DNA of 64,000 bases from Marsupella aquatica (taxonomy: Eukaryota; Plantae; Marchantiophyta): contig OZ316897.1 of the NCBI GenBank assembly GCA_973895155.1, positions 708,515-772,514 on the forward strand, in the 5' to 3' direction. A model generated the notes under the pieces. That model was not told the origin of the DNA and did no database searches. It saw only the letters and a program-made list of their open reading frames with translations. Within the stretch, counting starts at the first letter, position 1; each line of letters begins with the position of its first letter. This document shows, one piece after another, positions 1-64,000 of this stretch. Made by a program: the position numbers and the translations under genes.

Positions 1-2090
1 TTCCCAACCCACTTGAAAGCTCGCAAAAAGAGTGAGTGAGTCTCAAGTTGTGTCATGTCAAAGTTGGCCCTCCTTATTTACTAGTTCTTACTTACTACCC
101 CGACCTATCAACTTACTTTCCTTACCCTAACGGCCTTGCACCTTTACCCTGAGGTACTCTCTTCTCCATGTATCCTAACTTGGGTGACACGGGTGCAAGA
201 AGTGTTGGCCTAAAAACCTGGTCTTACTTCCCCCATGCCGACTCCCGTTTGCCAGCTATGGGGACCCCCTCGTGGCCTCTGCTAAAAATATATTTGAGTG
301 ATTATTTTTCTGGGTTTCCACCTTCACCAAGGGGTGCCTTACCTTCCCCTAACTCAGCACAAAAACACTTGGGCCCCAACGGATACCCCTAGCCAAAGTT
401 ATGCCCATTCTCCCAAGGCCTATTTTTGGTGTAAAGCGGATGTAAGCGGCAACCCGATTACACTTGAACCTTACACGCCCCTTATGGGGATTCCACGTGT
501 CATGAGGGGAGAGTACTCTCATTATACTCACGTTTCTTATGAAGAAGATTGATAAGGACACCAATTTTTGCAGCATTTTCCTCTCTCTTGAATTCAATCT
601 GAAACAACAGCATTCTCTATTGGATCAAATGACAGTAGGTCAATTGATAGCTCAGCCAGGTCTACAGCACCCTTCTCAGTCCACCTCCATAGCCATCCAG
701 CCTTGCAAGTGATTCAAAATCACAGCAGAATTTTGCAGCAGCCATAGCCCACCAATTCGCAGCTTGTAGCATAACAGCACAGCAGCAGATTCGAAGCATA
801 GCAGCTGATTCGAAGCACAGTAGCAGCAACCATAGCTTGATTCCTTCTCAACAACTAGCTCTATTCCAATCACTTAGCCAAGCAGGTCTCTCTTCTCAAT
901 TTCGTAGTTGCCCACCTTTGCAATTTCGCAGCTAGCAGCAACATCCATCAATTCAGCAGCATCAAGGCAGCTGCCAGCCAATTCTCGTGAGCATCTCATG
1001 CCTGATTAATAACAGCACCTCTAATCTATTGTGCCGCTGCCATAGCAGCAAGCAACCTTCCCAATTCAAAGCCAGCCTCCCTATTCCAATCAGCAGCCAT
1101 AGCTCACAATTCAATTTCACAGTAGCAGTTGGGTCAAGTCCTTCTCAGCAGCAGCTAGCTCAATTCAATCCCGCACCTGCCTATTCAGATCAAGAGTGAC
1201 CTATTTTGATGAGCACCAGCCCTTCAATTAGCCCACCTCGTGCATTCATGCCCATGTCGTGCTTGCCTGACCTCGTGCTAGTCTGGTCGCAGCCGCGTCG
1301 ACACGTTTTGACACTGAGAAAAATTTCGTTTTCCTCTCAGGAGAAACAGTTATATTGGCCCCTCTTGAAGGCCATGCCATAATTCACTCAAATGTCCAAA
1401 CGTACTTCTGAGCACATTTCTGGAATCCTTGGACATAGGACTCACTCCTAAATTTATCAAACTCTCTAAAAACTCCATAACGACTTTTCTAAAAATACAT
1501 AAGTTTGACCATATCTATTAAAGCGCATTACTATTCCCAATCTTTGAGGTGTTCCTAAAAAGTAACAAAAGGTGACAAATTATTTCTGAGACAATCCAGG
1601 GATATTATGGTCTATACTAAACTCAATTCTAACCTCGAATCCACAAAATTTACCCCTTGGCTATTTTCTCCGGGGCCCGCTAGTTGGTTATTTTAATTTC
1701 TGTCAAAATACTCACAACTCCTAGGTTGAGACCCCACTTGACTTCATACTTTTTCAGGGTTCCCTAGGGACCTCCCAGCACCCATGGGAGAAATATCAGC
1801 CAAAAATAAGATGTCAGGTGTAGGGTCATTTTCCGGTCCCGACTTAGTCGCCTATCCTAACTAAGGGTGGAACATTTGCTGCCTACCAAAATCACATTAC
1901 TTATCCCTTTACATTTGCTTAGAACAACACATTTTTTCCCTTCCATGATTTCCTACTAACCTTCCCTAGTGACTTAGGGTTGTAAACCCTAAGTACTTTG
2001 CTAACACTACAACAACTTTCTTACTATTCCTTGTACAAACAAAAAAAAATTGACAAGTTCCTTACATACCCTATATTGAGCCGGTCCACA
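1..2090 (-). mobile_element. LTR-like repeat copy 1 (runs off the left window edge), non-coding
   Basis: Diverged direct repeat of ~2612-4694. The minus-strand start TGTGGACCGGCTCAATATAGG at 2090 is preceded by a purine-rich tract (AAGGAGGCAAGG, 2091-2102) resembling a PPT. Confidence 0.65.
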
Positions 2091-2611
2091 CCTTGCCTCC
2101 TTGGCCTTGGTTTTGTACTAGCACAATCATCCCCTTCAAGCTTAGACCAAGATTACAACCTAGCATGGATTCTTCTCTTGCTCTCATACACTTCAAATAC
2201 ACTCACACTTAATGGTCACAATGAAGATTGGCAAGTCTCCTTTTATTGCATCATCTTTACAACAAAATTTTACTACACATTCTCCACACTAAGCATGGAC
2301 CGCCTCTCCCTTCTCAAGCTTAGCCTTACCTTGGCAAGGTAGAGATTCCACTTAAGAGATAAGACTCCCGGTCCCTAACAAAGAAAAACTTCCTCCTTTT
2401 ATATTATTCTCCTTCCACACCACACCAAGCTTGACCTGGGGTCCAACTATACCTCCCCCAAATCTTCCTAACACACAAAGTCCAACTCTATAGTTCATAG
2501 CCCACCCTACTACTTGATATTTTGCCTCCTTCCAAGCCCTGGAATATGCCACACATGAATTGCATGCTTTGACCTCCAAACCTTCTCCCACCTATGGTCC
2601 TCCTCACCAAA

Positions 2612-4694
2612 TTTCCAACCCACTTGAAATCTCGCAAAAAGAGTGAGTGAGTCTCAAGTTATGCCTAGTCAAAGTTGGCCTTATTTTACTTATAACCCTT
2701 TTATTACCCTAAGTAAACTACCCCCTATACTTACTTCTCTTAACTTGATATCCTTACACCTTTGACCAAAGGTAAGTACCCTTCCCTAGATCCTAACTAA
2801 AGTAGTATGGGTGCGAGAAAGGTCAGTCCCTAAATCTGGTGTTCATTCCCCTATGTCGGCTCCGGTTTGCAAGCTATAGGGACCCCCTCCTGGCCTCGGC
2901 TAAAAATATATTTGGGTGATTAATTTTCTGGGTTTTAACCTTCACCAAGGGGTACCTTACCTTCTCCTAACTCAGCACAAAAACAATTGGGCCCCAACGG
3001 ATACCTGTAGCCAAAGTTATGCCCATTCTCCCAAGGCCTATTTTTGGTGTAAAGCGGGTATAAGTGACGACCCGATTACACTTACTCTTTACATGCCCCT
3101 TATGGAGATTCCAGGTGTCACCAGGGCCACGACTCTCATAAGGATCATGTTTCTTATCACTCAGGGCAGAGTTTACTAAGGAGATGACCCGTTTCTTCTC
3201 ACAACAGGATCGTGGATGAAGTAGCAGCATGAATCTCGTGTTGTTGGTCAGCAGCTTACCATAGTCCTCCATAGCTTGTAGCCAACAGCTCAATTCTTAG
3301 CTCTTCTGGTCAATTTTGCAGCTATCCATAGCTTTTTCAATTCATAGCTCGTAGATTGATTTGAGAGGCAGCACTTCTTCTAATTGTTGCATCAATCTTG
3401 AATTCTATAGCTGCGCCCTCAATTAGCAAGTTGTCTATAGCATCACCTAGTGTAGCCAGCCATAGCTCCATTCTCCAGCAGTCAGCCCTGTCAATTTTGC
3501 AGCTAGAATTTTGCAGCAGCCATTTCCCATCAATTCGCAGGTTGCCCTCTGTCTTCCTTGCAGCTGGTCCTCTTGATTTGCTACTACATTCAATCAATTT
3601 GCCAGCAGCCTAGCTCTATTCTCCAGCAGCCAGCCCTTCAATTTCGTAGCCCACCATAGCTCACAGCCAGCCAGCCATCTCCTGATCAGCAGCAGCCCAT
3701 TTTCTCCATAGCAAGCAGCTTGATTCCAATCAGCAGCATCAAGACAGCCAGGCAAGACAGTCTGATCAGCAGCTCAATTCAATTTCATAGTTGCCTCTTG
3801 ATCCCAATTTGAAGCACGCATCTCATGTATTGATCCTTATGGTGTTCTTGACCTTGTACTTGAGTCTCCCCGGCCTCGTGCTTAAGTTGTGGTCGCCGCC
3901 GACGCGGTTGACATTTAGAAAAAAATTCGAATTTTTTTGTTGGAAAAACAGTATTTCCGGGCCGTTTTGGACCTCCCCCAAAAATCACCCATGAGTCCAA
4001 AAGGAATTCTGAGTAGATGCACAGATTCTCTAGACAAAGGACTATGTACTGGTTTACTAATGTCTAAACAAAACCTTATAAACAAAATTCTAAAATTAGG
4101 TAAAGCGGGTTAATTCTTATGTTTTCCAAAATTCTTCTCAACTTTGAGATGCTCCCAAAAAGTAACCAAAGGTAACCAAGTCCTAACACAAGTTTCCAAA
4201 GATAGAGTGGACCAAATTTAACCCGCTTTCTAACTTGGAACCCCTACATTTCCCCATTAGCTATTTTTCCCAAGACCCATTATTTTGTTAATTTAAGTCC
4301 CACCAAAACACAAGGAAACCCTAGGTTGAGACCCCACTTGATGTCATACTTCACAGGGGTGCTCTAAGTACCTCCTAGCACCTATGGGAAAAATCTTTAA
4401 CCCAAACTAAGACTTCAAGTGTCAGATCATTTTCTGGCCCAATTTAGTCGTCTATTCTAACTAAGGACGGAACATTTGCTGCCCTACCATAAACACCTTA
4501 GTTATCCCTTGACACTTTCTTGAACCATCATATCTTCTCCCTTACATTATTTCCTACTAGCCTTCCCTAGTAACTTAGGGTTGCAAACCCTAAATACTTT
4601 GCTAGTTACACTCAAACGTCTTTCTTACTATTTCTTGTTCAAAAACCAAAAAATGACAAGTTTCTTACATAAACCTATATCGAGCCATTCCACA
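2612..4694 (-). mobile_element. LTR-like repeat copy 2
   Basis: Colinear with 1-2090 (e.g. CCAACCCACTTGAAA.CTCGCAAAAAGAGTGAGTGAGTCTCAAG near 3 and near 2614). The minus-strand start TGTGGAATGGCTCGATATAGG at 4694 abuts the satellite. Confidence 0.65.
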
Positions 4695-6985
4695 AGTTCA
4701 CTTTCTCGTTTGCTTTAGGTGAACAATAGAACCCTAGGGACCTGCTTAATTTGTAATGACTTTTTTCTTTTTAATGTCACCTTATTGTAGAGGATGGTAA
4801 CTAAATTGGGCATGCCTTATCTAATTTTCTTAGATTAATTTCTCACTATTAGATCACGTGGCTGGTAAGGTTCATGGTTAGGTGAAAACTGGCTAAATAA
4901 ATGGAAGAAAAAGAAAACACAGGGTAGCAATTTTTTGCCAAGTCCTCAAAGGCACTAGAGGGCGGCTGATGGAACATGGCTCTTAGGTGAACAATTCACT
5001 TTCTCATTTGCTTTCTAGGTGAACAATAGAACCCTAGGGACCTGCTTAATTTTTAATGATTTTTTCTTTTTAATGTCACCTAATTGTAATTAAACGATAG
5101 TAACTAAATTGGGCATGCCTTATCTAATTTTCTTAGATTAATTTCTCACTATTAGATAACGTGGCTGGTAAGGTTCATAGTTAGGTGAAAACTGGCTAAA
5201 TAAATGGAAGAAAAAGAAAACCCAGGCTAGCAATTTTTTGCCAAGTCCTCAAAGGCACTAGAGGGCGGCTGATGGAACATGGCTCTTAGGTGAACATAAC
5301 TTCACTTTCTCATTTGCTTTAGGTGAACAATAGAACCCTCGACACCTGCTTAATTTTTAATGATTTTTTTCTTTTTAGTGTCACCTTATTGTAAAGGAGA
5401 GTATATTGGGCATGCCTTATCTAATTTTCTTAGATTAATTTCTTACTATTAGATAACGTGGCTAGTAAGGTTCATGGTTAGGTGAAAACTGGCTAAATAA
5501 ATGGAAGAAAAAGAAAACCCAGGCTAGCAATTTTTTGCCAAGTCCTCAAAGGCACTAGAGGGCGGCTGATGGAACATGGCTCTTAGGTGATCGAAGAGAA
5601 CTTCACTTTCTTATTTGCTTTAGGTGAACAATAGAACCCTAGGGACCTGCTTAATTTTTATTGATTTTTTTGCCTTTTAATGTCACCTAATTGTAATTAA
5701 ATGATAGTAACTAAATTGGGCATGCCTTATCTAATTTTCTTAGATTAATTTCTGACTATTAGATAACGTGGCTGGTAAGGTTCATGGTTAGGTGAAAACT
5801 GGCTAAATAAATGGAAGAAAAAGAAAACACAGGGTAGCAATTTTTTGCCAAGTCCTCAAAGGCACTAGAGGGCGGCTATGGAACATGGCTCTTACGTGAA
5901 CAGTTCACTTTCTCATTTGCTTTCTAGGTGAACAATAGAACCCTAGGGACCTGCCTAATTTTTAATGATCTTTTTCTTTTCAATGTCACCTAATTGTAGA
6001 GGATAGTAACTAAATTGGGCATGCCTTATCTAATTTTCTTAGATTAATTTCTCACTATTACATAACGTGGCTGGTAAGGTTCATGGTTAGGTGAAAACTG
6101 GCTAAATAAATGGAAGAAAAAGAAAACCCAGGCTAGCAATTTTTTGCCAAGTCCTCAAAGGCACTAGAGGGCGGCTGATGGAACATGGCTCTTAGGTGAA
6201 CAGAACTTCACTTTCTCATTTGCTTTAGGTGAACAATAGAACCCTAGAGACCTGCTTAATTTTTAATGATTTTTTTCTTTTTAATGTCACCTAATTGTAA
6301 AAGATAGTAACTAAATTGGGCATGCCTTATCTAATTTTCTTAGATCAAGTTCTGACTATTAGATAACGTGGCTGGTAAGGTTCATGGTTAGGTGAAAACT
6401 GGCAAATGGAAGAAAAAGAAAACCCAGGAGCGCAATGTTTTGCTAAGTCCTCAAAGGCACTAGAGGGCAGCTGATGGAACATGGCTCTTAGGTGAACAGT
6501 TCACTTTCTCATTTGCTTTCTAGGTGAACAATAGAACCCTAGGGACCTGCTTAATTTTTAATGATTTTTTCTTTTTAATGTCAGCTAATTGTAATTAAAC
6601 GATAGTAACTAAATTGGGCATGCCTTATCTAATTTTCTTAGATTAATTTCTCACTATTAGATAACGTGGCTGGTAAGGTTCATGGTTAGGTGAAAACTGG
6701 CTAAATAAATGGAAGAAAAAGAAAACCCAGGCTAGCAATCTTTTGCCAAGTCCTCAAAAGCATTAGAGGCTGGCTGATGGAACATGGCTCTTAGGTGAAC
6801 AGAACTTCACTTTCTCATTTGCTTTAGGTGAACAATAGAACCCTAGAGACCTGCTTAATTTTTCATGATTTTTTTTCTTTTTAATGTCGCCTTATTATAG
6901 AGGATAGTAACTATATTGGGCATGACTTATCTAATTTTCTTAGATTAATTTCTGACTATTAGATAATGTGGCTGGTAAGGTTCAT
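4695..6985. repeat. ~300-bp satellite array, left block (~7.6 units)
   Basis: Unit TTCACTTTCTCATTTGCTTTAGGTGAACAATAGAACCCTAG...GGAACATGGCTCTTAGGTGAAC recurs at about 4697, 4995, 5301, 5602, 5904, 6207, 6500 and 6806. Confidence 0.97.
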
Positions 6986-7200
6986 CACAAGGAGGATATG
7001 CATGGTTTGGGTGCAGGGTATTTCCCAACATTCCCCTGGTAATTCATTGTTTGATAACAAAGAAGTAGGTATTCCGGCCATCTTGGGGTAATGCACCCAA
7101 ATTACCTGCTGAAGCCCACAGGTACCAGGGTATATCACACTCAGAGTATTTTGACCTCTCCCCTACGTGTCTCCAGGGAATTTAGCTACGTACAACCACC

Positions 7201-7985
7201 CACTTGTGAGGGGGTATTGTTGGGCTATTCTAACGGATGACTCCAATTGCAGGCGTGCAGGTGTAGGCTGTGGCGTCCGTGGATGTATTGGAGGATGATG
7301 TGCATTGCAACCATCCAATTTTCCCCCGCGAGGATGGTGAAAGTCCTACTTGCGATGGGGTATATTGCTAAGGTATTGTGACGGATGTGCTCCAATTGAA
7401 GGCATACAGGTGTAGGCTGTGGCGTCCGTGGATGTATTGGAGGATGATGTGCATCGCAACCATCCAATTTCCCCCCGCGAGGATGGTGAAAGTCCTACTT
7501 GTGAGGGGGTATTGCTGGGGTATTGTGACGGATGTGCTCCAATTGAAGGCGTGCAGGTGTAGGCTGTGGCGTCCGTGCATGTATTGGAAGATGATGTGCA
7601 TTGCAACCATCCAATTTCCCCCTGCAAGGATGGTGAAAGTCCTACTTGTGAGGGGGTATTGCTAAGGTATTGTGACGGATGTGCTCCAATTGAAGGCGTA
7701 CAGGTGTAGGCTGTGTCATCCGTGGATGTATTGGAGGATGATGCGCATTGCAACCATCCAATTTCCCCCCGTGAGGATGGTGAAAGTCCTACGTGTGAGG
7801 GTATTGCTTGTGTATTCAGACGGATGTGCTCCAATTGCAGGCGTGGAGGTGTATGCTGTGGCGTCCATGGATGTATCGGGGGATGTATTGGAGGATGATG
7901 TGCATCATTACAACCATCCAACTACCCCCCGTGAGGATGGTGAAAGTCCTACTTGCAATGGGGTATTGCTGGGGTATTCTGACTT
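7201..7985. repeat. Subterminal tandem repeat of the CACTA element, ~147-bp unit x ~5
   Basis: Unit CTTGTGAGGGGGTATTG...GAGGATGGTGAAAGTCCTA starts at about 7203, 7348, 7498, 7645, 7791 and 7952. Confidence 0.9.
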
Positions 7986-8309
7986 GGGAGGGGGTATTTC
8001 TGAGGTATTCTGATGGTATTTTCCGGATGTGCGCCGATTGGAGGCATCCAGGGGTCCACTGTGTGCCATCCGTGGATCTTGTGTGCCGGTATTTTGAAGG
8101 TATTCCGGGGATGTAGTGTTATTGGAGGCATACATGGGAGGTGGATCCGTGGAAAAATTCATGGGTACTTGGGGTTACTTCATTCAAATTGATAGACATA
8201 CAGATTTGACAATGTTTGATTATTTAGGAGCGCGCGCACAAGTCACAAAACTAGACATATATAAACCCCAAGCCCCTTCACCAGACGATGTTCTAGGTAT
8301 CTGACTACC

Positions 8310-11300
8310 TCAGTCTTTAGCAATATTATGTACAGCATTCTCGGGGAAGATCCTTTGCTTGCCTTCCGCATTGAGAACCGGTAGATCTCTAATGATTACT
8401 CTATTCTGCTCTAGAGCCCACCTGGCCACCATGTCTAATAACTCAGACACAGTCTTCTGAGTGTGTTTGGTGAATGGTTTAATTGGGGGAAGTCTTTGAT
8501 CGCTTGTTTGTATCTGCAACAAACATGTGCAGCTTGGCGTCCACTTCGCATGTCTTCATCAATCCCATGGCTCTCACGCAGACCACTAATTTGGCGTCTT
8601 TAGTGAGTGTGTCAAAGTCTTGCAAAAGTTTTAGAAAGATAGGGTGGATGTTTAAAAGCACAACAACGGCCCCTCACATCCGAAAACAACTTACACAGCA
8701 TATGATGCTGAACAGGATTTTTATATATGTTTACGTAGTGCGGCTGAACTATATATGTACTTACTATGTTTGAGTCTTCAGCAATGTGTGATTTGCCACT
8801 TAATCTGCTCCTAGTTCCTTGCACGCACGGAACTTCTGCCTTGTTTTCCTGAACATATATATAAAATGGGCAGATCATGAAACCTTAAGACCATTATGTT
8901 CTACCTCCACTTCATTATACACAAATGAATAATACTTTAAATGAATCTATTAGTTTAAACAAAGAACATCTTGAACTGACGGAATGTGTAATCATACCAT
9001 GTTCTTGCCAGTCAACAACCATTGTCATGCATCCTCCTGTACTTTTGTTGAAATTGCCCTAAATGAAGGTACATTTTCTTTGCTTGGATTTGGAACCTTG
9101 CCTCGTCGTGTTCTTGTCTTTCTCAATCTTTACCTACCATAGCACAAATCATCAATCAAGTCTCAAAAGCAGCTCTAAGAAACTTTTCAAGCATCACTTA
9201 CAGTAGTACGAGGGGAACCTGATCACATTATATCCACCTACAGAATGAAATATTACACATTCAGATTTGTACCTTGTACAAGAGAGGGTTGTTTTTGTCT
9301 GCAGTATTGAGCTGTCAACTTTTTGCCTCTTTACCTGCGGAATAAGTACATACCGTAAACAGATTGAATTAGTATTGTCACTGTGCAATACATTTACCAT
9401 ATATAATATAAGAGTGCAGCATGACGGTACTTACTTACCTCTTGTTGTTTTGTTTTATCATTAGGGCGCAAATAAGCACTTTCATCATCCTCATCAGATT
9501 GAATGTAAATCTGGGTGGACAGAGTGAAGCAATCAACATGCAAGTTGATAGTCAATGTCGACAATTGTTTTTGACTATCCTCATCTCCATTGTTGTGTGC
9601 AACCTCCTCATCTGCTTGAATTTCTTGCGCCTGCTGTGAAAACGAGCGGCTATGCAAGAGTGGTGACAACGGCTCTACCTCCGCTCCTTGTTTGCATCAT
9701 CTTCAGGGTCCGTTGATGTAGACGGGGATCCTGAAGGTTTCTTCTCTTCTGAAAGTAGCTGTTGCTTGTCGGCAGGACAGAGGCCGGAGGCCACATCATT
9801 GGAAGCCTTCCCTAAGACAGCAGAACCTTGGGGAGAAAGTCCTGAATACCCAAGGCACAATTTACAAGCCAGATTGGCACTCATGGAACAGTATGCCCTC
9901 GGAACAAAAATTAACATGCCCTACAGGAAATTAAATATGACAATATAATTAGAGTCCACAATGCAATATAAGAAATTGGGAAAGTATTGCACGTAGGCCA
10001 CAAATACCCCACTCTTACCCCCTCGTACCCCTATTACCCCACCCGCACCATTTGTACCCCACTCCTATTCTCATTCGTACCCCATTCGTACCCCAGATAT
10101 GCCCCACTCATGCCTCAAACGGATTCCATAAATAGTTTTCAAATTACAATGTACTCAACATTCAAGATGTACTTCAGATATAGGTCGGTGCATACTTACT
10201 GCCTTTAAGTTCCCAAACTGTACCATCTGAAGACCCTTTGCGGGTGTCATCAATGGCACCCAGAAAGATGATAACTTTGACTTATCACCATTAGACATGG
10301 CCTCCATGAACTTGAGCTTCCACCACCTTACCTTCTTAATAAGGTGGATGCTCTGTGGTATTCCACGACCAACCACTTCCCCACTATACTGCCCCCTATA
10401 TTTGATCGATTTATCCGCGTCTCTCACTTGCAATTCTGCCAAAGTGGGCTTGAAGGCATAAGCACGAAGTTCCACCAAATACTTGAGGTATGACTGTCCA
10501 TACTTAATGGCCAGAACCTCATCTTCATCTGCCTGTACCTTCATTTTTTTGAAGTCATCATCACGGTCTCTTTTTGCCCCGCTTTTTGCAGTAGTACTTA
10601 GGGAACCTGCAATGGAAGTACGTGCAATTGGAGATCAGGATTGTACACACACTAATGCGATGAACTCTCAAACAGAACATAAATCAAGACCGATGAAACT
10701 ACCTTCCATGTTCCTGCCGGTTGTTTTCCTCCATTCATGCTTTCTGTTCTTCACCACTTCAAAGAGAAAGGCCTCTGGCCAAGGCATCTCATGTTTAGCC
10801 CCTATTTTGGGACACACAAATTTCAGAGGCACAAGTTCATGCATTCTACTCTTAATATACAATTTGCACTTCTCCTTTATTTCTATGTTAGACTTGAAGT
10901 CCGCACTCAAGTATTCGTAGATCTCCTTGTTGGTGTCGTATGTGGAAAACCAGATCCTCATAGTTCTAAAGTTCGCCTTGTGGGCGATGTGGGCGTGCGC
11001 ATGACTAGTGGCCAGAATGGAAGTGCAGCAGATTTGTTTGTCACATTGAAAATGTCTTGGGGTGAAGGATAGAAGGACTGCAGCCACATTAATGCACGAA
11101 CAATATATTAGTGTGCGCGCTTTATTTTTGTCGAAGGGACCCTATTGGATATATGTAGTACAACATACAAAATTCAAACAAGCAGATCGATATACATGGT
11201 ATCACACAAAACAACCATACATCACGTATAGCAGGCACACAACAAGGATCATTTGTCATGAATACCCCTTTCTCTATTGCGCTGCATTTGGAACCAGTTA

Positions 11301-11817
11301 CTGGGGTCCCCGCTGGGGTCGACTTCTCTCCACCAGTGCCACAATCCACATGTGAGCCCGTATGTGAGGTCTCAATCTTAAGCGTATCAGCTGATCTACC
11401 ACTGCCTTGGAACATCATCAAAATGGGATCCTCTTTGACCGAGAGTGGTTGTAGGGCAGAGGTCCCCCTCTGAAGGGTATCTGAGTTTTTGCCCACGATG
11501 TCTAATCGCAACCACTCCGGATCACCTTCGACAATTGTTGTGTTTGGTTTGTCAGCTGGAACAAGCAACATCGGAAATTGTCTGTTCTTCATGTCCTTCC
11601 ATTCAGCCACCCACTTTCTCAAGGCTGCCATGTGCTTGAAGATATGTATCCCCAGAGTGGAAAAGAAGAAGGACCACTCATCATCGGTTCCCATAGCAAA
11701 GAAGCCATCCCCAGTAATTGCAAAGTGTTCGATCTTGGCGGAGTATATTGTTGTGCCTATACGTAACGCAATTTTCTCACACAACTCAGAAGTAGTCAAC
11801 TTGTCCAAGTTGGCCAT
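8310..11817 (-). CDS. Multi-exon CACTA accessory gene (possibly decayed) with an N-terminal SAM-like domain; exon structure only partly resolved
   Basis: ORF 11122-11817 begins ELCEKIALRIGTTIYSAKIEHFAITGDGFFAMGTDDEWSFFFSTLGIHIFKHMAALRKWVAEW, matching the SAM pattern (IG..Y......I.G......D....LGI....H...L). Further coding-like minus-strand blocks at 10668-11030, 10200-10600, 9500-9920 and 8310-8660 are separated by AT-rich intron-like gaps. Confidence 0.5.
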
Positions 11818-12024
11818 TGTAATGTAACGTGAACAAAAATTGGGTACTCCCTATGACACTGCACCTCTTGTGCGCACCTGATCCATGAGAAATTCCCTAT
11901 GCCATGAGGGACCTGAGGGAGGGGTCACCTAAGTACAATAAACATCGCAAGGCCAATGTGATAGGGAAAGAAGATTGGACACACACTCTTTTCTCCGCCT
12001 TGGAAATGGGTGGTTTGTTTCAAA

Positions 12025-12280
12025 AATATTTGAACAGCCCGCCGAGATTGGAGGTCCCCTTGAGAATGCGACACAATTCATTCGCCACCTCAATTTCTTT
12101 CTCAGATTTGAACAGCCCGCCAAGATTGAAGTGCCCCTCCAAGATGCGACACAGTGCACTTGCCACCCCAAGATTGAAGTGCCCCTTGAGGATGCGACAC
12201 AGCTAGTGCACTTGCTGCCTCAATTTCCCTCAATTTCTTTGTCAGATTTCAACAGCCCGCCCAAGTGTCCCCTTTGAAAT
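12025..12280. repeat. Degenerate short repeats upstream of the SAM-like gene
   Basis: TTTGAACAGCCCGCC..AGATTG.AG..CCCCT..AGA.TGCGACACA occurs about 3 times. Confidence 0.7.
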
Positions 12281-14179
12281 GGCGTTATATCCGCAGCCTC
12301 GGGCGCTCACCTCATCTCTGTTTGTTTGAACCCATAGAATTTCCTCATGATTACCAGGATGATTACACGGCTGATTTAATTTCCCCCACTCAATAAATCC
12401 ACGTACTTTGGATTTATGTGAAGGGCAGTCCACTATTCCGGAGGAGACAACCGCATGCCACACCTCCGGGCCGGAATCCAAAGCCAGAACTTCCGAAAGC
12501 TTAGTAATGGCTTGCCTGATTTTGAGGAAGGCATCCTATGTGGCAAAATACCCTTTACGGATTTTGTGGAGATAAGGCACGCGTCAATCGTCCCACCACT
12601 TTCAGATGGATTGTTTTTCTCCCGCGGAAACAATCATTCCTTGTTTGGTTACAAAACGGTGACAAAGGCACTGCATCTCCCATTTCCAATGCTCAATTCT
12701 CCACCTCCGCAAGAAGCACACAACAGATGATGGACTTTGGTACGGACTTTGGTACCAAAGTCCACGATGGGCCCTTACAACGACGGCTAAGGAGGTTGAC
12801 TGTTGTTCATTGAAAGTTCGCACGATTGCTTGTTGAGTACAGGAAGTTAATATGTACCTATTTCTTTGGACAATTCTCAGATGTATAGATCAGATGCATA
12901 CTATTTCTTGTTAAATTATATAGTATGCACGTATGATTAATTGTTTCCAATGTAAATCTGTTCACAGGTGTTGTACTCAACTGAATGGACAGATGTTTCC
13001 CCAACCTCGACCCCAACCCCTCCATGTATTCCTTTCCAAGCCCGGCCGGGCAACTTCCATCCCACCATACAATGCAACCCAGGCAAGAACGTTGAAACTA
13101 ATCATCATCTGAACCCAAGGCTGGCCAGCCATCCCCGTTTACCTTCGACCCCTAAACGAAGCATGCTTTAGTGCGAGATCAACATCTGATTGGTGATGTG
13201 ATCAAATTACAGCATCGCAGTAGGTAATCTCCATACTCTATTTACTTCATGCATCTTGCATGCATATTACAGTGATTGAAACGTTTACTGTCCACGCAGG
13301 TTTTCCAAGGCCGTGCAGATTTCACCCCAAAACAATGGAGGACCCCAATATATGAAGACAGTGGTGGAAAGCAGTGAATTCATCGGCCGCTAGGGGTTAC
13401 GTGCGGGATGCAATCTGGGTATGGTGTAGTATATCTAAGAGATTTGTTCCATGATGAGACCATTCCTAGTGTAGTAATTTTAATTAGTAGACCAGATCTG
13501 CCCGAGTAATCCTTTTGTTCGAGTTATTCTAATTATTGCACAAACATATACTAACACCAATGCCGTGCTGTCGTGCTGAAATTTTGACAGTTCTGACATG
13601 CATGTGAGGCCAAAGCTAGGTCTCTTCCTTTGGCGTACTTGACCTCAACTACACCTCTTCGTGTGGTCAGTTCTAGCTTGTCTATTACAGTGTAGACAGA
13701 TTCCCTAGTTTTTCTTGAAGCTAGCAGTACATGTTGTAAATGCTATTTCCCATGTGTACTAATTACTGGAAAGTGCTCTCGATTGCGTCCCAGGAATTGT
13801 TCTTCAAACAAAATCATGCAAAGTTCATGCTATGGACAATTGACCGGTGACGCCCTTGCAATGCACCACCCGTCATTTTGCTAATTAAGAATATAATTAA
13901 GTACCAATGGAAGAAAAAAACCTTCGGTGGAAATGATGTTGTGTCCTCATTGTGTCTCTGAAGCTGCTTGCTGTCTGGTTCTATGTATCTCTATGTTGGC
14001 CTTGTGTGCCACTTTTTGTTTGGATTGTTGATTACGGGAGATTGGGGAGGGGCCCTACCCAATGCTCCTAGAACTATGATGACCACTAAATGAATGTTGC
14101 TGCGATCCGCTAAAGCGCTAATAGTGGCTGAGTTCTGCTGGATAAGTGGCTGAGTTTTGCTAGATGAGTCCTACCTCCT

Positions 14180-14440
14180 GAAACAAATACCCCCCAAAAA
14201 AGAAACAGCCCAAGAAAACAAATATCTCCTGAAATTGTCTGCAAATTTGTGGTGGTCAAACCAACAAGCAACTGAAGCAAACGACCCCTACAAACAAGTA
14301 CCTTGTAACAAATACCCCACGGAACAAATACCCCCTGAAACCAATACCCCACAAAACAATACTCCCTGGAACCAATACCCCACAAAACACAATTACCCCC
14401 TGGAACCAATACCCCATGAGACACAAATACCCCATGAAAC
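14180..14440. repeat. AATACCCC-motif minisatellite
   Basis: Repeated AAATACCCC / CAATACCCC units. Confidence 0.75.
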
Positions 14441-14615
14441 TTTCAGCAATTTTACAGTGGTCAAATGCAACCCACTACCAACAAATATACATACACATCG
14501 ATTGTAATCAAAACCATTTTAAGCCAGTGTCATAATACAAGGTGAACGAACAATGATAGTTATATGAAAAGCACAATATTGTTTGATTGTTTGTTATTCA
14601 AAATGCCTTTCAAAA

Positions 14616-15101
14616 CTACGCCAACCCAGACCCTATCTGCATTTGTAGCCACTCCTCAGCCTGTTCTTGAGTCTTAAAGGACCTGTGACTATTACCACTA
14701 AAATGTAAAACTTGTTGTTGAGCAGTTTCCCAACAGTCATATATACCTGGTCTATGACCTCTAACCACTGCGTAGAAACGATGGTTTCTATGTCTGCCTA
14801 CACTGAGATTAAACTGTCGGCCATCAATATGTTGCAAAGGCATACCGTGGGGTTGAACCATGTCAGGTTGAGCTGCCATAGCAAGAGCCACTTCTGATGG
14901 CTGACGGGCAAGAGCAATGCATCGCTCCAGAAACTCATGCAGAAATAGAAGTAGCCTGCTCAAGAAACCCAGCAATGCCCAGAACATACTTTCAGTACAC
15001 AATCCCACTACAAAGCACGCAAATCCGGCAATTAGTTGCCTACAAAACCCCCAAACCACGTCAAACTTTCCAGCGCGTGCCATGGCATCTCCAAGTTGCA
15101 T
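14616..15101 (-). CDS. Small protein with an RNase H1 N-terminal hybrid-binding (caulimovirus viroplasmin-like) domain and no catalytic RNase H domain
   Basis: C-terminal FYAVVRGHRPGIYDCWETAQQQVLHFSGNSHRSFKTQEQAEEWL is the canonical HBD signature. The N-terminal segment is hydrophobic. Confidence 0.85.
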   Translation of the reverse strand: MQLGDAMARAGKFDVVWGFCRQLIAGFACFVVGLCTESMFWALLGFLSRLLLFLHEFLERCIALARQPSEVALAMAAQPDMVQPHGMPLQHIDGRQFNLSVGRHRNHRFYAVVRGHRPGIYDCWETAQQQVLHFSGNSHRSFKTQEQAEEWLQMQIGSGLA

Positions 15102-16199
15102 TTGTTTGCCTTGTATTTTCTCCCAAAGCGAGCCCCAAACTGCCTGGTTGTATCACTAGGCCTAACTTGAGAAGATCATGAACTTCCAGCTAGCCCCGAT
15201 CAGCCCCTAATCGGTAGGATCATGAACTGCTGCTACGACAGATGATTCCAGGCCGCCTCCTAGCAAGAAACCCTTCAGCATGAAATGCCAGGCAGACGAT
15301 CAGCCCCAACTTGACAGGAACGTGCTGCTATGAGAATGATTCCAGACAGCCTCCCAGCAAGAAACCCTCCAGCAAGAAGCTAGATTTTAACCTCCTCCCG
15401 TCCTCGCTACATCCTGTGGTCAGTAATCGATAAAATGCTGGTGGACACTTCTTAAGTATAATATCTGGATATGTTGGTGGGACCCAACTGCAGGTACACG
15501 CATCACGCTGAAACAAAGGACAAACTATACTTCCACGCGTCATGCCGCAACAAAGGACAAACTATACCATTTTTTAGTGACGCGCACATTGCCCTCACCA
15601 TTTGGTGTCAAGTTTACCTTGAATATGGTCACAGGGGACCGTTTGGTGTTTGATATACCTTAATATGAGCAAGGGTTAGTCAAGTCTAGCATAATCTGAG
15701 CAGCCAAGTCTAGCATAATCTGAGCTCCCAAGTCTAGCATTGGTCTATGTGACCACCCTTTATTGGAACATGTGTATATGACATATAATTATGCTTGCAT
15801 CCAAGTATGATTCAAAGTAGTTTAGGACTTTGGGGCTTATGAGCCTTGACTAAACAAACACAAAAATGTATGTAACCCAACCCCTCCCAAATTAAATCAT
15901 CCCAATGCTGCATTATCTAGTGGACCCGTCTTCACACTGATGGCTTGATAACTTTTGAAGGGGTTTCATAATTGGTGTAAAATGTATCCAATGTACATCT
16001 AATAGGGGCATTCATTATCCAAAATGTAGTTTGCAAGAATAACAATTTGTGAATATAATATAGGATCCCCATTTAGTATAAGCCTTTAGTTTACAAAGGC
16101 TGGTGGCCCTAGGGTACCAATTGTTGTCAATTTAATACCAGAGCGGGTAACATTTTCTGCCCACTCTAACATAATATGAGAGCTTAATTGCAAGGGTTA

Positions 16200-17285
16200 C
16201 CATAATTATATATGGTGTCAAATGCACCATTATATGAGGAAATGGTACCATAATATGCCTAATGCATCATTCATATGGTGTCTAATGCAACATTCTATGA
16301 GGATTTGGTACCATAAGGTGTCAAATACAACATTCTATGAGGAAATGGTATCATATGGTGTCAAATGCACCATTCTATGAGGATATGGGACCATATGGTG
16401 CCTAATGCATCATTCTATGAGGAAATGGTACCATATGGTGCCTAATGCACCATTATATAAGGATTTGGTACCATATCCTGCCTAATGCACCATTATATAA
16501 GGATTTGGTACCATATCCTGCCTAATGCACCGTTCTATGAGGAAATGGTACCATATGGTGCCTAATGCACCATTATATAAGGATTTGGTACCATATGGTG
16601 CCTTATGCACCATTATATAAGGATTTGGTATCATATGGTGCCTAATGCACCATTCTATGAGGAAATTGTACCATATGGTGCCTAATGCAACATTAAAGAA
16701 GGATATGGTACCATATGGTGTCAAATGCATCATTCTATGAGGAAATGGTACCATATGGTGCCTAATGCACCATTATATAAGGATTTGGTAGATCATATGG
16801 TGCCTAATGCATCATTCTATGAGGAAATGGTACCATATGGTGCCTAATGCACCATTCTATGAGGAAATGGTACCATATGGTGCCTAATGCACCATTATAT
16901 AAGGATTTGGTACCATATTCTGCCTAATGCACCATTCTATGAGGAAATGGTACCATATGGTGCCTAATGCACCATTATATAAGGATTTGGTACCATATCC
17001 TGCCTAATGCACCATTCTATGAGGAAATGGTACCATATGGTGCCTAATGCACCATTCTATGAGTAAATGGTACCATATCCTGCCTAATGCACCATTCTAT
17101 GAGGAAACGGTACCATATCCTGCCTAATGCACCATTCTATGAGGAAACGGTACCATATCCTGCCTAATGCACCATTCTATGAGGAAACGGTACCATTATG
17201 AGGAAATGGTACCATATCCTGCCTAATGCAACATTAAAGAAGGATATGGTACCATATGGTGCCTAATGGAACATTCTATGAGGAT
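16200..17285. repeat. 40-bp minisatellite (~27 copies) with an internal palindrome
   Basis: Unit CCATATGGTGCCTAATGCACCATTCTATGAGGAAATGGTA with period 40 (16431, 16471, 16511, 16551...). Contains the palindrome ACCATATGGT. Confidence 0.95.
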
Positions 17286-17779
17286 TGAAAAACATAATAG
17301 GAAAAACATTGAAAAACACAGAATAGTGCCACAATTTGCCCCTATTTTAGGACAAAAATTGGGAACAAACAAAATATGTGGAGAACGGACTATGTTTTTC
17401 CAGACTAAAAATCACCAAAATCAAGTGAAGTTACATTCCTGGACCTTACAACCCTTTATTATAGTTTGTAATGGTACCTTATTGTTTGAACTCTACCTGA
17501 ATATGGGCCGGGTATCATTTTGCGTACATCCTCTACCTTAATATCACCGTGGGGACGATTTGGTGTGAAGTTATCCTAATGTATGCAAGGCGTAATCGTT
17601 ATTTAAAAGTCAACTTGGCTACATATGAGGAAGGTAACGTTACTGTTTGGGCTGGACTAGCGCGCTTATAATGTATTACGCAACAAACTAACACGCATGT
17701 TAAATATACTGACTGTAGTTGGTCAAACGCTTATTCAATGCCGTCAAGTGCGCTCTTGGTGGACTGAAAAGAATGATGA

Positions 17780-20600
17780 AGGTGTTCGTGGAGAAAGGTG
17801 TTCGTGATGAATGTGTTCGTGCTTTGCTCTTCATCAAGGTGAAGCCAGAGTCTGTCGCGTGCTCTTTTGTGTATTGCCAATATGCCGACGGAACCGAAGG
17901 AACGATGTTCGTGTCAATACAAATGTTCGCATCTATAGAATGGGTTTGATTTCATCAGCCCAAGAACTCGACGACGACATGCACAACTTGACAAACTTGG
18001 CAAGGTCATTCCCGCAAAGTTTATTGTGGATCGGGGCAACTTTGATGGCCATGGCGAACCGTTTCAAGAGTCAAATGGAGCACATGCAACCTTGGGTAAT
18101 GCACAGACTCAATTGTGCCGACAACAAGTATGGCAGAATAGACGCGCAACAGAGTTGTACAGGGCCCTTACAGGAGGAGATGGTCATGCACATATGGGAA
18201 CAAACAACGTGCCAAATTACATGGATGTGGATGTGATGCGATTAATGGTCCGCTTCCCATACAGTATGGGATACATATTTTTCCGCAAATCAATCTGAAC
18301 GTGGACGAAGCAATATATCGGCAGACTTGGAGATTGCAGTCCATGCTTGATGAGGCCAAAATGCCTCAGGCTTTGCAAGACAACATTTTGAAAATGTTGT
18401 TTGGGAAGGTTCAGATGCCCGCATCAGAAAATGACACAAGTCCAGCCGACTTGGAAGGTGTAGGATTGGGTGCCCTCCTACGCATGGCTGGTGTGGCATG
18501 GGACGAAGGACTCCATGGAATAGATGCGTTGTCGTCATTCAAGGGTTTGTGTGGCACTTTTGAGCAATATGGGATGCCAAAGACCCAGCGGTGGAGGATG
18601 TGTATTGCATTGTTCTGAACGTTGCCCAATGGATGGATGTGGCAAAGCTCGTAAGGAGATGCTTCGGTTTGAATACTTCTCCATCGATCCCATGTTGCGG
18701 AAACTATGCAGCAGTCGTTCTGTTTGTCATGAGTTTCAGCAAATGTGGAGGGACAAAGATAGGTGGTTTCAAAGGGATAACACACCTAGGTCATTGTACA
18801 AGGAATGGTGGGACGGCTATCGCGCGGCAGAGCTATCCTATTTTTGGGACACCAGCACAATTTGAGGTTCCTGTCTTGTGCACAAGATGTTATGCATGCT
18901 ATGCAACAACACCCAAAAAATGCAGCAAGCTGTTGGATACGGCTAATTGGGATGATGTGTCCAAACAATACAACTTTCAATGCACAGATTGCGGATCTAG
19001 AGTGATTGCCCCAAAGCAACTCACAAAGGTTAGTCGTGTATTGCTTGCATTGTTGGAATACCAGTGGGGTATTGCTTGCATTGTCGGAGTACGAGTGGGG
19101 TAATACTGGGGTAATAATTGCATCATCAAAATACCAGTGGGGTAACCGGTTAACAATAGTAAATACATTCACCCATCCAAACATTTGTGCAGGGTGACCC
19201 TCGAAACATTGCGCTCTTGGCACATTGGGATGGATTTCAGTTTGCTAAGACTGCCCACAAAAGTACATGGACTGTGGAGGTTCAAGTGATAAATGCCCGG
19301 GTACAATCAGGATTACCACCCATTCCTGTTCTCTTCATCCCGCCCTGTGATGATGATGATGTAGGAAAAAAACTAAAATGCTTGGATGCTTTCTTAGAAC
19401 CATTCATTAATAAGAGAACTTCAGCAGTTGTACGTGGATGGCATTTATGTGTATTACAATTACCCTGTGGAACTACTAGATAATACCCAAGACTCTGTTA
19501 GCGAATGATGCACTGATGGTCTCATTGTGTTCATGTGCAGGCATGAATCTTGAGTTGCCGGTAAAGCACTCTCAGGTGGTAACAGTGGAATGGAGGAATG
19601 CAGCAGAACGTCATGCCTATTTGTATATGCAGGACCAGATTGCTGTGATATTTAGGATGAATGGAGAAATTGGGGCCATCCGCCAAACTCTCCTTAAAGC
19701 AACTTTGGACAAGTGCTGGAGTATTTAACCACATGACTATTGACGACAACGTCAGTGACAAATGCACTCCACTGCAATCAGTCGTGTGGAAAGCGGAAGT
19801 TTACAGGCCTGGTGATCACGTAGTTGTACTAGTAGATGGGAGTACAGATACTACACATCCTCAAAATTGGAAAGCTGTCATCCACAAACTTTTCATGCAC
19901 GAATTTGGAGGCCACATGGATATATTCTTTGAGGTTGATTGGTACAAACAACGATACGAACAGGATCCAAGACGACATGTAGTGTCTTGGAAACGAGATG
20001 AGTATTCCCAGTTTACTATTTTGGAACCCAAATTATCCCACGCACATGGCAACAATTGCAGACAGATATCAAGAATTCTACACAAGTTCTTCCCAATTAG
20101 AAGAGGCGGTGTGGCTGGTGGAGGGGGGGGGGAGGGAAATAGTGGCCTTAGAGATTGGAGATACGCTACTTTGGGAACTCCCGACAACTATTGCCAACTG
20201 CCCACCTTTCCCAGAGGTAGGAGATATAATGAGTGCATTTACGGACTCTACGTTGGATGTCAATTCATTCCCTGAACTTTGTGTAGTGAGGGAGGACATC
20301 ATGCCCATGCATGATACAGGGGCGGAAGACGATGCAACAGGATTGGACGATGCGTCTGACGGGGAGGAATCAGGGCTGGAAGATACAAACAAGACTCCCA
20401 ATGCAGACAGGTCTGAGAAGGACTTGGGAAAAGTTGTTGTGACCTAGCTGACGGTAGTGGGTTCTCGGTCGAACTGTCCTGTGTACAAAACAAATACCCA
20501 AATCGACAAACAAATTGGGTTTGAAAGATTAGTCGCATTGAAGGGTGAATTTTGCACCATTGCAACTACCAACGGTATATCTACACAGTGGAATACGGTG
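17780..20600 (+). pseudogene. CACTA TnpD-like (Transposase_21) transposase remnant, frameshifted and internally deleted
   Basis: Motifs YFSIDPMLRKL, YKEWWDG, GDPRNIALLAHWDGFQ (first catalytic D) and LDAFLEPFI; intron at about 19029-19192; downstream BAH-like segment VYRPGDHVVV...FFEVDWY. The central catalytic region appears to be missing. Confidence 0.8.
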
Positions 20601-21699
20601 TAGATTGTGACCACGGGTGTACGTTGCGGTAGTGAAACCGTTGGGGATGGTGTGAGTTATGTTGTTTGAGTGGGGTACGTTGGGTAATTAGGCGTATGCA
20701 GGATGCCTACGAAGTAGATGGCTACATGATTCAGATGGACGGCTACGATTATGCAAAAAGTGAATCAACGGCCAGTAACGTGTCTGAGAATGGGCGGATG
20801 ATGAGGTTTGGGAGTGAAATGTATGAGCGTGAGGAAAGTATGCTTAGGGGCTATGGGGCTATGTTTAGGGTAATGATCAGTCACTTTCAAGGGAGTGTAA
20901 TGGTGATGGCACACACGGGGCTTTGCGGGAGTGATTACTGCAGCCCGTAAGGTCATTGTTGGTCGTGATGAAACATTGGCGCACAGAGGATACATGTTTA
21001 CGATACACATGAAGAAAGGAAGGCTTGCTACATTTCATTGTGGAGCTTCTTGCAATTTCCAGTAGTGATGTGTAATCCATTTCCGCAATACTTATGACCT
21101 GCCTTCTCCTGCAGACATTCCAGTTGATTCCTTTTTATAGCGTCTTCTGCAGAGAAGTTCCTTACCTCCAATCTAGATTGCTTTAGTGTAGCCCCCTTAC
21201 TTTCATTTTGTGCAGCATGACATAGGGTACGAGAGGTGTGACATTGGGTTCGTTTTTGTAGCATCTTCTGTAGAGAGAGGACTTCCTTATCTCCAATCCA
21301 GATTGCTCCCACTTACTTTCATTTTGTGCAGCATGACATAGGGTACAAGAGGGTGGCATTGGGTACGAGAGGGGTACCTATTAGTGACAGTGGTGAAAAG
21401 TCTAATGGTGACTAGCAATCGCCCTATAGGTCAAGGACGTATAGCGACAAGTAGTCGCCCTAGTGGTCGACACCCAATTGCGACAGGAAGTCACCTTGCA
21501 AGTCGACCCCCAATGGCGACAAGAAGTTGCCCTGCACCAATGGCGATAAGAAGTCGTGCACACAGTGCTGGTCATCCAGCGCAAACTTCAAACCTCATGC
21601 AGGCAGCTAAGGACGTCAAAGATAGTGAGCACTTCTCACTAATGTTATTTTGAACATTGCAGTTGTTTGCTTATAATGTTGGGATTCTGATTCATGCTC

Positions 21700-24600
21700 T
21701 ATTTTTATAGAGGAGACGCAGACGATATGGAAGTCCTTTACTAGGACACAAATACAGAATGTACTGGAGATGGCACCATCCAAACATAAATTGGTGAAAT
21801 CGGTGGGTCTCGTGAATACCCTGGAGCTTGATTGGCCACCAGCAGCAATTCCAGCTGTGAAGGATTTTGCCATGGGGTACAGGCATTTAGTCTCCCCACG
21901 GGAAATTTTGCGGAATTACCGACTGAGTGGGTTGACGGTCAAATTGATTCAATCTTTACAAAATGGGCTGCGGGAAACCCATACACCATTGCACATTTAA
22001 GCTCACCCTTCATCGATTGGTGTGGGATTATCAGGGTGTTGAATTCCTTGCTTTTATGCAAGCACAAACCCAATCAGGTGAACGCAAGGCAGATGTGGGT
22101 GTATTGGGCGTACTGGTGGAATGAAATTGCGGAGTGTGATCGATTTGAAGGTGCTGCGACTCCAATTGTGAAGCCGGATTGGGCGGAATTGATTTTTGAG
22201 GAATTAGGAGCAGAATTTCTCAATTTACAGAGGCACCTATTGAGGAAAGGTAAGGTGGATAAATGGCAACCGGTGTATTGTGGAACTGCAATTACCAAAC
22301 TGCTTCTACATCATGGGTATTCCTTGGACCAGCTGATGCACGATTGGAACGGTGGTGAAGTGGAAATGTCAGAGGGCAGGGACAATGAAGAGCAGCACGT
22401 GCATGGTGAGGAACAGAAATGTTTCAACGGCGCACAGAGTGTACCCGATGATGAGCAGCATGCTACGCAGGAATGTGCCAATGGTGCGTAGAGAGCACCC
22501 GATGGTGAGTAGCATGCTGTGCAGGAATGTGACGATCATGCGTAAAGATCACCTGATGGTGAGCAGCATGCTATGCAGGAATGTGACGATGGTGCGCATA
22601 GATCACCCATTGGTGAGTAGAAATCACCCGATGGTGAGCAACATGCTGCGTATGAATGTGACAATGATGCGCATAGATCACCCGTTGGGGAGCAAAAATC
22701 TTCAAGAGGTCAGGAAGAATTGACTGATGGTGACCGGACAACCCCTCCTGCGGCAGAGTGCTTGCAAATTTTGGGAGAGCACATTCACGACCTGGAAGTT
22801 GATATTGCAAAGAAACGCGAGACCATAGGTGAACTAGTGGAGAGTTATGAATGTCTAAAACATGTTCTGGTACATCATGTGTGTGGTCATAAGCTATACA
22901 AGGCAAAACACAAGAAGATTGCATTTGAATTGATAAATGAAAATGAGTTTCTAAGGAACCGTTGTGAGCAATTGGAAGAGGAGGTAAAATTACTCAGAAA
23001 ACAAGAAGCTATCAGTGACACATTTCTTGGACAAGATGCAAACGTTGTTGCTGAGGAATGTGAGGTTCTGCTAGCACTTTGAGGCACGGCACCTGCAGAT
23101 ACGCAACCCGGATCTGAGTAGGTGCAACATTGCGTGATTTCAGAGCCCACCTTTATTTCAGAGGGAGAGGCACAAAATGCAACAACAACATCCAAAGTTG
23201 AGGTACAAGATTCAGGGGAACCATCAGAAGTTGAGGAACCAGCTGCAGAGGGAGAGGCACCAATGGTGGGACCAGCATCGCTAGTAGAGGTCCCAACTGC
23301 AGAGGGAGAGGCGGAAATGGTTGGACCAGCATCACAAGTAGAGGTCCCACCATCAGAGGAGGATGCACCATCAGATGTGCCAGGTTCACCAACAATTTTT
23401 GTTCTTTTCAACACACCAAATAAGAGACAGCGATGGAGAGCTGGGCCGAGTCACACTCCGTCACCACCCAAGAAGAGAATATGTGTTGACCAGAGTACCC
23501 CATCACCACCCAAGGAGAAAGATGTCAAATCCCAGACTCCATCGTACAAGTATTTGAATGCCTGTTTAGATGAGGAGGATGCGGGTGAGGATGAGGACGA
23601 GGACGAGGACTAACCCGAGGAGGAGCGCTCTGCATCAGGGTCCGAAGGAGATAATGATGACCGATTGCTATTGATGGATCAAGACTGGCAAGAGGAGGCA
23701 ATTCAGTGTGGAAAGGTAAGTGCTTCTAATCCAGACCTCTATTTCAAGTTTGAGTTCAAGGATTTTAGGAACTGTTCCTTGATATGACCAAAGAGCGGAA
23801 ACTTCAGACCATTCTTGTACAATTTCGCAGGAGGATATTGAAGGAAGTAATTTGACAGCAATGATGAGCCCCCCATCTGGTACAATGTCAGTAACTTTGT
23901 ATCCCCACTAGCAGATTGGTCTTGCTTGGATGGTGGATAGGGAGTCAGGGAAGAGCTCTCCAGTTGGAGGAATCTTGGCAGATGACCAGGTAATTATTAA
24001 ATCCATTTTGTTTGGATTGGAAACTCTACATGCACCCTCTGTCCGTCGCTTTCAATGTTTACAAGTGGGGTATTGGTAGTGGGGTATTGGGGTATTGGGG
24101 TATCAGTAGTGGGGTATTGGGGTATCGTTAGTGGGGTATTGGGGTATGTGCGTGGTCTTTTCGTTCCTTGTAAGCACAGAGTATGCTGAGTGTTTGTTTT
24201 GTTCATTTTTTGCAGGGAATGGGGAAGACACTCCATGTGATTGCCCTCATGATGACCAACCGGCCTTGAAATTGCGGGCCAACTCTCGTTGTTTGCCCAT
24301 CTAGTGTGATAATTCAATGGGCCAAGGAAATCAACGATATGACCACGAAGGCCGCCAATTTGAGTGTTCTTGTGTACCACGGCAGTAGCAGGAAGAAGGA
24401 CCCAAAGTACATTGCAACATTTGGGGTTGTCGTAACAACTTATGCCATTTTGTCAGCCGAGTCGAGCGTGGTTCCCAAGAAGCTGAAGAAAGGGTCACTG
24501 GTGCCTTTGACAATTAAATGGGCACCAGGTGCTTTGGAGCGGACCCGGTGGTTCAGAGTGGTCCTGGACGAGTGTCATGTCATGAAGAATAGATCAAGCC

Positions 24601-24800
24601 AGTACTTTAAAGCAGCGTGTTGTCTCCTGGCGGAGAAAAGATGGTGCCTAAGTGGCACACCAATACAGAATGAACCTAAGGATCTCTTTCCTTATTTCAG
24701 GTTCCTGCAATACTGTCCTCTACGCGAGTGGGGGGATTTCAACAAAATGTTGAAGATGATGAATGGTAGCACGAGTAAATCATATCAATTCCTATCTCGA
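21700..24800 (+). pseudogene. 5' part of a PMD-like / acidic / SNF2 (Rad5/16-like, CHR27/28-type) helicase fusion gene
   Basis: ORFs 21832, 22720 and 23122 share one frame through point stops up to the donor at 23715. Phase-0 splices lead to LYPH*QIGLAWM..GGILADDQ (23831-23989) and GMGKT (24216), followed by VLDECH, RWCLSGTPIQN and DLFPYFRFL. Cut by the Gypsy LTR at 24801. Confidence 0.82.
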
Positions 24801-27800
24801 TGTGGTGTGTCCCATGGCTCCCTAAACCCAAGAAACCCCCCTGCACAAGCCGATTCCCGCAGGTTTTTGAGCTTGGCGAGGCCGGTTTCACGGCTTAGCG
24901 GCATGGGACGCTGCTAACCTCCTCTACTACTACTATTAACATTTTACACACATATACTGGACAGATCCTTCATCGGGTCATGAGATACGTAGCCGGCCTA
25001 ATCTAGGCCTTCCCTTGTCGTCCCCATCCTTCTGGTTAGGTATATTTGGATTCCGCCGCCGGAATGATCCCCAATAGGCTTGGTTAAGCCGCTAAGACCT
25101 CTCTCAGCTCGACACATCCAACTCTCACTCCCTTGCTTACTTTCCTTCATCTATTAGTTGATGTGGGCACTCTTCACACAAGTTAATGCGACACACACAT
25201 AGCAAAATGACTCCTTCTGACTGAGTCATACCATGCACTTGCCATACAAACAGTACATCTCATACACAAGCTCTGCGAACTAAGCCGTGAGGCCAACTCT
25301 ATTCAGCTCTTAGGCATGAGGAAACATGAATATACACAAGGGTCACTGTATGACTAACCGAGAGCTTCTCTCACTACTTGATCCCAGCCCGGCTGGTACA
25401 ACTAAAAACTTGCTAAAGAAGAGGCCCTAAGCTCCCCGCTGCCCAGGTACTTATCCTGGTAGTGGATCCGCCTAATTCCTTGCAGCATAAGCCTAATCTA
25501 CCTAACTGAATCTACCTATGTACAGCGAGGCAGGAGTACAAGTGTTGCTCTTACCAGTGGAACCGCAATCCCACTAAGCTAAGTGTCAGGGCCGCCTCCT
25601 GGCCCTGATCCTAATCCTAAACTTAGAGATCTGCGCCCGCCCTGCCCACTCACGCCTCCTCCCTCCACCTCCGCCCTCCTTGAAAGGAGCGGCCCTCCAC
25701 CACCGTCATGGCAGCGGTGTCTGTTCCTCAGTGGACGCCCCCAATGCTTCCTCCTCAGCCACTGCCGTAGGTTCGTTCTCTGATAGATTACCTGCCCTGG
25801 ACTGAGTCAACTCTCCATCGGCCTGACTAGGTCCACCTTCGGCTTCAGCCTCGGCTTCGGCTTTGGCATCAGCCATGGCTTTGGCCTGAGCCTCGGCTTC
25901 ATCATCCCCTTCTTCTAGGGTAGTTGGATCCTCTGTCGCGACCCTGTCTGGGGTCGGTGCTGGGTCTACCTCCTTGGGCACCACGGCCTGTGGAGCCGTA
26001 TTACTCCTTGACCCTGAAGGTTTCCGTTTCTTCTTCTTTTCTGGTTCGGCAACTGGTCCCTTCCCCTTCCCACTTACTTCCAGCATTGGTGCAAGTGGCG
26101 CGGCTTGTCCTTCGGCCAGTACCACTCCTGGTAACTTGGTTGCCCCAATTGGATTTGGGCCTGATGAAGCCAAGCACTTAAATACTGCGGCTTGTTTCTT
26201 CAGCCGCTCCGTTTGGTTGTTGGCTCGCCGTTGTAAGTTCTCCAGCTTCCACGTACTTTCCTCCAACTCTTCCTGTACTTCGTCCAGGTCCTTGCGTGCC
26301 TCCTCCAACTCTTTCTGGGCTTCCTCCAACTCCCTGTGGGCTTCCTTCAATTCCTTCTTGAAGGTAGCCCTCTCCTCCTGGGTTGCTCTTAGCTCTTTGT
26401 CGAGCTCCGTTACGACCTCAGACTCCATTTTATTCATCTTGGCATAAGTCTGGTCGAGCTGGTCGTCCTTCTCCCGTAGGTCGGCCTTGAAGCTGGCCGT
26501 CAGGGACACAAGCTCCTGCTGCAGCGCAATAATCCCTTGATAGGATTTCCCTAACTCGGCCTCCTTCTGCTCAAGGGCTCCGCGGATATCCTTGAGCTCC
26601 CCCTCTTCAACGCCCTTTCCCTTCTTTGGGTCTCCGGCATGGCCCGGTTGTTGGCTGTTATGTGGGCTTCCTCTGCATCCCTCAGCTCTCGCTTCCACTT
26701 CTCCCGCTCCTTGATCGCATCGGCCAACTCACCTTGGGTTCGAGTCAGTTTATTCTCGATAATCCGGTTATCTGGTTGTGCGGTATCCAACTGGCCCTGC
26801 ATGATATTTAGCTCATGCCGCTTAATCCGCAGCTCATCTTGGGCTTTCCTGGCCGCCCTCAAGTCTTCGATTTCGGCTTCCCTTGCCCTAAGTCGACGGA
26901 TGACCTCGTCCTTCTTGCTTCTTTCCAAAGCCACCGCTTCTTCTAATTGGCGCTTCTCCAACATCTCCCTCTGGAAAAAGGGTCCCTGCTCCAACTCCTC
27001 CCCAAAGATGCTGAGTGCCAGCTCTCCACACATCTCCCCGTACTCCATGGCTCTATTTTTAGCATAGGTGGAGGAAGTAGCAGTCATCGGCATCATCCAC
27101 CGCGGCCTTTGTTCCCAAGCCGTCTTGCGGATCTCTTCTATTGTGGCTGGAGGGTTGCTTTGTTTTTCTGCAAGCCGCCTGATGTTCTCTGGCCATTCTC
27201 CTCCTGGTAAATCCTTCTCCCTAGCCAGGGCTGCTTCCTCTTCCTCCCTGATTCGCTCCTGAAATTCCTGCGCCGTCTATTTTATGCCGTCAAAGCTCGG
27301 GGAAGCAACATCTGGTGGGGGAGACTCGGGGCTGCTCTGCTGGCTAGGGTCCCCTCGGACTACTCTTGGGAGTGTGGGGATGAACCGGCCACAGGTCCTT
27401 AATCCTGGAACATGATGATCCGACCCATAGCCGGAGTTGTCATTGCTGTAGTCCTCCACCGCCTCCTCCTCAGCTTGGACTACCGGCTTCTCCCGCTGTT
27501 CTCCTGGTTTTGTCGTGAACACGGCTTCATCTCTTGCCGGTCTTGGTTCCTCCTCCGGCTTCCGTGTTGATCTCTTGTTCTCCTTGCCGTGGTCGGGAGC
27601 TACGGCCTGCTTCTCTTCAGCTTCGGGACTAGAGGCTCCTACATACATCCGGACTCCCGGTTCGTGTTCCGGCCTCCTTCTCTCCTTGGCTCCAGTAAAG
27701 GGGTTTTCCCTTGTAAGCCGGCTTAGGCCTACCTCTGGAGCAGTGTCCTGTATTGTTGCCGTTGCCGTTGCCGTTGCTATTGCTGTTGCTGTTCTCTTTT

Positions 27801-29510
27801 CCTTTTCCAGCAATTTCAGCAGATTCTGCATGCCTGGTTGCTGCATCGGCAAGTCCTCCGTCCTTGGCGTAAACACCTGCTCAATTGTAGGACTGTCGGG
27901 CGGGTTGGGTTTCTCCGTTGCCGGCCTCTGTTCCGGAACCTCCTCTGGTGCCCTTGCCTGTAGGGGAAGTACCGGGGCAAAGGTCTTACTTCGGGCATAC
28001 CGGCACAATAGCGGCATGTGATAGCCAAGCTGGGACACGCATCCCTTGCCGATCACCAGTTGTTCCTCCTTCAAGATCTTCTTTAGTTGAGTGAGGAGGT
28101 AACCGTTGTAGTCCCGGCTTGGGTCTGGTCTCTTTGCCAGATAGACCTGTGCTTTGCCGATCTCTGGTCTCGGCCAGTTGCAATGCATGGTTACCCGCAA
28201 GAAATCGATCATCTCTCCTATATGCGGGTTGGTGCAAGTGTTACGGAAGAAGCCATTCTTTGTTGAAGGCCCTGGGAATGACCTGAACTCCATGTCTGGC
28301 AAGGTCTTCCTGGTATCTACCTTGGTCTTATTGCCCATCGGCAAGCCAAACACTTTGGCAATCACCTGGGGAGTGAGATAGAAATCCTTCCCATACACCC
28401 TTGTGGAATTGGTCTCAGACTCCCATGATCCCACGAATTCTAGTAAGTCTGAATTCGGCACCTCCGGCTTCAGCCACGGTAACCTTACGAAGGCTTCCAA
28501 GCCGGATCCGGCCATGAAGCCCTGATATTTCCGAGTCTGCATAGCCGTAAAGCATGCATCCTCCTCCCTTGCAAAGTGTAATTGGACCTCCTCGGGGAGG
28601 ATCGCCGCCCAGCCTTTCCAGGTGTCATCTCTCGTTGGAATGGCGTTGATGGGGTCGACCTCCTCCTCCTCGGCTTCGCTCTGCCTCCTGCTCTGCTGTT
28701 CGGCTGGCCTCTTTGGTGCCGCCGACCTCATTCTTTTTGCCGGGGTGACCTCTTCGTTGTTGTTTCCCTTTCTCTTCATCTCGGCTGCCGTGGATGTCTC
28801 TCCTAGCACGGTTGCCTTTGTCCACCCCTCCGTGCTACCCTTCAATTCCCAGTGTATGTCGTTGCAGCGTTTGATGGCTTCGCGGATGCCGACGACTCTG
28901 TCTTCGCAAAACAGAAGGTTGTCGAGTTGATTGGTAGTAGGAGTCCACAAGAATTCGGCCTTGATGAGTTCTCCTCCTAAGAAGGCAGCTTTCTGCAGCT
29001 CCCACAATCGAGCGAGCTCCTGCCGTTCTCGAGCTGCTCTCTCCAATTCTTTGTCCTCGTAAGTCCCAATGTACTCAGTTGCCCATTCGAACAGGCATCC
29101 CCAAAAATGTGCCGCTTGATTGACGTTGCTCATACCCTTCTTGAGTTGATAGTCGATATCTGCTCCCACCCTGAGTGCTTGCTTAAGCAGTTGACAGTAG
29201 TTGGCCTCACGTAGTCGTCTGCCCAGTTCGTGCCTGCAAATGAGCCACAACTCCTCGCGAGCGGTCCTTACCCCTCTCCTCCTCGGCGTTTCTCTCCTGT
29301 TGGTGACCCCTAGCCGCCGGCACTTAGCGTGCCCTAACCCTAATCATGTTCTCTCCCCTGGCTTCCTTACTTCCGGCCTCGGCTCGGGTTCCATAGTCAC
29401 CCTTAATTGTTTATATTTTCCTTATTTCTGTAACTATACTAATGTGTTTCTAGGGTACACTTCTCTTTTCCACTTTAGACTAGCCCAGTGATTCCTGGCT
29501 AGGCATCACA
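24801..29510 (-). repeat. 4.7-kb 3' LTR of the Gypsy element
   Basis: Starts TGTGATGC (29510) immediately after the PPT AAGTGGGGAGCTA (29511-29523) at the end of integrase. Ends ...CACACCACA at 24801. TG..CA termini with imperfect terminal IR TGTGATG/TGTGGTG. Confidence 0.8.
25706..29394 (-). pseudogene. LTR-internal ORF: PMD-like domain plus long coiled coil (broken into 657, 181 and 330 aa pieces)
   Basis: ATG 29394 is in frame with the 657-aa ORF through one TGA (29346-29344); TATAAA at about 29410-29415. GLEAFVRLPW...EFVGSWESETNSTRVYGKDFYLTPQVIAKVFGLPMG resembles the plant mobile domain core. E/K-rich heptads downstream. Confidence 0.7.
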
Positions 29511-30764
29511 TAGCTCCCCACTTAATTGTGAAGCGTCCTCACGAACAACTTCATCTTCGTCCATATAGTATTTCTTGAGGCGGTCATAGTGAATACGAAT
29601 TGGGTACACCTCTCCGGTAATGTTGGCCAATTGTACAGAGCCATTGGGGAACTTCTTTGATACCCTGAAAGGTCCTAGCCAGCGAGTGTAAAGCTTCCCT
29701 GGAAACTTACTATACCTACTGTCATAAAGTAATACAAGATCTCCTGTGTGAATACTAACTACTTTCAACTTTTTATCATACTGCTGCTTCATGATATTTT
29801 GTCTATATTCTACTCTCTCGGCTGAAATCATTCTTGCCTCCTCTAAAGCTTCTAATCTATATTCTCGCTCCTTCAAGCTTTCCTCCTCTGAGACTCTTTC
29901 CTCAATGGTAACTTGAAATGTCGGTATCTCAAGTTGCATGGGTACCAGAGCTTCTTGTCCAAAGGTTAAGAAAAAAGGTGTATGACCGGTAGTGGATTTA
30001 TAGGCTAAATTGTAAGCAAAAATGGCAGCAAACAATTTATCATCCCAATCGAGTTTGTTCTGAGCTACTGTCTTGTTCAATATCTTTCCTATAATCCCAT
30101 TGGCTCGTTCTGTCAATCCATTTGCCTTTGGGTGGTAAGGAGTGGTAGGCCTATGTCTAACTAAATACTGCTCATTTAAACGACTAATTATATCATTCAG
30201 AAAATGGGTTCCTCTATCACTAACTAATTCTAGGGGTGCTCCATACCTGGTGAAGATCTGCTCATACATAAATCAAGCTGTAGTAATTGCATCATCCTTT
30301 GTTGTCGGCCTGGCCTCCACCCATTTAGTTGCATAATCCGTGGCCAGGATTATGTACTTTTTTCTCCGAGGATGGGTTAATGGTTTCAGCGGTCCAATGT
30401 AATCAATACCCCACTTCTCAAAGGGTGCCAGAGGTAGAATAGGGTGCAGTGGATGTCTTGTAGACGCCCTTGGTCCTCCTGCTCGCTGACAAGGATCACA
30501 CTGTTTGATGAACTGATAGACATCCTTGTGCAAGGTGGGCCACCAGTAACCGGCATTTAATATTTTTTTAGACGTGGTTACTGGAGCAAAATGTCCTTCG
30601 GCCTCTTCTCCATGCATAGCCCGTAAGACTCGTTTTACCTCTCTCTTTTCTAAACACCTTTGGATAGTGCCGCTGATTCCATACCTATGTAGCACACCCT
30701 TAATGTACTGATACTGTCTGACCTTCCGTAGAAAGACTGCGGCTTGTTCTTGGGTTAGCCCTGG
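29499..30764 (-). pseudogene. Gypsy integrase
   Basis: Zn-binding H-H-C-C (GHF...YWWPTL...CDPCQR), WGIDYIGP, VSDRGTHF, YHPKANGLTER and WLGPF; in-frame stops at about 30270 and 30765. Confidence 0.92.
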
Positions 30765-32765
30765 CTATAATCTGGATGTGCTGAGAAATTGCAAAATCTC
30801 CGGGTACCATGTATCGGCTATTTCCACAACGAATAGCTCCTCGTCGGGGAATCGATCATCGATGCAATCCGTGGCTAGTTCACCGGTGATCCTTGAAAAG
30901 AAGTCGGCATTGGCATGTAGCTTCCCCGACTTGATCTTTAGCTCGTAGTCAAACTCTTGTAATAGCAAAATCCATCTTGCTACCCTGCCTGTAAGGTCCG
31001 GCTTATTTACTAGGTACTTCAAACTTTCATGATCGGTATGAAAGATTACCTTGTACCCTAGCAAATAATGCCTAAACTTTTTACATGAATAAATGACTCC
31101 TAATGCTTCTCTTTCTGTGGTGGAGTAGTTCCATTCGGTATCGGCAAGCTGACGGCTTGCAAAGTATATGGGATGGTCCCTCCCTTTCTCATCCAACTGA
31201 CTTAGTACTGAGCCGATACAGAAGCCTAAGACATCTACAAAGACATGAAATTCCTTGTTCCAGTCTGGTGCTATCATGACTGGGGCTTCCACTAACTTTT
31301 GCTTTAATTCCACCACAGCTGTTACTCTTTCTGGTGTGGGTTCAAAGTCTGCGCCTACTTTGAGCATGTTGGTTAATGGTAAAGCTAGCTTGGCAAAATC
31401 TTTAATAAACCGTCGATAATACCCAATGCAGCCCAAGAAGGATCTCACATCCTTTATGTTCTTAGGTTGCATGATGTCAAGCCATACTGCTAGCTTACCT
31501 TTGTCAATCTCAATGCCCTTCTTTGATACCTTGTGACCTAGTAGCACACCTTCTGTTACCCCAAAGAAACATTTATCTGGGTGTAACTTGAGACCTACCT
31601 CTCTGCATCTCATGAAGGTCTTCCTTAGATATTTAGCATGTTTTGATGCCTTCCCAAATACTGCAAAGTCATCAATGAAGATTTCCATGAACTTTCTCAA
31701 GTAATCATGGAAAATGTTCACCATCAATCGTTGAAACATAGCTGGTGTGTTACAGAGTCCAAACGACATACGATTGAAGACATAGATCCCCCATTCCGTG
31801 ATGAAGGCCATCTTGATTTGGTCCTCCTGCCTAATCCTGATTTGGTTATAACCAGAGTACCCATCCATGAATGAATATAGTTCATGACTGGCTACCATGT
31901 CTAGTACCATATCAGTAAAGGGTAAAGGAAAATGGTCTTTTAACGTTGCTTCATTCAGCTTCCTGTAACCCTGACAAACCCGGATCTTGGGTTTACCATC
32001 GGGTCCAGCTTTCTTGGGAACTATCACAATTGGAGACAACCAATCTGAATGTAGGATTGGAGTGATGAATCCGGCTTCCACTAGTTTGTCGATTTCTGTT
32101 TTGACCATCAGGGAATACTTAGGATTCATCCTTCGAATTGGTTGTCGAAATGATTTGGCTCCTAACATGAGATCAATTCGGTGTTCCCCTAGTGTTGGGT
32201 CTACTCCCTTTAGATCTTGGTGACTCCATGCGAACACATCCTGAAATTCAATCAGTAAGTCACTGATCTCTTTCTCAGGCTCAGGTGCTAGGTCCTTCCC
32301 TAAGTTCAGTTCCCTTCCTTCTCCTAAGTCGAGCTTTCGATATTGCCGTGCTTGGATCATATTAATCTGCTTCTTCAAATTCGGGTCCAGCTCGGCTTCC
32401 AGCCTTTCCAGTCTCATACCTCCATAAACTGGAATCTCGGCTATACTGGCCGAGTCGGTTTCTTCCTTGGTGTCCACAGATTGTCCCCTTGCCGGTCTAT
32501 CCGGTTTTGAACTGGTAGTCGGCTTCCCTTCCTGCCTTGGCTCTGGATTGTGTCTGTGCATCTCATCCACCTCTTCCTCCTGAGGGTCAGGCCGCTGTGC
32601 TCTCCCGGCTTCTAATAGGGCCTCGATTTGTTCTGCCCACGTAATCGGCTTGTATGCCGATCCCTTGGTATTTAATTCCTTGCCGATGATAGACGGCGTT
32701 GTGGATCCTGCCGGCTCTGCCACAACGCCTGAGGAAAATCCACCCTCTCGGGTATTGCTCCCCAC
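30765..32765 (-). CDS. pol: Gypsy reverse transcriptase-RNase H
   Basis: DHFPLP, MDGYSGYNQI, MSFGLCN, FIDDF, FLGCIGYYRRFI, YSTTEREAL, TDHESL. Confidence 0.95.
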   Translation of the reverse strand: MGSNTREGGFSSGVVAEPAGSTTPSIIGKELNTKGSAYKPITWAEQIEALLEAGRAQRPDPQEEEVDEMHRHNPEPRQEGKPTTSSKPDRPARGQSVDTKEETDSASIAEIPVYGGMRLERLEAELDPNLKKQINMIQARQYRKLDLGEGRELNLGKDLAPEPEKEISDLLIEFQDVFAWSHQDLKGVDPTLGEHRIDLMLGAKSFRQPIRRMNPKYSLMVKTEIDKLVEAGFITPILHSDWLSPIVIVPKKAGPDGKPKIRVCQGYRKLNEATLKDHFPLPFTDMVLDMVASHELYSFMDGYSGYNQIRIRQEDQIKMAFITEWGIYVFNRMSFGLCNTPAMFQRLMVNIFHDYLRKFMEIFIDDFAVFGKASKHAKYLRKTFMRCREVGLKLHPDKCFFGVTEGVLLGHKVSKKGIEIDKGKLAVWLDIMQPKNIKDVRSFLGCIGYYRRFIKDFAKLALPLTNMLKVGADFEPTPERVTAVVELKQKLVEAPVMIAPDWNKEFHVFVDVLGFCIGSVLSQLDEKGRDHPIYFASRQLADTEWNYSTTEREALGVIYSCKKFRHYLLGYKVIFHTDHESLKYLVNKPDLTGRVARWILLLQEFDYELKIKSGKLHANADFFSRITGELATDCIDDRFPDEELFVVEIADTWYPEILQFLSTSRL

Positions 32766-34892
32766 TTAGCCGTTTCCAACTGGCTTACGTCTTGCGCTTC
32801 CTCCAGAATTGAAGCTAAAAAGGTGGACTCTATGGCAAAGCAGTCCTCGGCTTCATCGTCACAATTCTCCAAGTCACCTTCCATAGGTTCTTGCCATAGT
32901 CCGCTGGGGGATACCTCTGGTCCAAAGATACTTTCTTCGGTTTGGTCAGCGAGGCATTCTAGCCATCGTACCTCATCGGCTGATTCCAGTCCACTGTCGT
33001 ACCCGTCTACCTCCCTGATGCTTCTTCTGTTGTCATCCTTGGTATCCCAGGATACAGTGATAGAGGGGGTCCCAAAAGTGAACTCCTTCTTACCCCAATC
33101 CTCTATTACCTTGGCTAGGTATAGCCATGGCCTACCAATCAATAGCCGGAATGACGTAGGATTTACCGGCTTCATTACTACATAGTTAATGCTAAAGAAG
33201 ATACCTCCTATCTCTGTCTTGATGCCGGTTAACACTCCCGTGGGAATGACCTGATATCCATTGGCCATGTTCAATACTCTTCCAGTCATTTCCGGTGTTA
33301 GACCCCACCCCTTTGCTGTTGAATCAATCATAATACATACCCCTGATCCTCCATCGATGGGTACCCGTAGTAATAATTCTCCTTGAATCATTAATGGTAA
33401 TGCTGGGGCTCCTTGATCTTCTTCTATCATTAGTATGTCGGATCTGGTCGCTACCTTGGGTAATCTTGGCTTGCCGAGGATCGCCTTTCTTAACTGCTTT
33501 CGGAAGTACGGGCTATTTTTCAATAGTTGACCTACTGTTGCCGAGACTCTAGATTCTAGTACATCCTTAGCTAGGTCATAGGGAACTAACGGTTTCTCTA
33601 GTGGTATCTCCATCTTGGATTCGGCTTGTTTTTTCACGCTAGTCCCCACAACCATTGGATCTTCCAAAGCAAACAATGCTTTTGCTCGTTTCATATCCTT
33701 GGCTATGGCTTCAGTATTCTCCAGGGTTTCTAATTCTCGTAGTTGTTCCTTAACACTAGCTGTGATAGATGGGTAGAACAACTTAGGGTGGTCTCGATTG
33801 AAGTCGCTGTCCTGTGAAGGATTGGGCTCACTGGTGGGCTCATGGCTTACCTGTGTTGATGATGCCCTTCCTTCTCCTTCCGTTGATGTTGACGAAGAGT
33901 CGATCTTCTCTTCCTTAACCTTCCCTTTATTTTTAGCCAGCCCATCCCACCTTTCCTTCCTTCTGGTTGATCGAGTAGAGACCCGGTAGCAATCATGGTC
34001 CATATCCTCCTCTAAAAATGTTGATAGGGCCTCGGTCTCATCATCAGATGGTCCAAACTCTGCCTCGGCATCCACTTGCCATCCGAGCTCGATGTGGTTG
34101 ATTTGAACTCCTCCTGGGGTAGTACCTGGCGGCAAGACCTTGACCGGCAAGAGCTTATGATTTGCGGCCAATCCTGCCAACCAAGTAGGACATTGTCCTA
34201 GCATGTGACCCTCCTGTCGGCATCCCATACATAGCTGAGCTGGCTGTCCATCACCTTGTTTGCATGCATTCGGGCATTCTCTAGCAAAATGGCCAGGTTG
34301 ACCACAATTATAGCATGCCGCAAATCTTTGCACATTCGGCCTAGGAGGTACTGACGGATTCTGAATAATCCGAGGATACATCTATCCTGGATTGTTCCTT
34401 AATCCTGACCAAAGAGATGCAGGTCGGTTGGATAGGTCTCGTGCTCCAGTCTCACTGATGCCGAAAACACTATCAGCGGCATCTCCTAGAAAGTACTCTA
34501 CTTCTCCCTGACATGGTCTGACTTCAGCCACATGCCGAACATGACTAGTATTGAGCTTAGGACATGCGTCTTTATGATGTCCGGTTTTATAACATAAGGC
34601 ACACCATACAGAGCTATCCTCCTGCACTACCTTCTTCTTCGGCTTCACATCTGCTATTATAGCTTTAAGCTGCTCGGTAAGGGCTACGATGTTATCTGGT
34701 GGTTTAGCCTCCAGCTTGACTTTCGTCTTCCCTCTCCTTCTGCCCTTCCTTTTCCTAGTTTTTTCTTCTTCAGAACTAGAAGATGACTCACTCTTGCTAC
34801 TTCCACTATCCGAGCTTGAGTTATCACTTCTTGACTTCTTAGAGTGTTTCTTTTTCTTATCCTTTTTCTTATGGGGTGATCCTTCCTCCGAT
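32672..34892 (-). pseudogene. gag: Gypsy gag C-terminus (3 CCHC knuckles) and aspartic protease
   Basis: CALCYKTGHHKDAC, CYNCGQPGHFAREC and CMGCRQEGHMLGQC; protease motifs IDGGSG and LLIGRPWL. Confidence 0.9.
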
Positions 34893-35534
34893 GAGGAACA
34901 CCTCACAAAGGCTGGCCTTCAGTTCACAAGGATTGATGGGTCAATGGCCCCAAAAAAGAGAGACAAGGTGCTTCACATGTTCAGCAGGACCCCTGAGGTG
35001 AGTCAAATTTGTCCATTTTCAGACAACTAATTCATGTATACTTTCACATTATAATTGTAATGACCAAGTTTTCTATGGGCTGTGTAGGTGAGCATCATTC
35101 TGCTTTCCTTGATGGCAACATCTACAGGTCTCAACATAACTTGCGCAAATCATGTAGTTCTAGTAGACGGGTGGTGGAATCCCTAAGTGGAAGACAAGGG
35201 TGTGGACCGGGCACACCGTATTGGGCAGACAAAACCAGTCACTTTTGCACGGTTTATTGCTAAGGATTCCATTGAGGTGAAGATATTGAAGCTACAGGTA
35301 ATTCCCTGTAACTATTAGATCGAGTGTGCATTGTTTGTATATGGCTTTTATAATTAACCTGCTAGTTTTTGACTGCATTTCATGTGGATTGTGTTGATTG
35401 TGCAGAACAAGAAGCGGAGGATGATTGGTCAGATTATGTATGGTGGTGTGAAAAAACAGGATGTATCACGAGAAGACATTGCCTACTTATTCGCAAGTGA
35501 CAGTTCTCAGTCGGATTCTGATTGGTGTATATAG
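34893..35534 (+). pseudogene. SNF2 helicase C-terminal (HELICc) exons
   Basis: FTRIDGSM..KRD (exon to 34997); exon 35088-35297 with GLNITCANHVVLVDGWWNP* and [12 protein letters not shown]; last exon 35406-35534; GT-AG introns. Confidence 0.9.
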
Positions 35535-35970
35535 CTAGGGGTTCACTTGGCAACTCAAGAGCAAGCTGTATATATAGCATGAGAAGTATGTACATAGAGT
35601 TACATTGTACTACACACTGATTTTATATATAAAGGACCGCACAGTCCATTTACCTGAGCATACTTTTGTTTTGTACATTGCTGCATTTGGTTTCCCTCTC
35701 TTGGGATTTCATCATTTTCTTCTATAAACTAGTCAGGGGAAACAAACTTGTGGAATTCCACCAAGCAATTAGGCTTCTTCACACATTACCCTAAGGTACA
35801 TAGGGAATTTAGGGGCATACCGACACCTCCATGCCAAGGGGATTTGGTCCCCTACTTAATAGGGGAAAATACCTTATACAATTCAGTAAACAGGCACGGG
35901 TACACTCTGAGGTTAATTAACCTAGATAACCTCTGTAATCTATCTCCTAACGCTGCATATCCTCCTTGTG

Positions 35971-36223
35971 CATGGTTAGGTGAAAACTGGCTAAATAAAT
36001 GGAAGAAAAAGAAAACACAGGCTAGGGTGAGCAATTTGCTTTAGGTGAACAATAGAACCCTAGAGACCTGCTTAATTTTTAATGATTTTTTTCTTTTTAA
36101 TGTCACCTAATTGTAAACGATAGTAACTAAATTGGGCATGCCTTATCTAATTTTCTTAGATCAATTTCTGACTATTAGATAACGTGGCTGGTAAGGTTCA
36201 TGGTTAGGTGAAAACTGGCGAAT
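35971..36223. repeat. Satellite remnant between the two DNA transposons
   Basis: Same 300-bp unit, with an internal deletion. Confidence 0.93.
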
Positions 36224-36678
36224 ATCACAGTATTCATTAAAACTGGAAATTTAAAAGTCCAGATTGTGATCCTCAAATTTACATTCTTGTCTCTAAAAAG
36301 TCCATTAATTTTGCTCCAAATAAACAATTTTTCAAGACTAAATATACACTCTTTTTGGTTTAATATTACACTTTTGCACTCCAAATTTGATTTTAATCAA
36401 TTAATCATAATACAGAAATTATTAATATTAATTGTATTTGAAATTAAATAGATAAGTGACAAACATGTATCATTTGGTCAAAAACTCATGATTAAATTCA
36501 AAGTGAGATTAATCATCTCATTTATCATAACATATATTCAAGGTTGGCTAGCCATAATGTCAATCCTACTCCAATGGTCAAGCTAGTGTAAAGTCCAAAG
36601 TAGTTCTATGACCTGTGAAATAGAAAAATGATTGCATGACTCCAATCTTGTGTCCTACAATGTACAGAAACATAATGA

Positions 36679-39600
36679 TTAATCATCTAAAATTTCAAAT
36701 TCTATGCCTCCATGAATATGTCTACATGACTGATTTGAACAAGTGAGTCGCTCTCCATTTGGGTCATATAGTCTGTCACGAGTGCAAGTGTCTTTGGGAT
36801 AACGGTTTTTAAACTTAGACGTGAGATCCCTAGTCTTTAGAACTTCCCAGACAAATCGGCGAGGATTTTCTCTGAAGGGACCTGCATAAGACTCGCCCAA
36901 ACAGTTGTTGACCACATCTTTCATATCATCTTCGGTCAGGTTCTCAAATGTAGGGTAGGATTGTACCATATCCCTCACTTCCCAACATATCTCATCTCCA
37001 GTGACATCCAAGATGGTATACTCAATCTTGGAACGCCAAATCTTACTTCCCCACTTATGGGAAAGTAAATCATAGATTGCAGCATTACTTTCACGGTCAT
37101 CATTTATATTAACAAATGACCAAAGTGGATTGTTGACAGATATATATTGTCGGATGTCATAAGCCTTCCACAATTTTCTAAGGAATGGCCAAAGTATCTC
37201 TGGTAGAAAAGTGTCACTCTCGGCAATGTGTGAGAAGGGAGTTGGAAACAAACCACTATACTGTGGATTTGCAAAAGCCTTCACTGGAGAGTCATCAATA
37301 AGTAGAGTGTTTGTATCATCATACTTGTCTCCAAAACGACTCCACACCACACGCAAATCCTTCAACATAATATTTGCTTTCCCATCTGCTATGTCCGGTC
37401 TTTTTATGCCAGTATCAAAAGCATCTTCTTGTGTGAAAACAAATTTAAATTGCCTCCGCTCCTCTTCTTTGAAAATCAAATTCATCATTTCATTAGTTCT
37501 TGGCCTCCCTGCACAAGTCCACAATGCGACATCAAAACCTTTGAAAGCCACCTCCAAAAATTGGTGCAACCCTGGCCTTTCCACATACATGAAATTGAAT
37601 CCACCCCGTCTCCCCCAATGCACACCCTGCACAGTTGTTGTAGATCTTAACGGTCCCGAGCTTTTTGTTTTGACGCAATCCCAACAAATTTTGTTCAGGT
37701 CCAAAATCAAGAGTTTTCTTCTTATATCAGAGTGCAATTTAGGAGTGAAATCTGCAAAGATCCAAATGAATCAAAATTATATCTAAAAGATATAAAAGAA
37801 GAACTTAGGGTCGAACCTGGATCAACCCGACCTAATGGGGAAAACAAACATATCATTTTTGAATGTCAAAGCATTTTGATATATCAATGTAGAAGTACCT
37901 TGCTCAAATGCTTTGTCTTGGACCAGGGTACCGCTTGCTGAAGGTAGACCAATAATATCCTTCGATGGAAGAGATGCTATGACAAAACTTTGGTCTGTCC
38001 ATATATGATTTCCAAACATAATATTTTAGATTATTGTGAAAAATAGAAGAACGAAACCATAATATTAACCTCCACTACTAAATGACCCATATTCATCTAT
38101 CATTTTATCACCTAGATCACTTTGGATATCAGAATTGATGCCAACAGGAAGCTGCTCCACCAACGTTGGCGGCGCAAACACTGGACTCAATCTCAATTTG
38201 TCTATTATGTAATCAGGTTTGACCATTAACTTAGGCGCATCCTCCAACGTTTCTTTCAATCCAACTTTAGGTCCATTTCTCCAAATGAAATGAGTTGCAT
38301 GACGGACTGTCTTCATATATCGTGTTCTACCTATCTCAGATCCAGACTTTTGAGACAAGCGTAATATTATGGGGCTTCCGCTTGACATCCTTGTGAAGAC
38401 CAATTTATTCCCTGACAAACAAAATTGAGGAGACTCGGAACAAGTTGAAGCACCTGCCTCTTCAGCTTCAACATTTGTTGTCTCTCCAAGTGGAAGGTTG
38501 TCTTCAATCGCTTCTGCAATACCAACTTGTAGGTCCGTGGTGGGTGTAGTGGCCCCAATATTTTGCCAACCTGCATCCAATGTGCACGATACCTGCGGTC
38601 TCTCGGGATGCAATTTTGATACTTCAGGGTTGAGAGGATTTGATGGAGGGTCGCTCTCAGGGCGACCCGACATCACTATGTCGAGTTGAGGTAGCCCTTC
38701 AACACCGTAGGTAGTAATGCCAACCATTTCTGTTGCTCGAGCATCCCAATTTCCGCCAAAATCCTCCTCTACCATAGGACTTGAACCTCCATCATCATGC
38801 TGCAACTCACCATCCTCAAGGTCAACTCGCTGAGGGCCCGGTTGGGGGTTGTCCATAGGCCCGCAAAGAACACTTAGATGAGCTCTCCTAGGACCATGTA
38901 CTCCCATCCGCTCTTTCATAAGGGAGGGAATCCTGTTGCACAAAACCCTTGCATATGCTTGGGTGAAATGGTGTTCTTGCAAAGTGTCTGAATAGACAAA
39001 ACAATCTCGGTATGCCAACAAGGCCACCTTCAAAACCTGCCCTCCTGAAAAAAAATCGAGGACAGTCTCCCCCTCACCGGAAAAACATTCAATAATATTT
39101 TTGAGCATGTGTCGGGGCTTGGCATGCGGATTGACAAATCCTCCTCGACTTCCGACCATCTCAAACATTGGAGCTTGCCGCAATAAATCTGCCATATCAA
39201 ATGCGAGAGACTGCTCCTCTGTCTCATTCTCTTTTCCCTTGCTTTTCTCTTGCTTGTCAGCCTTCACTTCAATATTGAAATCACAGTCAACATCGGGGTG
39301 AAAACTAAATTTTGAATTGAACTCTGGCTTAAACAATTGATTCCAATCAAAATTGTCTTCACCTGTAATTCCAGCAAAAATGACCTGCTCAATCGCTCCT
39401 GTAAAAATTAAGCCCTGCGGATTTGGGCGATCTTCCCGATCATAACTCCCGTATTCAACATGGATGGCCAAATGCTTTTCATGTCCTAATTTCCTTAGGG
39501 CACTTAAGATGTTGGCTAGAAGTGGCCCTGGATGAGTAGTCATGACAACTACAATGGTTGTATTCCTTGGCAACTCCACAATATATTGGAGCAATACAAA

Positions 39601-42600
39601 AATTTCCGAATCTGTCCATTCATGTTGTCGTGCCCTACTAAAATCAACAATTGCAAGTGGGCACATTGGCGTCGCCTCTTCCAATAACTCTGGCGTGGTT
39701 GTCTTCATTAGATTCTCACTAAAGAACGTCAAGAAAGGCTCTGTTCGTGTGCGCCCAACTCCACCAAATTGTTTGCAGTACAACCCGTCTAATCTCACCA
39801 TTAGACTTTGAGGGAAAGCCTCTTTCACAATGTTCTTCCTTAATAAACTGCTAAGGTAGACCTCCCCAGCTGCTGTTCGCAATTTTGTCAGCTCAAGTTG
39901 AGATCCCAAGGCCGGCATGATGTTGACCACCGAAGCCCATGATGTCCCCCCGGGAAACTTCTCCTTGTGCTTCTCAACAAAGTATTCAACAATGACTTGC
40001 TTCAATTTAGTCATTACCTTGATGGTATGAGCCATATCTGGCATTGACACCAGATCCATCTTGTTGGAGGCATCTTTCTTGAGAAGTGCTTTCTTCTCAT
40101 AAACCGCGGTCAATATATCAATGATATCCTTAGAACTGATCTCCCCTTCAAAACATCTAAAAAGAGTTGGCGTGACCAGCTTTAGTGGCCGCGGCCCACC
40201 ATACTCTCTTGCCCCGCCAGGGAGCTTCCCTGCCAACCAATCCCAACAAACAGTTTGCCATAAATGGAAAAGCTTATCCTCAGCAAAGAGCAACCAAAAA
40301 ATGGCTTTCAAGCTCGACTTTCCCATTGTTATCTTTGCGAGGGCAAACCAATCCTGCATTTACATTCATCCACCAAAAAACATGTTAGTATTATGCATCA
40401 ACCATGGACACACATACACTAGCAAGCTCACTTCCTTCATTGCCTTGTGGGAGAGTAAACTTCTCCCTATGTAGTACATGGTATATCGGCAGTTATGTAA
40501 CCTCCGTTCCCCTACATTCTAGGGTAAGTAGGGTTAGGGTTTTAGCCCTTATAACACTCCCCCTTGGTTGAATGAAAAATATTTCAAACAACCACAAAAG
40601 TATGGGGAAAAACTAACCCGTTTAAGGATATGTCGATTATTTGGCCAAAGTTTTAGTATGGTCTCATTAAAACCATGCTCCAATCATGGAAAGAGTGCCA
40701 CTACTATTACATGGTTTAAGGCCAAAAAAATGGAACATATCAAGAATTAACATGACTAAGGAAAAATTTATGCCTAAACTTAACACTAAAATTACACTAT
40801 GGTATGTAAAGTAAATAGTAGTCTCTACTGTAAGAGTAAACCTAAATGCAATTGTAAGTGTAAAGTAAATCTATAGATTAGGTATGCATTCGATAGTTTC
40901 CTGTAGTGGAGAGTCCTGTGTGAGTTGAATCTTGATTCGAAAGAACTGTGGAATACATGAGAACTTTGAGTCAGCGTTAGGAACGTTGGCACCGGAAAGA
41001 AAAACTGATTTTAGAATGTCGATTTCATCCAGTAGATGGTAACATCTGCGAGAGAGGAAGAGCGGGAAGCTATGCGTTGCTGAATGGTATGCAACTCGCC
41101 AAGGCAAAGCTTCCATCAACAGGCTGTCGAGTATTGCGCTGCAGCCACCTCCAGGAAAGAAAATGTTGAACTGAAATGAACGGGATCGTTGCTGCTCGAC
41201 GTTGCACTTATCCTTTTGGTTATCGGCTAATGCAAATGTGCATTGTGGGATCGCTGCTCGGATCAGAGAGAATCGGAGGAGAATCGGAGGAGAAGAGGTG
41301 AGCACGAAAAAGTTGTCTGCTCACTGGATGTTCTGGTTTTACAAGGTCCAGTTGTTTCTCGACTACTGCAAATGTGGGAGAGAACGACTGAGTTGCCCAG
41401 TTGATTGTAGTTCCTTAATAGTCGATTTAGTCTTGCTGTGCGCGAACCCGGGATAAGCTTCAGACACGGGTCAGAATACTCCTGGCTTGGCTTTCTTGGT
41501 GGAGGTCGGGCATGCTCGGTGGAGCTCGAGAGGAGGAGAGAAGATGCTGCTGCTGCTGGTAGTCGACTACTGCTGGTCGACTACATTGGTCCCACTATGA
41601 GTTCCTTGTCCCTTTGTTCGGGAGTCTTTCTTGTTGGAGCTCAGTCTTGCTAGATGGAGCTTGGTCTTGCTCGCTCGACCTCTGTCTCCCTCAGTTCTTG
41701 AAGTATATACATATCCTGAGTTCGACTCTGTTGTTCATCTTACCTTTTCTGAGCTTGATTCTTCATCTTTATCAGCATAAGTGGAATGTCCCGTGATCAG
41801 TATTCCAGTAGAGTATGTCTCCTGGTTTTCTATGAATAATCGAACATGTAATTTGTGTCAAGCAATGTCGATTTATTCATGAATGCCCTGCAGTAGTGAT
41901 TTCATACTCCTCATTCCAATACCATATGTATGTTCCCTGTGTAGGGATGGTGGTAGTGGTTTCGTGAATAAATCTGCTCGATTTTCCTTGCTAGGAATCC
42001 ACTGCACATTTACCTGTTCGCCATGCTGCTCATGTGTATAGAAGAACTTGGGTGCTATATGTTTAATTCGATCCCCTTTGATAAATCCCTGCACTATCTG
42101 ATCGACACAGGGTCGATTGTCTTCGTATATAACAGTAGGTTTATCAAATCGGGGTCTGCCTGTGTTTTTCTGAATATGATCTATCAAATGTCTTAACCAA
42201 ATGCATTCCCTAGTGGCTTCGTATAGGGCAATGATCTTCGAATGATTAGAAGAAGTAGCTGTCAGTGTCTGTTTGCAGCTTCTCCATGAGATAGCAGTAC
42301 CTCCTTGAAGAAAAACATATCCTGTCTGGGATTTTGCATCGTTAGGGTCGGAAAGGTACCCTGCGTCCGCATATCCCACTAATAGATTTTCTGACTGCTT
42401 GGGAAAGAATAGTCCCAGGTCTGTGGTTCCTCGCAGGTAACGGAACACTCGCTTTACTCCATTCCAGTGACGGATAGTTGGTTTTGCACTATGGCGTGCA
42501 AGGAGATTCACTGCGAAAGCTATGTCAGGACGGGACTGGGTAGCCAGGTACATTAGAGCACCTATCACAGAGAGGTAAGGTTTTTCTGGGCCAAGAATTG

Positions 42601-45600
42601 CTTCCGGTGTAGTCCATTTCTTGAATGTATCTTTTGCAGGATCTGAGGATCTTAAATCCATTGGAGTGCTTACAGGGTAAGCAGCAACCATGTTAAACTG
42701 TTTTAATACCTTCTCAGTGTAGGTCGATTGATTAACTAGTATGCCATTATGCAGGTGATTAAATTGTAAGCCCAAGCAATAGGTGGGCTTACCTATATCC
42801 CGCATCTCGAATGTCTTCTTCAGGATGTCTATTGTTTCCGCTGTGATTTTTGCTGTGCCGAAAATATTGATGTCGTCCACATAAATTGCGATAATGACAA
42901 ATTCATTTCCTTCCTGTTTGATAAAGAGGCACGGAGCAATATCATCAGTAATAAAATTCAATGTAATCATTTCAGCTTTGAATCGTTTATACCAGGTCCG
43001 CCCACTCTGTTTTAAACCATATAGAGAACGAAGTACCTGAACTGCAAGTTCTCTTTTAACTTTCTTTGTTGGTATAACAGGGGTAACCTGTGAGGAAGAC
43101 ATTCATTTCCTCGGAGCAGATGTGTGCAGTACGTCTTGCTTAGTCGGGACTAAAGGTCCGATTTCAGTCGTCACTAAATTCAAATTGCCTGTAGGACAAG
43201 TTTGATGTACTCCAGGTTGTAGACCTGGGTTTATTTTACCGGTTTTCTCCCCCTCAATGTGAAACGTCAATCGCTTGATGAGTTCCGGGGGTGCCTTCAT
43301 ATAAATCTTGGTATCAAGGATACCATATAGATAGGCAGTAATCACATCTAAAATATGCATAACTAGTTTGTTCATAAGAGCATATGCGATTAGATATCTC
43401 TATGTGATTGAATCCATTACAGGAGAGTATGTTTGATCAAAGTCTCGGTCGGGGATCTGGGTATAGCCCTTCGCGACCAAGCGCGCTTTATGTCTGATCA
43501 CTTCTCCTTTTGCATTTCGTTTTCTGACAAAAATGAATCTGTAACCTGTAAGATGAAGTCCTGCAGGTGCAGTAATAATGGGTCCAAAAACTTTTCGTTT
43601 TATTAGTGAGTCTAGTTCTGAATTTATAGCTAACTCCCATTGTGGCCAGTCTGGGCGAGTTCGGGCCTCAACAATCGTTAGGGGATCAGGAATAGTGTTT
43701 TTAATGTCCTCAGAAATCTTGAATGCAAAGATATCATCAACCTGTGTCTTATCACGCTGCAGTATCTGCCCGGTATGTACATAATTAATTGTAATCTCAT
43801 CATTATCGGCTGTGCCTTGTGAAGATGGTACTGTAGTAGGTATATTTCTGGGAGATAGCATGGGTGTACGTGGCTGTCTAGGGTGAGAATCCTTGGATCC
43901 CAGTGGGCGACCTCTTTTTGCCGTGGGTGCAGTCTCAGTTGCAGATGTAGTCTGTCGAGAAATTTGAGCTGGTACATTTGCTGCCTCTACATGTGAGCGA
44001 GTTACCTTGGCTGCATCGTTAAAAGCATCTGGAAGTTTCATAAGCATTTGTTGTAAATGGAGAACACGTTGTACTCCTTCATCTGCTTCTTTAGTGTGGT
44101 GGTCGTCTGCAAGCAGGCGGGTAGACAACCATTGTAAGTCTTTTACTTTTACCTTTCCGTTGCTTGTTGGGTCTTCTGTCAGAGTTGGAAATTCATCTTC
44201 AAAGAAATTGCAATCTTGGAACCGTGCTTTGAAAACATCTGTTGTTGAGGGTTCCAAGTATCTTATAATAGAGTGTGAGTCAAATCCCACATAGATGCCT
44301 CGTTGCCTCTGGGGTCCCATTGTAGTTCGCTTGGGACCTAAAATAGGGACAAGAACCAGGCATCCAAAAATTCGTAGGTGTGTGATGTCTGGTGGTAACC
44401 CGTATGCCAAGAAGTGGGGGGTCTGAGAATTAAATGATGATGGTCTCAGTCGAATGAGGGCAGCTGCATGCAGAACCGCATGACCCCAAGCTGATGCTGG
44501 TAAGTTTGACTGCATCAGTAGGGGTCTAGCCACCAGTTGTATTCTTTTGATTATAGATTCTGCAATACCATTCTGAAAATGCACATGTGGAACAGGGTAT
44601 TCAGTATCGATGCCTGCTGTTTCACAGAAGGTATCGAAGGTTTTTGAGGTAAATTCCCCCGCGTTATCAACTCTGATTGCTTTAATTGGATTCTCTGGGA
44701 ACTGATGTTTTAATTTCAAAATGTGTGATAATATCCTCGGGAAGACTAGATTTTGAGTGGATAGCAGAGAGACTTGTGACCACTTGGTGGAGGCATCAAT
44801 GATAACCAGGAAGTATCTGAATGGGCCAGAAGGTGGGTCTATTGGGCCACAGACATCTGCTTGGATCCTCTCCAAGAATTGTGGGATCTTATGTATTGTC
44901 TTTGATGGTGCTGGACGAGTTATCATTTTTCCCTGTGAACATGCATGGTTTGCTGGTGGCTGAAGGGTGAACACCTTGAGGTATGCCCACGGTAGCCTTT
45001 AGGATATTATGATACATAGTTGTACCAGGATGTCCAAGGCGATTATGCCATATCTGTGTTAAGGTAAGTGGAGTACTTGCAGCATAATAAGAATAGATCC
45101 GAGTGATGTATAGTCCGGGGGGGTATAAAGGTAGTATTTCTTGGACTAATCTCCCTGATTTGGTATTCTCCAGGATATGTAAGACTTCTCGGTTTCCACA
45201 AGTATCTGTGTGAATATGAAGTCTATTGGCGCATATGTCACTGAAACTTATAAGGTTTCGAGTGGCCCGTGGAGCATAAATTGCAGATTCTATGTGGAGG
45301 ACTGTGCCCTTGGGTAATCTTACTTGTGCTGGACCAAAACCTTCCTCTATATGATTAGGACCAGTGATTGTTGTCATGGATCTGTGGCATGGAGTGATAT
45401 TTAGGAAGTAATCTTTTTGGCATAATATGGAATGAGATGTACCGCTATCAACGATACAATTGTGATTATCGTCCAACATTGAGGGATTATCTCCTAATTT
45501 GGGAGTATGGACTTCGGGGGCTGTTGGGTCTGGTGCATATCCCTCAATGTTATCTATGATTTCCATGTAGTTACCGTGGGCTTCATTATTGGGTAATTCC

Positions 45601-48600
45601 ATGCGTTGCTTGTAGAGTTTAACTAGGTGGGCAGGAGTTCGGCAATTTTTCTGTAAGTGTCCTCTTGTGCCACACCTAAAACATTCAATAGGATTCTCGG
45701 GTTCTCTTGCCCACTTATTGTATCCTCTTCCACGGCCTCTGCCTCTATATGCATGCAGTTCCTCGTCCTCGTTGTCCTCCTCGTCCTTGATTAAAGTTTC
45801 CGAATGCTTGGTTTTCTCTCTGGAATTGGCCAAAACCTCTGCCCCTCTCTTGGTTTCTGCCTCGGTTATATGTTCTTTGTCCCCTCCCCCTGAAATTTCC
45901 TCTACCTCGTCCTCTAATTCTGTCATTCTGTCTATTGAAATTAATTTCAGGTTTAGGTGGGGGTGCGGATGTCCCAGGTGGGCGAGATTTGGCATTTTCC
46001 AGGAGGAGTAATTGATGCTTCTCAGCAAGAAGCATATGAGCTATCAGCTCTGAATATTTCATAAATCCCATGTTTCTGTATTGAGATGCAAGGATGAGGT
46101 TTCCTGCACTGAAAGTGGATAGAGTTCTTTCAATCTGTTTGGCGTCGTTGACTGGGTGGCCACATATGGATAGTTGAGAGGTTATCCGGAAAAGTTCTCC
46201 ATTATAATTGGATATAGAAGTGTGGTCCTGCACACGCAAATTGATCCAATCATGACGTGCGGCCGGCAGGGAGACCAGGCGCATGTGATCAAACCTTGAT
46301 TTTAGATCTTCCTAGAGAATTCTGGGGTTGAATTGATTCAGGTATTGAATCTTGAGTGGTTCGGCAAGGTGATGTCGTATGAAGATTAATACTCTCGCCT
46401 TCTGTGGTACTGTTAGGCCTGCATCTGTGTAAAGAGCTTGTAGGTCTTTTGATGAAAGATATGCTTTGATATCAAGTGACCAGGATAAATAATTGGCACC
46501 ATCAGTAGTTAGAGCCTTAAATTGAAGCTTCTCAATAGAATTCATTGTAATAGGAGTTATGGTAATTTGATCTCAAATTGAGTTATATCCAGGAATTTGT
46601 GAATTATGTTCTGCCTGGATTCTGTAAATCAGTTATGGCCTTGATGTCTAAGAAATTCAGATGGAAAGAAATTGTTGAGAAAAAGAACTCCCTTGCATTG
46701 ACCAAAGATGCTTGTGCTCCTGATCCTTGAAATTGTCGTTGTAAATTGAATCATATACAAAAGGTCTTAATTCAATCAATAGTTCAAAATGTGCACATAG
46801 ATTCACTGAATCGATTTGCTAAGAAAAATTAAATCAAAGGTTGTGCTCCAAATGTAGAGTCGTGCTGATGACGTATTATGCATCAACCATGGACACACAT
46901 ACACCAGCAAGCTCACTTCCTTCATTGCCTTGTGGGAGAGTAAACTTCTCCCTATGTAGTACATGGTATATCGGCAGTTATGTAACCTCCGTTCCCCTAC
47001 ATTCTAGGGTAAGTAGGGTTAGGGTTTTAGCCCTTATAACAGTTAGATGTTTAAACTTAGAAACTTCAACTTCTCTGCCTCGACCCTAGAGCGAGGCGAA
47101 GAAAATGACAAAGCCATATGAAAATGGTTGGGGCAATCATTGTATTCATCATTCAATTTCATTTGGGTCACTCTAAGAGCGAGGCAAAATTAAACTACAG
47201 TTCCAACTAATGAAAATGTTTACCTGGTATTTCTGGTTGTCTGTACTTTGGTTTGTTCCAATTCCTGGACGCGGTGGTTTCCCACATTCATCAAATTGCC
47301 TTCTCGCATGAACAACTGTCTCTAGAAAACAAGACTTAAACTGCATGGTCTGATTTACTGCATTTGAAAGGCTCGAGTGCTCGACCAAAATTGCCCTTGG
47401 AGTGAGGTCTGATAAGATCCTTGCTTTCCGATATTGGAGTTTGCTAGCAAGATCAGTTAGCTTGGCATCCTTGTCTGCCCACCCTTGAATCCATTGTGCA
47501 GCCTTTGCAGAATGTTGCCCACTGATTGCAAGAAATTGTATCTCTTGCTTCTTAACACCAAACAAAAATTGCTTCCGATCGCGTGCGGTATTGTCAAAAT
47601 GTAACAACTGCTTAGTGCGCTCTAGAAATGGAATCAAATCTGCAACATGTGGTTCCTGGCCAGGGTTTTTCATCATTGATTTTGCTATCTCTAAGGCATG
47701 AGCCTGGTTGAACATCCGATACACAAAAACTGCAGTAGGCGGAAGAATACTTTTAACCGGGATTTCAAAAACCTCCCTGATTCCAAAAGTGTAGTATTGC
47801 TCGATGTTCCGCAAAGCTTTCTGCCCCCCCAATACATCTCGTTCCTCTGGTGCATCTGTTGGGCATGTATCATCCTCCGGATCCAAGACCAACCTTGCTT
47901 TTGACGCTGACACGGGCTTTGATTTTCCAATCTTGGCCTTCTTCTTGGGCTTCTTGTCGGAGTCCTTATCTTTCTTCTTCAATGCCGCCTTTTTTCCTCT
48001 AGTACTTCCTTCACTCCTTGGCTCTCTTTGTTTTCTCTTCTTCTGTGTTTCAGCCGACGTCATTTCTTTGGCCTTCATCTTCATCTTCCCCTTACCTCGA
48101 TGCTTTTCTTCCTTCTTCTTTTGAGTTGAAATCCACTTCATGCAAGCATCTTCGTCAAACTCATCAGAGAAAATAAAACTCTTATCAATTGCTTGCTCAT
48201 ATGAAAAGCGTGCTGTTTCAATCATCCTCTGGACAACCCATGTGTTAGGAAGATCTATAAGGTCCGGATGATCATGCATGTACCGCTTCATAGAGAGGAA
48301 TCCAAAGACAACATCAACCCCACTCAATTTGAATCTTCCATGCCTCTCAAGAACATCCTCTGCAGTGAACCCATCTGGAAGAAATCCCATTGAACAAATA
48401 CTAGCCTCCGAGCGTGCTATCCATTCCACGTTGATAATTGACGAGTACATCTTGATTGGCAAGTAAAGTCTCATCCACTGAGATCTTTCTCTGGATTCAA
48501 TAATGATTGTAACATTGCGGTTATCACTACAATTTACAAGGACCACAGGGCCCAACGCAACTATCTTCTTGTCGTTCATTGTCTCAGCAGTGATTGCCTT

Positions 48601-49393
48601 GATACAAATCATCGACAAGTCATTCTCCATGATCCCTACTTCAAGTGCCCACGAAAATCCTGCCTTATCTTGTCCAGGGAAAATAAAGTCCTTGACATCC
48701 TCGGCCATAATATTTAACTCTGGGGATCCAAGTTGTTCTCCTGGAAAAACAAATTGAAACGACAAACATTAAAGCAAGAGATCTTCTGTGTTGCCTCGCC
48801 CCTAGAGCGAGTTGGAGACAAGGTCTGCATCAACAAACATGTGGGTTGGGTCGCTCCTGGAGCGACCCTAGGAAACTTAAATCAAGGTCCAACCAACAAC
48901 AAATTTGGGTCGCTCCAAGAGCGACCCTAGGAAAACTTAAATCAAGGTCCAACCAACAACAAAGTTGGGTCGCTCCTGGAGCGACCCTAGGAAAACTTAA
49001 ATCAACGTCCAACCAACAACAAAGTTGGGTCGCTCCTGGAGCGACCCTAGGAAAACTTAAATCAACGTCCAACCAACAACAAAGTTGGGTCGCTCCTGGA
49101 GCGACCCTAGGAAAACTTAAATCAACATCCAACCAATAACAACGACAAATCTTAGGCAAGATAGGGTCGCTCTAAGAGCGACCCTTCAAAGACTAACTTG
49201 CATCAATTGTTGAATCATACTTACGTGGAACTGTGATATGAAATCCCCTTGAGGCGGCCAAAGCGGATTCCACCGACATCTTTAGTAAAGTGTCTTGAGA
49301 ATCATACTCAAAGATTTTACTAGAATCAAAGTTTAGGGACTGCCCAGAACTAGAAGTGCTAGTAGAATCATCAGAACTAGAGGAAGTGGCCAT
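36679..49393 (-). CDS. Predicted 5-exon, ~1712-aa ParB-like / N6-N4 DNA methyltransferase-like / FCP1(NIF) HAD-phosphatase-like protein
   Basis: Exons 49393-49225, 48740-47224, 40353-38070, 37994-37899 and 37751-36679; all GT-AG, phases 1,0,1,1 match; total 5139 nt with no stop. Motifs: FLAISGQHSAKA (ParB-like), NPHAKPRHMLKNIIECFSGEGETVLDFFSGG (beta-class MTase motifs X/I), KLLILDLN..RPGLHQFL..LKDL..NTLLIDDSP (NIF). Confidence 0.78.
40389..40556 (-). repeat. Copia 3' LTR
   Basis: Direct repeat of 46874-47041. Confidence 0.95.
41873..46545 (-). pseudogene. Copia gag-pol (gag, CCHC, PR, GAG-pre-INT, INT, RT, RH) with stops and frameshifts
   Basis: CFRCGTRGHLQKNC, IVDSGTSH, WHNRLGH, QADVCGP/RVDNAGEF/NGIAE, KARLVAKG, SLYGLKQSGR, IYVDD, YADAG, YEDN, KHIAPKFF. 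Confidence 0.93.
46855..46873 (-). promoter_or_regulatory. Primer-binding site resembling the complement of a tRNA-Ile 5' half (anticodon arm)
   Basis: Plus-strand TAGAG-TCGTGCTGATGACG resembles tRNA-Ile(AAU) TAGAGCGTCGTGCTAATAACG and lies directly against the 5' LTR. Confidence 0.7.
46874..47041 (-). repeat. Copia 5' LTR
   Basis: Direct repeat of 40389-40556. Confidence 0.95.
48845..49185. repeat. 60-bp intronic tandem repeat (~5 copies) carrying the TCGCTC-N3-GAGCGA palindrome
   Basis: Unit GGGTCGCTCCTGGAGCGACCCTAGGAAAACTTAAATCAA.GTCCAACCAACAACAAAGTT. Confidence 0.93.
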
Positions 49394-50459
49394 TGAAAAA
49401 TGCCTCACAAACGTTTAGATGACACGTGGCAGCCTAGTATACAAGAACGCCTATAGCTAGACCACACCACGGAGCGAGGCTACAGAGCAAGGAAAACAAT
49501 CTACTATGAGCAAGGCAAAATCAACAGAGCGAGGCAAGAAAATCTACTATGAGCGAGGCAAGAGGGAGGAGGGAAACCAGGGCAGCCGGGCAAGAAGACA
49601 ATGAAGGAGGAGATGGATGCAAGAAGACAATGAAGGAGGAGATGGATGCAAGAAGACAATGAGGCAAATGAGGTAATGTCTTTGCCTTTTGCCTTCCTAT
49701 ACCCTCACTGCCACGGCCGATCCTACGCCACGGCCGATCGTACGTGACCTTACGCAACCCAGCCACTTGCTCCCTTCCACGCGCCTGTGAACTCGCAACC
49801 CTCATAATGACCTAGCTGTACGGGTATCCATAGATTTTGAAAAATGATGCACGGTCGTACGGGTGTCCACAGAATGCCGATCAGAGTAATCAGACTTTCG
49901 GCCTCTCGATGTTGTGAACCCCTTCAGGACAAACTTGGCTAAAGCTTGCTCACAAATGGTATAAAGCTCTACAGTTCCAATCATTTCTCTCTTTTGTATG
50001 GCGCGTGCGTTTCTGGTCATTGCTCACTCTCGGTCTCGCCCTTCCCTTGTCTATCTTGCTTCTGTTTGGTGACTGATTCGACTGACTTGGACATTTATGG
50101 TTACAAGAGTTCGTGCAAGGAAAGTCCTGTTTCAAGTATATTGCATTAGTTTTGGTGTCCTTGGTTGGCGACACGTCTTCTATAGTCCTTAAGAGAGGTA
50201 TTACTTCATCTACCATTCTCTTAATTTCTTCTCTATGATATCCACCAAATATTTGGTCCTAGCTTTATCTTAATATATGGACCTAACTAAGCCCTAGATA
50301 ATGTAGGGTTCCTAACGACACACTCGTCTACCCACACGTCTACACACTTCAATGGTCTAATTCAGCTTAATCATTCCCCTGTTTTATTCATTTCCATATT
50401 TTCTCTTTTCCTTCACAATTCTTGCTTCTCCAAGATTGTGCTCGTCTTTTCTTGCTCTC

Positions 50460-50925
50460 CCGTTGCCTCGCTCCAAGAGCGTCATGCCCTTGCCTCGCTC
50501 CAAGAGCGTCATACACTTACCTTTCATCAGGAGCATCCTGCCCTTTCTTTTCTCCAAGGGCATCCGCTCTCCATTTCCTCGCCATCAGAGCGTCCCTCAA
50601 CCGCCTCGCCCCTAGAGCGACCCTCCATCGCCTAGCCCCTAGAGTGGCCCTCATTCACCTTGCCCCTAGAGTGTCTCTCCATCGCCTCGCCCCTAGAGCG
50701 ACCCTCATTCACCTCGCCCCTAGAGCGTCCCTCCATCGCCTCGCCTCTAGAGCGACCCTCCATCGCCTCGCCTCTAGAGCGACCCTCCATCTCCTCGCCC
50801 CTAGAGCGACCCTCCATCGCCTGGCCCCTAGAGCGACCCTCCATTGCCTCGCCCCTAGAGCGTCCCTCAATCGCCTTGCCCCTAGAGCGTTGCAACCTTG
50901 CCTCGCTCCAAGAGCGTCCCTGACC
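50460..50925. repeat. 27-bp tandem repeat (~17 copies) with a TCGCCCCTAGAGCGA core
   Basis: Unit CATCGCCTCGCCCCTAGAGCGACCCTC. Confidence 0.93.
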
Positions 50926-51098
50926 TTAGAATCCTGTTGTGTAAAGCCAATACACATAAACTCCCAAATATTTTTTTCCTTTAAATAGAATTCAAATGTT
51001 TAGATCTAATATTGTAATATCTAGAGTAGTGCTTATCAGTATGCACATCAGCTGAACAATTTTTAAATGTTTTTGGATGCAGAGATCCTCTCGCTACC

Positions 51099-54000
51099 AT
51101 GAGTAAATTTATGCGAGGGGATGAAGTTTCATTGATAATTGATGGTTTTGAAGTGGCAGTTGGGACCATCCAAAAGGTTGATCCCAAAGACACTATACAC
51201 AATATTTGTCTTGGGAAAAATCGAATTGGGGTCCTTATCGAGAGGTGTCTTGAAACATCTTGTCCACTACCATTTCCATCCAAAACATCATCGAGCCTAG
51301 GTGATGCACTTGACTCGTGTGTGATCTGGGATTCTTCCTTGGCATATTTGAGGTCTTCAACATTGCCGAAAAGAACCGCTGTGGATGGTGTTCCTACTCC
51401 AGTGGACGGGGATGAAGGATGTTCCGAAATGGATGTTGGTGGTAAAGGAGACAACCTTGCTGAAGGAGAGGAGGTTGAGATGTTCATTTTAGATGAACTT
51501 GTATCAAAAGGAGTTGTCTTCAATACCAATCCAATGGACACTTGTCATAGTGAACGACTCGGTGTTGGCCGTGTCAGTATACAAATATCAGAGGTTGTTC
51601 AGGGAAATAGAAAATTACCGTATCCGCATCCTGGAGCTGACACAGTGCAAGAGGCAACGCAGACTTGGGTAATGTGGGATGTTGCTGATGTTTCAAGAAA
51701 AGGCTCTATTCGAGGTTCTGGCATGTTTGTTGGTGCAAACCCGGGTGCAAACCCGGGTGCAAACCTGTTTAAGGATCTTCCATTGAAAGATTTTACAATG
51801 CGTTCCAACTGGATGGCAGAGGAAGTTGACTTGTATGATGTTTCTCGTTGTCGTAAGGTTGCGATAGGGGTTATCACAGTTCCTTTTGAAGCAGGTGCTG
51901 TTGATGATGAACTTCTTGGTCCAGAGCATGTGGGTGTAGCTGTTGTGAATATCAACGATCCCGCATTATTTCCAAATATCCGTGCTGGTACTCCAGGTTT
52001 GGTGAGGTGGGAAATCAAATCTTTGTTGTTGATTTCATCTCAAATGTTTCTCGGGGATATCCTTGAGAAAGGTTCACATGTGTGGATAGAATCGGGTCGA
52101 AATGAGAGCGACCCGGATTTGGATGGTGATGGGAAACCTCCAAAAATACCTTATAATTTCATTAGAAGGACCAAAGTGGATCTGGAGGAGAAAAAAAAAA
52201 CATTTGCAATCAAGGGCGCTTTTGAAAATCACCGAGGAGTCCATTGATTCCATCCAAAGAGAAGGTTGTTGCAGGTTAAAGTGTTGCTTGAACATGCCAA
52301 GAGAGGACTTGGAGGCAATGAGGAGGGAATTTCATGGAATGTCAAGTGACAACAAAACAAGTCATATCTTCAATCTTTTTGGGTGTAGAGAAGACCAAGT
52401 CAAGAGAAAAGGATTTTTTGTTCTAAAGGGACGTGTGGTTTGTAAGGATGCGTTCATAAAAATGCATGGGTTTAGTACGGCAAAGTATTATGATTACAAA
52501 AATCAGTACGAAGCTTGGTGCACAATTGGTTTCCATGGAAATCAAGGGCAACATAAGACACGATCAAGCACCTTGCATGCTCGTGCATTGTTGGAGTCCA
52601 TTTTAATCCAAAATGGAGAACCAATGCCACATCTTCCCTATGGTGGGTCCAACGGCACCGATACTGTCGAATATCGACTCCCATCATGTTTCACTAAGAA
52701 GGAGATTTTTCAAGAGGTATTTGCAAAGATGGAATTGGACGGCTATGCTAAGGTTACTGAAGTTACCATGTACAACATCTGGAAAAATTCTTTTGATAAT
52801 TTTGACTTTCACAAGGGCAGTGCATTTGCCAAGTGCACATTTTGCACTGAGTTCAAAGATCAATTAATGCGGGAGAAGAGAAAAAAAGAGCGTGCAGAGA
52901 TTGAAGAGAAAAGAGCACGACATCTTCGTGAACAAATGTCAAGGAGATATGTTTACTATGCTCATAGGGTTCTTGCAAAGAAGGATCCTCAAAACTATCT
53001 TTGCATTATTCATGATAAGATGGACCAAGCCAAGACTTGGATCCCCAGATTGGTCCCCACTCCAAAATCTCTCTCTGGTAGTGGTCAACCTCTGCCCATT
53101 GCCCTTACTGGGATGTTAACCCATGGAAGGGATCCAGGAGTGTATGCACACTTTAGTTTGACTGGCCTTTGGCCTGGAGATGCAGACTTCACTGTGACAT
53201 CTTTGGCCAAATGCCTTCGAGATTTGGAGGATTACACTGGAGACAAAACGGGAGACATGCTTGAAGCTTTCAATTGGAACGCAACTAGGCCAATATTTCA
53301 GTCTCTTTTGGACTTTGAAGCATTTCAAGCGGGTTACTTGGAACCCAAAAATGTTTCAATTCTCAAGTTTCAAGGCCTTGATGACGGTAAGGAGAGCCAA
53401 AAAACCAGCACAACAGATGCTGGTTCTAGAGTTGATCCTGAGACTACGAGCTCTTTCAAGCCCTTACCAAGGCACCTAACACTGCAGATGGACAATTCAG
53501 GAAAAGATAATAAAAATCAATATGTGATGGCATTTTGCAGCGAGCTTGTTAGCAGGGGGGTGTTTGAAACTGTGCAAATGTCATTCCTCATGGTTGGCCA
53601 CACCCATGAGGATGTGGATGCACTATTTTCTCAAGTATCCAAACAGGTCAGGTACAAAGAGGTTGCTACCCTCCTTGCGTTGATGGCTGAGGTTTGGGAG
53701 TGTGAAAGCATCCATCCCGTACCACGATTGATTCAGGAGGTTGCATCTTACAAGCACTATTTGAAGGCTTTCCAAGTGAAAGAGATTGAAGGTCACTCAA
53801 AACCAGTGGCATTTCTATTCTCCATGAGGGATAATTTGCCAGTGTATCAATATAAAGCACATGTCAAACAACCTTGGCTTCCAGCAATAGGGAGGTCAAT
53901 TTGGAGAACTGATCTCATCACAAACACGCTCATTTTACCGGAGGGCCAACCATTTGCAAAACCTATATCGGGGGAGGTACAAAAGAAAGCCGAGGAAATC

Positions 54001-54846
54001 ATCCCATTCCTTAATCGTTACATTGATTTCTTGAGGAAAAGTTGCCAGGATGAGACCTCTGCAGCATACCGCGAGAGATTTCCTTTGGTGAAATATTGGG
54101 AGAGGCTTGTTATGGCACTCTCTGAGGCACTTACAATAGAAGGGGAGGGAGAAAGACAATTGTCATTGACAACTGATTTCTGGCCAAAGACTAACCATGG
54201 CACAGGTTACAAGGTGATTTTGGGGACCTCTCAACCTTCAAGTGAACCTACTCAAAATTCAGAGATGATGGACCTTCAAAATGAGTACATGGAAGAGATG
54301 GAAGGTCAAGCTGCACCCTTCGTTGGTGCACGAGAAGAGCGAGAACTTGCACGTTGGATTCCCCTACAAGATATTCAAGAGGGTCACTTTGTGTTTTTAC
54401 GTCCAGAGGATGAATGGGAGCAAAAAAATGGCAAAGGGCGTTTCTGGTTAGTTCGAGCTTTGGGTGGTGTGGATCCAAACCATGAGGTTTCTTCACTAGA
54501 TTTGCAATTCAGTGAAGGGTCTTCTTCAAGGTTTTCTAAGAGCATTCACCTAAGTAGCATTCCTAAGCGGTATGCTCCTATGTTCCAAGTGCAATGGTGG
54601 AGGTCTAAACATGGTAAGCATGATGCAAAGGATGATGTTCGATACGAACGTTGCTTTCAGACCACTAAGACTTGGGAGCTAGATCCTGGGTTTAGCACTA
54701 TCACTCAAAGTTGGCAGTTTGCAAATTCTGCAATGTATGGGTTTAAGTCAGGTGCCAAAGAACAAAATATTATGGATAGAGGTTTGACAATTCCCAAGAA
54801 TGTTTTGAAAACTCTCAAAACTTACATGGAAGGTATTGATGAGTAG
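51099..54846 (+). CDS. Transposase: three Tnp1/EnSpm-like repeats followed by a Cys-rich region and a Sola-like DDD core; one +1 frameshift in an A10 run
   Basis: ORFs 51099-52247 and 52102-54846 join into ~1248 aa if A10 (52191-52200) were A9. Motifs IIHDKMDQAK, LQMDNSGKDNKN, FLMVGHTHEDVDALFS and FAKCTFC. N-terminal repeats VAVGTI...P...H...LG.....V.I.....LP.P.....DA....VIW. Confidence 0.85.
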
Positions 54847-55431
54847 AGTGATAGAGTGGTCACAAGTGTCCACTATGTAATGACTTGTAGGTAGGAGGGT
54901 CAAGTTAATTTCCATGCATTTGTCTAAAGTAAGTGAGAGAACAAGGCTTGCAATCAAATACTCTATGATCTTTCTTAGTTATTGAATGGACTTTTTGATA
55001 AAAATTGTTATTTTTGTCTTAGTACATATATTTCTAGAAAATGATGGCAGTTCTAAGTTACTTGGATGTCATCCTAGTTTGAATATAAGATATTTAACTT
55101 GTCTAGCATTTCATTGCTGCTTAGATAATGATCCTATCCAAGCTAGATGTTTTGAGTATAGATGCTATCCAAGCTTATGTGTTATTACACACGTTCTATC
55201 TATTTTCAACCAAATGAACACTTTTTATCACCCAAATGTTTTTTAATATTATCCAAATTAATATTTTCTTTGCCCAAATGTCTATTTTTTTGCCCCAAAT
55301 TTATAATTCATGATGCTTAAATTTTCATTTTTCATCCTTCAAATTTACAATTCTTATGCCTAAAAGTGTGTTTTTAAATGCCCAAATTTCCAAATCTTCT
55401 TTATAATTCCACTTTTAATGAATATAGTGAT

Positions 55432-57190
55432 GAATGGAAGAAAAAGAAAACCCAGGAGCACAATGTTTTGCTAAGTCCTCAAAGGCACTAGAGGGCGGCT
55501 GATGGAACATGGCTCTTAGGTGAACAATTCACTTTCTCATTTGCTTTCTAGGTGAACAATAGAACCCTAGGGACCTGCTTAATTTTTAATGATTTTTTCT
55601 TTTTAATGTCAGCTAATTGTAAGCGATAGTAACTAAATTGGGCATGCCTTATCTAATTTTCTTAGATTAATTTCTGACTATTAGATAACGTAGCTGGTAA
55701 GGTTCATAGTTAGGTGAAAACTGGCTAAATAAATAGAAGAAAAAGAAAACCCAGGCTAGCAATTTTTTGCCAAGTCCTCAAAGGCACTAGAGGGCGGCTG
55801 ATGGAACATGGCTCTTAGGTGAACAGAACTTCACTTTCTCATTTGCTTTAGGTGAACAATAGAACCCTCGACACCTGCTTAATTTTTAATGATTTTTTTC
55901 TTTTTAATGTCACCTTATTGTAAAGGAGAGTATATTGGGCATGCCTTATCTAATTTTCTTAGATTAATTTCTTACTATTAGATAACGTGGCTAGTAAGGT
56001 TCATGGTTAGGTGAAAACTGGCTAAATAAATGGAAGAAAAAGAAAACCCAGGCTAGCAATTTTTTGCCAAGTCCTCAAAGGCACTAGAGGGCGGCTGATG
56101 GAACATGGCTCTTAGGTGATCGAAGAGAACTTCACTTTCTTATTTGCTTTAGGTGAACAATAGAACCCTAGGGACCTGCTTAATTTTTATTGATTTTTTT
56201 TCCTTTTAATGTCACCTAATTGTAATTAAACGATAGTAACGAAATTGGGCATGCCTTATCTAATTTTCTTAGATTAATTTCTGACTATTAGATAACGTGG
56301 CTGGTAAGGTTCATGGTTAGGTGAAAACTGGCTAAATAAATGGAAGAAAAAGAAAACACAGGCTAGCAATTTTTTGCCAAGTCCTCAAAGGCACTAGAGG
56401 GCGGCTGATGGAACATGGCTCTTAGGTGAACAGAACTTCACTTTCTCATTTGCTTTAGGTGAACAATAGAACCCTCGACACCTGCTTAATTTTTAATGAT
56501 TTTTTTCTTTTTAATGTCACCTTATTGTAAAGGAGAGTATATTGGGCATGCCTTATCTAATTTTCTTAGATTAATTTCTTACTATTAGATAACGTGGCTA
56601 GTAAGGTTCATGGTTAGGTGAAAACTGGCTAAATAAATGGAAGAAAAAGAAAACCCAGGCTAGCAATTTTTTGCCAAGTCCTCAAAGGCACTAGAGGGCG
56701 GCTGATGGAACATGGCTCTTAGGTGATCGAAGAGAACTTCACTTTCTTATTTGCTTTAGGTGAACAATAGAACCCTAGGGACCTGCTTAATTTTTATTGA
56801 TTTTTTTTCCTTTTAATGTCACCTAATTGTAATTAAACGATAGTAACGAAATTGGGCATGCCTTATCTAATTTTCTTAGATTAATTTCTGACTATTAGAT
56901 AACATGGCTGGTAAGGTTCATGGTTAGGTGAAAACTGGCTAAATAAATGGAAGAAAAAGAAAACACAGGCTAGCAATTTTTTGCCAAGTCCTCAAAGGCA
57001 CTAGAGGGCGGCTGATGGAACATGGCTCTTAGGTGAAGAGAACTTCACTTTCTTATTTGCTTTAGGTGAACAATAGAACCCTAGAGACCTGCTTAATTTT
57101 TAATGATTTTTTCTTTTTAATGTCACCTAGTTGTAGAGGATAGCAACTAAATTGGGCATCACTTATCTAATTTTCTTAGATTAATTTGTA
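55432..57190. repeat. ~300-bp satellite array, right block (~6 units)
   Basis: Same unit as 4695-6985. Confidence 0.97.
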
Positions 57191-57785
57191 ATCAATTTCT
57201 TAGATTAATGCATTTCTAATCAATTTGTCTTGCAACGCGTGAACTCCACAGGGAATGGCATAATATTACTTCAGCCGGCTCACATTTTGGTGGGGGATGC
57301 ACTCTCGGATGTCTGGGTGTGACGCTGCCAGCACGGCGGTTAATGAGTGATCTGTTCTAATCCGTGCTTAGCACGCACGCTAAGGACATAGACTTAGTCC
57401 GTAATAATTAGCATAACAACACTAAAATAGGTAGTAACCACGACTAGGACATCATTAGTCAATAAGAAGCATTTACGCTCGGGCTGGCGGCAGAGCGCCA
57501 TTTGTACCCCGGGTTACAAGCGTGTAGGGATGCCCCTCGGGTCCGTATAACAAATCAAGGGGGCGGCTCGCTGACACACTCTGACCCGGACCTGCGGAGT
57601 GGCCGGTACACTGCAAGCATGAAAGGATCGGCCTATCAAAAGGAGGAAGGGACCGTTCGGCCGACGAGCCCTCAGGGTATAAAAGGCGGGCCATTCTTTC
57701 CTGAAGCACCACCACTTCACCCTTCGCGCCAGCTTCAATCCCAATTTCCTTGTTTGCTCCTTAGTCATCCACCGCCGTTCCCTAT

Positions 57786-58223
57786 ATGTCTATCATGATT
57801 ATGTCCAGTTCTGCCCTTCGGTTTTGGCTTCAATTTCTATCCATCGGAAATCATTTAGCGAAGTTGCTGGCCGAGATCAACCCGCGCTGGTACAAAACCA
57901 AATGGCAGTACGAACGACTCATCCGCCTAGCTGGGCACTCTCACTATAATGGAGATTTCAGCCTCCCGTTCCAGAGCAAGCTCTATTGTGCTGACAAGAT
58001 CTCCAAATACGTCTTCGATGGCCCAAAGTACGTCGGTTTCCAGGAAGCACTCCTTTGGCTTCCGGATAAGGTCTTCACACTCCCGGGCATGATCGACTTA
58101 CAACGACACCACTTCAATCATATCCCCGCCAAAGTCCAGGCTTTTGTAGACTACCAGTTTGGTACCGCAGCTATAGGCGAGACATCTATCCTAACCTCAC
58201 TCGGCTTCCCCTCAACTTGCTGA
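57786..58223 (+). CDS. LTR-internal ORF A (145 aa, unknown function)
   Basis: Open frame downstream of a TATAAAA box at about 57678. Confidence 0.45.
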   Translation: MSIMIMSSSALRFWLQFLSIGNHLAKLLAEINPRWYKTKWQYERLIRLAGHSHYNGDFSLPFQSKLYCADKISKYVFDGPKYVGFQEALLWLPDKVFTLPGMIDLQRHHFNHIPAKVQAFVDYQFGTAAIGETSILTSLGFPSTC

Positions 58224-58228
58224 ATCAT

Positions 58229-60391
58229 ATGGCGCCTCCTCCAGCTACAACCGTCGCCGACTCATTGGTGCCCGCACCAACACCACCTCGGCCTTAGCCA
58301 AGCCAATCTCCACCACCGGTCGCACCACCCCTCCGGGTGCAATCCATGATAAACGCGGTGAACATCAGTTCCAAAGGCAAGGAAGCCCACCCTCCCCTGA
58401 ACCGGCAACCTCAAGGTACAAATCAACATGCGCCGGGCAACCCGACACCACTCACACAAACCTGGGTGGATAACACGGTGACAGTGGCAGCCCCAGCACC
58501 AGTGCTTACGACAGTAGCGTTGCCGCCGCCCGATAGAGAGGATGGGGAGATGTCCCCCTCTTCAAGTCACCCCGAGAACCAGTCTCGGGGTAGGAAGAGA
58601 AAGGAACCCGCAGCCGTATCCGGGCTACCTTTGGCCACGGTTGCGGTGGCCAAGCTGACCATGCATCGCATGGGGGAGAATGTCCACAAGAACATCCTCC
58701 ACCCCAAGCATGCATGCTACCTGAAGACCCAAGGGTTTGAGCACCTTGACTCTCTCCCTTGGAATGGAAGTAGGTACTACGGGCAGGACATGACGGAGTT
58801 CATCCAGAACTTTGACAAAGCCGGCCAACAAACCCATGCGCACGGGAGAGCGATGTCCCTCAATGAGGCACGTCTTAAGATGATCTTTGGCCTAACCGAA
58901 GGAATAAATTGGGTGGAATCACGAGCTCCCGGGGGCAAAGGAGCCAAGTATCAGTCCTCTAGCTTCCCGGCCGAGGGAGCAGTGGACAACGGATTCTTGA
59001 TGAGGACATGCCTCATCCCGGAGGTAGCAGAACGGCTGGAGTTCCAGCGGTACACCCTCCACATGATGGAACCAAGGGGTGAAATATCCGCCGCCCAAGT
59101 CATCTAGGTCGAGAACTACCGGCCTAGGAAGTGGGCATCCTTCTTCGTCAAGAAGTTCCACCAGGAGATGGAGCGGAGAAGGAAGACTTTGTACCTCGGT
59201 GGGAAGGCGTACCTCGCTAGCCACATTGAAATCATCATCGAGTGGTATGCCCGTTTTGACCGCCAAAGCCTCCCTTGTATCAACGAGCCCGAGCTGACCA
59301 CATCACGGTGGGTATTCCCGGCCCAGGAGAGGCGACCTCAGCCCGAGGCCCAAAGTCTGGTGGCCGTGAGACCTACTACCCCGGCCCCGCAACCAGCCGC
59401 TGCCGCCCCTTTGAATGTACCGGACAATGGAGTTATCGCGACCCTGGACTCGATCAACCAGGCAGGTCAGCGCGATTGAAGCCGGGCTGGTAGAGGCCGG
59501 ACCCGAGCCCGAGACTACAGTTGCAGAGGACGTCCCGCTAACCTCCACGGTTGTTCAGGAGAACCGACCACCCCGTGCAAACCCAACCCCCTCTACCGTC
59601 ATACTTCAAGGGCTGGATGTCACCACTCCAACTCCCGCGCGAGCTGAGGTCTGTCCTTGCCCAAACCCGGATGGGCATAGTCTGGAATACCCGGAACTTT
59701 TTGCACCGGGCACGTTTTTGAATGGGTTGCTGGGAGACTTCTCTCAACAAATTGCACGGGATACCGGGGAGTACATGGCACGGAAGGTGGCCTACTTCTT
59801 CAACCAGGAATTGGTTGCTGCTGTGCAAGCAGGGCATGCGCAACCTGAGGCTACGCAGAGAATAGAGTGGTATCGGGTTGAGTCTACCCACCTGAAAGAT
59901 GAAGTTGCAACCCGGGAGACCAAACTCCAACTGCTGCGGCCTCAGGTAGCGGCCACTAAAGATCAGGTGGCCAAAGCTAGGGCCTGAGCAGCCTTGGCAG
60001 AGCAGGCCAGAGCTGGGAAGGACGCCGAGATTGCACGGCTCCAAACCCAGATTGATGGTTTGAAGGGACAAGCCGTCATCTGGCAAAAGGATGTGGAGGA
60101 GGCTGACGCTCGGGCCCAATGGGACACAACCAAGATAGACGCCCTGAAGGCGGAAGTGGCACGGCTTCAAGGAGAAGCCACAAAGCAGGCCCAGTTGATG
60201 GACAAGCTGACAAGCAACTGGAAGAGGCATGCCAGGAAGCCGCGGAGGAGACCGACCCGGTGAAGCGAGAGAATGAATCTCTGCTGGACCAGGTCCAGCT
60301 CCTCAAGCAGGACGCCGACCGGCTCAGAAGGCAGCGGGATGGCCGCTCCAAGTCCAACTCTGGCGGATCTAGCAAGCGCGCCAGACATTAG
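58229..60391 (+). pseudogene. LTR-internal ORF B: PMD-like plus coiled coil, homologous to the ORF at 25706-29394
   Basis: GFEHLDSLPW...DMTEFIQNF...IFGLTEG...SFP...NGF...TC..P...E...F.R.T.H...PR.EI..AQV aligns by eye with the Gypsy LTR ORF. Interrupted by TAG/TGA stops and frameshifts. Confidence 0.75.
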
Positions 60392-62135
60392 CGGCGGGAT
60401 AGGTTTAGGATAGAGTTAGGAATAGGATAGTCAGGCGATAAGGACAAGCGCCAAAACTAGTTAGCAACGCTGTCCTATCCAACCAACCTTTGTAGTTTGA
60501 ATCTTAGAATAAGACACGTCGTTTTACGGCCTGACAGTTAGCAGAGTTTAGAATCTGGGATAGCTTAGATTCGAGCACGTGGTCGGTCTGGACCCCGGCT
60601 CTTAGTATTTAGTGTACCCCCCGGTAGAGGCAGGGGGGATTTTAGTTTCAGAACCAGGTATCCGCAAGATGTGCGGGGAGTCCCGACCTTTGTGAGTAAA
60701 AGAATACCAAGGAGGGAGGGTACGACTAAGCTCGCTGGGCGAGTGCGGAGCCGGGCTCCGTTGTAGTGTATGCCGCTATGCCGTTGGGCCTATTTACTCA
60801 AGAGATGTCGAGTCAACCGTGTATATGTATATGACGGATTCTGAAGTAAAGTCTTTTCCCACCATTTCCTTCGTGTAAACCGAGATTGTATGTGCGTGAG
60901 TTTAGTTGCATGTATGAATCTCGTATATGGGTAGAGAATGCCTGGCCGAACGCATCATCCGAGCTGTGCATGGGGTGTAGGCTGCGGATAGTGGTTGCGA
61001 GCCCGGGTTGGATACTTGTATCATTGGATCTGGATCGGAGGCGGACAGTACGAAGGCTTAGAAGCCCTTAAGCCGAGGTCGATCCAGCTATCGACTTAAC
61101 GTACGTTCCGGCGGTGGAACACAAACTATACCCATGACATTTCTATAAGTAGGAATAGGCGCACTTAGCGCTAGATTACGGGAATAATGTTCAGTTTGCA
61201 CATCCCTCCTTGCCCGAACCCTCAAAACTAATGAAGATTATGCCCGTCTAAGCTGAAATCCGTGCAAGGACGAAGCTTATGGCGTGACACTGGGACACAC
61301 AGGTAAACTTTGGCACACATTGAGAGCTACTGTCTACTGGAATCTGTGGAAGGATAGGAGCTCACATTTCATTGAGCACACCAGATTATCTAATGCTCCA
61401 GCAGTCATTAAAAAATCCTGGCACAGACTGGCAATTTACATAAGTAAGGATTGGGCTAGACATAAGTTCAAAATTAAAATGGGCAAATACATGTATGGGG
61501 CTACTCTCAATGACATGACCTTCAACTATGGATCTTGGGCAATATGGGAAATCCATGAGGACACCTTACAGATCCCACCAGTTCCCCCTAGACCCCCATG
61601 AAGGTTTTTGCTTTGTAGGGGTAGAAGTTGTATTATAGGCTATACTGTCTGATAGTTTTGTCTATCACGGAGTGGGTGCCCCGCTCACACCTGTCCACTG
61701 GCCGGTCTTTTGGGGTTTGAGTCGCCCCTTATACGGTGGTTGAATTTCTGGTTTGGCTTCCTTTCTTGGGGCTTGTTTGTCTCCTGGTCCTGGCTCCCCC
61801 GGTCCTCTAGGCTTTTGAACCTCTGGTCCCCTGCCTACCCCCTCTTGTGGGCCACCCTTGTTCTATGTTGACTTTTTTAATGAAATTCAATTGGTTTTTT
61901 GGAAGGAAAAAAAAAAGCACAATGGATAGGTACGGAGTCGCAGGGTCAAAAACTATAAGAAGGGCGCGAAGTGCAATGTCCAGCACACCCATCCTCTTCA
62001 GTCCACATCGCTACTAGTTAGCTACTCGATCGCAACTCTTTCCTTCCGTTACCAGTAATTTTTGTGATCAGCAATCGATCCATAAGGTTATACTTCACTC
62101 TCTGCAGCTTGTCCTCATTCCGCCAGTCACTAGAT

Positions 62136-63203
62136 ATGGGAGACGTACGCGAAATATTAGTCTTTCAGGATCAAAAGGAACTTAAATTTATCAACGATAA
62201 CCACTGGTCCTTCCACATCGCCAAATCCGTCGACAAGTCTGATGGAAGTGCAGCAGCCTGCAACACAATCTGGCAATCGAAGGGAACCGCCCCCAATATT
62301 TCCATCCAATGGAACGCAGTTTACGCCTTGAACTGGACCACTGACGTTCCACAAATGGGAAAGTCAGTCTCTCTTGGAGGCAACTGGCAGCGATGTGACA
62401 AAGGCCAAGCTTTCGATCTCGATGCTACCGGTTGCTGGGTCACCTCCGCAACAGTCGGCGTGCCGGACTTCATGTGTATCAACAAGGTCGACTACGAGTA
62501 CCCAGACGTCGAGGGCATCCATTTCATTGTGGGCGTCGAGAACAGCGCCGGGCATTACGACAAAATTTTTGTTGACGAAACTGCTCTTCTCCGAGGTTGC
62601 ACAGCTCGATACCAACCGGTAGAGGGAGTGTATTGGTGGTACGAGGTGGGCCTGAAGACCGGACAGATGCACTATGTCGATAAATCATCATCCGAATTCA
62701 AGGATCTCACAAAGCCCAGCCCTAGCATGCACAAATACTTCTACGCAACGTCTTATAAGATCCCCGAAGGACGTTGGAAGACCCAAGAAACTCGACCGGA
62801 GGGGCAGGTGACAGCTGCTCTTGCGTCCGAGCTTGTTCCCACACTCAGTCCCAATGCAAGCATCGGCAAGGCTCCGATCACGGTGGATGGGGGGCCCGCT
62901 GTGAGAAAGATCCTTTTCGGCGTCCCCGTTGGAAATCCAAGGAGCCAAGCTATCATCAAGGGCAGAATGGAAAAGTCATTCTCCATCAAATACAAAGATG
63001 TCCAGGTGAGATGGGCGTCCTTCTCTGAACTTTGGATGACTCTTACTGGATGGAAGGATTCCCCACCAACAAATTCTGTCCAGGCAATTGGGCCGCCGAA
63101 AGACGACATTGATGCAGAGATAAAGAACGTGCTGGAAAAGTCAGCAGACGTCCTTCCGAGCCACGAGAAATGGGTGATAGAGGACGTCCAGGGTCCGTAC
63201 TGA
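62136..63203 (+). CDS. Intronless hypothetical protein (~355 aa, beta-rich N-terminal domain)
   Basis: Long uninterrupted ORF from ATG 62136 with normal composition, outside any recognised TE. Confidence 0.7.
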   Translation: MGDVREILVFQDQKELKFINDNHWSFHIAKSVDKSDGSAAACNTIWQSKGTAPNISIQWNAVYALNWTTDVPQMGKSVSLGGNWQRCDKGQAFDLDATGCWVTSATVGVPDFMCINKVDYEYPDVEGIHFIVGVENSAGHYDKIFVDETALLRGCTARYQPVEGVYWWYEVGLKTGQMHYVDKSSSEFKDLTKPSPSMHKYFYATSYKIPEGRWKTQETRPEGQVTAALASELVPTLSPNASIGKAPITVDGGPAVRKILFGVPVGNPRSQAIIKGRMEKSFSIKYKDVQVRWASFSELWMTLTGWKDSPPTNSVQAIGPPKDDIDAEIKNVLEKSADVLPSHEKWVIEDVQGPY

Positions 63204-64000
63204 ACGTTAATGATTCAACGGTGGGAGGCTAGCAGGGAGGGATACGCACAGACGTCCGTATGAATCACCTGCCTTGACAGTCTAAGTCAGCAGCTTGGCG
63301 AAGTGCTGCGACAACAACAATGTAATCGATGAACACTCTTTCGGGCACTCTTTTGGCGTATGATCATGTGCACGGGCATGTGCATTGGCATCGATCGATC
63401 GCTTCTCGAGTATGCAATTACTTCCAGTTTACATTGGCTGTAGCTCTCCTTGCGAATGATCCTCGGGGTCTATCAATTTGTTACCTCATTCCGTGCAGTT
63501 GTCTATGTCGGTCTGCCCGACCGATCTCCATGATCTATTTGCCCCAATATCCAGACCTTCAGTTTAAGCCTTGTTATGAAACTTCTTGTGTGTAGTAATT
63601 ATGAAAAGTAGGAGATCGAAGATGCAAGTCGTGAGCTCAGCCTCGACCTTTGTCTTTGCTCCACGTATTGCCATCTCGGCAGTAGAGTGTTGTGATTTTC
63701 TTGCCTTGGGGTTCGTTTCCCGCTGGCTGCTGTTTCGGTTTCGGTGGCCCACCAAAGGATGGCATTGCGCGAGGATCGTTGGGTCTGAGCGGGTGGGCCC
63801 GATTCTGCTGTTCATCCAGGTTGTAGTTTTGGAGTTCTTGGATGGACTCAGCTCCACCGGAATTTGGACTACCGTATGCGCTGTGCGCTGTGGACCCCCA
63901 CGTATTTTAAGTGTGCTTCAATTCCTCCACCATGATCTATTGGTTGTAGCGTTTTGCTCCTGTTTAATAAATGTTTCTTTGTTTGTGCGCACGGATGTTT

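What the first reader, a model, noticed from the sequence alone, without database searches (positions are those of the whole stretch)
24801..29510. Protein-coding LTR: a ~1200-codon PMD-like/coiled-coil gene lies inside a 4.7-kb Gypsy LTR
Seen: the PPT and TGTGATGC LTR start coincide with the end of integrase (29510), so the extra ORF (29394-25706, with a TATA ~100 bp inside the LTR) is within the LTR, not in the pol-LTR spacer. Known: extra ORFs and PMD domains occur in plant Gypsy elements, normally in internal regions; LTR-encoded genes are better known from retroviruses (MMTV sag, HIV nef overlap); host PMD proteins MAIN/MAIL1 act in silencing. Inference: each full element would carry two gene copies, and every solo LTR would leave a self-contained expression unit.
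Basis: partly seen in the sequence, partly recalled or inferred. Interest (0 to 1): 0.85.

Follow-up and report, generated by a model that had tools for sequence, protein, structure and literature searches.

The report
Plant retrotransposon LTRs carry a gene
Two related plant jumping-gene families carry a long, mutation-damaged protein gene inside their 4-5 kb end repeats, a part normally treated as non-coding, and the protein likely acts in the nucleus to regulate the element or shield it from silencing.

Summary
The placement is real; the labels need correcting. 29510-24801 (4,710 bp, minus strand) runs from the polypurine tract at the end of a Ty3/Gypsy integrase to a TG...CA terminus that interrupts a SNF2 pseudogene. 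Public-run contigs end exactly at 29510, three with foreign flanks, and the ORF region is 2.3-4.4 times deeper than pol/gag. So two DNA-diverged sister families keep this gene inside the LTR. Corrections: the ORF is broken (two stops, one frame change); there is no Pfam PMD match, and the only family leads are Transposase_32/ATHILA ORF-1 (sub-threshold); the TATA sits too close to the proposed ATG. The 5' LTR of this copy is deleted, so a two-LTR element with a PBS was not seen, and a short-LTR subpopulation is not excluded. Expression and function are untested; a self-targeting chromatin regulator is the best guess. No LTR-borne plant gene turned up in ten literature searches.

The parts
24801..29510 (-). 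LTR A: 3' LTR of a 5'-truncated Ty3/Gypsy element, 4,710 bp, TGTGATGC...ACACCACA
29514..29523 (-). Polypurine tract, 3 nt before the LTR, inside the integrase frame
   Evidence: sequence
29410..29415 (-). TATA-like box 95 bp inside LTR A; only 21 nt before the ATG at 29394
   Evidence: promoter function untested
27277..29343 (-). Extra gene, piece 1 (688 open codons); preceded by a stop at 29346-29344 after the ATG at 29394; true start codon uncertain
27979..28632 (-). Conserved ~215-aa globular domain (helix, beta-hairpin, helix core), shared with solo LTR B and 16 database proteins; Transposase_32/ATHILA ORF-1-like by sub-threshold leads
26551..27276 (-). Extra gene, piece 2 (241 codons, same frame as piece 1 after a stop)
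25706..26728 (-). Extra gene, piece 3 (340 codons, other frame): coiled coil about 26422-26164, KKKKRK basic cluster, acidic tail
25655..25666 (-). Inner purine run followed within 2 nt by TG (25652): candidate relic or alternative PPT for a ~850-bp LTR
   Evidence: 1 of 9 such runs listed in the block; untested
24801..25705 (-). 905-bp non-coding LTR tail, TGTA-rich like a plant 3' UTR
   Evidence: 8 TGTA vs 4.3 expected, p 0.054
25050..25064 (-). 15-nt hairpin-forming motif shared with solo LTR B (61106-61120), the only DNA motif the two LTRs share
   Evidence: local score 32 vs maximum 30 in 100 shuffles; one site per LTR, none elsewhere in the window
29499..32765 (-). pol: RT, RNase H, integrase, with stops; no chromodomain or extra RNase H row
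32672..34890 (-). gag 3' part (zinc knuckles) and protease-like segment; element cut off at about 34890, 5' LTR and PBS missing
   Evidence: the protease motif is recognised from memory, no Pfam row
24270..24800 (+). Host SNF2 helicase pseudogene, N-terminal part, interrupted exactly at the LTR end
   Evidence: (PF00176 E 1.9e-35)
34896..35297 (+). Host SNF2 helicase pseudogene, C-terminal part, on the other side of the element
   Evidence: PF00271 E 3.6e-05 and 0.012
57318..61289 (+). Solo LTR B of a sister family, 3,972 bp, TGTGACGC...GCGTGACA, flanked by CTGGG on both sides
57678..57686 (+). TATAAAAGG box of solo LTR B, 108 nt before the first ATG (57786)
57786..60388 (+). Broken homolog of the extra gene in solo LTR B (pieces 57786-58220, 58298-59104, 59108-59476, 59415-59984, 59988-60260, 60107-60388); conserved domain 58706-59254

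Best explanation
The block is the 4.7-kb LTR of a Ty3/Gypsy retrotransposon that carries a decayed accessory gene inside the repeat, as does a solo LTR of a sister family in the same window; intact copies would likely be transcribed from a promoter at the LTR's 5' edge and likely make a nuclear, oligomeric chromatin regulator that acts on the element itself. Shown: LTR ends, PPT, solo LTR with target-site duplication, protein homology between the two LTRs, decay of both copies. Inferred (about 0.7): the gene lies in U3 as its own unit, from a TATA near the 5' edge to a poly(A) site in the TGTA-rich tail, so it is copied with each LTR at reverse transcription and left behind in solo LTRs. Inferred (about 0.65): the globular domain belongs with Transposase_32/ATHILA ORF-1 and, more loosely, PMD and VANC DUF1985. 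Inferred (about 0.4): it works like VANC, binding its own family's DNA in trans to counter silencing, with the coiled coil as oligomeriser. Likely origin: an Athila-like sense ORF between pol and the 3' LTR was taken into U3 when plus-strand priming moved to a purine tract at the end of integrase. The confidence figure is for the LTR-borne, once-functional accessory gene; the function carries the lower odds above.
For: (1) Both ends are real termini. 6 of the 32 contig pieces listed (all 6 among the 16 listed for runs X3 and X4) stop exactly at 29510, and 3 of these go on with 38, 296 and 774 letters that do not match the PPT or integrase. Three joints in run X2 land exactly on 24801 from 25639, 27341 and 28008, and the SNF2 frame is cut exactly there. 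(2) Summed contig depth over the ORF is 3.4, 2.3, 4.4 and 3.2 times the pol/gag median in the four runs; 32 of 36 ORF bins exceed their run's highest internal bin. (3) Solo LTR B: CTGGG on both sides, ends alike in 7 of 8 letters; of all TG/CA pairs within 150 bp of the two ends only 2 have matching 5-mers and only this one has matching ends. It has no pol beside it, yet holds the homologous domain (25% over 185 residues, E 2.5e-13 within the window). (4) In runs X1, X2 and X3, contigs matching the integrase end and PPT of element A continue into a loose end, and the X2 one matches the start of B in 26 consecutive letters: B-type LTRs also begin right after integrase. (5) A and B have no blastn match but keep protein similarity, which implies long selection on the protein. 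(6) 17 database proteins match the domain at E<=0.001 (one, P0004, is a repeat protein and spurious); one is from the liverwort Calypogeia fissa and P0023 has the same order of N-terminal region, domain, linker and coiled coil. (7) ESM Atlas named neighbours are Transposase_32 (0.89; 0.85-0.86) and ATHILA (0.88; 0.84) for the window domain and for P0001. (8) No transmembrane segment (best 19-residue hydropathy 1.03) and a KKKKRK cluster. (9) Literature: Transposase_32 is related to ATHILA ORF-1 (PMC11728184, passage); MAIN/PMD resembles VANC, and VANC and Athila-domain proteins are modelled as coiled-coil pentamers (PMC13547354, section 10 and passages; 10.1101/2024.09.27.615353, passages); VANC removes DNA methylation from its own TE family (PMC5735166, abstract).
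Against: No full-length two-LTR element or PBS was seen: the 5' end is deleted at about 34890 and no genome is held. The letters beyond 29510 in the three flanked contigs were not printed; none of the 16 pieces listed for X1 and X2 stops at 29510, and none of the 24 loose ends shown (of 108) is at 29510. Listed contigs across the PPT/LTR junction have only 12-28 letters on the LTR side, under the tool's 31-letter rule for bridging. Depth is, by the tool's own warning, no copy number. The LTR tail is 1.3-2.9 times deeper than the ORF and contigs skip large parts of the ORF (25212-28207 in two runs, 27057-28505 in one), so many LTR copies may lack the gene. Both window copies are broken. All Atlas scores for named families are under 0.9 with 123-146 of 256 shared features (leads only), Pfam gives no row for these families, and the link from Transposase_32/ATHILA to PMD/VANC rests on my recall, not on a paper I read. 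The N-terminal region of A has no phmmer match to that of B or the homologs. Nothing tests expression, DNA binding or anti-silencing.
Confidence: 0.85

Rival explanations
1. Mixed population: the family has both long LTRs with the gene and short (~850 bp) LTRs primed from the inner purine run at 25666-25655; in the short form the gene is an ordinary pol-LTR extra ORF. The long form would be a recent or reversible state.
For: Purine run plus TG 40 nt after the stop codon; depth falls from the tail to the ORF near 25585-25650 in all four runs (tail/ORF 1.3-2.9); one X2 contig joins 24801 to 25639.
Against: TGAGTGGG at 25652 does not match the 3' end as TGTGATG does; the joint is one contig in one run and not at the TG; solo LTR B has no comparable purine run that I noted and is long with a target-site duplication; deleted LTRs or sister families sharing the tail explain the depth equally well. 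This rival is compatible with the main finding.
Confidence: 0.2
2. Short LTRs only: the ORF lies in the spacer between pol and the 3' LTR, as in Athila, and TGTGATGC at 29510 is chance.
For: This is the usual position of plant extra ORFs (PMC7264820, main text; PMC6317226, passages); no two-LTR copy was seen.
Against: Contigs ending at 29510 with foreign flanks; ORF deeper than pol; solo LTR B holds the homolog between target-site duplications with no pol.
Confidence: 0.04
3. The 4-5 kb block is a separate mobile unit (for example a small non-autonomous element with TG/CA ends) that sits beside the integrase end, not the LTR.
For: B stands alone with a target-site duplication; no PBS was seen after either block.
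Against: The block starts 3 nt after a PPT, overlaps the integrase stop, and no other 3' LTR follows it; the junction region is high-depth in four runs (19,683-638,579 at 29508-29516 against 39-2,002 in host flanks); B-type starts follow the same integrase end in three runs; no short direct repeats at the ends of either block.
Confidence: 0.04
4. The gene is LTR-borne but lies in R/U5: the TATA near the 5' edge is the element's main promoter, R is about 4 kb, and the protein is made from the 5' end of the genomic RNA as a structural or particle-associated factor rather than a chromatin regulator.
For: The clearest TATA boxes in both LTRs lie upstream of the gene (29415, 57678); the tails have only weak candidates; the long coiled coil suits a scaffold.
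Against: It needs a minus-strand strong-stop DNA of over 4 kb and read-through of the tail's poly(A) signals, and leaves gag-pol far downstream of a long ORF (general knowledge of LTR replication); the basic cluster and the family leads point to the nucleus.
Confidence: 0.2

Closest known systems
Athila-type sense extra ORFs (ATHILA ORF-1 PF03078, Transposase_32 PF20167) of non-chromovirus plant Ty3/Gypsy elements
   Same: Sense accessory gene downstream of pol; nearest named families in both Atlas searches; globular domain plus coiled coil; no chromodomain and no extra RNase H.
   Different: Described in the internal region; here inside the LTR and in a solo LTR. No Pfam match; no transmembrane segment; host probably a liverwort (inferred).
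PMD-A (PF10536) of Ogre/Tat Gypsy elements; host MAIN/MAIL1
   Same: Gypsy-borne domain of similar size, linked to chromatin regulation (PMC5418596, PMC6317226 passages).
   Different: No PF10536 match in 21 proteins; PMD-A is reported from angiosperms, in Tat-type elements with an extra RNase H that this element lacks where it could be checked.
VANC (DUF1985) anti-silencing proteins of VANDAL DNA transposons
   Same: Functional model: TE-encoded, globular domain plus coiled coil, acts on its own family (PMC5735166 abstract; PMC13547354).
   Different: DNA transposons of dicots; no sequence or fold match obtained here; activity untested.
Long-LTR plant elements with extra ORFs: Retrosat2/RIRE3/RIRE8 (LTR >3.2 kb, ORF0), Ogre, Grande gene23, Retand
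   Same: Multi-kb LTRs and accessory genes in the same elements.
   Different: ORF0 is described as upstream of gag-pol and searched separately from the LTR (PMC3485330 passages); Grande and Retand ORFs are antisense in the pol-LTR region (PMC7264820).
MMTV sag and lentiviral nef (U3-encoded retroviral genes)
   Same: Protein gene in the LTR, duplicated at both ends (recalled; MMTV papers seen only as search listings).
   Different: Vertebrate retroviruses, about 0.6-1 kb genes with immune functions (recalled); no homology is implied.

Membership tests
Ty3/Gypsy LTR retrotransposon | RT-RNase H-integrase order, gag upstream | tested here: met
   Pfam RVT_1, RT_RNaseH, Integrase_H2C2, rve, zf-CCHC in that layout
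LTR (block A) | Starts TG just after a PPT, ends CA, inverted ends | tested here: met
LTR (block A) | Same start found at element 5' ends with foreign flanks | tested here: met
   3 contigs with 38, 296, 774 unmatched letters beyond 29510 in 2 of 4 runs; flank letters not shown
LTR (block A) | Duplicated at both ends of one element, PBS after the 5' copy | not testable with these tools
   5' end deleted; no genome; contigs are short
Solo LTR (block B) | TG...CA, inverted ends, target-site duplication, no internal region | tested here: met
   CTGGG both sides, 7 of 8 end match
Chromovirus | Chromodomain after integrase | tested here: not met
   No chromodomain row for 29502-30272; integrase ends in the LTR
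Tat clade (Ogre, Retand, TatI-III) | Additional RNase H in the polyprotein | tested here: not met
   No second RNase H row from 34918 to 29502; RNase H runs into integrase with a short spacer; the deleted 5' part could not be checked
Athila, Phygy or Selgy clade | RT/RH/INT phylogeny against REXdb | not testable with these tools
   No reference set; 5-bp TSD of B differs from the NCGN preference given for Phygy (PMC6317226 passage)
PMD (PF10536) | Pfam profile match | tested here: not met
   0 of 21 proteins at E<=1; none
PMD (PF10536) | Profile-profile or fold match | tested here: inconclusive
   No reference profile available; models pLDDT 46 and 60; PMD not among the Atlas rows shown
Transposase_32 (PF20167) / ATHILA ORF-1 (PF03078) | Pfam profile match | tested here: not met
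   0 of 21 proteins at E<=1
Transposase_32 (PF20167) / ATHILA ORF-1 (PF03078) | Remote likeness by language-model features | tested here: inconclusive
   Only named families shown, 0.84-0.89, 123-146 of 256 features; under the 0.9 mark
VANC / DUF1985 | Fold match to VANC21; sequence-specific anti-silencing | tested here: inconclusive
   Fold searches on weak models; I could not check whether entry 9LNK is in the libraries; activity not testable
Env-like extra ORFs | Transmembrane segment | tested here: not met
   Best 19-residue hydropathy 1.03 in A, 1.33 in B pieces scanned

The most novel reading that the evidence does not exclude
A liverwort Gypsy lineage has moved a VANC/PMD/Athila-type anti-silencing gene into U3, so that gene, promoter and target DNA form one self-contained module: it is doubled in every full element, survives the host's LTR-LTR deletion as a solo LTR, and lets scattered solo LTRs act in trans to unsilence the whole family. 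It would also extend this protein superfamily on retrotransposons back to the earliest land plants, bearing on whether host PMD genes came from Gypsy elements.
Probability: 0.3. Interest if true: 0.87.

Novelty: new variant of a known kind. Interest (0 to 1): 0.66.

Why it matters
Plant LTRs are treated as non-coding control regions and solo LTRs as the inert end of element removal; surveys of extra ORFs class them by position in the internal region (PMC6317226, PMC7264820). A conserved gene inside the LTR means that solo-LTR formation need not remove the element's regulator, that LTR-only annotations hide a protein family, and that such ORFs can be mistaken for host genes. If the protein counters silencing, it would be a retrotransposon counterpart of VANC with a defined promoter and a likely target in one 4-5 kb unit, directly testable in a liverwort model.

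Tried and rejected
No whole genome held. No RNA holder listed; no evidence on expression either way. Word-index protein searches found nothing at E<=0.001: longer, near, alignment A1 longer, which searched only 1,379-3,935 residues. Locus scans found no relative: metagenome contigs with the domain and with P0023, viral contigs with RT; the 5 viral matches to a 16-nt LTR-end motif share nothing else with the window and are chance. PDB sequence searches with two profiles gave one chance row each. Foldseek on both models: no match at E<=0.001; VIA-align over 48,161 chains: best Z 3.5, none at Z>=5; the models are weak, so this shows nothing about the fold. P0004 dropped as a repeat-driven false hit. 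I first read the G-rich stretch before 57318 as a PPT and the end of B as 61301; the target-site duplication put the end at 61289 and makes that stretch host flank. The flank of B looks like the 3' end of a LINE to me (recalled; Pfam gave only a chance row), so I draw nothing from it. An alignment of the N-terminal regions was not obtained; their relation rests on phmmer alone (B piece vs P0020 E 0.003 and P0011 E 0.005 in a small set; A none). The VANC21 structure paper is not held. Ten literature searches listed no paper describing a protein gene inside a plant LTR; subscription papers such as Steinbauerova 2011, Repbase entries and supplements were not seen and may bear on this.
Full report
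What is in the window. On the minus strand a decayed Ty3/Gypsy element runs from about 34890 to 24801: gag end with zinc knuckles, RT, RNase H and integrase. It sits in a SNF2 helicase pseudogene whose N-terminal part stops exactly at 24800 (PF00176, E 1.9e-35) and whose C-terminal part resumes at 34896 (PF00271). The element's 5' LTR, PBS and start of gag are gone, along with the middle of the helicase gene. The integrase frame passes through a purine tract and ends 12 nt inside a block that begins TGTGATGC at 29510 and ends ACACCACA at 24801. The block has no second copy in the window and no genome is held. The host is a plant, probably a liverwort; this is inferred from the one named homolog (Calypogeia fissa).

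The extra gene. From the ATG at 29394 to the stop at 25706 is 1,229.67 codons, broken by stops at 29346-29344 and 27279-27277 and a frame change between 26728 and 26551. The longest open piece, 688 codons, is twice the longest in 300 simulations (345). The order is N-terminal region, low-complexity linker, a globular domain of about 215 residues (28632-27979), long linker, helical region, coiled coil, basic cluster, acidic tail. There is no transmembrane segment. The TATAA at 29415 is only 21 nt before the ATG, so that ATG is doubtful as the start.

Is the block the LTR? Seven public DNA runs were listed and four, from two studies and two organism labels, were laid; all are short contigs. At the 5' edge, 6 of 32 listed pieces (of 1,198 laid) stop exactly at 29510, all in runs X3 and X4, and three of them continue with 38, 296 and 774 letters unlike the PPT or integrase. 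That is what 5' LTRs and solo LTRs at other sites give; a diverged pol end would be expected to keep matching through the PPT. Against: the letters were not shown, X1 and X2 list no such piece, and pieces across the junction have only 12-28 letters on the LTR side. At the 3' edge, three joints in X2 land on 24801 and depth falls several hundredfold into the host gene. Depth over the ORF is 2.3-4.4 times the pol/gag median, with 32 of 36 ORF bins above their run's internal maximum; the tool warns that this is no copy number, so I take it as a hint. The tail is 1.3-2.9 times deeper again, and some contigs skip most of the ORF, so gene-less LTR forms probably exist; a purine run and TG at 25666-25652 leave room for a short-LTR subpopulation.

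A second, self-contained case. tblastx of the block against the window found one real match, at 58706-59101 on the plus strand; tblastn extends it to 185 residues at 25% identity, E 2.5e-13. It lies in a 3,972-bp unit, 57318-61289, with TGTGACGC and GCGTGACA ends and CTGGG on both sides; only 2 TG/CA pairs within 150 bp of the two ends have matching 5-mers and only this one has matching ends. This is a solo LTR. It has a TATAAAAGG box 108 nt before an ATG, a broken gene with the same domain and a coiled-coil-like end, and a 927-bp tail enriched in TGTA (11 vs 4.2 expected, p 0.003; 8 vs 4.3, p 0.054 in A). In three of four runs, contigs that match A's integrase end and PPT continue into a B-like start, 26 consecutive letters identical for the X2 row. 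So two families with close integrases and LTRs that no longer match by blastn both begin the LTR at the integrase stop and keep the same protein in it. Their one shared DNA feature is a 15-nt hairpin-forming motif 264 and 184 bp from the 3' ends (marginal score).

What the protein is. A full HMMER scan gave 17 proteins at E<=0.001, best 41% identity; 16 align with the domain, one is spurious. Of ten looked up, one carries an organism name. P0023 repeats the layout of domain, linker and coiled coil; its genomic setting could not be fetched. Pfam has no PMD, ATHILA, Transposase_32 or DUF1985 row for 21 proteins. The ESM Atlas puts unnamed clusters first (0.91, 0.89) and then Transposase_32 and ATHILA (0.84-0.89) for two different family members, below its mark for more than a lead. 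AlphaFold2 reached mean pLDDT 46 and 60, with a 70-80 core of helix, beta-hairpin, helix; this pattern resembles what I recall of the ATHILA/Transposase_32/PMD cores, which is memory, not a test. Fold searches were uninformative. 'PMD-like' is therefore acceptable only as a loose superfamily guess; membership of PF10536 failed its test.

How it most likely works. Shown: the gene is inside the repeat and travels with solo LTRs. Inferred: it lies in U3 with a promoter at the 5' edge and a poly(A) site in the tail, while the genomic RNA starts in the tail; the alternative is a very long R. Inferred: the product is nuclear and oligomeric and regulates its own family, most simply by countering silencing as VANC does. 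Inferred origin: capture of an Athila-like 3' ORF into U3 by a shift of the plus-strand primer to the end of integrase. Both copies here are dead.

Compared with what is known. [quoted passage not shown] Ten searches listed no report of a gene inside a plant LTR; the library lacks subscription papers, and Repbase and supplements were not seen. Earlier AI notes of this scan report unrelated or uncompared LTR-borne genes in fungal and moss elements; these are unchecked, give no support, and suggest the layout recurs rather than being unique. No note matched this sequence or genome.

Verdict. New variant of a known kind: a familiar type of accessory gene in an unreported place. Interest 0.66.

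Noticed in passing
window 57318-61289 (+): Solo LTR of a sister family with CTGGG target-site duplication and a homolog of the extra gene; used as main evidence.
   Followed up: yes
window 40388-47041: Ty1/Copia element (RVT_2, rve, gag-pre-integrase) between 169-bp repeats that differ at one position, so a young insertion; it lies between two long unrelated ORFs (38065-40359, 47173-48768).
   Followed up: no
window 32672-32765 (-): The gag/protease frame and the RT frame overlap in different frames within a long acidic spacer; programmed frameshift or decay not resolved.
   Followed up: no
window 4700-7000, 35968-36222, 55430-57190: A ~300-bp tandem repeat family in three places, one directly left of the solo LTR's flank.
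   Followed up: no
window 52090-54846 (+): 918-codon ORF with DUF7869 (E 2e-44), possibly a transposase-like gene; neighbouring 405-codon ORF 51030-52247 has no Pfam row.
   Followed up: no
window 36679-40359 (-): NIF phosphatase-like ORF (E 1.9e-16) and a 764-codon ORF with a weak N6/N4 DNA methylase row (E 4.5e-05, under cutoff), near the SNF2 pseudogene; may be cargo of a larger mobile element.
   Followed up: no
window 62022-63203 (+): 393-codon ORF without a Pfam row.
   Followed up: no
window 25064-25050 (-) and 61106-61120 (+): Shared 15-nt hairpin-forming motif near the 3' end of both LTRs; candidate cis element for packaging, priming or 3' end formation.
   Followed up: partly
window 24801 joined to 25639, 27341, 28008 (run X2): LTR ends joined to inner positions of the same LTR type: probably insertions of the family into its own LTRs.
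   Followed up: no
window 16189-17330, 48813-49172, 50438-50973: Tandem arrays of 40, 60 and 27 bp.
   Followed up: no

What the first reader, a model, noticed from the sequence alone, without database searches (positions are those of the whole stretch)
57318..61289. Independent 4-kb solo LTR with a homologous ORF supports the coding-LTR architecture
Seen: TG..CA ends, a similar start (TGTGACGC versus TGTGATGC), a perfect 5-bp TSD, no gag/pol, and a TATA followed by ORF A and ORF B. ORF B shares LPW, D..EF, FGL..G, SFP, NGF...TC..P and PR.EI..AQV with the Gypsy LTR ORF and has the same C-terminal coiled coil, while the DNA is not visibly alignable. Inference: two distinct families have conserved an LTR-borne protein over a long time, which implies selection.
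Basis: partly seen in the sequence, partly recalled or inferred. Interest (0 to 1): 0.8.

Follow-up and report, generated by a model that had tools for sequence, protein, structure and literature searches.

The report
Retrotransposon end-repeat carrying anti-silencing-like gene
This 4-kb repeated piece of DNA, probably a lone terminal repeat left by a liverwort jumping gene, holds a broken copy of an accessory gene whose protein is predicted to share its fold with a plant transposon protein that blocks gene silencing, an unusual place for such a gene.

Summary
The unit is real. It runs TG..CA from 57318 to 61289 between copies of CTGGG. Public contigs hold the empty site with one CTGGG, and the same 3' end in many flanks. 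Its homology to the ORF behind the window's Gypsy integrase is significant (29% over 133 aa, E 3e-15).

Three corrections. 'ORF A' and 'ORF B' are pieces of one broken ~900-codon gene, intact in a relative. The coiled coils are no more alike than shuffles. The Gypsy copy has no 5' LTR, so its 'LTR' is inferred from a polypurine tract followed by TG.

The conserved domain has 67 homologue clusters (named ones are liverwort) and no Pfam family above cut-off. Its confident model matches only VANC21, the anti-silencing DNA-binding protein (Z 8.6, next 2.2). A related complete element carries the same gene inside, between two polypurine tracts, like an Athila extra ORF.

Best reading: a solo LTR of a Gypsy family in which priming moved to the upstream tract and pulled the gene into the LTR. 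Pairing around gag-pol was not shown and the function is inferred.

The parts
57313..57317 (+). left target-site duplication CTGGG
   Evidence: empty-site contigs, table 5c
57318..61289 (+). 3972-bp TG..CA repeat unit, likely solo LTR; ends TGTGACGC ... GCGTGACA form a 7-of-8 inverted repeat
   Evidence: 3712-7803 contigs laid per run; 16 of 32 listed contig pieces stop matching at 61289-61294 and run on into other DNA
57678..57684 (+). TATAAAA about 100 bp before the gene start; putative promoter of the accessory gene (function untested)
57786..58223 (+). 'ORF A': N-terminal domain of the broken accessory gene
   Evidence: matches P0196 residues 4-115 (E 3.7e-11); a profile of 5 homologue N-termini hits ORF A at E 1.6e-11 and the Gypsy ORF N-terminus at E 5.7e-6
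58298..59476 (+). 'ORF B': low-complexity linker, basic cluster (RKRK) and conserved core domain (58652-59248), with a premature stop at 59105-59107; predicted VANC/PMD-type fold
   Evidence: fold of the homologous Gypsy domain
59415..60391 (+). C-terminal pieces in two further frames (stop at 59985-59987), ending in a coil-like tail
   Evidence: tblastn to P0196 residues 633-899, E 4.4e-11; weak coiled-coil Pfam hits
61106..61132 (+). 27-bp motif (TTCCGGCGG.GGAA...TATACC) shared with the Gypsy 3' region at 25064-25039, near the 3' end of both; possible conserved LTR signal
   Evidence: score 32 against a maximum of 27 in 586 control tiles
61290..61294 (+). right target-site duplication CTGGG
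29511..29523 (-). polypurine tract AAGTGGGGAGCTA in the last codons of the Gypsy integrase, directly followed by TGTGATG; same GGGGAGCTA-TGTGATG as at the LTR start of L001
24801..29510 (-). Gypsy 3' region of about 4.7 kb, inferred LTR; end at a CA at 24801 or 24806; no partner LTR in the window
25706..29133 (-). homologous accessory gene of the Gypsy copy, also broken (stop at 27277-27279, frame change near 26551-26728)
29499..34893 (-). 5'-truncated gag-pol of a non-chromovirus Gypsy (zinc knuckle, RT, RNase H, integrase)

Best explanation
The unit is a multi-copy, TSD-flanked TG..CA element that holds a broken copy of one ~900-codon accessory gene; it is likely a solo LTR of an Athila-like Gypsy retrotransposon, and its protein is predicted to be a DNA-binding factor of the VANC/PMD fold that would protect the family from silencing. 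Shown: ends, TSD, many insertions, homology to the gene behind the window's Gypsy integrase, one-gene organisation in relatives, and the structural match of the model to VANC21. Inferred, step by step: (1) the ancestral gene lay between pol and the 3' LTR, flanked by two polypurine tracts, as in L001; (2) plus-strand priming and a TG end became fixed at the upstream tract, which puts the gene into U3 of both LTRs; (3) LTR-LTR recombination left this solo copy, which then decayed; (4) the protein, made from its own TATA promoter, would oligomerise through the coil, bind short family-specific motifs and counter DNA methylation or Polycomb silencing in trans.
For: Ends, TSD and empty sites. Same 3' end in many flanks: 16 of 32 listed pieces, loose-end agreement 0.46-0.77. 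No longer terminal repeat inside the unit. The last 9 bases equal the published Retrosat2/RIRE8 LTR end GGGCGTGACA (PMC3485330 passages). In the window Gypsy, GGGGAGCTA+TGTGATG lies before the gene. In L001 (circular 10,852-bp contig, RT 57% identical, same starred 12-row clade) the same string lies after the gene and starts a ~1-kb LTR followed by a tRNA-Asp-type PBS, while a GGGGAGCTA without TG lies before the gene. The L001 gene has the domain (iE 1.9e-8; hhalign probability 96%). Shared 3' motif in both window units. Model pLDDT 91.7. VANC21 9lnk_A: Z 8.6, rmsd 4.0, 205 residues aligned over model range 1-212, next hit Z 2.2 among 48,161 chains; repeated on 9lnj_A. Atlas leads to DUF1985 and PMD clusters, all under 0.9. 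Weak link to Athila Transposase_32/ATHILA ORFs (hhalign E 5.5e-4 over 150 columns, probability 30%). No transmembrane stretch (max Kyte-Doolittle 19-mer 1.33) and basic clusters present. Clustered AGCGCTAC motifs in L001.
Against: No paired copy around gag-pol and no PBS behind the 3' end among the 24 loose-end rows shown, with 82 not shown. The only complete relative has the gene internal, not in the LTR, and only 1 of 80 loci held the domain. Foldseek gives VANC21 only E 7.2, TM-score 0.45; Z 8.6 with 8-10% identity is near the level the tool calls common, and a fold shows no function. MAIN/MAIL1 with the same fold act in silencing as well as against it (PMC5418596, bioRxiv 2024.09.27.615353 passages). 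No convincing motif enrichment in the solo unit itself. AAGCCG in the Gypsy copy (34 in 10,083 bp against 2 in 49,945 bp elsewhere) was picked after the fact and reaches z 6.3 against a null best-hexamer z of up to 6.2. The relic second tract at 25437 is a one-mismatch match of a kind found 16 times in the window, and the solo unit has none behind its gene.
Confidence: 0.55

Rival explanations
1. The gene is an ordinary internal Athila-type extra ORF, as in L001. The 4-kb unit is a derived piece (extra-ORF region plus a short true LTR), made by priming at the upstream tract or by deletion and then copied, rather than the standard LTR of an autonomous family.
For: L001 has exactly this internal arrangement. 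Sense extra ORFs between pol and the 3' LTR are typical of this superclade (PMC6317226 passages; PMC7264820 part 1 of 3). Contig depth is very uneven along the unit, much lower in the first 1.2 kb.
Against: The TSD encloses the whole gene. In a second, unalignable family the tract and TG again lie before the gene. The conserved gene parts are about as deep as the 3' non-coding part in all 4 runs, where a short LTR should be deeper; this is weak, as the tool warns depth is no copy number.
Confidence: 0.2
2. The unit is a non-autonomous TG..CA DNA element (Ginger-like, recalled) or another mobile unit that captured the gene and never flanks gag-pol.
For: No gag-pol or PBS was seen next to any copy. 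Two homologues (P0170, P0182) carry a weak DDE_Tnp_4 piece in the same protein model.
Against: The inverted repeat is only 7 of 8 bp. The end matches a known Gypsy LTR end. Homologous genes sit in two Gypsy elements. The 3' motif is shared with the Gypsy 3' region.
Confidence: 0.1
3. The architecture is a coding LTR, but the protein does something other than anti-silencing: transactivation of the LTR promoter, chromatin tethering of integration, or an env-like role.
For: Only the fold links it to VANC. Plant extra ORFs have been proposed as regulators of transcription or nuclear import (PMC7264820, PMC11963269 passages).
Against: An env-like role lacks support: no transmembrane stretch in 10 of 10 sequences checked. 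The one solved structural match binds DNA and removes methylation (PMC5735166 passages).
Confidence: 0.15

Closest known systems
Athila-clade extra ORFs (eORF-3'F; ATHILA ORF-1 PF03078, Transposase_32 PF20167) of non-chromovirus Ty3/Gypsy
   Same: Sense accessory gene downstream of pol with a globular domain and coiled coil. L001 has this layout with a tRNA-Asp-type PBS. Weak profile similarity; 2 of 46 homologues hit PF20167 at E about 0.006.
   Different: No Pfam match above cut-off. Here the gene lies downstream of the tract-TG junction and inside a TSD-flanked unit, so likely inside the LTR. Named relatives are liverwort.
VANC21 (DUF1985) of VANDAL21 Mutator-like DNA transposons
   Same: Only structural match over the whole domain (Z 8.6). 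Both are TE accessory proteins with a coil; VANC and the Athila domain are predicted to oligomerise through coils (PMC13547354 passages).
   Different: 8-10% identity, a retrotransposon host, and no tested DNA binding or demethylation. No tandem motif arrays in the solo unit.
Plant Mobile Domain proteins (PF10536): Gypsy-encoded PMD-A and host MAIN/MAIL1
   Same: Reported to share the fold with VANC. PMD-A is Gypsy-encoded. Atlas leads.
   Different: No PF10536 hit in the window pieces or in 46 homologues. The passages read describe PMD in angiosperms; I saw no statement that PMD-A lies inside LTRs.
LTR-encoded genes of complex retroviruses (MMTV sag, HIV nef; recalled, no call)
   Same: An accessory gene in U3 with its own promoter, duplicated with the LTR.
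   Different: Unrelated proteins. Here the gene fills about two thirds of a 4-kb repeat.
Retrosat2/RIRE3/RIRE8 (long-LTR rice Gypsy elements with ORF0)
   Same: LTRs over 3 kb, many solo LTRs, an extra ORF, and the same terminal GGCGTGACA.
   Different: ORF0 is described as upstream of gag-pol; no homology was tested; different lineage.

Membership tests
Solo LTR of an LTR retrotransposon | TG..CA ends with a short inverted repeat | tested here: met
Solo LTR of an LTR retrotransposon | 4-6 bp target-site duplication absent from the empty site | tested here: met
   CTGGG twice; single in empty-site contigs of 3 of 4 runs
Solo LTR of an LTR retrotransposon | dispersed multi-copy repeat with a fixed end | tested here: met
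   (3' end examined closely; 5' end not)
Solo LTR of an LTR retrotransposon | same sequence occurs as a direct pair around gag-pol, with PBS and polypurine tract | tested here: inconclusive
   no genome held; no PBS among the loose ends shown, 82 rows hidden
Athila clade (REXdb) | RT/RH/INT phylogeny inside Athila | tested here: inconclusive
   the window Gypsy RT groups with Calypogeia, Riccia and L001 (100/99); its relation to the seed-plant clade is an open fork; no reference set was used. The solo unit has no RT.
Athila clade (REXdb) | no extra RNase H and no chromodomain in pol | tested here: met
   Pfam on the window Gypsy pol pieces and L001 pol; applies to these elements, not the solo unit
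Athila clade (REXdb) | tRNA-Asp PBS and sense extra ORF after pol | tested here: inconclusive
   met in L001 (PBS type per PMC1142308 passages, motif recalled); the PBS region is missing from both window elements
Pfam PMD / DUF1985 / Transposase_32 / ATHILA | score above the curated cut-off | tested here: not met
   0 of 8 extra-ORF pieces of the window, 0 of 46 homologues, 0 for the L001 gene
VANC-type anti-silencing factor | DUF1985/PMD-type fold | tested here: met
   Z 8.6, rmsd 4.0, 205 aligned, next 2.2; model of the Gypsy copy's domain with the solo copy in the alignment; Foldseek weak
VANC-type anti-silencing factor | short target motifs accumulated in the cognate element | tested here: inconclusive
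   AGCGCTAC clusters in L001; AAGCCG borderline in the Gypsy copy; none in the solo unit
VANC-type anti-silencing factor | sequence-specific DNA binding and loss of methylation in trans | not testable with these tools
   needs EMSA/ChIP and methylomes

The most novel reading that the evidence does not exclude
Liverwort Gypsy retrotransposons moved a VANC-like anti-silencing gene into their LTRs by switching polypurine tract. Every solo LTR then becomes a self-contained anti-silencing cassette that survives the host's deletion of gag-pol, and the retrotransposon-borne PMD/VANC fold predates the angiosperm genes MAIN/MAIL1 and VANC.
Probability: 0.3. Interest if true: 0.85.

Novelty: new variant of a known kind. 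Interest (0 to 1): 0.62.

Why it matters
Plant LTRs are treated as non-coding, and extra ORFs are described in the internal region (PMC7264820, PMC6317226 as read). A gene inside the LTR is doubled in each element and survives solo-LTR formation, the host's main way of deleting these elements. The two arrangements seen here (window Gypsy and L001) suggest a simple, testable route for such capture. The fold bears on two questions stated in print: the function of Athila-type extra ORFs, and whether Gypsy-borne PMD or the host genes came first, which Ikeda 2017 calls fully open. VANC is described as dicot-specific and derived from MAIN; a retrotransposon version in liverworts would push the fold back much further.

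Tried and rejected
No own genome was held, so paired copies could not be searched directly. The search for homologous proteins on the Gypsy ORF region gave 0 of 506 candidates, and on the two-sequence alignment 1 of 676. A fold from the two-sequence alignment failed (pLDDT 31.7). PDB by sequence gave nothing below E 0.024; BFVD nothing at E<=0.001. IMG/VR scans found nothing. The metagenome scan with a domain subfamily alignment found nothing. No RNA holder was listed; this says nothing on expression. Coiled-coil and pre-coil homology between the two window copies was not significant. The profile comparison with Transposase_32 ORFs alone was weak (probability 9%). No pol C-terminus with a tract-TG junction was found among fetched proteins. 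No tRNA genes. Literature searches for ORFs inside LTRs: searches gave 0 papers, one general review (listing only), one unrelated mouse paper (listing only); on a second Athila tract gave 0, so the two-tract layout of Athila is recalled only. Tanaka 2026 (VANC21 structure) and Sasaki 2022 were not held, so any statement there on retrotransposon homologues was not seen. No supplements were read. Rows dropped: 3 of 67 hits (P0154 ankyrin protein, P0189, and the short-stretch P0166) were left out of alignment A2; 46 of 67 were scanned with Pfam; 30 of 67 were looked up for source; the RT tree kept 39 rows from 26 proteins, 18 loci and the window.
Full report
Observation. The unit runs from TGTGACGC at 57318 to GGCGTGACA at 61289 between two CTGGG. 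It has no internal terminal repeat and no blastn match elsewhere in the window. Four public runs from 2 studies hold 42-61% of its sampled words; one may be the source sample. Laid on it, they give 3712-7803 contigs per run, and 3 of 4 runs contain contigs that skip the unit and keep a single CTGGG. At the 3' end, 16 of 32 listed pieces stop matching at 61289-61294 and continue into other DNA, and the loose ends there disagree with each other (agreement 0.46-0.77). It is therefore a dispersed mobile unit with a fixed end and a true 5-bp TSD. No primer-binding site was seen among the loose ends shown.

The gene. ORF B matches the ORF at 29133-27280 of the window's Gypsy element at 29% over 133 aa (E 3e-15). 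With the stop read as X the match extends further and scores z 24.5; codon-position identity is 42/52/30%. The coiled coils are not more alike than shuffles (z 1.1-1.6). A profile search gave 67 clusters at E<=0.001. Of 30 looked up, 11 carry an organism name: 10 Calypogeia fissa and 1 Riccia sorocarpa. The Gypsy RT's best hits are Calypogeia at 66-67%, so the host is probably a liverwort (inference). P0196, an intact 906-aa protein, matches ORF A, ORF B and the tail in order. A profile of five homologue N-termini, chosen partly from those hits, finds both ORF A and the N-terminus of the Gypsy ORF. So A and B are one gene: N-domain, linker with a basic cluster, core domain, linker, coil. Both window copies are broken by stops and frame changes.

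The fold. No Pfam family reaches its cut-off; 2 of 46 homologues hit Transposase_32 weakly. A 68-row alignment gave a model with pLDDT 91.7. Among 48,161 solved chains only VANC21 matches: Z 8.6, rmsd 4.0, 205 residues aligned, next Z 2.2 (again). Foldseek ranks it low (E 7.2, TM-score 0.45), so this is a distant relative at best. Atlas leads, all under 0.9, point to DUF1985 and PMD clusters. Extra ORFs of other fetched Gypsy loci carry Transposase_32 or ATHILA domains (7 of 10 scanned), and four of them align weakly along the domain (E 5.5e-4, probability 30%). Published passages say VANC is structurally like MAIN/PMD, binds short motifs and removes methylation from cognate elements, and that PMD-A is Gypsy-encoded. 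No transmembrane stretch was found.

Is it in the LTR? The window's Gypsy has no 5' LTR: it is cut at about 34893, between SNF2 and helicase-C pieces of an interrupted gene. Its 3' region starts with AAGTGGGGAGCTA followed by TGTGATG at the integrase end. An RT scan of metagenomes returned 80 loci; 1 of 80, L001, holds the domain. L001 is a circular contig (123-bp end repeat) of a complete element in the same starred clade as the window RT. Its order is pol, a GGGGAGCTA tract without TG, the 745-codon gene, AAAGAGGGGAGCTA followed by TGTGATG, a ~1-kb LTR, a tRNA-Asp-type PBS, then gag. There the gene is internal. The identical tract-TG string marks the LTR start in L001 but lies before the gene in the window's Gypsy, which supports an LTR start at 29510. 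The TSD-flanked unit containing the whole gene is what a solo LTR of such an element would look like. The two window units also share one 27-bp motif near their 3' ends (score 32 against at most 27 in 586 tiles), and the unit's end equals a published Gypsy LTR end. I infer that priming moved from the downstream to the upstream tract and so drew the gene into U3. The direction of this change is assumed from the Athila layout, not tested on a tree. Pairing around gag-pol, the defining test, could not be done.

Function. The most likely role is a sequence-specific chromatin factor that shields the family from silencing; I put this at about 0.4 given the architecture. L001 has clustered AGCGCTAC motifs (AGCGCTA 11 times against 0.3 expected), as VANC targets do. 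The Gypsy copy is rich in AAGCCG (34 in 10 kb against 2 in 50 kb), but after synonymous-codon shuffling and allowing for the choice of hexamer this is borderline. The solo unit shows nothing beyond chance.

What is known. Papers seen: PMC7264820 (abstract and part 1 of 3 of the main text); PMC6317226, PMC13547354, bioRxiv 2024.09.27.615353, PMC12859917, PMC5418596, PMC5735166, PMC1142308, PMC11963269 and PMC3485330 (passages only). They describe extra ORFs in internal regions and the VANC-PMD likeness. Searches found no plant report of an ORF inside an LTR, and one search listed three papers; the passages read from two of them did not link the Athila domain's fold to VANC. The library lacks most subscription papers. 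Earlier AI notes describe LTR-borne genes in other genomes, one in mosses; I did not check them.

Verdict. A real feature and a new variant of a known kind. Likely solo coding LTR (about 0.7); anti-silencing function inferred. Interest 0.62.

Noticed in passing
window 24339-24917 and about 34895-35300: A SNF2 ATPase piece (Pfam E 3e-26) and a helicase C-terminal piece (recognised by eye) flank the Gypsy copy; the Gypsy 5' LTR and the middle of this gene appear to have been deleted together.
   Followed up: partly
window 4691-6985, 36017-36222 and 55430-57187: Arrays of a ~300-bp repeat in direct orientation, 91-95% alike and about 49 kb apart, with a short third patch; they may bound a large mobile unit or be a satellite.
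   Followed up: no
window 40388-47041: A Copia-type element (RT and integrase motifs recognised by eye) with 169-bp LTRs 99.4% identical, so very young, yet split into several ORFs.
   Followed up: no
window 36679-40359 and 51099-54846: ORFs for an NIF phosphatase, a weak N6/N4 DNA methylase match, a DUF7869 protein and an unknown 382-aa protein, among 27-, 40- and 60-bp tandem arrays; possibly cargo of a giant DNA transposon.
   Followed up: no
window 61196-61261 and 58570-59157: Contig depth here is many times that of the unit's 5' part, and loose ends show a sister family with a different last 30 bp but the same GGCGTGACA end; a far more abundant relative seems to exist.
   Followed up: partly
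L001 4213-8270: Complete Athila-like element assembled as a circle, with an intact extra ORF of this family, two GGGGAGCTA tracts and clustered AGCGCTAC motifs; a good test system for a VANC-like protein-motif pair.
   Followed up: yes
proteins P0170 and P0182: Two homologues carry a weak DDE_Tnp_4 piece before the domain, so the domain may also ride on DNA transposons, or the gene models are chimeric.
   Followed up: no
window 62136-63203: A 355-aa ORF without a Pfam family, in the repeated DNA into which the unit inserted.
   Followed up: no
window 1-540 and 2612-3157: A direct repeat about 79% identical and 2.6 kb apart, possibly old LTRs.
   Followed up: no
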